Origin: an uncultured Gammaproteobacteria bacterium
Lineage (GTDB): Bacteria > Pseudomonadota > Gammaproteobacteria > UBA9214
NCBI GenBank assembly: GCA_905480065.1
Contig: CAJQOV010000030.1
Span: 1-34,612, forward strand
Reading direction: 5' to 3'
DNA length: 34,612 bases
The stretch's first letter is position 1; each line of letters begins with the position of its first letter. The translations under genes were made by a program, and so were the position numbers. Positions 1 to 34,612 of the stretch are shown piece after piece. The notes under the pieces are model-generated. The model had not been told where the DNA came from. It made no database searches and worked only from the letters and a program-made list of their open reading frames with translations.

Positions 1-79
1 ACCGTGTTTTTCCAGCGCTGCCGTAAGCGATAAATGCGCCCTGGATAGTACAAAAGGGATTTCTCACATACCGCAATAC

Positions 80-751
80 ATGCAATTGCAGGATTCTCTC
101 GCATTGCGTGATATAGCAGTTACTACCCTGTGCAGGTCAGGAAATGTGACGGCGGTAGAATTTATGCACATTCCTGTTCTTCATAAAACCACTTGTATCA
201 CAGTATTTTCGGCTGGTTCGGTGCAGGCCGGCACCAGCTACGATTTCCGGCCGCTTGCCACCGATGCCGACAGCGGGGACATCCTGACGTTCAGCATTAC
301 GGGCCGGCCTGTCTGGGCCGTATTCGATACGGCGACCGGGCGTTTGAGTGGTACGCCGGGTGACACTGCGGTGGCAACCTATCGTGACATCATCATTGCG
401 GTATCCGACAACACGGACACAGTAGCGTTGCAGCCATTCAGTATCACCGTTGACCCGGCACCAGGTACGGCAGGCGGCTCCACTGTGGGTACGCTGGATC
501 TGGCGTGGACAGCTCCGGTCACCCGTGCCGATGGTTCGCCGATTTCCCTGTCGGAAATCGGGGGGTATCGTATTCATTACGGCATGACCGCGGGCGCCTA
601 CACCAATACCGTGAATGTGAACGACGGTAGCTTGCAGGCAACGACACTGGGCGGTATGACGCCTGGAACGTATCACCTGGTGATGACTACCATTGACACG
701 AACGGTCTTGCCAGCGCCTATTCACCGGAGGTGGTGAAAGTCGTTTACTAG
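80..751 (+). CDS. Ig-like (cadherin-like putative Ig) plus fibronectin type III domain surface protein, possibly 5'-truncated by the window edge
   Basis: The translation has a He_PIG/dystroglycan-type Ig-like motif (SYDFRPLATDADSGDILTFSITGRPVWAVFDTATGRLSGTP...IIIAVSD). It is followed by an FN3-like segment (LDLAWTAPVTRADGSPISLSEIGGYRIHYG). This reading frame has no stop between position 2 and the ATG at 80, and there is no signal peptide after that ATG, so the gene may start upstream of the window. Confidence 0.6.
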   Translation: MQLQDSLALRDIAVTTLCRSGNVTAVEFMHIPVLHKTTCITVFSAGSVQAGTSYDFRPLATDADSGDILTFSITGRPVWAVFDTATGRLSGTPGDTAVATYRDIIIAVSDNTDTVALQPFSITVDPAPGTAGGSTVGTLDLAWTAPVTRADGSPISLSEIGGYRIHYGMTAGAYTNTVNVNDGSLQATTLGGMTPGTYHLVMTTIDTNGLASAYSPEVVKVVY

Positions 752-1199
752 CAAGCGCCGATGGACTGGCTTTGCTGCATCAACTGTTTTTGCCTGATCA
801 GGGGATCCCCAGGGTAAAAGGGGATGGTGACAAGTGAGCAGGTGTGTGGCTTGCGACCATTCCACATATCCTTTGTGGATCCGACAGCTACCATACGTCA
901 GAGGCAATCTCCAGCCACACCCCGGCGGATGGCTATGCTTGACTGCCATGTATACTGGAGCCGGGATCATTGGTTCGAGCAACGGGTAACCCGGGCTCGA
1001 CTTCCGCGTTATTACTACTCAGACCGGATACCCGCGCAGGGTTTATACTCAGTGTGGTCCGCCAGACACGACGACATGGCCCGTAGCAGAAGGCGGTAAA
1101 TCAACCTTGTCAGTACCAGGAGGTCTGTGCGCTTACCGCATGACCACACGCGTTATCTCCGGCGATCCCCTGAACATTTACAGGCAAAGAGGATTCAAC

Positions 1200-1862
1200 A
1201 TGAACAAATACACCAGTTTTACCACACGGCTGTGCTGTACCGCGCTGGTCGCGGCTACGCTGGTCGTGGCCGGGTCCGGGCCAGTCCTGGCCGATCCGCC
1301 GGACCGCAATTATCGGGGCGACCAGAACGCTTACCAGGGTGATCGTCGTGGCCGTGGTGACCAGAAAGGCCGCCCGGATAAACGCTACCGGGACCAGTAT
1401 CGGGACTATCGCAAGGGGCCCCCGGTCGTCTACAGGGGAAAATCCTACGTGGCACCGCGCGGACGGATGCGTCGATATCGCGATGTGGTGATCGTGCGTC
1501 CCTATGGCCACTGGTATTCGGGTTATGCACATTATTATCACGACGATGATGCCTACAAGTGGCTGGCGTTCACCGCGATCACGCTCGGTGTGCTGAATCT
1601 TTTGAACGAGCAACAGCAGCGCGAGCACGAGGCGGCACAAATTGCAGCGACCACGGCACCCCTCGGGGAACGGATTGTCTGGCACGATGGCGCGGCGAGC
1701 GGCATGGTGATCGCCACGCGTGAAGGCACCGGCGCTTCGGGACGTTACTGCCGCGAATTCCAGCAGGAAGTGTCCGTCGGCGGCCGGATGGAGCAGGCCT
1801 ACGGTACAGCCTGCCGTAACCCGGATGGATCCTGGGAGGTCATTTCATCGGGCGGTCAGTGA
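1200..1862 (+). CDS. Exported Arg/Tyr/Asp-rich protein with a C-terminal surface-antigen-like Cys motif
   Basis: The ATG at 1200 is preceded by AAGAGGA 7 nt upstream. The signal peptide reads MNKYTSFTTRLCCTALVAATLVVAGSGPVLA/DPP. The C-terminus (RYCREFQQEVSVGGRMEQAYGTACRNPDGSWEV) resembles the 17-kDa / RT0821-Lpp0805-type surface antigen motif. The longer ORF-track start at 1107 (TTG) lacks a usable RBS. Confidence 0.6.
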   Translation: MNKYTSFTTRLCCTALVAATLVVAGSGPVLADPPDRNYRGDQNAYQGDRRGRGDQKGRPDKRYRDQYRDYRKGPPVVYRGKSYVAPRGRMRRYRDVVIVRPYGHWYSGYAHYYHDDDAYKWLAFTAITLGVLNLLNEQQQREHEAAQIAATTAPLGERIVWHDGAASGMVIATREGTGASGRYCREFQQEVSVGGRMEQAYGTACRNPDGSWEVISSGGQ

Positions 1863-2048
1863 GTTAGCGGGGTTCATGGGCGGCGCTAAATGTGCCAGAT
1901 CGGCACCTGGCGCCGACCTGTCTTTCATTCGACTAAGGTGCTATTGAATTTATGCGCTAAAGGAATAAGCTTGACCATAAACCCCGGGTAATCGGGGTAG
2001 TGTATCTCCACATACTGGCAACGAGCCATCCATAACAAGGAGAGCGGT

Positions 2049-2444
2049 ATGGTGCGCAAGTCGGTAGCAGGCATTTTATCAATGCTGGTGTTTTGTTCCG
2101 CCGCGTATGCGGATGACAAGGACAAGACCATGTACGCGCTTGCCTCATCTGGCGCTCCGCAGTGGCAACAGACAAACCCTGATCTCCTGTCCGAGGATGA
2201 CTACCTGCGTAGCGTCAATAACAACCGGAAGATCGTTCGGCATGAGTTCCAGGTGTATGCGAACCGGGTGATTGCTCAGGACAGCACCTACGGCAATGCC
2301 ATCGGGCTGCTCGGCGCTGCAGTGGCCGCATCGATAACCGATACCCGGGTTCACCTGAATGACAGCAAGACCATGGACATGGTATTCCGGGATACCGCCG
2401 ATACTGACCGGTCGGTACTGCTGCAGTACAGAATAACCTGGTGA
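2049..2444 (+). CDS. Small secreted hypothetical protein
   Basis: AAGGAGA lies upstream of the ATG. The N-terminal signal peptide is MVRKSVAGILSMLVFCSAAYA/DD. I recognise no family. Confidence 0.5.
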   Translation: MVRKSVAGILSMLVFCSAAYADDKDKTMYALASSGAPQWQQTNPDLLSEDDYLRSVNNNRKIVRHEFQVYANRVIAQDSTYGNAIGLLGAAVAASITDTRVHLNDSKTMDMVFRDTADTDRSVLLQYRITW

Positions 2445-2614
2445 TCAATCGATCAGTAGCGCAGTGCAATAGCAGGCACGGTGACAGCCCCATTTATTTT
2501 TTACTGGTCTTCGACCGCATGTTGTTCAGGATTGGAGAGTTCGTCGCGGCCGACTGTGACGGATAGCAACGGGTGCGCTGAGCCGGTCCGCGCCAGCGAG
2601 CGGTGCTCCACAAA

Positions 2615-2652
2615 CGGCAACAAAAAACCGGCTACGGCCGGTTTTTTGTTGC
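2615..2652. terminator. Bidirectional rho-independent terminator (perfect 17-bp stem)
   Basis: GGCAACAAAAAACCGGC-tacg-GCCGGTTTTTTGTTGCC: a GC core stem flanked by A6 on one side and T6 on the other. It sits between convergent genes ending at 2444 (+) and 2672 (-). Confidence 0.75.
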
Positions 2653-2671
2653 CGAGGCAAAAGCGTGCTCG

Positions 2672-4006
2672 TTACGGCACCACGACGTCCACCGTTACCG
2701 AGCTGTCCACCGGGCCGGCCTGGTCGTAAGTGGCCGTGGCCGTATTGACGATGCTGGTGTCGCCGGTCTGCACCACGTAGTCGGCCGTGCAGTCGAGCGC
2801 GGCACCCGGTGCCAGCGATGCCGGCAGTGCGCTGCCACAGGCCAGTGCGCCGAGACCCGGCAGGAGGTCGCTGACGCTGACATTGGTCAGTGTGACATTG
2901 CCGTCGTTGGACAGGCTCATGCGGTAGGTCAGCGTGTCACCCTCGGTTACCGTGGCCGAACCATCCTCGTCGGCATTCGTGTCCAGCGACTTGTCCAGTG
3001 ACAGTACCGGCACATCTTCCAGCGCCAGGTCCTGATGCGCGCCGCCGGAAATGGCGTCGGCCTGCACCTCGGTCTCGCTCATGAACAGCAGGCTGTCATC
3101 GGTATCCGGGTCATCTGCTTCACACACCAGCGCCACGGTATACAGGCCGGGATAGATATAGCCGGTATCGTAGTGGTAGATGCCCGTGGTGCCATCGTAA
3201 TGCACCGCTGTTTCCAGCAACGGACGATCCGAAGGCGGGCAGATGCTGGTATCGGTGTCGATACAGATATCATCCGGCGTTATGCTGGCTGCGTCGCCGT
3301 CGTAGACATACACCCAGCAGGCGTCCGGCGTGTCCGGGTTGAGTTTTTCGCTACGCTGGTCGGTGACCTCGCCATAAATATACGAGCTGGCGAGGGTGGT
3401 ATCCAGGATGCGCAAGGTCGGGCGCAGAATGTAGTGGAAGTCAGCGCGTGGCTTGTTTGGCTGCGACAGCGTGATGGATTTGCGCAGGTCGAAGTCGATG
3501 GTGAAGTCGATCCAGCCGGTGTCATCGATGCTGAAGTTGCGGTTGAGCTTGAAACCGCTTTGCACGCAGCTGGGACATTTCACCAGGTAATCGCCGCCGG
3601 AGGTTTCGACGATGCGGGTATGGGCGGGGTCGATCACCAGCCGTATCCAGCTGTAGTCACCGGCAGCGAGCGGGATCTGGCCGAGCAGCATGGTCTTGCC
3701 GCCGACCAGCGATTTCAGCTCGATGTCGCGGTAGGGCAGGATGTTGTTCGGGTCGTCCGTGTTTTCCACGTTGTAGATGATGTCCCCTGAGCCATCGGCC
3801 GGGTGCACCTTGACCTGGGTAAAGCGCACCCATACCTCCGCGATGTCAGCGTCATTGACCGGGGCATCCGTGATGCGCAGTACCAGGCCAGTTGCGCTAC
3901 CCGAGGTAGAGGTGCTGCTGCTACCACCGCCACCGCAGGCGGCAAGCAGAACAGCTAACGTCGTCATCGCAAGAAGTTTCGCGAGCCGGGAGAAATATTT
4001 GTACAT
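2672..4006 (-). CDS. Lipoprotein with a DUF4382-like N-terminal domain and a DUF11/conserved-repeat-like C-terminal domain
   Basis: The start at 4006 (ATG) has AGGAA upstream. The lipobox reads MYKYFSRLAKLLAMTTLAVLLAAC/GGGG. LVLRITDAPVNDADIAEVWVRFTQVKVH is typical of DUF4382. The C-terminus (TLTYRMSLSNDGNVTLTNVSVSDLLPG...CTADYVVQTGD...VNTATA) looks like a DUF11-type repeat. The 70 extra codons of the ORF-track start at 4216 look non-coding. Confidence 0.75.
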   Translation of the reverse strand: MYKYFSRLAKLLAMTTLAVLLAACGGGGSSSTSTSGSATGLVLRITDAPVNDADIAEVWVRFTQVKVHPADGSGDIIYNVENTDDPNNILPYRDIELKSLVGGKTMLLGQIPLAAGDYSWIRLVIDPAHTRIVETSGGDYLVKCPSCVQSGFKLNRNFSIDDTGWIDFTIDFDLRKSITLSQPNKPRADFHYILRPTLRILDTTLASSYIYGEVTDQRSEKLNPDTPDACWVYVYDGDAASITPDDICIDTDTSICPPSDRPLLETAVHYDGTTGIYHYDTGYIYPGLYTVALVCEADDPDTDDSLLFMSETEVQADAISGGAHQDLALEDVPVLSLDKSLDTNADEDGSATVTEGDTLTYRMSLSNDGNVTLTNVSVSDLLPGLGALACGSALPASLAPGAALDCTADYVVQTGDTSIVNTATATYDQAGPVDSSVTVDVVVP

Positions 4007-4123
4007 GTACAGTTCCTCATATGAACGGGCGCGGTCAGGTCGCCGGATTATTATGCTGTGGTTACTTTGGCCAGCACTGTGCTCGAGGCACAGAAAACGT
4101 AAACAAACCGTTCGATCAGATAG

Positions 4124-4143
4124 TGTGCCGGAATTCCGGCACA
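4124..4143. promoter_or_regulatory. Perfect 20-bp palindrome in a divergent promoter region (candidate operator)
   Basis: TGTGCCGGAATTCCGGCACA is its own reverse complement. It lies between the divergent starts at 4006 (-) and 4272 (+). Confidence 0.3.
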
Positions 4144-4271
4144 GCGAACAGTGTCCAAAGGTAGTATCCAGAGAATCCATTTGAATTATCAGGGTATTTT
4201 CGCAATAGACCCACACGGGCCGGGTCCTGGGTTACATTGTGCACTGATTCCGCCAGCGCAAGAATTGATTC

Positions 4272-7200
4272 ATGGTGCAACTCCCTACCGTTTCTGAAGC
4301 CGATACCCGCGACGCCTTCGTGGCTACGCCGTTTGATGACTACGAGCTGCTGGATTTTGGCGCCGGTCGCAAGCTGGAGCGCTGGGGAGAATATCTGGTG
4401 GAGGGTCCGGATCGGCTCGCGACGGGCGCACCGGCAGAGAAGAACTGGAATGCCGACTGGGTCTATGTCGATGACGTCGGTACGCGCGGCCACTGGGAGC
4501 CGACGCGTAGCGGTCTGCCACGTGAATGGGCGGTGCGGTTAGGCGACCAGCCGGTGCTGTGCCGGCTGGGGCCGCGCGGGCAGGTCGGACTGAAGGGGCG
4601 CGATATCCCCTGTGCGCAATGGATCCGGCAGCGGATCGAGGGTTGCTATGACCTGGATGATATTCGCGTACTGAACCTGTTTGGTGGTAACGGCTATGTC
4701 TCGGCGCAGGCATTGAAGGCCGGTGCCAGCGTAGTCCACGTGGATTCCAGCGAGGAGATGCACGCGCTGGCGCGCCACATTGCCGGTCACGCCAACATCG
4801 AGTACGTGCGTGACAACGTCGTGGATTTCGTCGAAGACCTGCTGCGCCGCCAGCTGCGCTTCGACCTGATCATCCTGCCGATCCCGCCGACCGGGCATGG
4901 GCCAAAGGGGCAGTTCTGGGACCGCGAGGTGGACATGGCGCGGCTGGTAAAATACCTGCCGCGGCTGATTTCGAAAAACTGTCTCGGGGTATGGCTGTCC
5001 ACCGACAGCGGTGCGATTACCTGGAAGGCGGAGGGCCTGGGGCAGCTGCTGCGTGAGGCGCTGCCGGGTTGCACGATCGAGCCGCTGCACCTGGGCACGC
5101 AAACGCGCAGCGGCCGGGTGTTGCCGGCCGGGGTCGCGGCGCGCTGGTATGACGCGACCGAATTCCTCCAGACCAGCGGTCTGCCGCTGACGGCGGCACA
5201 GCTGGAGGAGCGGCTTGATATCCACATGATTTCGCTCGGCGCTGCAGAAGAGCCGGCGCGTGCACTCGCCGAATTTACCCGTGAGCAGCAGGATTTCGTG
5301 CTGCACTGGGTGAGTATCGTGGCGCGGACCAGTTCCGGCATGGCACTGAACTTCGTTTCTCACGTGTGCCCGGCGCTGCGCCTGATGGAACCTGCCGGCG
5401 TCGAGGCCTGGCTGCTGGCGTGCATGGATATCTATGACACCAGGGGCCTGCATCCTGCGGTGGCGATGTTCAGGGATGTGGAAAGCTTTGCGGTTGAATA
5501 CAAGGCGCGCACCACTGGCGTGGCGTTCGAGGACGTGGTCAATGTGCTGGAAATGTTTGTGCACGGGCTGAATGGCCGGCAACTGAAGATTGAATGTGCT
5601 GAACAGTGCTGTACCGACACCGAGACCATCTTCATCCCTGCCACGGTTTCCCGGTTTGAAGACAATGACGATAACTTCCAGCTCTACAAGGTCATGGTGG
5701 TACACCAGTGGGCACAGACCTGGTTCGGCACCTGGCGTATCGAGCCACAGGAAGTGTTTGGCCGCTTTCCCGACCGCGACCAGGCGCTGGCGTGCTTTCA
5801 TGTGCTGGAGACCCTGCGCCTGGATGCGCGCATCCGTGACATGTTGCCGGGTGTATACCGGCATATTGAACGCTTTCGCGCCGCCAGTACATTCACGCTC
5901 GACCCGGTATGGGAGGAGGCCGCGGGCCACCTTGCGCGCAGCGGGGCCGGCGTGGAGGACACGCTGGTGTGGCTGGCGCGCATGGTTGACCATCCCCTGC
6001 CGGGGGCATTGCTGTACCAGGGCGTGCTGAAACCGGAGGCCGTGGACAAGGTGCGCAAGGCGCGTATCGAGGCAGACAAGCAGTCGTTTCGTTTGCACCT
6101 GTTGCGGCTGGAGCAGGAGCTGCGCGAGGCGGAAGCGGCAGTCGAGGAGCCGCAGTTACAAGAGGATGCACAGGATGAGGCCGGTGAGCGCCGCTTGCCG
6201 TTTGAATTGCGTACCGTCGAGTCCGATGAATCCGTGGATGGTTTTGCCTTTGAAATGGAGCTGGATGGCAAGCCCATCGCGCCGCCGGATCAGGTCAAGG
6301 GCACCATGGCGTCGATTTTCCAGGACCTCGGAGAAATTCCGGAAGAGTATTTATATGCGGCCGGTGACGGCGCCTATGTGGCGGAGGCCATCGGCGAGCA
6401 GAGCGTCGAGGATGTCTGGAAAGGCACTTATCACGAGGAAGGCGCATTTCTCTATAACGAATGGGATTACGAGCGCCAGAACTACCGCAAGAACTGGGCG
6501 GTACTGCGTGAGCTGGAGATCAGTCCGCAGGATTCCCATTTTGTGCGTGACACGCTGGTCAAGTATCGCGGCCTGACTGCGCACCTGCGCCGCACCTTCG
6601 AGGCGCTGCGCGGCGAGGACAAACTGCTCAAGAAACAACCCTATGGCGACAATGTCGATATCGACGCACTGGTCGAGGCCTGGGCCGATACCAGCATGGG
6701 CATGGAGATGCCGGACCGCCTGTTCACCAAGAAGCACAAGCTGGAACGCGATATCGCAGTGATGTTCATGGTCGACATGAGTGGTTCCACCAAGGGCTGG
6801 ATCAACGATGCCGAGCGGGAATCGCTGGTGCTGCTGTGCGAGTCGCTGGAAACACTGGGAGATCGCTATGCCATCTACGGCTTTTCCGGCATGACGCGCA
6901 AGCGCTGCGAGGTGTACCGCGTCAAGCGCTTTGACGAGGAATACACCGACGAGGTGCGTGGACGCATTGCCGGTATCCGTCCGAAGGACTACACACGCAT
7001 GGGTGTAACCATCCGCCACCTGTGTCACCTGCTGGGACAGGTGGAGGCGCGTACCAAGCTGCTCGTTACCCTGTCCGACGGCAAGCCGGATGACTACGAT
7101 ACCTATCGCGGTGCCTATGGCATAGAGGACACGCGGCAGGCACTGATCGAGGCGCGCCGTAACGGCATTCATTCGTTCTGCATCACCATCGATACCGAGG

Positions 7201-7310
7201 CGAAGGACTACCTGCCGCACATGTACGGCGCCGTGAATTATGCGGTCATCGACGAGGTGCGCAAGTTGCCGTTGAAGGTGTCGGACATCTACCGGCGTCT
7301 GACTGCATAG
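4272..7310 (+). CDS. Fusion protein: N-terminal class I SAM-dependent methyltransferase-like domain plus NorD/CbbO-type VWA domain protein
   Basis: The N-terminal ~300 aa (LLDFGAGRKLERWG...VLNLFGGNGYVSAQALKAGASVVHVDSS...LIILPIPPTGHGPKGQFW) match the RlmI/RlmK-like SAM-MTase family. The remainder matches NorD/CbbO (LYKVMVVHQWAQTWFGTW...). The C-terminal VWA domain has an intact MIDAS motif, DMSGS at 6774..6788, and LSDGKPDDYD. The frame is continuous across the junction. Confidence 0.8.
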   Translation: MVQLPTVSEADTRDAFVATPFDDYELLDFGAGRKLERWGEYLVEGPDRLATGAPAEKNWNADWVYVDDVGTRGHWEPTRSGLPREWAVRLGDQPVLCRLGPRGQVGLKGRDIPCAQWIRQRIEGCYDLDDIRVLNLFGGNGYVSAQALKAGASVVHVDSSEEMHALARHIAGHANIEYVRDNVVDFVEDLLRRQLRFDLIILPIPPTGHGPKGQFWDREVDMARLVKYLPRLISKNCLGVWLSTDSGAITWKAEGLGQLLREALPGCTIEPLHLGTQTRSGRVLPAGVAARWYDATEFLQTSGLPLTAAQLEERLDIHMISLGAAEEPARALAEFTREQQDFVLHWVSIVARTSSGMALNFVSHVCPALRLMEPAGVEAWLLACMDIYDTRGLHPAVAMFRDVESFAVEYKARTTGVAFEDVVNVLEMFVHGLNGRQLKIECAEQCCTDTETIFIPATVSRFEDNDDNFQLYKVMVVHQWAQTWFGTWRIEPQEVFGRFPDRDQALACFHVLETLRLDARIRDMLPGVYRHIERFRAASTFTLDPVWEEAAGHLARSGAGVEDTLVWLARMVDHPLPGALLYQGVLKPEAVDKVRKARIEADKQSFRLHLLRLEQELREAEAAVEEPQLQEDAQDEAGERRLPFELRTVESDESVDGFAFEMELDGKPIAPPDQVKGTMASIFQDLGEIPEEYLYAAGDGAYVAEAIGEQSVEDVWKGTYHEEGAFLYNEWDYERQNYRKNWAVLRELEISPQDSHFVRDTLVKYRGLTAHLRRTFEALRGEDKLLKKQPYGDNVDIDALVEAWADTSMGMEMPDRLFTKKHKLERDIAVMFMVDMSGSTKGWINDAERESLVLLCESLETLGDRYAIYGFSGMTRKRCEVYRVKRFDEEYTDEVRGRIAGIRPKDYTRMGVTIRHLCHLLGQVEARTKLLVTLSDGKPDDYDTYRGAYGIEDTRQALIEARRNGIHSFCITIDTEAKDYLPHMYGAVNYAVIDEVRKLPLKVSDIYRRLTA

Positions 7311-7564
7311 CCCGCAATCGATCGGTGCCGGGCAGTTTCCGCAACCGGTACCCGCAACAAATCATCCCGGGTGGGCAGTGCGCCGACGTCGGGCTGCTGT
7401 GCGAGCGTCACTGGCCGGCAGTGGCACAACTCCGGGAGAGCCCGGATGGCACGGGCTGGTATTTTTGCCCCAGGCCGCTTTGAAAACGGCCGGGTGAAGT
7501 TTCATATCTTATTGATAAATAGATGAATAGATAATGTAGCGGGGTCGGATCCGAAAGGTATTCA

Positions 7565-7593
7565 TTGACATATGTATAAGTAAGTAGTAATAT
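7565..7593 (+). promoter_or_regulatory. Sigma70-like promoter (TTGACA-17 nt-TAATAT) in an AT-rich island
   Basis: TTGACA at 7565..7570, a 17-nt spacer, and TAATAT at 7588..7593. There is an AT-rich upstream tract at 7500..7560. It sits about 40 nt upstream of the AGGAGG/ATG of the small ORF at 7633. Confidence 0.45.
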
Positions 7594-7632
7594 AATGAAC
7601 AGCTGTAGTACCAGGCTAACAGGAGGTGTCCC

Positions 7633-7785
7633 ATGTACATCGATAACCTGACAATTTCCGCACTGATTATTTTTTTCGGTGCATTGTATCTGTTCATTCG
7701 TTACTGCGTGATTAATGTCTGCGGGTTGAAGACCGCAGGTCGTCGGCGCGTCGGCAACGGTACGCTGAAGGCGGGTAAGCTGTGA
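7633..7785 (+). CDS. 50-aa single-pass membrane peptide (below the ORF-track length cutoff)
   Basis: AGGAGG at 7621..7626 lies 6 nt before the ATG at 7633. Translation: MYIDNLTISALIIFFGALYLFIRYCVINVCGLKTAGRRRVGNGTLKAGKL, a hydrophobic helix followed by a basic tail. Its TGA (7783..7785) overlaps the GTG (7782) of the next gene as GTGA. Confidence 0.5.
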   Translation: MYIDNLTISALIIFFGALYLFIRYCVINVCGLKTAGRRRVGNGTLKAGKL

Positions 7786-8096
7786 ACCTCGCCATGCATA
7801 CCCTGCAGCTGGCCAGCCGCGACAGCCTGTCTGCCGAGTTTGCCAGATCACTGCTGGCGCACGGCGGACAGCTGGTGGACATCCGTTCACCGGATGATTT
7901 CCGGCACGGTGCATTACCCGGCGCACTTAACCTGCCCATGGACGCGCTGTGCTATGACTACAAGTACCTGGACAGAAATGAGCCGGTGATCCTGTGTGGC
8001 AACCACGGTGTTGCCTGTGTACGTGCTGCGCGGTTGCTTGCCGGGCAGGGCTTCGGACGAATCTACTTCCTGATGCTGCCGCAGCACGTCCATTAA
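7782..8096 (+). CDS. Single-domain rhodanese-like sulfurtransferase
   Basis: GGQLVDIRSPDDFRHGALPGALNLP...EPVILCGNHGVACVRAARLLAGQGF is a rhodanese fold with a Cys at the active-loop position. The start is ambiguous: GTG at 7782 or ATG at 7794. Confidence 0.7.
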   Translation: MNLAMHTLQLASRDSLSAEFARSLLAHGGQLVDIRSPDDFRHGALPGALNLPMDALCYDYKYLDRNEPVILCGNHGVACVRAARLLAGQGFGRIYFLMLPQHVH

Positions 8097-8105
8097 GTGC
8101 ACGGC

Positions 8106-8306
8106 ATGAGCATTGAGCTGTTCGAGTCGATCTCGCTGCATCTCGGTATTGGTGGTCTGGTGCTGTACATGCTGTATGTAATGTACCGGCTGGCGAAGGA
8201 ATCCGGTGCCGGTCGTTTCGGTACACTGGTGATCTTTGTTTCGCTGGGACTCGGCATTGCCGGCTTTGCGGCCAAAACGGTGATCCAGCTGGTGATGCAT
8301 GTGTAG
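8106..8306 (+). CDS. DUF2788-like small membrane protein
   Basis: MSIELFESISLHLGIGGLVLYMLYVMYRLAKESGAGRFGTLVIFVSLGLGIAGFAAKTVIQ has two TM helices with a G-x-(K/R)-FG loop, as I remember for DUF2788. The ORF-track start at 8097 is a GTG; the ATG at 8106 is preferred. Confidence 0.6.
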   Translation: MSIELFESISLHLGIGGLVLYMLYVMYRLAKESGAGRFGTLVIFVSLGLGIAGFAAKTVIQLVMHV

Positions 8307-8312
8307 TCTGCT

Positions 8313-8382
8313 CAATCGCGGCTGCAAGCCGCTCCTGCAGTAATCAGCTACTCCTGTAGCAGCGTTTCGCAGGCGCGATTAA
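8313..8382. repeat. Inverted pair of REP-like elements (REP doublet / REPIN-like)
   Basis: Copy A is 8313..8340, CAATCGCGGCTGCAAGCCGCTCCTGCAG. Copy B is 8351..8382, and its reverse complement is TTAATCGCGCCTGCGAAACGCTGCTACAGGAG. They match at about 21 of 28 aligned positions by eye. Both resemble the pseudomonad REP core GCGGG-N-CCCGCTCCTACAGG. Confidence 0.55.
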
Positions 8383-8410
8383 TCCTGTGCAGGCCAGATC
8401 GCGATCGTAC

Positions 8411-8617
8411 CTATCGGTTTGACTGGTCCTCGTCCTTGCGTGAATCTTCCGGATGATCTTCCGGATGTTTCACAATGTCGTCATTGTCCATCAGGATGCG
8501 GTGTGCGGGCCCCTCTAGATCATCGAACTGGCCGGAGCGAATCGCCCACACAAACAGCCACACGATCAGCCCGACCAGCAGCAGGGAAAGCGGGATTAAC
8601 AGGTAAATCACTTCCAT
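8411..8617 (-). CDS. ccoS: cbb3-type cytochrome oxidase assembly protein CcoS/FixS
   Basis: MEVIYLLIPLSLLLVGLIVWLFVWAIRSGQFDDLEGPAHRIL is the canonical CcoS sequence. Its start overlaps the end of ccoI. Confidence 0.85.
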   Translation of the reverse strand: MEVIYLLIPLSLLLVGLIVWLFVWAIRSGQFDDLEGPAHRILMDNDDIVKHPEDHPEDSRKDEDQSNR

Positions 8618-11085
8618 GCTCTTTTCCCGGTCAGGCGCAGTGCATTCACTACTACCAGCAGCGAGCTGGTCGACATGCCGATGGCCGCCATCCAGGGCGC
8701 CACGAAGCCGAGCGCTGCCGCCGGTAGTGCCAGCAGATTATAGGCGACTGCCCACGCCAGGTTCTGGCGGATGATTTGCATGGTACGCCTGGCGAGTTTT
8801 ACACCGTCGGCAATGACTTGCAGGTGCTCGGTCAGCAGGATCATGTCGGCACCGGCGCGGGTGATATTGGTGGCAGCCTGCATGGCAATGGATATATCAG
8901 CGGCGCCCAGTACCGGCGCGTCATTGATGCCGTCGCCCACCATCACCACCACGTGTCCGAGCTGCTGAAGTCGTTGTACCTGGTCGAGCTTGTCGCCCGG
9001 CTTCATGTTGGCAAATACGCTATCAATACCGAGTTGATCCGCAACCGCACCGGCAGCCTGCTGGTTATCGCCGCTCATCAGGATGACTTGCATACCATCT
9101 TCCTGCAGTCGCTGGACGGCTACGGCTGCGTCCTCGCGTATTTCATCCTGCAGGGACAGTCTTGCGTGTATCTGTGTTGCATCGGCGAGAAAGACCCGGG
9201 TATCGCTGCGGTTGTCAGTCCACGCGTTTGCCGCACTGCAGTGCGCCTGGATAAAGCCGGCATTGCCGATGAACCATGGCAGGCCATCGACTGTCCCGCT
9301 GACGCCAGCCCCGGGATGATTGCGGACGTCACTCGCCGTGAGCATGGCCCCACCGGTATATTTGAGGATGGCCTGCGCTGTGGCATGTTCCGACTGGGCC
9401 TCCAGGGCAGCCGCGATCCGCAGCAGAGAGGTTTCATCCCGTGTCGAGTCGATCTGTACTTCGACCACCCTGGGCGTACCGACGGTGAGTGTGCCGGTCT
9501 TGTCGAAAACGATGTGCGTTGCCCGCGCCAGGGTTTCCAGTCGGGCGCTGCCGGTGGCCAGTATTCCCCTTGCCAGCAGGGTTCCGGTTGCTGCGCTGAT
9601 CGCCGTCGGTGTGGCCAGCGACAGGGCGCACGGACAGGTAACCACCAGCACGGATACCAGCACGGGCAGCCAGTGCTGCGGATCCTGTTGCCACCAGTAC
9701 AGGCCAACCAGGCCGGCAAGCAACAGTACGGCGGCGACAAAACCGCCGGCAACCCGGTCGGCCAGCCGCGTAATGGCCGGCTTCTGTTGTTGCGCGCTTT
9801 CCAGCAGGCGCGCGATTTCGGCGAGTACGGTGTCCTGTCCGGTGCGCTCCACGCGCATGACCAGCGGACTGTCCATGTTGATACTGCCGCCTATGAGCGC
9901 GTCACCCGCCGCCTTCTGCAGCGGTGTGCTTTCACCGCTCAGCAGGGCCTCGCTGACAGCGGAGGCGCCGGACTCGATGGTGCCGTCCACCGGGACGGTG
10001 GCGCCGGGCTTGATCAGTACCCGATCGCCCGGCTCCAGTTCAATGGCTGGTATGACCTCCGTTTGTGCGCCATCGCTCTCTCCTGTTAGTCGGGTTGCCA
10101 TGGCTGGTAGGCCCTGAGCCAGTGCCTCGGCCGTTTCCGCGCCACGCTTGCGCGCCACCATTTCAAAGTAGCGACTGACCAGCAGGAAGAAGATAAACAT
10201 GACCACCGAGTCGTAATACACCTCGCCATGACCGGCCAGCGTGGTGTGGATGCTGCCACCGAATGCCACCAGTATGCCCAGTGCCACCGGCACGTCCATG
10301 CCAACGCTGCGATTGCGCAGGTCGCGCCATGCGCCGTGCAGGAAGGGCATCCCGGAATACAGCAGTACCGGTGTCGTCAGCAGCAACCCGGTCCAGCGGA
10401 ACAGGCGCGTGAAGTTTTCTTCCATTCCGGACCACCCGCCCACATACAGGACCAGCGACAGCATCATGACCTGCATGCCGAGTACGCCGGCGATACCGAT
10501 GCGGCGCAGCTGTGTGCGACGTTCGCGCTCGCGTGCCAGCTGTTGCTGCGCCGGATCGTAGGGGTGGGCGGTGTAGCCGATGCGCTGGATCGCCTGCAGG
10601 ATCCCGCTGAGCTGGATCTGCGTGTCATCCCAGCGCACCCGCGCCCGGTGCGTGGCGTAGTTGACCTGGACATCGAGTACGCCCGGCAGCTGGCTGATGT
10701 GGCGTTCATTCAGCCACACGCAGGCTGCGCACACGATTCCTTCCAGGATCAGTGCCGCCTCATGTTCATGCGGGCCGGTGTCACGCACGAAGGTTTTCTG
10801 GATGGCGGGGTGGTCGTAGATGCGGGTTTGCTGGATAAACTCGGGGATCAGTACCGTGCCGGTGGCGGAAGGCTGTGTGCGATGCCGGTAGAAATCGCTG
10901 TGACCGGCAGCGACGATGGCCTGCGCGACGGCCTGGCAGCCATGGCAGCACATGGGGCGTTCCTTGCCCTGAATGGTTGCGGTGAGCGTTGTTCCATCGG
11001 GTACCGGCAGCCCGCAATGAAAACAGCTGGCTGCATACGCGTTTTCGGTAGTGACCGGTTTCGACAGGGATGTGGTGGGTTCCAT
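8608..11085 (-). CDS. ccoI: Copper-translocating P-type ATPase CcoI/FixI
   Basis: N-terminal CFHCGLP and CCHGCQ motifs, a CPC transmembrane metal site (VVTCPCALSLATP), the phosphorylation motif FDKTGTLT, and the hinge GDGINDAP. Confidence 0.9.
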   Translation of the reverse strand: MEPTTSLSKPVTTENAYAASCFHCGLPVPDGTTLTATIQGKERPMCCHGCQAVAQAIVAAGHSDFYRHRTQPSATGTVLIPEFIQQTRIYDHPAIQKTFVRDTGPHEHEAALILEGIVCAACVWLNERHISQLPGVLDVQVNYATHRARVRWDDTQIQLSGILQAIQRIGYTAHPYDPAQQQLARERERRTQLRRIGIAGVLGMQVMMLSLVLYVGGWSGMEENFTRLFRWTGLLLTTPVLLYSGMPFLHGAWRDLRNRSVGMDVPVALGILVAFGGSIHTTLAGHGEVYYDSVVMFIFFLLVSRYFEMVARKRGAETAEALAQGLPAMATRLTGESDGAQTEVIPAIELEPGDRVLIKPGATVPVDGTIESGASAVSEALLSGESTPLQKAAGDALIGGSINMDSPLVMRVERTGQDTVLAEIARLLESAQQQKPAITRLADRVAGGFVAAVLLLAGLVGLYWWQQDPQHWLPVLVSVLVVTCPCALSLATPTAISAATGTLLARGILATGSARLETLARATHIVFDKTGTLTVGTPRVVEVQIDSTRDETSLLRIAAALEAQSEHATAQAILKYTGGAMLTASDVRNHPGAGVSGTVDGLPWFIGNAGFIQAHCSAANAWTDNRSDTRVFLADATQIHARLSLQDEIREDAAVAVQRLQEDGMQVILMSGDNQQAAGAVADQLGIDSVFANMKPGDKLDQVQRLQQLGHVVVMVGDGINDAPVLGAADISIAMQAATNITRAGADMILLTEHLQVIADGVKLARRTMQIIRQNLAWAVAYNLLALPAAALGFVAPWMAAIGMSTSSLLVVVNALRLTGKRAWK

Positions 11086-11184
11086 GCGATTGCCTGGTTT
11101 CAGTATGGCGTCACATCGGGGTAACCGGCGTAGCCTACCGGCAATCGGTCCATACAGGAATGCGTATTATAATTTTCTTATGAA

Positions 11185-11198
11185 TTGATGCAGATCAA
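11185..11198. promoter_or_regulatory. Perfect FNR/Anr-type box TTGAT-N4-ATCAA
   Basis: TTGATGCAGATCAA lies between the divergent ccoI (start 11085, -) and ompW (start 11304, +). AATAAT at 11221..11226 is centred 32 bp downstream of the box centre, which is class II FNR promoter geometry on the + strand. Confidence 0.6.
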
Positions 11199-11303
11199 CA
11201 CTTGCCGATGCCTGCTTGCAAATAATACGACACACAATAGTCCTATTGCGCATGCCGCTGTGCGGCGCACTGGCCCGTACATGTAAAAAAACAGGAGAGT
11301 GTC

Positions 11304-11936
11304 ATGAAAAAACGTTTTGCAACAACGCTGTTGGCTACCTTGATCGCCACTTCGGCACAGGCTTACCAGGCGGGTGATTTTTTGTTGCGGGCTGGCCCTG
11401 CCGGCGTGTTGCCAACCGGAGATTCCGATGATACCGGCCTGGGTGCCGGTACCAAGGTTGAGGCACAGGATGCCTGGAGCCTGGGTATCACCTTCACCTA
11501 CATGGCCACTGACAACATCGGTGTGGGCGTGCTGGCCGCCTGGCCGTTTACGCATGATATCGATGGCGCCGGTACAATTTCGAGCGTGGGAACCGTTGGA
11601 GAAACCAAACATTTGCCACCGACGGTAACCGTGCAGTACCACTTCGATAGCGGGTCCAATCTTCATCCGTATGTAGGTGCAGGTCTAAACTACACTTACT
11701 TCTTCGATGAAAAAACCAAGGGTGCTCTGGCCGGCGAAAGTCTGTCTCTTGATAGCTCGTGGGGTCTGGCCGGCGAGATCGGCGTGGACTACGATTTGCA
11801 GAATGACTGGTTGCTCGGTGCGCAGCTGTTCTACATCGATATCGACACCAAGGCAAAGGTTTCCGGTGCTGCCGGTAACTTCGATGTCGAGATTGACCCC
11901 TGGGTCGTTATGTTCAGTGTCGGCAAGAAGTTCTGA
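11304..11936 (+). CDS. ompW: Outer membrane protein OmpW
   Basis: AGGAGA RBS. Signal peptide MKKRFATTLLATLIATSAQA. OmpW-family signature YQAGDFLLRAGPAGVLP...HPYVGAGLNYTYFF...PWVVMFSVGKKF. Confidence 0.85.
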   Translation: MKKRFATTLLATLIATSAQAYQAGDFLLRAGPAGVLPTGDSDDTGLGAGTKVEAQDAWSLGITFTYMATDNIGVGVLAAWPFTHDIDGAGTISSVGTVGETKHLPPTVTVQYHFDSGSNLHPYVGAGLNYTYFFDEKTKGALAGESLSLDSSWGLAGEIGVDYDLQNDWLLGAQLFYIDIDTKAKVSGAAGNFDVEIDPWVVMFSVGKKF

Positions 11937-12040
11937 TCTTCATGGCTTGAATAGGCCTCAGGCCTGAAGGATACTGGCATACCGAGTGTGCGCAGCCCAG
12001 GTTGTGCACACCCCAAAAAAATGCACGGGGAGACTGACCA

Positions 12041-12640
12041 ATGTTGCAACACGTCTGGGGTTTGTTCGTCAATCCAAAGCGTGAATGGGAGGCCATTCGC
12101 GACGATAAATGTACCATTGGCAAGTGTTACGCGATTCATGTCCTTATCCTCGCTGCCATCCCGGCCATCTCCGGATTCATCGGCACTACGCAATTCGGCT
12201 GGCAGATTGGTGTCGGTGACGCGGTCAAGCTGACCGTCGAAAGTGCCGCGATTATCTCGGTACTCTATTACCTGGCCATGCTGGTAGGTGTCTATGCGAT
12301 CGGCTGGATGATCTACTGGATGGGTGGTACCTATGGAGCGGAAGCGCCCCTTTCACAGTGCGTGGTGCTGGCTGCCTATACTGCCACGCCGTTGTTCCTG
12401 ATCGGACTGATGGAACTCTACCCGGTGCTGTGGGTGAATCTCGTCGTCGGCATCGTGGCGCTCGCCTATACCGTATACCTGCTGTATACCGGCGTGCCGA
12501 TCATGATGGGTATTTCCGAAGACCGTGGTTTTCTGTTCTCCAGTGCGGTACTGGCGGTTGGCCTGGTGTCGTTCGTTGCGCTGCTTGCGATCACTGCCAT
12601 CCTGTGGGGCATGGGCCTGGAACCGCGATTTACCCGCTAG
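12041..12640 (+). CDS. Yip1-family inner membrane protein
   Basis: The N-terminus MLQHVWGLFVNPKREWEAIRDD is followed by five hydrophobic helices, which fits the Yip1/DUF1282 pattern. Confidence 0.7.
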   Translation: MLQHVWGLFVNPKREWEAIRDDKCTIGKCYAIHVLILAAIPAISGFIGTTQFGWQIGVGDAVKLTVESAAIISVLYYLAMLVGVYAIGWMIYWMGGTYGAEAPLSQCVVLAAYTATPLFLIGLMELYPVLWVNLVVGIVALAYTVYLLYTGVPIMMGISEDRGFLFSSAVLAVGLVSFVALLAITAILWGMGLEPRFTR

Positions 12641-12741
12641 TCCACGCTGGGCTGCGCCATGGCGCATGTTGGCAGCTAATAAAATGCCAGTAGCTGCACA
12701 CAGGTAATCGAAACATCAATGAGATCAGTCAGGAGTCCAGC

Positions 12742-14163
<1,422 letters not shown>

Positions 14164-14173
14164 GGAGACGAAC

Positions 14174-14788
14174 ATGGCGTCAGGACATGACAGGATCGAA
14201 AAAAATATCGGTTTGATGATCATTCTGGTCATCATCACCGTATCCATCGGCGGTCTGGTGCAGATCGTGCCGTTATTCTTTCAGCATTCCACCACGGAAG
14301 CCGTAGCAGGGCTGCAGCCCTATTCGCCGCTGCGACTGGCCGGGCGTGATGTCTATATACGCGAGGGCTGTTACCTGTGTCACTCGCAGATGATTCGTCC
14401 GTTCCGTGCCGAAACGGAACGTTACGGGCACTACTCGGTTGCCGGCGAGTATGTATATGACCGGCCGTTCCAGTGGGGCTCCAAGCGTACCGGGCCCGAC
14501 CTGGCGCGGGTTGGCGGGCGCTACAGTGACGATTGGCACCGGGTGCACATGCACAATCCGCGTGACGTGGTGCCCGAGTCCATTATGCCGGGCTATCCGT
14601 GGCTGGAGGAAACTGCCGCCGATGCCTCTGCAATCAGGAAAAAGATGGAGGTTCTGCGGATGCTGGGCGCACCCTATTCCGACCAGGAGATCGAGAATGC
14701 CCCTGCGGCGCTGGAAGGCAAGACCGAGCTGGATGCTCTTGTTGCCTACCTGCAGGAACTCGGCACTGCGATCAAGATGCGGAGATAG
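14174..14788 (+). CDS. ccoO: Cytochrome c oxidase cbb3-type subunit II (monoheme)
   Basis: The ATG at 14174 follows GAGGAG. N-terminal TM anchor and CYLCH heme-binding motif. The sequence is typical of CcoO ([14 protein letters not shown]...[16 protein letters not shown]). Confidence 0.95.
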
Positions 14789-14793
14789 CGGCC

Positions 14794-14979
14794 ATGGATA
14801 TTTCTATCATACAGTCGGTATGGACCGTGGTGGTCATGGTGCTGTTTGTCGGGATCGTGATCTGGGCCTGGAGTGGCAAGCGCAGCAAGCAGTTTGACGA
14901 GGCCGCGAATTTGCCATTCGACGAGGAGGATGCGCTGATCGCGGCAAAAACAATTTCCAAGGAGAGCACCCATGGCTGA
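14794..14979 (+). CDS. ccoQ: cbb3 oxidase subunit CcoQ
   Basis: A 61-aa single-TM peptide, MDISIIQSVWTVVVMVLFVGIVIWAWSGKRSKQFDEAANLPF, located between ccoO and ccoP. It overlaps the ccoP start. The ORF-track entry 14599..14979 is an upstream extension of this frame. Confidence 0.75.
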   Translation: MDISIIQSVWTVVVMVLFVGIVIWAWSGKRSKQFDEAANLPFDEEDALIAAKTISKESTHG

Positions 14980-15892
14980 TTTCACCAGTGGCTTCTGGAA
15001 CTTTTACATCATCATTCCGACCGTCCTTGGCATCGTCGCCTGCTTCCTGCTGATCCGCTGGTTGTCCACCGACATCCATCCGGACCAGGAAGGCAAGGAG
15101 ATGGATCATGTGTGGGACGAGGATCTCGTCGAACTGAACAATCCGCTGCCCCGCTGGTGGCTGAACATGTTCTATCTCACGCTGTTCTTTGGCATCGGTT
15201 ACCTGTTGTTATATCCGGGGCTGGGTACCTTCAAGGGCTTGCTGGGCTGGACCTCGATCGGACAATACCAGCGCGAGGTCGACGTGGCGGACGCCAAGTT
15301 CGGCCCGTTGTTCAAGAAATACGCAGAGATGGACATCGTGGCGGTCGCAGCTGATCCGGCAGCCCGGCACATGGGTGAGCGCATGTTTGTGAGCTATTGT
15401 GCGCAATGTCATGGGTCGGACGCACGCGGTGCGCGCGGATTTCCCAATCTGCGTGACAATGACTGGCTCTATGGTGGCGACCCGCAGACCATTCTGCAGA
15501 CCATTCTGGAAGGTCGTAACGGGGTTATGCCGGCATGGGAGGCTGCACTTGGTGGCGAGACTGGCGTTTCCGATGTTGCTGAATACGTTTTCACCCTGTC
15601 CGGTCGCAAGGCAGATGAAGCTGCAGCGTTGCGCGGCAAGGAGAAATTTGACGCGATGTGCGTGGCCTGCCACGGCGCCGATGGCAAGGGCAACCAGATG
15701 CTGGGTGCACCGAACCTGACCGACAACGTCTGGCTGTACGGCAGTAGCAAGAAGAGTGTCATGGAAACCATTGCCAGGGGCAGAAATGGCAATATGCCGC
15801 CACACCGTGATTTCCTTGGCGAGGAAAAGGCGCACCTGCTGGCTGCTTATGTCTACAGCCTGTCTACCGGTCAGGCGGACGAACAGGAATAA
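14972..15892 (+). CDS. ccoP: Cytochrome c oxidase cbb3-type subunit III (diheme)
   Basis: N-terminal TM anchor and two CxxCH motifs (CAQCHG and CVACHG). The sequence is typical of CcoP. Confidence 0.95.
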   Translation: MADFTSGFWNFYIIIPTVLGIVACFLLIRWLSTDIHPDQEGKEMDHVWDEDLVELNNPLPRWWLNMFYLTLFFGIGYLLLYPGLGTFKGLLGWTSIGQYQREVDVADAKFGPLFKKYAEMDIVAVAADPAARHMGERMFVSYCAQCHGSDARGARGFPNLRDNDWLYGGDPQTILQTILEGRNGVMPAWEAALGGETGVSDVAEYVFTLSGRKADEAAALRGKEKFDAMCVACHGADGKGNQMLGAPNLTDNVWLYGSSKKSVMETIARGRNGNMPPHRDFLGEEKAHLLAAYVYSLSTGQADEQE

Positions 15893-15915
15893 TTGCGGGA
15901 ATACGGGAAGAATTT

Positions 15916-16188
15916 GTGTCGGACAGGCAGATACCAAAATCACAGAAGTGCATAGCGGTGCTGTGGCCGTCCTTCCTGGTCGCGATCATTGCAACCGGTC
16001 TGTTTTTTTCTGCATTCGATCCGGAAGAGCTGTATCCGTTCGGGGAAGATACCGGGGTGAGCCGGCTGGGTATCTACTCGATCGGCTTCCTTTGTTTCTG
16101 GCTGATCTCAACCATTTCGGGAATTGGCACCCTGTATTTCGCCATCACCAATTGTATGGCCCGTGACCGGGATAACCCGGGCCAGTAA
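15916..16188 (+). CDS. Small membrane protein of unknown function between ccoP and ccoG
   Basis: GTG start. Two predicted TM helices (IAVLWPSFLVAIIATGLFFSAF and IGFLCFWLISTISGIGTLYFAI). It fills the ccoP-ccoG gap on the same strand. I recognise no family. Confidence 0.45.
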   Translation: MSDRQIPKSQKCIAVLWPSFLVAIIATGLFFSAFDPEELYPFGEDTGVSRLGIYSIGFLCFWLISTISGIGTLYFAITNCMARDRDNPGQ

Positions 16189-16197
16189 GGGCCAGAC

Positions 16198-17613
16198 ATG
16201 GCTGATGCCAACCCGCAGACGCCCGTCGGTGACGGCCATGCCGACGACATCGTCGTCAACTCCCTTTACGCCAAGGCGGCGAAAATCTATCCGCGCGAGG
16301 TGCATGGCCTGTTTGCACGCTTGCGTGTGCTGGGTGTGCTGGGTCTGCTGGGTATCTATTACATCACACCGTGGCTGCAGTGGGATGGTCACCAGGCGTT
16401 GCTGCTGGATCTACCGGCGCGCAAGTTTCATATTTTCTTTATTACGCTGTGGCCACAGGACTTCATTTATCTGGCTGTGCTGCTGATCATTTCCGGTCTT
16501 ACACTGTTTTTCGTAACCGCACTGGCCGGGCGCGTGTGGTGCGGTTATGCCTGTCCGCAAACCGTGTGGACCGAGGCATTCACGTGGATCGAGCGCAAGG
16601 TCGAGGGCGATCGCATGCGGCAGCAGAAGCTGGATGCGCAACCCATGAATGTCCGCAAGTTCCGCATCAAGGCAACCAAGCACTTGCTGTGGGCAGCGTT
16701 CGCCGGCTGGACCGGCTACACCTTCGTGGGCTATTTCACCCCGATCATCGAGCTGGGCCAGCGGACGCTGACGTTTGATCTGGGACCATGGGAAACCTTC
16801 TGGGTGATTTTCTACGGTTTCGCTACCTACGGAAATGCCGGCTGGATGCGTGAACAGGTGTGCAAGTACATGTGCCCCTATGCGCGGTTCCAGGGTGCGA
16901 TGTTCGACAGGGATACATTGATTGTGTCCTACATCGAGGCGCGCGGCGAGCCGCGCGGATCACGCAAGCGCAGCGTTGATCCAGGGGCACTGGGGCTGGG
17001 CGACTGTATCGACTGTACGATCTGTGTACAGGTCTGTCCGACCGGCATCGACATCCGGGATGGTCTGCAATACGAGTGTATTGCCTGCTCCGCCTGTATT
17101 GATGCCTGCGATGATGTGATGGAAAAGATGGGTTACGAGAAAGGGCTCATCAAGTACACCACGGAAAACTCCATGGAGGGTAAACAGACCCATATCGTCC
17201 GGCCACGTATAGTTGTCTATGCGCTGATCCTGGCCGGCATCATGGGGCTGTTTGCCTATTCATTCAGTACCCGTGTTGCGCTGGGGCTCGATGTGATTCG
17301 TGACCGTAACCAGCTGTATCGCGAGACCGAAGAAGGGTTGATTGAAAACGTCTATATCCTCAAGGTTCTCAACATGGATGATGTGGCGCATCGCTTCAAC
17401 TTGCAGGTCAGTGGTGTTCCGGGGATGCAGATGTACATGGATTTGCCGGAAATTCGCGTTGCATCCGGTGATGTACTCGAGTTGCCGGTCCGTCTGCGGG
17501 TTGATGAGGCCGAGTTGCATGCCCGCAGTACGCACATCAGGTTTGATCTGGTAGCTGAAGATGATGACAAACTGGCTGCAGCCGAAGAGGCGCGTTTCCT
17601 TGGCCCACAATAA
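16198..17613 (+). CDS. ccoG: Cytochrome c oxidase accessory protein CcoG/FixG (4Fe-4S ferredoxin-type)
   Basis: CGYACPQT, CIDCTICVQVCPTGIDIR and CIACSACIDAC cluster motifs, with the typical CcoG membrane topology. Confidence 0.9.
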   Translation: MADANPQTPVGDGHADDIVVNSLYAKAAKIYPREVHGLFARLRVLGVLGLLGIYYITPWLQWDGHQALLLDLPARKFHIFFITLWPQDFIYLAVLLIISGLTLFFVTALAGRVWCGYACPQTVWTEAFTWIERKVEGDRMRQQKLDAQPMNVRKFRIKATKHLLWAAFAGWTGYTFVGYFTPIIELGQRTLTFDLGPWETFWVIFYGFATYGNAGWMREQVCKYMCPYARFQGAMFDRDTLIVSYIEARGEPRGSRKRSVDPGALGLGDCIDCTICVQVCPTGIDIRDGLQYECIACSACIDACDDVMEKMGYEKGLIKYTTENSMEGKQTHIVRPRIVVYALILAGIMGLFAYSFSTRVALGLDVIRDRNQLYRETEEGLIENVYILKVLNMDDVAHRFNLQVSGVPGMQMYMDLPEIRVASGDVLELPVRLRVDEAELHARSTHIRFDLVAEDDDKLAAAEEARFLGPQ

Positions 17614-17616
17614 CTC

Positions 17617-18126
17617 GTGGCACTCACTATGCCCATAATGCAGAAAAAACCCTGGTATTCCGAACCCTGGGTATGGCTGGTTATTGCCTTGCCGTTGACG
17701 GCAGTGATTGGCGGCGGTGTTACGCTCTGGCTGGCGGTCAGTACCAGCGACGGGCTCGTGATAGATGACTACTATCAGCGTGGCAAGGAGATCAACCTGG
17801 ACCTGGCGCGTGACAAGGCGGCGCTGCGCCGTGGCGTCAGTGCGGAAATGACCCTTAATGCGGCAGCCAATGCGGTCGCTGTGCACCTGGCCGACATGCA
17901 AGGTGGCTGGCCGAATCGGATCCGTTTGGCATTGTTGCATCCGACCCGTGCCGGTCACGATGTCGTTATCGACCTGTTGCATGCCGGATCAGGGAATTTT
18001 CATGGCAGCCTGCCGGCGCCCGCGAGCGGGCACTGGTACGTGCAGCTGGAAGCGGATGACTGGCGGCTTTCCGGTACGCTGCAGGTGCCGCAACTGGCGC
18101 CGTTTAGGATGTTTCCTGCACAATAG
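17617..18126 (+). CDS. ccoH: FixH/CcoH family protein
   Basis: KKPWYSEPWVWLVIALPLTAVIGGGVTLWLAVSTSDGLVIDDYYQRGKEIN is a typical FixH N-terminus. The start is uncertain: GTG at 17617, or ATG at 17629 or 17638. Confidence 0.8.
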   Translation: MALTMPIMQKKPWYSEPWVWLVIALPLTAVIGGGVTLWLAVSTSDGLVIDDYYQRGKEINLDLARDKAALRRGVSAEMTLNAAANAVAVHLADMQGGWPNRIRLALLHPTRAGHDVVIDLLHAGSGNFHGSLPAPASGHWYVQLEADDWRLSGTLQVPQLAPFRMFPAQ

Positions 18127-18154
18127 CTGTTGCTGTGTTTCCGTAGCGGTGTGT

Positions 18155-18177
18155 GAGCGCGCCGGGTCGCGCTCTTT
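18155..18177 (+). terminator. Possible intrinsic terminator after ccoH
   Basis: GAGCGCG-ccgggt-CGCGCTC, a 7-bp GC stem, followed only by a short TTT run. Confidence 0.35.
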
Positions 18178-18266
18178 CAGTCCGGACAAGGTAGCCCTCC
18201 GGTCAGCAAAAACCTGTATTCAAGCTATGCATAAACTGCCCCGAGATTGCCGGAATAGCTGTTGTA

Positions 18267-18968
18267 ATGAACGTTGAACCCCTTGCTGCGGCATTTATCG
18301 TCGGCCTGCTTGGCGGTACCCACTGTGTCGGTATGTGTGGCGGTATCGTGGGCGCGCTCACGGCAGGCGTGGCGGAACCGGCGCGGCGCTCGCGCCTGCG
18401 CATGTTTGTCACGCAGTTATCCTATAACCTCGGTCGTATCTCCAGTTACACCCTTGCCGGTGTCATCGCCGGTACGCTCGGACGCCAGGCTGGCCTGCTG
18501 GAGCTGACCGGTGGTTTCCCGCTCGGTCGCGTGATTGCCGGCGTGATCATGATCCTGATGGGTGTATACCTCGGGGGGTGGTGGCATGCCCTGCGCTGGA
18601 TGGAACGGGCCGGCAGTTACCTGTGGAAATGGATTGAGCCGCTGGGACGCAAGGTGATCCCGGTACGCCAGCCCTGGCAGGCCCTGTGGCTGGGTATGGT
18701 GTGGGGCTGGTTACCGTGCGGGCTGGTGTATACAGCGCTGGCGCTGGCGCTGGCCAGCGGGTCGGGTGTCAATGGCGGCGCAATCATGCTGGCATTCGGT
18801 GCCGGTACCTTACCCACCTTGCTGACCCTGGGCGTAACGTTTGACGTGGCCGGGCGCTGGGTACAGGATGTGCGGGTGCGCCGTGTCGCCGGTGTGCTGG
18901 TCATTTTGCTCGGGCTGCTGCTGCTTGCTATTGCCGGGCAGCATGGGCATCATGCCCACCCCCGCTGA
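18267..18968 (+). CDS. TauE/SafE-like (DsbD_2-type) membrane protein commonly linked to cco assembly genes
   Basis: The N-terminus is MNVEPLAAAFIVGLLGGTHCVGMCGGIV, carrying a CxxxC motif in TM1. It is a polytopic membrane protein and ends in a His-rich tail (GQHGHHAHPR). Confidence 0.7.
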   Translation: MNVEPLAAAFIVGLLGGTHCVGMCGGIVGALTAGVAEPARRSRLRMFVTQLSYNLGRISSYTLAGVIAGTLGRQAGLLELTGGFPLGRVIAGVIMILMGVYLGGWWHALRWMERAGSYLWKWIEPLGRKVIPVRQPWQALWLGMVWGWLPCGLVYTALALALASGSGVNGGAIMLAFGAGTLPTLLTLGVTFDVAGRWVQDVRVRRVAGVLVILLGLLLLAIAGQHGHHAHPR

Positions 18969-19042
18969 TTTACAGCCCGATGATTTCATGGACAAAAGTC
19001 TACTGAACAGGGCAAATCTGACCTGGTCTGCCAATATAAGAA

Positions 19043-19058
19043 ACACAATATATAGTGT
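19043..19058. promoter_or_regulatory. NrdR box (distal)
   Basis: ACACAATATATAGTGT matches the 16-bp NrdR consensus acaCwAtATaTwGtgt at every position. Confidence 0.6.
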
Positions 19059-19161
19059 TTCACTGTAATGGAAACTAACCCTGTTCTGGCCCTCTATTAG
19101 CATCTTATTGTAGAGTTAAATCATTGAAAAATAATGTTATTTATACCCATATAAAATTTGC

Positions 19162-19190
19162 TTGACAGGCCCTTTCCGGCTGCATAACCT
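19162..19190 (+). promoter_or_regulatory. Sigma70-like promoter for nrdJ (TTGACA-17 nt-TAACCT)
   Basis: TTGACA at 19162..19167, a 17-nt spacer, and TAACCT at 19185..19190. The proximal NrdR box starts 12 nt after the -10 element. Confidence 0.45.
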
Positions 19191-19201
19191 CGCTTCCTCT
19201 G

Positions 19202-19217
19202 ACACAATATGTTGTGT
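19202..19217. promoter_or_regulatory. NrdR box (proximal, overlapping the predicted transcription start)
   Basis: ACACAATATGTTGTGT has one deviation from the NrdR consensus. It lies about 100 nt upstream of the nrdJa ATG. Confidence 0.6.
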
Positions 19218-19317
19218 TGCCCCATGAACAGCCAAAGCCCACGTCTATCCCGCTTGGGGGCGGGCAGAGAGCACATTCCTGTACAAGAATGAAACAATAG
19301 GGAGGAAGACAGGATTT

Positions 19318-21471
19318 ATGAACACGATCGCACACCTCGAAGCAGTTCCCACCGGCGTTGCGGCAATTCCGATGCAGCCGGCATCCCGGGATATCTGGGA
19401 AAAGAAGTACCGCCTGCAGGCCAAGGATGGCACGCCGGTCGACGAAACTATCGATTCCACCTATCAGCGCGTAGCGCGTGCGCTGGCGGATGTAGAAAGC
19501 ACACCCGAGGCGCGTGAAACCTGGTACCGGGAATTTCTCTGGGCGCTGCGTCATGGCGCCATTCCGGCCGGTCGCATCATATCCAATGCCGGTGCGCAGG
19601 AGCACAAGCCGGCCACCTCGACCATCAACTGCACGGTCTCCGGTATCGTCCGCGACTCCATGAATGACATCCTGGAGAAGGTGCACGAGGCGGGTCTGAC
19701 GCTGAAGGCCGGTTGCGGCATTGGTTACGAGTTTTCCACGCTGCGTCCGCGCGGCGCCTATGTCTCCGGTGCCGGCGCCTACACCTCCGGCCCGCTGTCG
19801 TTCATGGATATCTACGACAAGATGTGTTTTACCGTGTCATCCGCCGGTGGTCGGCGTGGTGCGCAGATGGCGACCTTCGATGTCGGGCACCCGGACGTCA
19901 TGGATTTTAACCGTGCCAAGCGCGAGGACGGGCGGCTGCGCCAGTTTAACCTGTCGCTGCTGATCACAACCGAGTTCATGGACGCCGTGCAGAGTGATGC
20001 GGACTGGAAGCTGGCCTTTCCGATCAGCCGCCAGGAGCTGGATGATGGTCTGGATCTGAATAATCCGGAACAGGTGATCTGGCGCGAGTGGCCATACAAG
20101 GGCGACTACGTGGCCAACAACGCCGGACTGGTGGCCTGCAAGGTCTACAAGAGCGTACCGGCGCGGCGCCTGTGGAACATGATCATGAGTTCCACCTACG
20201 ATTTCGCGGAGCCGGGTTTCATCCTGATCGACAAGGTCAACGAGATGAACAACAACTGGTTCTGCGAGAACATTCGCGCCACCAACCCGTGCGGCGAACA
20301 GCCGTTGCCCCCGTATGGTTCCTGCCTGCTCGGTTCGGTTAACCTGACCAAGTTCGTCAAGAACCCCTTTACCAGCCGTGCCGAGTTCAACTGGGAAGAA
20401 TTCCGCAAGGTAGTGGCCATCTTCACGCGCATGCTGGACAACGTGGTCGAGATCAATGGTCTGCCTCTGGCAGGACAACGTGACGAGATCATGCGCAAAC
20501 GCCGTCACGGTATGGGTTTTCTGGGGCTGGGTTCCACCGTCACCATGCTGCGCATGAAGTATGGCGAGCAGGATTCGGTAAAATTCACCGAGCGTGTCAG
20601 TCGCGAGCTGGCACTGACCGGGTGGCGGATAGCCCTGGAGCTGGCAAAGGAAAAGGGATCGGCTCCGATCATGGAGGAAGAATTCCAGGTCACCGAGGAA
20701 ATGTTGCGCAAGCGCCCGGACATGCGCCGCGATGGCTATGTGCCTGGTGACAAGGTCAAGGGCAAGGTGCTACACGCGCGCTACAGCCGCTATATGCAGC
20801 GTGTTGCCGAGGAGGCGCCGGAGCTGGCCAGCCAGCTTGCCGAGACCGGTGCCCGTTTCACCCATCACAGCTCGATTGCACCGACCGGTACAATCTCGCT
20901 GTCGCTGGCCAACAATGCCAGCAACGGCATTGAGCCGAGCTTCGCACACCACTATTTCCGTAACGTGATCCGCGAAGGCCGCAAGACCAAGGAGAAAATC
21001 GATGTATTCTCTTTCGAGCTGCTGGCCTACCGTGAGCTGGTCAATCCGAATGCGACTGCCAGCATGGAAGGGGATGGTGACAAGCTGCCGGATTATTTTA
21101 TTGCCGCAGACAATGTTACGCCGAAACAGCACGTCGATATCCAGGCCGCTGCGCAGATGTGGGTGGATTCCTCCATTTCCAAGACGGCAAACGTGCCCAC
21201 GGATTACCCGTTCGAGGACTTCAAGGATATCTACCTGTATGCCTACAAGCAGGGGCTGAAGGGATGTACCACGTTCCGCTTCAATCCGGAGGCGTTCCAG
21301 GGGGTGCTGGTCAAGGGCGAGGACCTGGAAAATACCACCTATGAGTTCACGCTCGAGGACGGTTCGAAGGTGAGCCTCAAGGGTAACGAAGAGGTCGAGT
21401 ACGACGGTGAGATGCATACCGCGGCCAACCTCTACGATGCTCTGAAAGAGGGCTATTACGGAAAATTCTGA
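19318..21471 (+). CDS. nrdJa: Adenosylcobalamin-dependent (class II) ribonucleotide reductase, large N-terminal part
   Basis: RNR catalytic core motifs are present: NPCGEQPLPPYGSCLLGSVNL (thiyl-radical Cys loop), STINCTVSG, and SSISKTANVP. Confidence 0.9.
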   Translation: MNTIAHLEAVPTGVAAIPMQPASRDIWEKKYRLQAKDGTPVDETIDSTYQRVARALADVESTPEARETWYREFLWALRHGAIPAGRIISNAGAQEHKPATSTINCTVSGIVRDSMNDILEKVHEAGLTLKAGCGIGYEFSTLRPRGAYVSGAGAYTSGPLSFMDIYDKMCFTVSSAGGRRGAQMATFDVGHPDVMDFNRAKREDGRLRQFNLSLLITTEFMDAVQSDADWKLAFPISRQELDDGLDLNNPEQVIWREWPYKGDYVANNAGLVACKVYKSVPARRLWNMIMSSTYDFAEPGFILIDKVNEMNNNWFCENIRATNPCGEQPLPPYGSCLLGSVNLTKFVKNPFTSRAEFNWEEFRKVVAIFTRMLDNVVEINGLPLAGQRDEIMRKRRHGMGFLGLGSTVTMLRMKYGEQDSVKFTERVSRELALTGWRIALELAKEKGSAPIMEEEFQVTEEMLRKRPDMRRDGYVPGDKVKGKVLHARYSRYMQRVAEEAPELASQLAETGARFTHHSSIAPTGTISLSLANNASNGIEPSFAHHYFRNVIREGRKTKEKIDVFSFELLAYRELVNPNATASMEGDGDKLPDYFIAADNVTPKQHVDIQAAAQMWVDSSISKTANVPTDYPFEDFKDIYLYAYKQGLKGCTTFRFNPEAFQGVLVKGEDLENTTYEFTLEDGSKVSLKGNEEVEYDGEMHTAANLYDALKEGYYGKF

Positions 21472-21523
21472 CCGCTCGCGCCCAGATGGCGTTTGCAGGC
21501 GGGTTGTTAATCAGGAGCACAGC

Positions 21524-22225
21524 ATGACTATACGTATCGAGAAGAAGATCGTCGGTTACAAGGTTGCGGACAAGGATGAATTGAAGCAGAACGAAACGGC
21601 GAAGGTTCCCGACCTGCACCGCCAGGACAATATCGTGCAGTTGCACGAACGGCTGGAACGCCCGGAGATGCTGATCGGTTCGACCTACAAGGTCAAGACG
21701 CCACTGACCGAGCACGCACTGTATGTGACCATCAACGATATTGTGCTCAATCACGGCACCGAGAATGAACTGCGCCGTCCGTTCGAGATCTTTATCAACT
21801 CCAAGAACATGGACCACTTCCAGTGGATTGTGGCGCTGACCCGGATTATCTCTGCCGTGTTCCGCAAGGGGGGTGACGTGACCTTCCTGGTGGAGGAGTT
21901 GCGCTCGGTGTTCGATCCGCGTGGTGGTTACTTCAAGAAGGGTGGCAAGTATATGCCGTCACTGGTGGCAGAAATCGGCGATGCCATTGAATGTCATATG
22001 CGCATGATCGGTCTGCTGAAGGATGATGGGCTCGACGAGCACCAGAAGAAACTGGTGGCCGAGAAGCGTGCCCAGTATGAAGCGTCCAGGGGTGGCATGC
22101 CGAGTGCCGATCCGGGTGATTTCCCGGAAGGCTCGCAGCTCTGCATGAAGTGTCAGACCAAGGCCGCGATTGTCATGGATGGCTGCCTGACCTGCCTGAA
22201 CTGTGGTGAGTCGAAGTGCGGCTAA
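21524..22225 (+). CDS. nrdJb: Class II ribonucleotide reductase C-terminal part (TSCPD-like region plus Cys-rich tail)
   Basis: ERPEMLIGSTYKVKTPLTEHALYVTINDIVL...PFEIFINSKNMDHFQWIVALTRIISAVFRKGGDV corresponds to the C-terminal part of NrdJ. The tail is CMKCQTKAAIVMDGCLTCLNCGESKCG. AGGAG RBS. This is the same split arrangement described for Pseudomonas aeruginosa nrdJab. Confidence 0.8.
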   Translation: MTIRIEKKIVGYKVADKDELKQNETAKVPDLHRQDNIVQLHERLERPEMLIGSTYKVKTPLTEHALYVTINDIVLNHGTENELRRPFEIFINSKNMDHFQWIVALTRIISAVFRKGGDVTFLVEELRSVFDPRGGYFKKGGKYMPSLVAEIGDAIECHMRMIGLLKDDGLDEHQKKLVAEKRAQYEASRGGMPSADPGDFPEGSQLCMKCQTKAAIVMDGCLTCLNCGESKCG

Positions 22226-22396
22226 TGCCATGATCAGGCATATTTTTTCGGCTATACCGCAGCTTAGTACCTTTGACCGATTGCCGGTGCTGGTGCGGGG
22301 GGGCTATAAAGTACCCGTGGCAGTGAGTATGATTGCCAGGAGATGAAGAACAATAACAGTCCGAAAACAATAACGGTCTCGGGCGAAGGAGGCAGG

Positions 22397-22627
22397 ATGT
22401 TTCTGCAACAAAAGCCAATTCCTGGCTACTGGTACAGTAACCTGGCGGGTCAGCTTATCCAGGTCCGAGCGATCGTGTTCTCAGCCGGCCAGCGCAGCCG
22501 CATCGTACTGGAAGACATCAGTGGCAAGCGCCAGTCCATCGACCTGACCGACTGGCGCGGCATGGATATGGTGCTGCATTCTCCGGTAGCCGACCGGCGC
22601 GGGGATGATGCAGAGCGTGGATTCTAG
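22397..22627 (+). CDS. Small hypothetical cytoplasmic protein (76 aa)
   Basis: GAAGGAGG lies 5 nt upstream of the ATG at 22397. The ORF-track start at 22343 has its SD directly abutting the ATG. I recognise no family. Confidence 0.5.
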   Translation: MFLQQKPIPGYWYSNLAGQLIQVRAIVFSAGQRSRIVLEDISGKRQSIDLTDWRGMDMVLHSPVADRRGDDAERGF

Positions 22628-23122
22628 TTTACTCATCTTGCCGGTTCGCAAAGCCCGGTGCAGCGGGTACGCAGCAGATACTGCACAGCTATATCTCCCG
22701 GCAGCTTGCCGTATTGGGTTGCCCGGCCGGAATACCCGGTCTCCAAGTAACAGCCTGCCGTTGCGCCCGCCAGGTGCCCGGTCAGCGCATTTCCTGAAGT
22801 AATATCAAATCTGACGTCTTCCCGTGCGATTTGCCCCGCGAGTCGGTTCGGAACCGCTGGCTATGCGGCTGTGCGCAGGGGTTCCGCCTGTTGAGGTTGT
22901 GGTATATTGCTGGCTCGGCGAAGTTCGGTAATACGCCAGTGAATGGATGGCGGGTCGTGGTACCAGTATGATTTTAATGATGGCTTGCGGCAGCGTATCC
23001 AGCGCCGGGAACGTGAATACCTTGGCTGAAACACCTGAACCGGTCGGCCTGACGGCACGTCTGTCTGTTGCGCTGTCTGCGGCTGGCTTCCCTGTTGCAC
23101 CGGTTTTGCAGGAACGCTGAGC

Positions 23123-24832
23123 ATGTATCTGGACCACTTCGACCTGAGAGAACGTCCCTTCTCGATCACACCCGATCCGCGCTTCCTGTATATGAGTGCG
23201 CGTCATCGCGAAGCATTGGCGCACCTCCTGTACGGCCTGGGTGAAGGCGGGGGGTTCGTGCAGCTGACCGGCGAGGTCGGCACCGGCAAGACCACGATTT
23301 GTCGCTGTCTGCTGGAACAGGTGCCGGACAATGTCGATATCGCCATGGTGCTCAATCCCAAGGTTACCGCGACCGAGCTGATTGCGACGGTATGTGACGA
23401 GCTGGGTGTCAGCTACCCGGCCGAAAACACCAGTATCAAGACCATGGTTGATATCCTCAATCGTTACCTGCTGGATGCCCATGCGCGTGGTCGTCGCACG
23501 GTGCTGATCATCGACGAGGCCCAAAACCTGTCAAGGGATGTGCTGGAGCAGGTACGCCTGCTGACCAACCTTGAAACACCGACGCAAAAGCTGTTGCAGA
23601 TCATCCTGATCGGGCAGCCGGAATTGCGGGAATTGCTGGCCCGTGAAGATATGCGTCAGCTGGCCCAGCGCGTTACCGCCCGTTACCACCTTGAACCGAT
23701 CAGTCGCGAGGAAACCGGCGCCTACATCCGCCATCGCCTGCAGATATGCGGGACGTCGAAAGTGCTGTTCAACAAGGGTGCGGTTGATCGAATACAGCAT
23801 TTGTCCGGCGGGATTCCGCGCCTGATCAACGTGCTGTGTGACCGTGCCATGCTGGGCGCCTATGTAGAGAGCAGGGCTGTGGTAGACGGGCGCGTGGTAC
23901 GCAAGGCTGCCCGCGAAGTGCTGGCGGAGGAGACCGGCGGAAACGGGTCCGCTGGTAGTCGCTTGCCGTGGGTGCTGACGGGCGCAGCGCTGCTGGTGCT
24001 GGCCGTGCTCGGTTACCTGTATCAGCCCTGGGGGACGTCACCAGCGGTTACGCCGACTGCGGCGGTGCAGCCGAAGCCAGCACCGGCCCCGGTCGAGGCG
24101 GTCGAGCCGGACCAGCAGAAACCGGAACTGGCGGCTGTGGTGCCGCTAGCCGGTGCCGACCCGCAGGCCGTCGCTGTCACAGCAGAAATTGCACCGCAAG
24201 AGATCGATCTCGATGAGCTGCTCTTGGCAGCAGACAGCGGCTGGTACCATGCAGCATGGACCGGATTGCTGCACTTGTGGGCGGTCGAATTGCCGCTGGA
24301 AGTCAGGCCGGATTTCTGTAATTACGCGCTGGAGTACGGTCTGCTGTGTTCCAGTGAGCAGGGTAACTGGAATACGGTCCGGCATACCAATCGTCCGGCC
24401 ATACTAAAGCTGGTAGATGCAGACGGGATCCGGGTGCCGGTGCTGTTGCAGCAACTGCAAGGCGAGCAGGCCATGCTGGTGCTGGGTGGTGAGCCTCATG
24501 CGATAGATATCAGCGTTATTGACCAGTACTGGTTCGGTGAGTACACGCTGCTGTTGCAGGCCCCCCCGGGCGGACGTTTGCTGCTCGGTGTGGGTGAACG
24601 CAATTCCGACGTGGCCTGGCTGCGCGAACAGCTGGAAAACGTGCAAGGGGTGAAGATTCTGTCCCCGGATCCCCAGCTGTTCGACTATCCACTGCAGAAA
24701 CAGGTGCTGGAGTTTCAGCGCAGTCGCGGACTGGTGGCTGATGGCATAGTTGGCAAGAACACTTTGATCCAGCTGAATTCTTCTTCCGGACGGGAGGGTG
24801 TGCCGGTGTTGCAAACGGTCGCGGTGGAGTAA
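23123..24832 (+). CDS. exeA: ExeA/GspA-family AAA ATPase with a C-terminal peptidoglycan-binding domain
   Basis: MYLDHFDLRERPFSITPDPRFLYMSARHREAL...LTGEVGTGKTT (Walker A)...VLIIDEAQNL (Walker B), then a central TM segment (LPWVLTGAALLVLAVLGYLY). The C-terminal PG_binding_1 motif is LQKQVLEFQRSRGLVADGIVGKNTL. Confidence 0.85.
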   Translation: MYLDHFDLRERPFSITPDPRFLYMSARHREALAHLLYGLGEGGGFVQLTGEVGTGKTTICRCLLEQVPDNVDIAMVLNPKVTATELIATVCDELGVSYPAENTSIKTMVDILNRYLLDAHARGRRTVLIIDEAQNLSRDVLEQVRLLTNLETPTQKLLQIILIGQPELRELLAREDMRQLAQRVTARYHLEPISREETGAYIRHRLQICGTSKVLFNKGAVDRIQHLSGGIPRLINVLCDRAMLGAYVESRAVVDGRVVRKAAREVLAEETGGNGSAGSRLPWVLTGAALLVLAVLGYLYQPWGTSPAVTPTAAVQPKPAPAPVEAVEPDQQKPELAAVVPLAGADPQAVAVTAEIAPQEIDLDELLLAADSGWYHAAWTGLLHLWAVELPLEVRPDFCNYALEYGLLCSSEQGNWNTVRHTNRPAILKLVDADGIRVPVLLQQLQGEQAMLVLGGEPHAIDISVIDQYWFGEYTLLLQAPPGGRLLLGVGERNSDVAWLREQLENVQGVKILSPDPQLFDYPLQKQVLEFQRSRGLVADGIVGKNTLIQLNSSSGREGVPVLQTVAVE

Positions 24833-24836
24833 GCGA

Positions 24837-25511
24837 ATGTCCTACATTCTCGATGCACTGAGAAAGGCAGACCGGGATCGTGTGCTGGGGGAAGTGCCTG
24901 ACCTGGAGGCTGCGCACTGGGGGCTTCGTCGCCCGGAGCGGTCCTGGCGCTGGTTGTGGATTGTGGTGGTGTTGCTGGTATTCAATGCCGGTTTGCTGGT
25001 GTATATGTTGAGCCGGAATACGGAGTTACCAGTGGAGGTATCGCATCCGCCAACGGTCCGGAATGTGCCGGCGTTGTCCCCGGCGGCGCCGGTTAGTCGT
25101 GGTCCCGCTGCGGTTGTACAGGAGTCGCCACAACCATCTCCCAGGATCTTGCGCCCCAAGGTTGCCGTCCAGCCGCATGTTGCACCCGTGCCGGCCGCCG
25201 TGCCGAAAGTACAGGGGGCTCCCGCTGCACGCGTAGTGACTGCGTCAGCCCCCCTGACTGCTGCGCCAGACAGCAATACTTCGGATCTGCCTGAGTGGGG
25301 TGAATTGCCGCTGGAATTTCGCAGCCAGTTTGTGCTGCCGCATATCGATGTGTACGTTTATGCTGAAGAACCGCAGCGGCGCTTTATCCTCGTGGATCTG
25401 AAGAAGTTCCGCGAGGGTGACACGCTTGCCAACGGCGCTGTGCTGGAGAAAATTACGCCTGCCTATCTTCAGCTCAAATACCAGGATACCCGTTTCCGGC
25501 TTGACCGCTAG
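24837..25511 (+). CDS. gspB: GspB/ExeB-like protein
   Basis: The N-terminus is MSYILDALRKADRDR. It has one TM helix and a Pro/Ala-rich linker. The C-terminus (LPHIDVYVYAEEPQRRFILVDLKKFREGDTLANGAVLEKI) is typical of the T2SS-B domain. The start lies 4 nt after the exeA stop. Confidence 0.7.
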   Translation: MSYILDALRKADRDRVLGEVPDLEAAHWGLRRPERSWRWLWIVVVLLVFNAGLLVYMLSRNTELPVEVSHPPTVRNVPALSPAAPVSRGPAAVVQESPQPSPRILRPKVAVQPHVAPVPAAVPKVQGAPAARVVTASAPLTAAPDSNTSDLPEWGELPLEFRSQFVLPHIDVYVYAEEPQRRFILVDLKKFREGDTLANGAVLEKITPAYLQLKYQDTRFRLDR

Positions 25512-25523
25512 CCCGGGTGGATC

Positions 25524-26003
25524 TCAGGCCGGGCTGACCCGGCCAGCGGCCAGTTCATCCGCAGTTGCGTCGCGGATATCCTGAATCTCGACCTCAAACA
25601 CCAGAGTCTGTCCGGCAAGCGGGTGATTGCCATCCAGTTGCGCAATGCCATTCTGGATTCCGGTAACGGTAAACAGTACCTGGTTGCCTTCATCGTCGGT
25701 ACCGACAACCCGTCCGCCCGGCTCGATTTTCTCGCCAGGTGGAAAATCATCCAGCGGCATTTCGCAAACCAGTTCGATGTCCCGTTTGCCGAACGCATCG
25801 GCCGGCAACAACCGGGTACGGATAACATCCCCGGTCTGGTGTGTTTCCAGGCTGCGTTCCAGTTTTGCCGGCAATGCATCCCGGCCATGCAGATAGGTTA
25901 CCGGTTTTCCGGTGGCCTCGCGCACCAGTACGCCATCGGCGTTGGTCATCGAGTACTGGATGGTTATTACCTTGTCAGGTGCGACGGTTTGCTTGATTTT
26001 CAT
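25524..26003 (-). CDS. slyD: FKBP-type peptidyl-prolyl cis-trans isomerase, SlyD-like, without a His-rich tail
   Basis: The sequence is collinear with E. coli SlyD as I recall it (VTYLHGRDALPAKLERSLETHQTGD...LDGNHPLAGQTLVFEVEIQDIRDATADELAAG). Confidence 0.8.
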   Translation of the reverse strand: MKIKQTVAPDKVITIQYSMTNADGVLVREATGKPVTYLHGRDALPAKLERSLETHQTGDVIRTRLLPADAFGKRDIELVCEMPLDDFPPGEKIEPGGRVVGTDDEGNQVLFTVTGIQNGIAQLDGNHPLAGQTLVFEVEIQDIRDATADELAAGRVSPA

Positions 26004-26069
26004 GCGGATTATCTTGCAGTTGCGCGGTTTGTCCGGGAGTGATTATACGACGTGGAGCGCTGCAGCGAA

Positions 26070-26098
26070 CTTGATACAGGGAAATATGTCCCAATATA
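26070..26098 (+). promoter_or_regulatory. Sigma32-like heat-shock promoter upstream of hspQ
   Basis: CTTGATA at 26070..26076, a 13-nt spacer, and CCCAATATA at 26090..26098. The sigma32 consensus is CTTGAAA-N13/14-CCCCATNT. It sits about 37 nt upstream of the hspQ ATG. Confidence 0.4.
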
Positions 26099-26134
26099 GT
26101 GTGTATTGCAGCATCGATAACGGGGTTATCAGGA

Positions 26135-26446
26135 ATGAAACAGGCGAAATTTTCCATTGGCCAGTGTATCGAGCACCGGTTGTTTGAATACCGGGGAGTG
26201 ATTGTGGATGTCGATGCGGAATTCCGGGCAGCCGGGAAATGGCGACTGCAGAAAACGGCTGGCGCGGCATACGGCGGCGAGCCCTGGTACCATGTTCTGG
26301 TAGATAATAGTGGCAATGAGGCCTATGTGCCCGAGCGCAACCTCGTTGTAGACGACAGCGGCGAGCCTATAAACCACCCGCTGTTGAGCGAGTTTCTGGT
26401 GCAGTCGGATCAGGGTTACTGCCAGAACGTACAGCAGCTCAATTAG
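26135..26446 (+). CDS. hspQ: Heat shock protein HspQ (YccV, hemimethylated-DNA-binding domain)
   Basis: MKQAKFSIGQCIEHRLFEYRGVIVDVDAEF...PWYHVLVDN...AYVPERNL matches the HspQ pattern (E. coli: [24 protein letters not shown]). The ORF-track start at 26099 is an upstream extension. Confidence 0.8.
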   Translation: MKQAKFSIGQCIEHRLFEYRGVIVDVDAEFRAAGKWRLQKTAGAAYGGEPWYHVLVDNSGNEAYVPERNLVVDDSGEPINHPLLSEFLVQSDQGYCQNVQQLN

Positions 26447-26524
26447 CTGCCATGCTGCCAGCTGCGCAGGACTTTTTCCCTTGCCATAGCATACCCGTCA
26501 GCGGGTAGATGATCGGGTTGAACA

Positions 26525-26980
26525 ATGATTGCTGCCATCCAGGTACTGCTCAGAAAACACTTGTCGACGGGGGTTGGCGCAGCGGATGCACGGGAGTCCA
26601 TGTTGCAAGCCGCCGCGGCAGCCTTACTGATGGAAATCGCGTCGGCGGATGACCATGTCAGCGATGGCGAACGTACTGCAATCCGGCGGATTGTCGGGGA
26701 AACCTTCGCTATCTCTGCAGAACAGGCGGCCTCGATTTCCCGTGAGGCCGAGCATCGCTCGGATGAGGTAACCTCGTTGTATCCCTTTACCCGTCTGCTG
26801 ACCAGCGAATGCAGTATGGAAGAGCGTGTCGAGATCGTGCACAGTCTTTGGGAAGTGGCGTTTGTCGACGGGCGCATAGATGCTCATGAAGAGCACCTGA
26901 TCAGGAAGATAGCCGATCTGCTGTATGTGCCGCACAGCCAGTTTATTCGCGGCAAACTTGCAAAATCCGGCGTCGATTAG
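26525..26980 (+). CDS. TerB-family (tellurite-resistance-like) protein
   Basis: Paired helices with the motifs ADDHVSDGERTAIRRI and VDGRIDAHEEHLIRKIADLL, typical of TerB domains. Confidence 0.7.
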   Translation: MIAAIQVLLRKHLSTGVGAADARESMLQAAAAALLMEIASADDHVSDGERTAIRRIVGETFAISAEQAASISREAEHRSDEVTSLYPFTRLLTSECSMEERVEIVHSLWEVAFVDGRIDAHEEHLIRKIADLLYVPHSQFIRGKLAKSGVD

Positions 26981-26994
26981 CCGCTATTCTGCAA

Positions 26995-27020
26995 GAAAAC
27001 GGGGCTGCCAGGCAGCCCCG
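26995..27020. terminator. Intrinsic terminator between convergent genes (best for the minus-strand HU gene)
   Basis: GGGGCTGCC-a-GGCAGCCCC. On the minus-strand transcript the stem is followed by GTTTTCTT. Confidence 0.55.
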
Positions 27021-27029
27021 TCAAGTGTT

Positions 27030-27380
27030 TCAGACCATTTCCTTCAGGTTCTTCAGCGGCAATACCTTGACAACATTCCGGGCCGGCTTGGCCTTGAATG
27101 TCATCTCTTGACCGGTGAACGGGTTGGTACCCTTGCGTGCCTTGGTGGCAGGTTTACGAACGACCTTGACCTTCATCAGTCCCGGAACGGTATATACCCC
27201 GGGCCCTTTCTTGAGGTCGCGTTTCATTAGTGTGGCGAGGTTATCAAAGACGGCGCCAACATCTTTCTTGGTGAGGCCAGTCTTGTCAGAGATGAAATTA
27301 AGCGTTTCAGATTTAGTTGTTGGTTTTGTTGCAGCTTTTGCAGCTGTCTTTTTCTTGGCTGTCGCTTTCTTTTTTGCCAT
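27030..27380 (-). CDS. HU/IHF-family DNA-binding protein with a Lys/Ala-rich N-terminal extension
   Basis: GAGGAG RBS before the ATG at 27380. The tail MAKKKATAKKKTAAKAATKPTTK is followed by an HU fold (LTKKDVGAVFDNLATLMKRDLKKG...RKGTNPFTGQEMTFKAKPARNVVKVLPLKNLK). Confidence 0.8.
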   Translation of the reverse strand: MAKKKATAKKKTAAKAATKPTTKSETLNFISDKTGLTKKDVGAVFDNLATLMKRDLKKGPGVYTVPGLMKVKVVRKPATKARKGTNPFTGQEMTFKAKPARNVVKVLPLKNLKEMV

Positions 27381-28182
27381 TCGAAGTAGCTCCTCGTTGA
27401 ATGATAGATAAAACAGCATGCGTAAGATAGCACATAAAATTAAATGTGAAAGCGTTTTGAAGTTCTAAAAAGCCTTTTTTTGTAGGATTTTATGGCTTCA
27501 GAACCGGGTGCTTCAGCTGTTTACGCTGACGACGCCTCTGTGAGCGGTTGCTGTGTGAGCTGGTCTGGTGGCGGGAATGGTGTGTGACACAGGCCCGAAT
27601 GACACGTTTTGCGAACAGGTCAGCAATAATAATACACTGTAAATAAAGGCATAATCGCGTTATCTCCAGGACATCGGCATGCAGGTGATCGGGCATCGAC
27701 AATGCCTGCCCGATTCGCAGGTGTGCATGCCAGGCAGGAATGCCTGTGTCCAGCACGGCATCTGCAACCGGGGCCGGTTCATCCGGATAGCAGCAGCCCA
27801 TCATCTGGCTGCTTCGGGAGCAGCGGCTGCTCACCAACGGGGCGCGTGCCGGACGCCTGCGCTTTCGACAAGTCCCGCCGCTGCGTGTGCCGGGTGCCGC
27901 GGCTGTGCTGCCGGCGAATGCGCCCTGACCGCCAGGGGGGATCTTTCCTGGCGCGTAATAAAGTACCTAAAACATCAAATAAAACAATGAATTAAATGGT
28001 TATATTATTATCCGGGCGGACGTCCTGTAACCCCGGCCTATGCGCGCATGGGGAGGCCTGGCACACGCTGCCTTTACACCTAAATAACAGTTCCCGCCAG
28101 CCGATACGCTGGGAGCAGCCTATTGCCGCCTCGGTATTTGCCGGGTGGTACAACTTACAGACTTTCACAGCGAAGAGTGGAT

Positions 28183-31100
28183 ATGCGCGCCGCACCCAAA
28201 AAGACCGAAGACAGAAAAATTCTCCAGGAGCTCGTTCCGCTGAATGCGTTGTCAGAGGAGCGCTTCCAGGAACTGGCCAGCAAGATCATCATCGAGGAGG
28301 TGAAGGCTGGTCGCTACCTGTTCCGCCAGGGTGATCGCGATAACCAGTCAATCTACCTGCTGGACGGGAAGGTCAACCTGATCGATGGCTTCCGCAAGGT
28401 GGTCGGTGAAGTGGAGGCGGGTACCGATATCAGTCGCTACCCGATCGCCGGACAGCAACCCAGGCCATTTTCCGCACGTGTGGTCAAGAAGGCTGTGATC
28501 GCGCGCATCGATTCCGGCCTGCTTGATGTTTTCCTGACCTGGGATCAGTCCAGCACCGCCGAGGTAATGGAAATCGGGGTGGACGAAAACAATGACTGGA
28601 TGACCCGCCTGCTGCAATCCGAGGCATTCTGCCAGTTACCACCGGCAAAATTGCAGGGACTGCTGATGAAGATGAGGCCAGTCTCGGTCAGCTGCGGCGA
28701 AGTTGTCATCGAAGAGGGAAGCGAGGGCGATTACTTTTACACAATCCATGAAGGTCGTTGCGTGGTTACCCGCACGGACAAGAGCACAGGAATGGTTCAG
28801 ACGCTGGCTGAATTGTCTGATGGCGATTCGTTTGGCGAGGAAGCACTGGTTTCGAGCGGTACCCGCAATGCAACCATTACCATGTTGACAGACGGGCAGC
28901 TAATGCAGCTGGCAAAGCGGGACTTCGAGGAGTTGCTCCACAAGGAGCTGGTCAAGCATGTCAGCCTGGAGCAGTCCGAGCTGCTGGTGCAGGAAGGAGC
29001 AGTCTGGGTCGATGTGCGCACCCCGGATGAATACCAGCAGGGGTCCTTCGAGGACAGTGTAAATATTCCACTTTCTTCCCTGCGTGGTGAATTGCCAGAG
29101 CTGGTGTTCAATGCGAAATACATTATTTGTTGCGATACCGGACGGCGCAGCGAATCTGCCGGGTTTCTCCTGAGTCACAAGGGCTTCGACGTCTATGTGC
29201 TGGAAGGCGGAATCAGTGGCAAGCAGAGCGATGCAGATGAGTCCATGGACGACGGGGTATTTGCGGCGGACTTGCGTGACCCAGTGGTCACTCTGGCAAG
29301 TGATACTGCTGAATTATTTCCGGATACCCCCTGGGGCGTGGCGGGGGCAGTAGCCAGCGCAGAAGCCACAGTAGACGCCGGCACAGATCCCGCAGCAGAC
29401 GCAAGCGAACAGTTATTGCGGTTGCAGTCCGAGTACGATGCCTTGCACGGCCAATATGAAGCGTTGCTGGTTGTGCAGCAACAGCAGGATGTGGCAAAAG
29501 AGAGTCTCGAGAATCAGCTTGAGCAGTTGCGCGGCGAGCTCGGTGAATCTGCTGAAAAGCTGACAGAAATATTCACGCGTAGCTCGGGACTGGACGAGGA
29601 AAGACAGTTGTTGCGTGAACAATATGCTGCATTGCAGGAAGAACATGCGGATATGTTGTCTACGCTACAGGCAGATCTCGACAAGGAACGACATCATGCG
29701 CAGCATTTGCAGCGCGAGCTGGAAACAATAACCGGCGAGCGTGCCATGCTTGGCGAGCAGGTGGAATCCGGGCGTCTGGATTTGCAGACAACTCTCGACA
29801 CGGTGAAATCGGAGCTGGATGAGTCGCGGCGGAAGATTGCGATGTTTGAATCCCGTCTGGATGAGGTCTCGTCAGAGCGTGAGCAATTGCAGAAGGAGAA
29901 CCGCGAACTTAACAGCGAGCTCGCCGGCTTGCAGGCAATGAATGACAGTGCCGGCGGTGAACTGGAAAAACGTGATGAGGTGCTGGATCAGTTGCGAGCC
30001 GGAAATGCGGCGCTTGAGCAGCAGCTTGAGTCGGTCCGTGCAGATCTGGCTGAACGCCAGTTGCAGCTCGATTCTGTAACGGCAGAGTCGACTGACCGAC
30101 TAGAGGCGCTGCAGCACCAGTACGATGAACAGCTGGTTCAACTGAAACAAATGCAGGATCTGCTGGCTGGAGAATCAAAAGATAATGCACAGGCATCAGC
30201 CGCTATAACCAGCCTGCAGGAAGAAAACAATCATCTGCGCAGCTCCATGCGTGAGTTGAATTCCAGGATCGCGCAACAATTCGAACAGATTGAGAACCTG
30301 GGCGCGGATCGCCGGGCAATCGATGATCTGAACTCGAAACAGCAGCTGGAGTGGGAAAAAGAGCGTGATGCATTGCAGGTGCAATTGGCAGAACTCAACG
30401 CCTTGTCTGCACGGTTACAGGATGAGCGGTTGCGTGAACAGGAGGAATTGCAACAGACCAGGGAAAGTTTCGAGAAGCAGCACCTGGAGCAGGTCGACAG
30501 GTACAATGCCGCGCTGGAAAAACATGAACAGCAGTTTGCAGAGATGCGGAGTTCACTGTCGGTAAAGAATGAAGAGCTCGATCTTGCCAGGCAGGAACAG
30601 CAACATCTGCAGAAACAACTCGTCGAAAGCGTGGCGGAAAATTCGAATATCGAGGAGAAGGTAACGGCATTACAGGCGGAAATAACCAGGCTTGCAGAAG
30701 GGTCAGATCAGCAAATCACGGAGTTGCAGGGACAGATCCAGGCGGGTGAACAGAATGTTCTGCAGCTGCAGAACGAGGTCGCCAATAAAGATGAACAGCT
30801 GACCGCGCTGCGACTGGAGATTAACCAGCATGAACTCGCAAGCACGGTTCACGTGCAGGAGCTGGACCTGCTGCGTGCACAGTTGCAGGAAATGCAGGGC
30901 GCACATGAGTTGCACGGTGAGCAGGTGCGAAATCTTGAGCAGAGTATCCAGGAGGCGGCTCGCAAGGCGCACGAGGATCTCAAGCGCAAGAATGATAACG
31001 AAAAGGAATTGCAGGGCCAGGTCGAGCGCCTGCGCAAAAAACTCGAACAGGTTACCGGCGATTACCAGAAATCGCGCAAGGATGCGCAGGACAATGTTGA

Positions 31101-32982
31101 TCAGCTGCGCGAGGAACTGCATGCCGAACGCCAGGCCCGTGATGACGAGCGGGCACAAATGGCTGCCCGGCAGCGTGAACTGAAGGAGCAGCTGACGGCG
31201 GTAGCTTCCGAGCATGAGGTAAATTTCAGTAACCAGTCCGGTGTGATTGAGGAAGCAATCGATGCCGCCCGGAAAGATGAGCGAGCCCGTCTGCAGGGCG
31301 TCATGGACACCCATGCCGCAACCGAGTCGTTACTGGAGCAAGTGCAGCAGGAACTGCGCCAGGCGCGTACCGAGCTGGCCGAATACCGTCGGCTGGAAAA
31401 AGATCGCAGACAGGGTGATGTCGAACTCATAGAGGAGCAGAACCAGCAGGCCGAGGCTGCGATCAGCCAGCTGCATACCCAGCTGAAGCAGCTCACGGAA
31501 GAGCGTGACGACGCGCTTGAGCAACAGATTACCTTGCGCGAGAGAATGGATGCACTGCGCGGCGAGGTCGAGGTTGCGCGTGGCCTGATGAATGCATCTG
31601 CCCAGGGCTGTCTCGAAGATCCGGTACAACTGCGCAAGCAGCTGGATGAAACGCGCAAGAATGTAGAAATCGCCGTGCGTCTGCGTGCCGAGGCAGAAGC
31701 GGCGCGTGACCGGCTGCAGGATGAGTGTGATCGCCTGCTGGTGCAGGTTGGAGGCGGACAGGGTCAGGGAGCGTTCAGTAACACATCTGCACCGGTAATC
31801 CAGCCTGAATCGATGGCCAAGGCAGTTTACGAACCGGCCGCAGCGACCCGGAAAGAAAAGCCGGCTGCTGGCAAGTCACGGCCGCAATCGCCCGCAACTG
31901 ACCAGAAACGCACATGGTCCCGCTGGCTGTTTCCTGCAATCAGTATGGCTATCCTGGTCGTGTCCGGCGTGCTTGTCTGGTCACTGCTCGGTGAATACCC
32001 GTCGTTACAGGATGAAACGTCGATGGATGAGGCGTCGTCTGCAGACGTTGTATTACCTGTGCAAAGCGTGCCAAACCCGCAGCAGTCGTCAGTATTGCCG
32101 GACACGGCGAGAACTGAGCAGTCTTCCCGGCCGGGCGTGAGCCCTGCGCCGCTGGTGGTAGAGCCAGCGCATGAGCCGGATGCAGTGGTCCCAGATCCCG
32201 CGCCAGCGCAAGCGGAAAAGGCGCCCGTGGTAGCAGTGGCGCCAGCGCCGGTCGTGCGTACATTCAGCGACAGTCTGAAGAGCGGTGGTAATGGACCTCG
32301 TATGGTGCAACTTGCGCCAGCGACCTTCCAGATGGGCAGCGTGGGCAATTCAATCAATTCTGAAGAAGTGCCACGCCACGATGTGACGCTGGGAGCGTAT
32401 TCAATCAGTAGTCATGAAGTGACCTTTGCTGATTATGATCGTTACGCACGCGCTACCGGGCAACGCCTGCCGTATGACGAATCCTGGGGCAGGGGCAAGC
32501 AGCCAGTGATCAATGTATCCTGGAAAGATGCTCAGGGTTACGTGAAATGGCTGTCTGTGCAAACCGGAAATACCTATCGTCTGCCCACCGAGGCAGAGTG
32601 GGAGTACGCTGCACGTGCCGGCAATGTCGCCAGCTACTGGTGGACAGAGGTGTACGAAACCATACCCGCGAACTGCTTCAATTGCGGCAGCAAATGGGAT
32701 GGCGCACGAACTGCGCCGGTTGGCCAGTTCGCTGCAAACAGCCTCGGACTCTACGACATGGCCGGTAATGTGCAGGAGTGGACGGCGGACTGTTACCATC
32801 AAAATTATGTCGGTGCGCCGGCCGATGGCAGTGCCTGGGAGGGCGTGGATTGTTCGCAACGGGTGGTCAGGGGTGGCGCGTACTCCAGTCCCCTGAATAC
32901 ATTGCGCAGCGCAAATCGTGCACAGCTGGCGGAGGATACCCGTCTCGACAACCTTGGCTTCCGGGTAGTCCGCGCAGAGTGA
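28183..32982 (+). CDS. Giant multidomain membrane protein: 2x cNMP-binding, rhodanese, long coiled coil, TM helix, FGE/SUMF1-like domain
   Basis: cNMP-binding domain 1 is at about 28231..28515. cNMP-binding domain 2 is at about 28612..28940 and contains GDSFGEEAL. The rhodanese domain is 28996..29220, with active loop CDTGRRS at 29131..29151. A heptad-rich E/Q/L/R segment runs about 29407..31749. The TM helix WSRWLFPAISMAILVVSGVLVWSLLG is at 31915..31992. A Pro-rich linker follows. The FGE-sulfatase-like domain at about 32257..32979 has RLPTEAEWEYAARAG, GLYDMAGNVQEW and RVVRGGAY. The ATG at 28183 is preferred over the TTG at 28123. Confidence 0.85.
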   Translation: MRAAPKKTEDRKILQELVPLNALSEERFQELASKIIIEEVKAGRYLFRQGDRDNQSIYLLDGKVNLIDGFRKVVGEVEAGTDISRYPIAGQQPRPFSARVVKKAVIARIDSGLLDVFLTWDQSSTAEVMEIGVDENNDWMTRLLQSEAFCQLPPAKLQGLLMKMRPVSVSCGEVVIEEGSEGDYFYTIHEGRCVVTRTDKSTGMVQTLAELSDGDSFGEEALVSSGTRNATITMLTDGQLMQLAKRDFEELLHKELVKHVSLEQSELLVQEGAVWVDVRTPDEYQQGSFEDSVNIPLSSLRGELPELVFNAKYIICCDTGRRSESAGFLLSHKGFDVYVLEGGISGKQSDADESMDDGVFAADLRDPVVTLASDTAELFPDTPWGVAGAVASAEATVDAGTDPAADASEQLLRLQSEYDALHGQYEALLVVQQQQDVAKESLENQLEQLRGELGESAEKLTEIFTRSSGLDEERQLLREQYAALQEEHADMLSTLQADLDKERHHAQHLQRELETITGERAMLGEQVESGRLDLQTTLDTVKSELDESRRKIAMFESRLDEVSSEREQLQKENRELNSELAGLQAMNDSAGGELEKRDEVLDQLRAGNAALEQQLESVRADLAERQLQLDSVTAESTDRLEALQHQYDEQLVQLKQMQDLLAGESKDNAQASAAITSLQEENNHLRSSMRELNSRIAQQFEQIENLGADRRAIDDLNSKQQLEWEKERDALQVQLAELNALSARLQDERLREQEELQQTRESFEKQHLEQVDRYNAALEKHEQQFAEMRSSLSVKNEELDLARQEQQHLQKQLVESVAENSNIEEKVTALQAEITRLAEGSDQQITELQGQIQAGEQNVLQLQNEVANKDEQLTALRLEINQHELASTVHVQELDLLRAQLQEMQGAHELHGEQVRNLEQSIQEAARKAHEDLKRKNDNEKELQGQVERLRKKLEQVTGDYQKSRKDAQDNVDQLREELHAERQARDDERAQMAARQRELKEQLTAVASEHEVNFSNQSGVIEEAIDAARKDERARLQGVMDTHAATESLLEQVQQELRQARTELAEYRRLEKDRRQGDVELIEEQNQQAEAAISQLHTQLKQLTEERDDALEQQITLRERMDALRGEVEVARGLMNASAQGCLEDPVQLRKQLDETRKNVEIAVRLRAEAEAARDRLQDECDRLLVQVGGGQGQGAFSNTSAPVIQPESMAKAVYEPAAATRKEKPAAGKSRPQSPATDQKRTWSRWLFPAISMAILVVSGVLVWSLLGEYPSLQDETSMDEASSADVVLPVQSVPNPQQSSVLPDTARTEQSSRPGVSPAPLVVEPAHEPDAVVPDPAPAQAEKAPVVAVAPAPVVRTFSDSLKSGGNGPRMVQLAPATFQMGSVGNSINSEEVPRHDVTLGAYSISSHEVTFADYDRYARATGQRLPYDESWGRGKQPVINVSWKDAQGYVKWLSVQTGNTYRLPTEAEWEYAARAGNVASYWWTEVYETIPANCFNCGSKWDGARTAPVGQFAANSLGLYDMAGNVQEWTADCYHQNYVGAPADGSAWEGVDCSQRVVRGGAYSSPLNTLRSANRAQLAEDTRLDNLGFRVVRAE

Positions 32983-33054
32983 AGCCCGCCTGGCCTGGAG
33001 CTTTATTTACCAGACGCTGGTTGACAATGCATGCCGGGTTCGTAGGCTGGGCCT

Positions 33055-33423
33055 GTGTCCGACGTTTCAACCATAACAATCTGCCGGCTGGACGAGCTGG
33101 ATCACGGTGACAGCCGTGGATTCACCCTGGAGCAGGCCGGGAAATTGCACGCTATCTTTGTAGTGAGGCAGGCCGGCAGGGTATATGCGTACCTGAACCG
33201 GTGCCCGCACACCGGCGCACCGCTGGACTGGGTGCCGGACCGGTTTCTCGATCTGGATGGCACACATATCCAGTGTGCCAATCATGCCGCCCTGTTTCGT
33301 ATCGAGGATGGTGCCTGTCTTGCCGGTCCCTGTAACGGGACTGGCCTCGAGCCGCTTGCTGTCGAAATCAATGCCGGGCTGGTACAGCTTCGGGCCGGCT
33401 ATATCATTCCCACGCCGCGTTGA
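33055..33423 (+). CDS. Rieske (2Fe-2S) domain protein
   Basis: CPHTG...CANHAALF provides the CxH...CxxH Rieske ligands. GTG start. Confidence 0.8.
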   Translation: MSDVSTITICRLDELDHGDSRGFTLEQAGKLHAIFVVRQAGRVYAYLNRCPHTGAPLDWVPDRFLDLDGTHIQCANHAALFRIEDGACLAGPCNGTGLEPLAVEINAGLVQLRAGYIIPTPR

Positions 33424-34334
33424 ATGTTGTGTCACTGCTGACTTCACTGTTTCCGCTCTGGGCACTGGCAGCGAGTTTGCTTGCCTGGCTGTTCCCGGAC
33501 TGGTTCGCCGGACTGAAGCCGGCCATCATTCCACTGCTTGGACTGGTCATGTTCGGTATGGGAATTACCCTCACGGTAGGGAATTTCACAGCAGTTTTGC
33601 GACGTCCGCTGCCGGTGTTACTGGGCATTGCCCTCCAGTATCTGGTGATGCCGCTGGCTGGATGGCTGCTGGCCTTGCTGTTCCGGTTGCCGGAACCCTT
33701 GCTGGTCGGCATGGTCCTGGTCGGATGCAGTCCTGGGGGCACAGCATCCAATGTGGTCTGCTTCCTGGCCCGTGGTGACGTGGCGCTATCGATTACGCTT
33801 ACCACATTTTCAACCCTGGTCGCCGTGGTCGCTACCCCGGTGCTGACCTGGCTCTATGTCGGTGAGGCTGTGCCGGTACCGGTGCTCGACATGTTATGGA
33901 GCATTGTCCGTATCATTATTGTACCTGTTGCAGTTGGCGTATTGCTCAACAGGGTAATGCCGCAGCGACTGGCGCCTTTACAGGGGTTCTTCCCGCTGCT
34001 TTCGATGGGTTCCATCGTGCTGATCATTGCCATTATCGTGGCGCTAAACCAGGCCCAGCTGGCTCACGTCGGCTTCGGAATGCTGCTTGCCGTGTTGCTG
34101 CACAATCTGGTCGGGATGCTGGCAGGCTTCCAGGTTCCACGTCTGCTGGGTCGTGACCGGCGTGAATGCCGGACACTGGCGATCGAGGTCGGGATGCAGA
34201 ATTCCGGGCTGGCAGTTGCACTGGCAGTCAAGTATTTCTCGGCGGGGGCGGCACTGCCAGGCGCGTTTTTCAGTATCTGGCATAACCTGTCCGGCTCGCT
34301 GGTTGCCAGCTACTGGCGTCGGCGCGATTACTGA
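33420..34334 (+). CDS. Bile acid:sodium symporter (BASS) family transporter
   Basis: A polytopic membrane protein with BASS signatures (MFGMGITL, GCSPGGTASNVV, EVGMQNSGLA). A TTG start at 33420 overlaps the Rieske stop as TTGA; GTG at 33429 is the alternative. Confidence 0.85.
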   Translation: MNVVSLLTSLFPLWALAASLLAWLFPDWFAGLKPAIIPLLGLVMFGMGITLTVGNFTAVLRRPLPVLLGIALQYLVMPLAGWLLALLFRLPEPLLVGMVLVGCSPGGTASNVVCFLARGDVALSITLTTFSTLVAVVATPVLTWLYVGEAVPVPVLDMLWSIVRIIIVPVAVGVLLNRVMPQRLAPLQGFFPLLSMGSIVLIIAIIVALNQAQLAHVGFGMLLAVLLHNLVGMLAGFQVPRLLGRDRRECRTLAIEVGMQNSGLAVALAVKYFSAGAALPGAFFSIWHNLSGSLVASYWRRRDY

Positions 34335-34343
34335 ACAGTGATG

Positions 34344-34538
34344 TCAGAGGTCCTTCAGGATGCGTTGCAATAACACCATATAGGCATCACAGGCGGCCAC
34401 GGTTTGCGGGTTGTTAACCGCATACAAGGGCTGCAGGGCGGTATATGCGGACCTTGGGACAGGTTGCCTGGCCACCTTGCCAGACGCCGAATCCTGGTTG
34501 AGTACCTTGCCTGTCGACATGTCGTAGATGATCGCCAT
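34344..34538 (-). CDS. Small hypothetical protein (64 aa)
   Basis: GGGAGG lies about 7 nt upstream of the ATG at 34538. I recognise no family. Confidence 0.4.
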   Translation of the reverse strand: MAIIYDMSTGKVLNQDSASGKVARQPVPRSAYTALQPLYAVNNPQTVAACDAYMVLLQRILKDL

Positions 34539-34612
34539 GATGTGCCTCCCGTAGTAGCCGATAATTATTTATCGGCAGGCAACCATTGCGATTTAGTGCC
34601 AGACACCGGATG

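Follow-up and report, generated by a model that had tools for sequence, protein, structure and literature searches.

A methyltransferase-like domain fused to a CbbO/NorD-type VWA adaptor in sulfur-oxidizing Gammaproteobacteria, with a probable CbbQ/NorQ-type partner ATPase

The fusion gene found in the window (the whole stretch of 34,612 nucleotides analysed here) probably encodes the VWA/MIDAS adaptor of a MoxR AAA+ remodelling chaperone of the CbbQ/NorQ subfamily, with a methyltransferase-like domain that would be non-catalytic and a Qmo/Hdr-like complex as the likeliest client. The protein consists of four parts: a methyltransferase fold, a CbbO/NorD-type N-terminal domain, an acidic linker and a NorD-like finger/VWA/C-terminus. 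The features are as follows.

4272..7310, plus strand: complete methyltransferase-like/CbbO-NorD-like fusion gene, stop codon included (ORF list; full-length conservation)
4299..5156, plus strand: methyltransferase-like domain of class I (aa ~10-295), of 2igt/RlmI/RlmK type, made up of a Rossmann fold and a small beta domain at the N-terminus (phmmer, AF2, Foldseek)
4668..4751, plus strand: predicted SAM-binding motifs I (VLNLFGGNGYVS, aa 133-144) and II (VVHVDSS, aa 154-160), both kept (family alignment)
4875..4910, plus strand: degenerate catalytic motif IV (LPIPPTGHGPKG, aa 202-213) (alignments)
5172..6071, plus strand: CbbO/NorD-type N-terminal helical domain, aa ~301-600 (alignment to relatives lacking the methyltransferase-like domain; AF2)
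6072..6431, plus strand: acidic flexible linker, aa ~601-720, with 31 D/E versus 10 K/R (sequence variability, low pLDDT)
6432..7307, plus strand: NorD-like finger region, VWA domain and C-terminus (...DIYRRLTA), aa 721-1012 (phmmer and profile comparison with NorD)
7439..7457, plus strand: terminator-like hairpin and T tract, 130 nt past the stop codon (consensus scan, pattern match only)

The ORF starts with ATG and runs without interruption for 1012 aa. Its full-length relatives form more than 120 protein clusters (993-1043 aa) that span the entire query (100%) with 69-86% identity, more divergent full-length fusions from other genomes share 37-47% identity in the methyltransferase domain, and dN/dS values indicated purifying selection on all four domains. 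It is a real, conserved gene, as an earlier note on this DNA had proposed in describing a continuous-frame fusion. The ORF is not a frameshift artefact because it is conserved at full length in at least 148 distinct sequences, and the full-length clusters together with the purifying selection rule out two separate genes or an assembly artefact. The hosts are sulfur-oxidizing Gammaproteobacteria (Thiogranum, Thiohalobacter and Ectothiorhodospiraceae-like MAGs). Literature searches returned no description of a methyltransferase-CbbO/NorD architecture, in line with the earlier remark that such a use of the adaptor family would be undescribed.

NorD is the VWA partner of NorQ and takes part in the insertion of FeB into the cytochrome c-dependent NO reductase (PDB 9qhd-9qhg, 9qh6). 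Residues 723-1011 of the fusion protein align to residues 351-644 of NorD (9qhd_G) with E=3e-49 by phmmer and E=3.5e-76 in a profile comparison. The alignment is unbroken from the finger region to the C-terminal IYRxL (NorD ~347-644), which are the predicted NorQ-contacting elements, and residues 714-746 and 996-1011 are invariant in the family alignment. The MIDAS residues D835, S837 and S839 (D835-M-S837-G-S839, nt 6774-6788), T908 (nt 6993-6995) and D936 (nt 7077-7079) coincide with those of NorD and are invariant in 148 of 148 family members; dN/dS of the VWA part is 0.03-0.08. In the full-length AF2 model the VWA region was poor, the alignment being limited to close homologues. The middle domain aligns to residues ~4-420 of many relatives of 690-740 aa that lack the methyltransferase-like domain (E=1e-35 to 1e-80), is helical in the AF2 model (pLDDT up to ~90) and holds the most conserved motif of the family (TDTETIFIP...NFQLYKV, aa 448-474, nt 5613-5693). 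Its match to the NorD N-terminal domain in a profile search was faint, colinear and non-significant (0.5 bits). Foldseek matches of the full model fell mostly on the methyltransferase and VWA parts.

The region between the helical and VWA domains, which includes the acidic stretch EQELREAEAAVEEPQLQEDAQDEAGE (aa 614-639, nt 6111-6188), had been taken for an acidic helical insert. Among 148 members it shows 123 different sequences, the distance between its conserved anchors being 35-53 residues, and its AF2 pLDDT falls below 50 at aa 625-641. NorD has a long flexible linker between its N-terminal and VWA domains that is essential for its function (PMC13036017), and by analogy the acidic region is not an insert; it is the putative positional equivalent of this linker, predicted to be partly disordered. 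The segment from aa ~300 to 1012 appears to be a complete CbbO/NorD-type body (N-terminal domain, acidic linker, finger/VWA and conserved C-terminus), and the earlier description of a complete body with an intact MIDAS is supported. NorD appears to share its plan of N-terminal helical domain, long flexible linker and VWA domain, as well as the perfect MIDAS and the IYRxL tail. It differs from the fusion protein, which carries an extra ~300-aa N-terminal methyltransferase-like domain, a longer body (~710 versus ~640 aa) and an adaptor N-terminal domain without significant similarity to that of NorD, and whose gene has qmoAB-hdrCB-like neighbours and no norCB nearby. PDB searches turned up no CbbO chain. 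Compared by description, the CbbO proteins of A. ferrooxidans Q1O1/Q2O2 are likewise large VWA adaptors with a perfect MIDAS, a poorly conserved N-terminal region, which in CbbO binds a CbbQ hexamer, and a CbbQ-type MoxR ATPase partner encoded ahead of the adaptor; the fusion differs in carrying the methyltransferase-like domain.

The adaptor had also been said to stand without an AAA+ partner nearby. This is correct for the window, where Pfam searches of the major ORFs and tblastn detected no AAA_5/CbbQ_C gene, and also no Rubisco or nor gene, but it does not extend to the family: a 270-aa CbbQ/NorQ gene (AAA_5 and CbbQ_C) lies directly upstream of the fusion in 27 of 36 informative fusion loci (L002, L003, L008, L010, L011, L013 and L017 among them). 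Its product matches CbbQ 6l1q with E=1.6e-103 and NorQ 9qh4 with E=3e-98, and shares with NorQ the spacing of a P-loop Cys pair. The window clade is not an exception, and the idea of an orphan adaptor was not borne out. In one of its members (L049) cbbQ is located 8 kb upstream of a fusion 81% identical to that of the window, in another the two genes (L073 and L005) share a 729,236-bp contig, 65 kb apart and in matching orientation, and in assembly JBATGJ01 both are found in one MAG on separate contigs. The CbbQ genes of the clade have kept both Walker motifs (A and B) and are intact; they group together at 87-99% identity. The window clade is nested among cbbQ-linked members in the NJ tree, and the separation of adaptor and cbbQ is a derived rearrangement in which insertions moved the adaptor 8 to 65+ kb away. 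In the window organism, the partner gene would be separated from the adaptor gene by more than 4.27 kb if upstream, or by more than 27 kb if downstream. The GspA-like AAA_22 protein encoded at 23123-24832 was considered as a partner and rejected, as it is not of the MoxR/AAA_5 type and sits with GspB.

The neighbours of cbbQ suggest what the machine may act on. In the fusion loci cbbQ is normally divergent from a qmoA-qmoB-hdrC-hdrB-like cluster and stays beside qmoA even where the adaptor gene has moved; in the ancestral cbbQ-linked arrangement DegP-like and class II RNR genes come after the fusion gene. In the reciprocal comparison, a divergent cbbQ was found 250-830 bp upstream at 29 of 64 QmoA loci, including nearly all those whose QmoA is at least 79% identical; the other 35, from more distant QmoA lineages, have no adjacent cbbQ. 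The same arrangement, divergent from qmoA, occurs in Sedimenticolaceae, Ca. Thiodiazotropha, tubeworm symbionts and Chromatiaceae with CbbQ/CbbO-like pairs in which CbbQ is 79-87% identical and the adaptor is homologous over the whole length of the body (34-45% identity in the middle domain and 68-79% in the VWA domain). These adaptors differ in starting at the equivalent of aa ~300 of the window protein, with no methyltransferase-like domain. At 10 loci of such pairs no qmo/hdr genes were within reach. The adaptor gene has repeatedly drifted away from the qmo/hdr cluster.

Synteny points to a QmoAB-HdrCB-like flavo/iron-sulfur complex, or a partner in APS-reductase-linked sulfite oxidation, as the leading candidate for the client; literature searches returned nothing specific on a link between NorQ/CbbQ and qmo/hdr. 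If the machine works as CbbQO and NorQD do, a single adaptor would bind the CbbQ hexamer with its finger, its C-terminus and its N-terminal domain, the MIDAS would grip an acidic residue on the client protein, and ATP hydrolysis would stretch or twist the linker so that the client is remodelled or a cofactor admitted. The methyltransferase-like domain would serve as a non-catalytic extra module for client binding or for sensing SAM or another ligand. The roles of linker, finger and C-terminus in this scheme are drawn from PMC13036017 and PMC4660213. More tentatively, we hypothesized a dedicated MoxR-VWA machine that matures or remodels the QmoAB-HdrCB complex of the APS-reductase pathway, the adaptor of one lineage having recruited a dead RlmI-type domain for SAM/ligand sensing or client docking. 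Such a machine would be the analogue for Qmo/Hdr of what NorQD is for NO reductase, and it would couple chaperone action to a metabolic signal.

A different client, Rubisco, would make the protein a variant of CbbO, the adaptor of a Q-type Rubisco activase, with Rubisco encoded elsewhere in the genome and the methyltransferase-like domain as an accessory. The partner ATPase does score slightly higher against solved CbbQ (349 and 341 bits) than against NorQ (332 and 323 bits), the hosts are Calvin-cycle sulfur oxidizers, pgk/pyk/fba genes adjoin some loci (L002, L011, L017), and such genes carry the Rubisco-activation label, by annotation, in symbiont papers (PMC13137333). However, canonical cbbQ-cbbO sit immediately downstream of Rubisco genes (PMC4660213), whereas the fusion gene did so in no locus examined and tblastn detected no Rubisco large-subunit gene (rbcL/cbbM-like) in the window or within 6-10 kb of ~180 loci (~2.3 Mb), a somewhat weaker negative in that the query was a hand-written sequence. 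The gaps of 3-6 kb that separate qmoA from cbbQ, considered as a place for Rubisco, hold a REC-PAS-GGDEF-EAL gene and were negative for RbcL by tblastn. A GGDEF-EAL gene also adjoins P0256, a standalone homologue of the methyltransferase-like domain, but with 21% identity the two GGDEF-EAL genes are unrelated. What is conserved next to the cbbQ genes is qmo/hdr and not cbb, and the bodies are ~700-740 aa long here versus ~770 aa in CbbO. We regard a Rubisco activase adaptor as unlikely.

The methyltransferase-like domain raises the question of whether the adaptor is also an enzyme. By phmmer, residues 22-267 match 2igt, a SAM methyltransferase of A. tumefaciens (E=4e-21), with a weak sequence match to RlmI 3c0k. 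Foldseek comparison of the AF2 model (pLDDT ~85-90 over the domain) gave TM 0.78 and E=1e-21 to 2igt, and E~1e-9 to 1e-8 to RlmI 3c0k (9e-10) and RlmO 4dmg. The RlmI/RlmK-class fold that the earlier note had assigned is supported by these matches. PF10672 did not match the window domain even at E<=1, and Pfam returned only sub-threshold Methyltransf_25/11/31 matches. The standalone homologues P0256, P0340 and P0388 do pass PF10672. Standalone relatives, 36-46% identical to the fusion domain, share the beta-domain motif YxLxDFGxGxxLE, motifs I and II and the GxGPxGxxW loop. They differ in that the fusion domain has a degenerate motif IV and belongs to an adaptor of a MoxR ATPase instead of a standalone rRNA-modifying enzyme (RlmI, RlmK/L C-domain, RlmO).

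In motif IV, the standalone relatives read DPP[TS][FY]G[RH]GP[KR]G (DPPTF, DPPSF or DPPTY) and the window PIPPT. The D and the aromatic residue are absent from all common variants among the 148 fusions and from every aligned fusion except the deepest branch, L025 (LDPPHF). In related RlmK/L, RsmD and PrmC-type enzymes the target atom is held in position by these two residues of DPP[x][F/Y]. An active 'remodel-and-modify' enzyme, methylating a client protein, cofactor or RNA that the CbbQ motor is holding or opening, would account for the retention of the predicted SAM-binding motifs (VLNLFGGNG and HVD are conserved across fusions, and L-LF-G-G and HV[DE] persist in almost all 148 as well as in standalone relatives). 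It would also account for the strongly conserved loop after motif IV (GHGPKGxxWDxxVD, or more fully GHGPKGQxWDREVD) and the highly conserved N-terminal YELxDFGxGRKLERxG, both common to PF10672-passing standalone enzymes, and for the dN/dS of 0.11-0.21, which indicates purifying selection. Against it, besides the missing PF10672 score, the replacements in motif IV vary (P, A, Q, R, T or H for D; T, V, L or I for the aromatic residue), as at positions without a catalytic role. Non-canonical methyltransferases exist, and the loss of DPPxF/Y alone is no proof of lost catalysis. We consider such an enzyme quite improbable, and activity as an RNA methyltransferase is unlikely because the canonical catalytic motif IV is lost. 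Judged from the sequence, the domain probably serves in binding or sensing and not in catalysis, and a role in target recognition is possible. It was apparently acquired once, inside the adaptor lineage, a reading that rests on an NJ tree without support values. Rosetta-stone support was sought, and no standalone methyltransferase gene adjoined the CbbQ/CbbO-like pairs that lack the domain.

MoxR-VWA pairs are widespread and, to our knowledge, have few known clients: Rubisco, NO reductase, CO dehydrogenase, chelatases and fumarate reductase. The preferred reading, a CbbQ/NorQ-type chaperone with a Qmo/Hdr-like client, points to a third subfamily of the CbbQ/NorQ type, linked not to Rubisco or NO reductase but to the qmoAB-hdrCB genes of sulfur oxidizers, which are poorly understood. 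Well-studied animal symbionts are among these organisms, and their copies of the ATPase and adaptor genes presently carry the labels 'NorQ/NorD' or 'Rubisco activation'. Should the complex be the client, the system would offer a handle on its assembly or regulation, and the pseudo-methyltransferase domain would be a rare case of an enzyme fold re-used as an AAA+ adaptor module. Caution is advisable with cbbQ/cbbO matches in metagenomes and metatranscriptomes, which are not always evidence of carbon fixation.

The flanks of the fusion gene are as previously described, a minus-strand DUF4382/DUF7507 lipoprotein-like gene on one side and a unit of a 50-aa ORF, a rhodanese and DUF2788 on the other. 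The terminator-like hairpin separates the fusion gene from this unit, which has a promoter-like site at 7565-7593 (consensus scan, pattern match), and the fusion gene is apparently transcribed on its own. Scanning the window against Rfam and for tRNAs gave nothing relevant. The cNOR and cbb3 oxidases are related enzymes. A NorD-like factor for the neighbouring cbb3 haem-copper oxidase (ccoNOQP/ccoGHIS), comparable to NorQD inserting FeB into cNOR, would fit the 0.4-7 kb between the window-clade gene and rhodanese-ccoS-ccoI and ccoNOQP (window, L001, L005, L006) but is very improbable, given that no cco genes lie near the ancestral cbbQ-linked arrangement (27 loci), that nor genes are absent from every locus examined (the window and the related loci with gene tables read) and that the pattern matches appear to place the fusion gene in a separate unit. 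The only COX1-family gene in the window is ccoN, with FixO/FixP neighbours.

The gene at 4272..7310 (+ strand) appeared in the ORF listing of the window as a single unbroken ORF of 1012 codons. It encodes a CbbO/NorD-type adaptor that has gained a methyltransferase domain with a degenerate catalytic motif. The CbbQ/NorQ subfamily to which this adaptor belongs is uncharacterised and is linked to qmoAB-hdrCB. Among PDB sequences, the NorD chain of NorQD (9qhd_G residues 351-644, E=3e-49) matched aa 723-1011, and a SAM-dependent methyltransferase from Agrobacterium (2igt, E=4e-21) matched aa 22-267; RlmI (3c0k) matched weakly. Pfam and NCBIfam returned only sub-threshold generic methyltransferase and VWA matches. 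An earlier note, made from the sequence alone, had described the fusion ORF and had correctly placed both the MIDAS, the metal site of the VWA domain (DMSGS aa 835-839, T908, D936), and the acidic stretch (aa 614-639). It had also found no AAA+ partner nearby, and indeed no MoxR-type ATPase, nor or Rubisco gene is present within the window. The rest of the window is, by Pfam annotation, a proteobacterial chromosome segment carrying genes for a DUF4382 lipoprotein-like protein, rhodanese, DUF2788, ccoS/ccoI, Yip1, ccoNOQP, ccoG/ccoH, DsbD_2, a class II ribonucleotide reductase with TSCPD, GspA/GspB, a 1619-aa cNMP/rhodanese/FGE-sulfatase protein and an SBF transporter. The following features lie downstream of the adaptor gene:

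7439-7457, terminator-like hairpin between the adaptor gene and the rhodanese unit (pattern match only)
7565-7593, promoter-like site between the adaptor gene and the rhodanese unit (pattern match only)
7633-7785, + strand, 50-aa hydrophobic ORF
7782-8096, + strand, rhodanese
8097-8306, + strand, DUF2788

Set apart from the rhodanese unit by the hairpin and the promoter-like site, the adaptor gene seems to be transcribed on its own.

The search of 5.8 billion proteins recovered more than 120 clusters of 993-1043 aa with 69-86% identity and 100% query coverage, originating from Gammaproteobacteria MAGs and Thiogranum longum. Further-diverged full-length fusions, in which the methyltransferase part is only 37-47% identical, were found in other genomes. 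The domains had dN/dS values of 0.11-0.21 (methyltransferase), 0.14-0.20 (middle), 0.06-0.20 (linker) and 0.03-0.08 (VWA) within the window's clade (the group where the adaptor gene stands apart from cbbQ) and in one sister clade. The full-length clusters and the low dN/dS in every domain rule out a frameshift or mis-assembly.

An exhaustive search with aa 1-720 aligned aa ~302-720 to residues ~4-420 of many proteins of 690-740 aa (E=1e-35 to 1e-80). The fusion is therefore a complete CbbO/NorD-type adaptor (aa ~300-1012) with an N-terminal addition of ~300 aa. The profile of the 690-740-aa relatives matched NorD with E=3.5e-76 across the linker end, finger, VWA and C-terminus. Against NorD's own N-terminal domain there was only a faint colinear match at the best-conserved family motif (TDTETxYLP...NFxLYKA vs DGEvLRLP...aNgaLYvWLA). 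The AF2 model of the fusion was confident at aa ~10-295 and in much of aa 420-620. Foldseek matched its C-terminus to NorD chains and its N-terminal domain best to 2igt (TM 0.78, E=1e-21); RlmI, RlmO and related RNA methyltransferases came next. The acidic stretch, taken before for an acidic helical insert, is better described as a linker: aa 600-720 contain 31 D/E vs 10 K/R, the stretch is hypervariable (123 variants in 148 distinct fusion family sequences) and of varying length, and it is partly of low confidence in the model. It occupies the exact position of the unresolved ~150-residue linker of NorD, which is essential for metal insertion (PMC13036017), and is therefore an expected feature of the adaptor family.

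The N-terminal METHYLTRANSFERASE-like domain has standalone homologues (P0256, P0340 and P0388; 289-343 aa, 36-46% identical) that score above the threshold of PF10672 (Pfam; RlmI/RlmK type) and in which motif IV has the canonical form DPP[TS][FY]GRGPKG. The window's domain gave no match at all to PF10672. The fusions retain VLNLFGGNG (motif I), HVD/HVE (motif II), the N-terminal motif YxLxDFGxGRxLE and the GHGPKGxxWDxxVD loop. Motif IV is altered: varied residues (PIPPT, PAPPL, PAPDL, QPPRV, RPPAL and others) stand in place of its Asp and its aromatic residue in every fusion of the motif alignment except the deepest-branching one (L025, DPPHF), and in all common variants among the 148 sequences. 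In related amino-methylating enzymes motif IV positions the target atom. Given this role, the domain is read as a selected, probably non-catalytic module, which may still bind SAM or a ligand of the ancestral type; residual or altered catalysis is conceivable.

The search for a partner ATPase was extended to related loci. In Thiogranum longum and many MAGs a 270-aa AAA_5+CbbQ_C gene lies directly upstream of the fusion gene, divergent from a cluster of four genes that code for two HdrA-like flavoproteins (one QmoA-like, the other QmoB-like and bearing an MvhD/VhuD domain) together with HdrC-like and HdrB-like proteins. The ATPase matched A. ferrooxidans CbbQ with E=1.6e-103 and NorQ with E=3e-98. 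Species-representative genomes were scanned with a chimeric query of CbbQ and the window's methyltransferase domain, and each locus was classified by tblastn. Among the 36 distinct fusion loci with enough upstream sequence, cbbQ was directly upstream in 27, 2.4 kb upstream in one and 8 kb upstream in one; the seven with no cbbQ within 4-10 kb all belong to the window's clade. Three direct co-occurrences of cbbQ and the fusion were found in that clade. In L049, whose fusion is 81% identical to the window's, the qmo/hdr-cbbQ genes lie 8 kb upstream, and the genes inserted there are, among others, those for an AraC/DJ-1 regulator, a DsrC-like protein, EamA, a two-component system and a Spondin_N-domain protein. 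A cbbQ with qmo/hdr (L073) and a fusion (L005) share one 729,236-bp contig, 65 kb apart in the same orientation, and in assembly JBATGJ01 the two genes occur on different contigs. All CbbQ genes of the clade fall into a single group (87-99% identity); they are intact and keep the Walker A and B motifs. In an NJ tree of adaptor bodies, computed with no support values, all methyltransferase-bearing adaptors form one clade and the window's group is nested among cbbQ-linked members. The linkage is therefore ancestral, and insertions parted cbbQ and adaptor in the window's clade. L035, the closest relative of the window, matches it in its upstream genes, and no cbbQ lies within 10 kb there; the partner in the window's own genome is therefore probably tens of kb away. 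The lack of an AAA+ partner thus holds only for the window, and the orphan status is a local result of genome rearrangement. Of the interpretation in the earlier note, the fusion to a NorD/CbbO body with an intact MIDAS stands; the orphan and the insert do not.

Two adaptors without the methyltransferase domain (L080 12853-14955 and L083 15307-17331), 2-4.5 kb from cbbQ, are nested in the methyltransferase-bearing clade of the same tree and may reflect secondary loss. The CbbQ partner (L002 8911-9723 and other cbbQ loci) has two cysteines 22 residues apart (GPTGCGKT ... VSCHDD). This spacing equals that of NorQ Cys46/Cys68, whose disulfide distorts the P-loop and nearly abolishes ATPase activity (PMC13036017); by analogy, a redox switch may be a CbbQ/NorQ family trait.

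The canonical cbbQ-cbbO pair lies directly downstream of Rubisco genes (PMC4660213), whereas the cbbQ partner of the fusion adjoins the qmoAB-hdrCB-like cluster. This conserved neighbour is also found in relatives without the methyltransferase domain (Sedimenticolaceae, Ca. Thiodiazotropha, Escarpia symbionts and Chromatiaceae), and where the adaptor gene was relocated cbbQ remains with qmoA. In a reciprocal scan of JGI metagenomes with QmoA as the query, a divergent cbbQ was located 250-830 bp upstream of the QmoA gene in 29 of 64 informative loci; these take in almost every locus whose QmoA is 79% or more identical and only a small share of the more distant loci. No Rubisco gene occurred within 6-10 kb at any of ~180 loci, and no nor genes were noted in those related loci whose gene content was inspected. 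Judged by synteny alone, the Qmo/Hdr-like complex or its pathway is the most likely client, the protein remodelled by the ATPase and its adaptor. A Rubisco encoded at a distance is the less likely rival. In sulfur oxidizers, qmoAB-hdrBC is known as an operon-like cluster whose function is unclear and which has been proposed to work for APS reductase (PMC4136832); the literature search found no mention of a MoxR-VWA pair adjoining it. By analogy with CbbQO and NorQD, one adaptor per CbbQ hexamer would dock through its finger, C-terminus and N-terminal domain, its MIDAS would bind a carboxylate of the client, and ATP-driven rotation would stretch the acidic linker and remodel the client. The N-terminal pseudo-methyltransferase would provide a second docking or sensing site.

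Other observations concern the qmo/hdr neighbourhood. Adaptor and cbbQ became separated in the window's clade and also in Sedimenticola-type genomes, the latter apparently a separate event; cbbQ is still divergent beside qmoA with no adjacent adaptor in L042-L048, L073, L074, L082, L095 and L097. In Thiodiazotropha-type and related genomes (L046, L051, L063, L064, L065, L093), qmoA and cbbQ are parted by an orthologous REC-PAS-GGDEF-EAL gene (~820-860 aa), which suggests c-di-GMP-linked regulation. DsrC-like genes were detected in two window-clade genomes, directly upstream of the fusion (L007 9591-9926) or between cbbQ and the fusion (L049 13958-14368). Since CCG-domain (HdrB/DsrK-like) enzymes act on DsrC-type proteins, these neighbours may hint at the pathway. 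A SrkA/YihE-type Ser/Thr kinase gene beside hdrB in many loci, e.g. L002 2472-3461 (NCBIfam PRK11768, 473 bits), may belong to the conserved block.

Elsewhere in the window, the 1619-aa ORF (28123-32982, + strand) joins a pair of cyclic-nucleotide-binding domains and a rhodanese domain to an FGE-sulfatase (formylglycine-generating-enzyme-like) domain at its C-terminus, and ~1000 residues between them had no Pfam match, an unusual architecture. The 50-aa hydrophobic ORF stands immediately before the rhodanese gene (and DUF2788 if there is one), adjoining ccoS/ccoI; its recurrence at L001 13243-13694, L005 20268-20740 and L006 19555-20230 makes it look like a conserved small-protein/rhodanese unit beside cbb3 oxidase assembly genes. 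In Thiogranum-type loci (L002 14932-17824, L011 16500-19479, L013 15909-18796) the fusion is closely followed downstream by the class II ribonucleotide reductase and TSCPD pair. In the window (19318-22225) the pair is 12 kb from the fusion, beyond the cco cluster, so that the cco block sits between genes that elsewhere are near neighbours.

Follow-up and report, generated by a model that had tools for sequence, protein, structure and literature searches.

A predicted bitopic giant protein of uncultured sulfur-oxidiser-type Gammaproteobacteria combines a cyclic-nucleotide-binding and rhodanese head, a length-variable rod and a PvdO-like domain

The window analysed here (the whole stretch of DNA, 34,612 nt, of contig CAJQOV010000030.1) carries at 28183..32982 a giant gene of 1,599 codons plus stop, which, like all features described below, lies on the + strand. 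The frame is open without interruption over 28123..32982, and translation from the ATG at 28183 yields a protein of 1,599 aa whose N-terminus (MRAAKK...) agrees with all homologs, the C-terminus being shared as well. In order, the protein comprises two cNMP-binding domains, a rhodanese domain, ~790 aa of heptad-periodic helix, a TM helix, a Pro-rich linker and an FGE-fold domain. These five module types (cNMP, rhodanese, rod, TM and FGE fold) and their order, which had been proposed in a preliminary description of the sequence, were confirmed by Pfam, AF2 and composition. The gene is real and intact: identical or near-identical ORFs were present in independent assemblies (ENA; cluster P0001 with 41 contigs, and P0002 at 99% identity), while recurrence of the domain order across more than 120 protein clusters and at 63 genomic loci rules out an assembly chimera. 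Each of these comes from a MAG (Ectothiorhodospiraceae, Thiogranum and Thiohalobacter), and the family was found only in uncultured sulfur-oxidiser-type Gammaproteobacteria. Literature searches for the cNMP-rhodanese-coil-TM-PvdO-like architecture returned no description, consistent with the initial impression that it is unlike any characterised protein. Thus the domain calls held, the ORF was intact in independent assemblies and no characterised family matched; the protein family is uncharacterised. Moreover, no kinase, cyclase, ATPase or DNA-binding output was detected in the giant protein via Pfam and NCBIfam-type model searches, as had also been stated.

The head begins with two cyclic-nucleotide-binding domains, CNB-A and CNB-B. 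Pfam cNMP_binding matched two stretches (E 5.7e-27) and the AF2 model of the head showed CNB beta-barrels at residues 36-110 and 165-243, upholding the original call of cNMP-binding domains. CNB-A (28222..28551; residues ~14-123) is delimited by the second Pfam stretch, the AF2 beta-barrel at 36-110 and the alignment, and CNB-B (28597..28944; residues ~139-254) by Pfam (167-254), AF2, alignment and Foldseek. The phosphate-binding cassette of CNB-A is degenerate yet conserved in the alignment (SRYPIAxQQPRPxSAR, without Gly-Glu), while that of CNB-B is canonical (GDSFGEEALVS..RNAT), with G218, E219, R228, N229 and A230 invariant or nearly so among aligned homologs. The Gly-Glu plus Arg signature of such cassettes was therefore found in CNB-B and not in CNB-A, and the CNB-B cassette is predicted to be of the ligand-competent type. 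The best structural match of the head (Foldseek) was the tandem CNB of PKG/PKA-R (E 1e-16), and phmmer of the head against the tandem CNB of PKA/PKG regulatory subunits gave E 4e-19. Those subunits share the CNB-A/CNB-B tandem and, with CNB-B, the Gly-Glu...Arg cassette. On the other hand, the giant protein differs from them in its degenerate CNB-A cassette, in having neither a kinase partner nor an inhibitor sequence, and in a CNB module that is rhodanese-fused, membrane-tethered and marked by an Asn directly after the cassette Arg, invariant in the homologs. An Asn at this position is atypical among cAMP/cGMP binders, and thus the ligand may differ from cAMP or cGMP.

The head continues into a rhodanese domain (28954..29235; residues 258-351), which is supported by a Pfam Rhodanese match at residues 270-346 (E 1.1e-12), by an AF2 alpha/beta domain at 258-351 and by invariant loop residues. 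Its active loop, C316-C317-D-T-G-R-R-S323, lies at 29128-29151; C317 opens the six-residue loop in the manner of a catalytic Cys, and C317, T319, R322 and S323 of CCDTGRRS were invariant in the homolog alignment. The rhodanese with canonical CDTGRRS loop that had been recognised at the outset was thus upheld, and the catalytic loop is intact, forming a predicted sulfurtransferase site. The domain resembles the single-domain rhodaneses GlpE, PspE and YgaP in size and fold and through its CxxGxR[ST] loop of six residues; however, it scored under their equivalog cutoffs (34 vs 102 bits), is fused C-terminal to a cNMP module, and has a Cys-Cys doublet ahead of the loop.

Hydrophobic periodicity at 3.5 residues reached 4-10x background over roughly residues 390-1190, and a single proline was found within residues 420-1200; the very long heptad-rich rod, first put at ~780 aa, was thereby confirmed as ~790 aa of heptad-periodic sequence. 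The rod consists of two parts of different character. The first is a variable coiled-coil spacer (29389..30882; residues 403-900), heptad-periodic and poorly conserved: the distance from rhodanese to the following block ranged from 240 to 943 aa across homologs, every mod-7 class was populated and multiples of the heptad were not preferred. No tandem DNA repeats were found as a source of the rod length. The second is a membrane-proximal helical block (30883..31752; residues 901-1190), ~290 aa long, highly conserved (mean column identity 71%) and indel-free, in which the distance from RKNDNEK to EVEVARG was exactly 193 aa in all 71 of 71 homologs. AF2 placed in it three helices (901-1014, 1022-1140 and 1147-1190; pLDDT >90) with conserved loops between them, their mutual arrangement not being fixed by the model (pTM 0.31 for this region). 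The block had no relative in Pfam, its profile found 0 hits among PDB sequences, its fold was likewise unmatched (Foldseek with the 900-1290 model, 0 matches in PDB), and a Pfam search for a domain within the rod of four homologs returned only sub-threshold generic coiled-coil families. This indel-free helical block appears to define a new sequence module. An SMC/MukB-like identity was rejected: SMC models matched residues 493-771 only (45-47 bits vs cutoffs of 567-729), and the ABC-type ATPase head and hinge were not found, Pfam detecting no ATPase domain.

The rod is flanked by linkers. An acidic Ala-rich linker (29236..29388; residues 352-402) joins it to the rhodanese; it is predicted to be disordered (pLDDT <50 for 351-401) and is unconserved (consensus all 'x'). 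On the membrane side, a basic Pro/Ala/Ser-rich linker (31753..31923; residues 1191-1247), assigned as cytoplasmic and juxtamembrane from its composition, its K+R content and a pLDDT of 37-50, leads to a single TM helix (31924..31992; residues ~1248-1270; KD 2.1-2.2; AF2 helix 1249-1270), the sole hydrophobic segment of the protein and one present in homologs (KD 1.8-2.7). Beyond the helix lies a periplasmic Pro/Ala-rich linker (31993..32277; residues 1271-1365, ~95 aa), of which residues 1286-1365 are 18.8% Pro. The 25-residue flanks of the TM helix hold seven K+R on the N side and none on the C side, and an N-terminal signal peptide is absent from the giant protein. The predicted topology is therefore N-in/C-out, with head and rod cytoplasmic and the C-terminal domain periplasmic, and the positive-inside argument of the preliminary description stands as a prediction. 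From low AF2 pLDDT and composition, the linkers that join head, TM helix and periplasmic domain are predicted to be disordered.

The C-terminal domain (32278..32979; residues 1366-1599) was identified by Pfam FGE-sulfatase (PF03781; residues 1372-1597, E 3.2e-54), by alignment and by its best PDB match, PvdO 5HHA (E 1.3e-41, ~45% identity over ~230 residues); FGE structures also matched (E 1e-17). The FGE/SUMF1 fold that had been proposed here was thus borne out, while an identity as FGE proper was not. The catalytic Cu(I)-binding pair of FGE, which we take to be human C336/C341 near the C-terminus, is absent: the equivalent segment reads RGGAY[ST]SPLxxLRS and was Cys-free in 22 of the 22 aligned homologs. 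The sulfoxide synthases EgtB and OvoA, like FGE/SUMF1, belong to the same PF03781 family and fold; however, the domain scored only 48-55 bits with their models (cutoffs 360-400), and neither the N-terminal DinB_2 domain with its 3-His iron site (no DinB match in Pfam) nor another Fe-binding domain accompanies it. PvdO is the nearest characterised relative, periplasmic like the domain predicted here, missing the FGE catalytic Cys pair as well, and sharing two cysteines with it (C1537 and C1557, in ADCxH and C..RGG). Nevertheless a PvdO equivalog identity was rejected, as the model NF051459 gave 176 bits, its cutoff being 500, the domain is TM-anchored within 1,599 aa and no pyoverdine genes lie nearby; PvdO itself is a small, soluble, Sec-exported protein of Pseudomonas pyoverdine maturation (dihydropyoverdine oxidation), encoded in the pvd cluster (pvdMNO/pvdP). 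Furthermore, the domain has an extra CxxC (C1498 and C1501; 32674-32685) that is invariant, family-specific and absent from PvdO, bringing the invariant cysteines to four; the distance from TM helix to CxxC was 226-274 aa in homologs. In an exhaustive search the CxxC PvdO-like domain appeared in no other architecture: every relative of more than 60% identity fell within the family, the shorter of these being N-truncated fragments with the fixed block. A second new sequence module would be defined by this PvdO fold with its CxxC.

The head and the periplasmic domain were each 55-87% identical across homologs (the head 55-72%), the periplasmic domain being the most conserved part of the protein, and the two never occurred apart in the long form. 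In Sedimenticolaceae, head-less short forms (coil, TM and the same CxxC domain at 55% identity) occupied the syntenic position, and the periplasmic domain is the sole globular part common to long and short forms. This conservation would suit a membrane-anchored periplasmic PvdO-like oxidoreductase (working through the CxxC, possibly with a metal), with the role of rod and head limited to placing, clustering or stabilising it; the invariant CxxC, missing from PvdO, points the same way, as does the fact that PvdO, the nearest characterised relative, is genetically needed for an oxidation step (PMC6206403). However, neither an in vitro activity nor a cofactor has been demonstrated for PvdO (PMC6206403). 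Since both the Cu-binding Cys pair of FGE and the EgtB-type DinB domain are absent, no substrate-pathway genes lie near the giant gene and the conservation of the head at 55-72% would be left unexplained, we regard such an enzyme as unlikely.

The neighbours of the giant gene are HU-like, TerB, GspA/B, Rieske and BASS genes. A small, predicted cytoplasmic Rieske [2Fe-2S] protein (33055..33423; Pfam E 2.7e-12) is encoded 72 nt downstream, and the start/stop coupling of the Rieske/BASS pair, noticed from the start, was verified as TTGA at 33420-33423. The Rieske gene lay 3' of the giant gene or short form in 48 of the 63 loci, a PfkB gene intervening in some. Checking conservation of the neighbourhood (HU-like, Rieske), as the preliminary description had suggested, showed the synteny to be real across loci: it was conserved in 40-48 loci, consistent with vertical inheritance, and was seen in a housekeeping context and not in mobile contexts. 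Because all loci belong to a single, fairly narrow clade, with PfkB inserted in some, the neighbourhood is weak evidence of a functional link, and any link between the Rieske and giant genes is putative. This context also bears on whether the protein could be an anti-phage effector, activated by cNMP in a Pycsar/CBASS-like way and damaging the envelope or membrane. Such a role would be suggested by the pairing of cNMP binding with a TM helix and by weak PADLOC matches, these covering only the coiled-coil arms of LmuB/JetC. However, PADLOC gave no match to a Pycsar or CBASS model, a dedicated cyclase is absent from the window, and the setting is that of housekeeping genes; a defence system was therefore rejected as extremely improbable.

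We tentatively propose that the giant protein is a bitopic inner-membrane long tether or co-localisation scaffold, and not a conformational relay. This is preferred over allosteric signalling since i) the spacer is variable; ii) the block is fixed; iii) the linkers are predicted to be disordered; and iv) head-less short forms exist. The FGE fold can, moreover, operate without FGE chemistry: PvdO was obtained inactive and cofactor-free (PMC6206403), and Tsi3 is a binder (bioRxiv 10.1101/2021.05.21.445229). In the proposed scheme, the rod would dimerise and hold the head tens of nm from the membrane, an extended coil of the ~500-residue spacer being some 70 nm long. Cyclic nucleotide at CNB-B might then alter access to, or partner binding of, the adjoining rhodanese Cys, as a local cis switch like that of a PKA R subunit, and the fixed block would serve as a module for oligomerisation or for docking a partner. 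In the periplasm, the C-terminal domain would anchor to, or act on, an envelope component via binding or thiol/disulfide chemistry. As the short forms hold only coil, TM helix and PvdO-like domain, these may be the core of the system, to which the cNMP/rhodanese head would add a regulatory or catalytic cargo as an accessory. We infer the dimer state, the identity of the ligand, the activity of the rhodanese and whatever the periplasmic domain binds or acts on. Co-conservation of the head and periplasmic domain could mean functional coupling, which a pure tether would not need.

An alternative is a TM signal transducer, in which cNMP or persulfide status sensed in the cytoplasm would pass along the coiled coil and TM helix to switch the PvdO-like domain (inside-out), or the head would be informed of a ligand or redox state in the periplasm (outside-in). 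Signal transmission through coiled coils is known from chemoreceptors and histidine kinases, and in the long form sensor-type domains and an extracytoplasmic domain, both strongly conserved, occupy opposite ends and are always inherited together. However, a length- or register-conserved helical link of the chemoreceptor/HAMP type was not found: the 240-943 aa of rod show no constraint to heptad multiples, predicted disorder at 351-401 and 1191-1248 and the Pro-rich 1271-1365 intervene between head, rod, TM helix and periplasmic domain, a disorder-flanked single TM helix is a poor conformational conduit, and the short forms have no head. The membrane-spanning signalling device originally envisaged is thus not supported, the variable rod and predicted disordered linkers being the reverse of what a conformational relay requires, and we consider a transducer quite unlikely. 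A more specific form of the tether, of a new, envelope-spanning kind in sulfur-oxidising Gammaproteobacteria, would couple sulfur/redox chemistry across the membrane by co-localisation, not allostery: here one polypeptide would link a thiol/disulfide-active CxxC PvdO-like domain on a periplasm-spanning Pro-rich stalk to a cNMP-gated, persulfide-carrying rhodanese 30-130 nm inside the cytoplasm, with the species-specific rod as ruler and the fixed 290-aa block as a new module for docking or oligomerisation. This elaboration is decidedly speculative and, taken as a whole, improbable.

By analogy, the protein may also be compared with FimV and HubP, with which it shares the logic of a very long non-globular cytoplasmic part joined through one TM helix to a globular end in the periplasm, and with TonB and TolA, whose Pro-rich periplasm-spanning stalk resembles its Pro-rich spacer. 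However, the orientation is opposite to that of FimV/HubP, the periplasmic domain being C-terminal, and no LysM, TPR or TonB_C and no sequence similarity to either pair was found. A cytoskeletal or polar-landmark protein of the FimV/HubP/TipN kind, with a wall-fixed periplasmic domain and cNMP-dependent client recruitment by the rod, would agree with a bitopic protein that joins a very long cytoplasmic coiled-coil/acidic region to a periplasmic globular anchor, and with a fixed docking-type block. CbpA of Pseudomonas aeruginosa is a cAMP-binding, polarly localised protein. Nevertheless Pfam and NCBIfam detected neither a periplasmic LysM nor the C-terminal FimV/TPR motif, SPOR and other known peptidoglycan-binding domains are likewise absent, and the proposal overlaps heavily with the tether, only the proposed cellular role being different; a polar landmark seems rather improbable. 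Were the tether or scaffold true, it would represent i) spatial cyclic-nucleotide signalling in bacteria, with a PKA-R-like module positioned by its own anchoring rod; ii) the FGE/PvdO fold put to a purpose other than that of FGE, on a scaffold that spans the envelope; and iii) a function for a conserved giant gene of abundant uncultured sulfur oxidisers of sediments and vents. The family could also inform the role of PvdO-type domains.

Upstream of the giant gene lies an intergenic region of 802 nt, which had been described as a structured 800-nt leader. Its length was confirmed while the structured-leader reading was not: Rfam gave no match for the whole window at the gathering threshold or for 27300-28300 at E<=1, and RNA folding of 27510-28182 gave z = -2.35, but from 20 shuffles only and for an unconserved sequence, so that a structured leader lacks a basis. 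Inverted repeats were limited to two short ones. In 10 related loci an NTF2-like gene occupies the equivalent spacer; tblastn detected no remnant of it in the spacer of the window even at E<=10, and from relatives only we infer that the gene was lost from this locus. As judged from sequence comparison, the 802 nt are mostly promoter of the HU-like gene and non-conserved spacer, followed by a short proximal promoter region. This proximal region (28080..28182), conserved in the closest relatives only (L005/L006), probably holds a promoter/5'UTR along with an RBS-like purine-rich stretch, GAAGAG, 7-12 nt ahead of the ATG.

The interval 28123..32982 on the plus strand of the window is one uninterrupted ORF, in which the ATG at 28183, with the purine-rich GAAGAG 7-12 nt 5' of it, yields a 1,599-aa product whose start (MRAAPKK...) agrees with the N-termini of all homologs. 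Pfam recognised cNMP_binding in two stretches (E 5.7e-27), Rhodanese at residues 270-346 (E 1.1e-12) and FGE-sulfatase at residues 1372-1597 (E 3.2e-54). Sequence computation detected no signal peptide at the N-terminus and a sole hydrophobic segment at ~1248-1270 (Kyte-Doolittle 2.2), whose 25-residue flanks hold seven Lys+Arg on the N side vs none on the C side, where there are five Asp+Glu. Moreover, residues 420-1200 contain a single proline, hydrophobic periodicity of 3.5 residues is 4-10 times background over ~390-1190, and proline content is 18.8% in residues 1286-1365. On these results, the preliminary description of this protein (paired cNMP-binding domains, rhodanese, long coiled coil, TM helix, Pro-rich linker and FGE-like domain, predicted N-in/C-out) was accurate in module order, sizes and topology.

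The giant ORF is not a chimera: among 5.8 billion proteins searched, its three Pfam domains recur together in at least 120 clusters (37-68% identical, 1,203-1,931 aa) from JGI, ENA, NCBI and Logan assemblies, and an identical copy of the protein is present on 41 contigs. Homologs, if named at all, are "SUMF1/EgtB/PvdO family nonheme iron enzyme" of "Gammaproteobacteria bacterium" MAGs, and full-text literature searches found no description of the architecture; databases list the family generically, and it is uncharacterised. When 185,579 species-representative genomes were scanned by pattern, 63 loci emerged, every one in a MAG and none in an isolate genome, labelled Gammaproteobacteria, Ectothiorhodospiraceae, Thiogranum or Thiohalobacter and drawn from surveys of marine or estuarine sediment, hydrothermal sites and soil. 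By neighbouring-gene identity, the locus closest to the window is L005, from an uncultured Ectothiorhodospiraceae MAG. Four clearly gammaproteobacterial loci (L010, L039, L046 and L049) lie in MAGs labelled Halobacteria archaeon or Bathyarchaeota, probably through binning contamination.

AlphaFold2 modelled residues 1-440 (50-sequence alignment, mean pLDDT 76) as two CNB beta-barrels at 36-110 and 165-243, each flanked by helices, with the rhodanese alpha/beta domain (258-351) directly after them. The tandem CNB-A/B of PKG and PKA regulatory subunits were the top Foldseek matches of this head (E 1e-16), with which phmmer concurred. In the homolog alignment, CNB-B retains a canonical phosphate-binding cassette (GDSFGE[ED]ALVS...R-N-A-[TS]) with Gly-Glu and Arg invariant or nearly so; the CNB-A cassette (SRYPIAxQQPRPxSAR) is conserved yet degenerate, lacking Gly-Glu. 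Because an invariant Asn directly follows the CNB-B cassette Arg, whereas Ala, Thr or Ser typically occupies this position in characterised cAMP/cGMP binders, no ligand was assigned. The rhodanese loop, C316-C317-D-T-G-R-R-S323, is essentially invariant and conforms to the six-residue CxxGxR[ST] pattern of those single-domain sulfurtransferases that are active.

Between head and rod, residues 351-401 are predicted to be disordered (pLDDT <50) and are unconserved among homologs; the coil begins at ~403. In 120 homologs, between 240 and 943 residues (median 625) separate the rhodanese loop from the beginning of the conserved block (motif [RK]KN[DE]NE[KR]), with all residue classes modulo 7 occupied; no DNA tandem repeats that could cause such variation were found in the window. 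Within this membrane-proximal block (residues 901-1190), by contrast, the spacing from RKNDNEK to EVEVARG is exactly 193 residues in 71 of the 71 homologs bearing both motifs, and mean column identity is 71% in a 12-sequence alignment of diverse members. AF2 predicted helices at 901-1014, 1022-1140 and 1147-1190 (pLDDT >90) with breaks exactly at conserved loops, in a model whose pTM of 0.31 does not fix the helix-to-helix arrangement. This fixed block has no relatives in Pfam, nor in the PDB by profile or by fold, and is a family-specific module. C-terminal to it, AF2 places first a basic segment predicted to be disordered (1191-1248), then the TM helix (1249-1270).

The preliminary description had envisaged a membrane-spanning scaffold or signalling device. 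For the latter in its allosteric sense, three independent features make a relay through coiled coil and TM helix unlikely: i) the head-to-membrane distance varies several-fold without heptad phasing; ii) a predicted disordered linker of ~50 residues separates head from rod; iii) the single TM helix lies between a basic linker predicted to be disordered and a Pro-rich stalk. Such unphased length variation, disordered linkers and Pro-rich stalks are hallmarks of tethers and spacers, and on these grounds we tentatively favour a tether or co-localisation scaffold.

The FGE-fold domain is preceded by ~95 Pro/Ala-rich residues. Among solved structures it is closest to Pseudomonas aeruginosa PvdO (5HHA; E 1.3e-41, ~45% identity), and ToxD, PorK/GldK and true FGEs came next with much weaker scores. 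As the domain reached 176 bits vs a cutoff of 500 with the NCBIfam PvdO equivalog model, it is PvdO-like but not PvdO. FGE carries two catalytic cysteines, whereas the same segment reads RGGAY[ST]SPLxxLRS in all 22 aligned homologs, and Pfam found no DinB-type domain in the giant protein, which rules out FGE and EgtB/OvoA chemistry as such. Of four invariant cysteines, C1537 and C1557 align with PvdO's own, while C1498-x-x-C1501 (ANCF[ND]CG) lies opposite a Cys-free stretch of PvdO and is specific to the giant-protein family. PvdO, the nearest characterised relative, is genetically required for dihydropyoverdine oxidation but was inactive and without cofactor when purified (PMC6206403); Tsi3, a T6SS immunity protein, exemplifies an FGE-fold protein as a pure binder (bioRxiv 10.1101/2021.05.21.445229). 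That the giant protein is a membrane-anchored periplasmic oxidoreductase we consider rather doubtful. In an exhaustive search of 1.84 billion representatives, relatives of the domain above 60% identity were all members of the family, the shorter ones being fragments that lack the N-terminus but retain the fixed block, and the next tier (<=51%) consisted mostly of unrelated multi-FGE-domain proteins. Very large proteins in which 9-12 FGE-sulfatase-type domains stand in tandem, among them P0121 (4,448 aa) and P0124 (3,008 aa), dominate that tier; their architecture is unrelated to the giant family and apparently unexplored.

Short forms of 658-673 aa occupy the syntenic position in two loci, L059 (6696-8717, a Sedimenticolaceae chromosome) and L058 (6864-8840, another MAG). 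In these, generic coiled coil (~300 aa) leads through a TM helix and a linker to the same CxxC PvdO-like domain (55% identity). Neither has cNMP or rhodanese domains or the fixed block, so that the conserved core is coil, TM helix and PvdO-like domain, with head and fixed block as long-form-only additions. A gamma-glutamyltranspeptidase gene lies upstream of the short form.

In the tether or co-localisation model, which starts from the domains identified and their intact motifs, the length statistics, the disorder predictions and the existence of forms lacking the head, the parts would act as follows: i) the PvdO-like domain would bind or chemically act on an envelope component, its stalk of ~95 Pro/Ala-rich residues in principle spanning much of the periplasm, by analogy only with TonB/TolA; ii) the fixed block would oligomerise or dock partners at the membrane; iii) the variable rod would set a species-specific distance, ~500 residues giving ~70 nm if the coiled coil is extended with a rise of 0.15 nm per residue; iv) the head would act as a PKA-R-like cNMP switch, either on the rhodanese fused directly to it (in cis) or on its partners. 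The model also supposes that the protein dimerises, binds a ligand, is active as a sulfurtransferase, has a periplasmic target and does not couple the two sides through the membrane. A polar landmark protein is improbable, and a defence effector is essentially excluded by PADLOC and genomic context; beyond fold-level similarity, none of the defining features of FGE, PvdO proper, EgtB/OvoA, Pycsar effectors, SMC or FimV/HubP was found. Each domain belongs to a known superfamily, and we regard two sequence modules as new: the helical block of fixed length and the PvdO-fold variant with CxxC. The family is relevant to bacterial second-messenger signalling, coiled-coil scaffolds and sulfur-oxidiser biology.

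Upstream, the region once described as an 800-nt structured leader is indeed an intergenic region of 802 nt, but as a leader RNA it fares poorly: it is mostly unconserved, Rfam matched nothing in it even at E<=1, and its folding exceeds that of 20 shuffled sequences only modestly (z = -2.35). It is divergent, lying between an HU-like gene (minus strand, 27030-27380) and the giant gene. Wide conservation (72-90% identity, >30 loci) is confined to its first 110-128 nt (27381-27508) and holds even where the giant protein is only ~40% identical; on the minus strand, this segment presents an A-tract, TTCACA, a spacer, an extended -10 (TGCTATCTT), a ~40-nt UTR and a GAGGAG ribosome-binding site, and reads as a strong promoter of the HU-like gene, whose product has a Lys/Ala-rich N-terminal tail. 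The remainder is unconserved, save ~100 nt adjoining the giant-gene start in close relatives. Wherever it could be measured (31 loci), the spacer is long (568-1,038 nt; 764-802 nt in the window), and ten of these loci carry within it an intact minus-strand NTF2/SnoaL-like ORF of 145 aa (L008 7241-7678, L033 3205-3642; also L032, L037, L035, L044, L025, L057, L023 and L018). Decayed remnants occur in three more (L002, L040 and L004), with none detectable in the window spacer. The region is most simply read not as a leader RNA but as two promoters plus room in which a small gene is kept, or has been lost, by relatives.

Searching the 63 loci with the proteins encoded around the giant gene in the window showed a widely kept order: RNR - TSCPD - GspA-like - GspB-like - FKBP(-) - TerB - HU-like(-) - GIANT - (PfkB) - Rieske - (BASS/PanS-like). 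Conservation of the neighbourhood, proposed as a check, was borne out for the HU-like gene (43 loci) and the Rieske gene (48), but with RNR identity at 85-91% among these genomes the loci represent a fairly narrow clade in which synteny may persist by descent, and a subset has a PfkB-family kinase gene inserted between giant and Rieske genes (L017 13394-14275, L040 13264-14154). In this subset an ABC-2 transporter pair follows the BASS gene. The Rieske gene also lies 3' of the short form (after PfkB in L058), the sole hint of a real link; we regard it as context rather than a demonstrated partner. Its product has no signal peptide and would therefore be cytoplasmic. At 33420-33423 (TTGA), the Rieske stop TGA overlaps the first possible BASS/PanS-like start, TTG, with an in-frame GTG at 33429; the BASS protein scored 355 bits against the PanS model (cutoff 400). 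The remaining window is housekeeping (cbb3 oxidase, ccoG, Cu-ATPase, DsbD-like), with no nucleotide cyclase in the window.

At 19318-22225, the ribonucleotide reductase large-subunit gene (717 aa) is followed by a separate 233-aa TSCPD-domain ORF; the pair is 78-91% identical in many loci, as if RNR and its TSCPD tail had a split arrangement. The GspA-like (AAA+/peptidoglycan-binding) and GspB-like proteins are encoded by an overlapping pair at 23123-25511, and the window has no further type II secretion genes; among NCBIfam models, the GspA-like ATPase matches the XrtA/PEP-CTERM-associated ATPase best, just short of its cutoff (293 vs 324.5 bits). Finally, a 1,012-aa ORF at 4272-7310, otherwise unannotated, has a sub-threshold methyltransferase match (24 bits, cutoff 27) and adjoins a 514-aa ORF (2672-4216, minus strand) with DUF4382/DUF7507/DUF11 domains.
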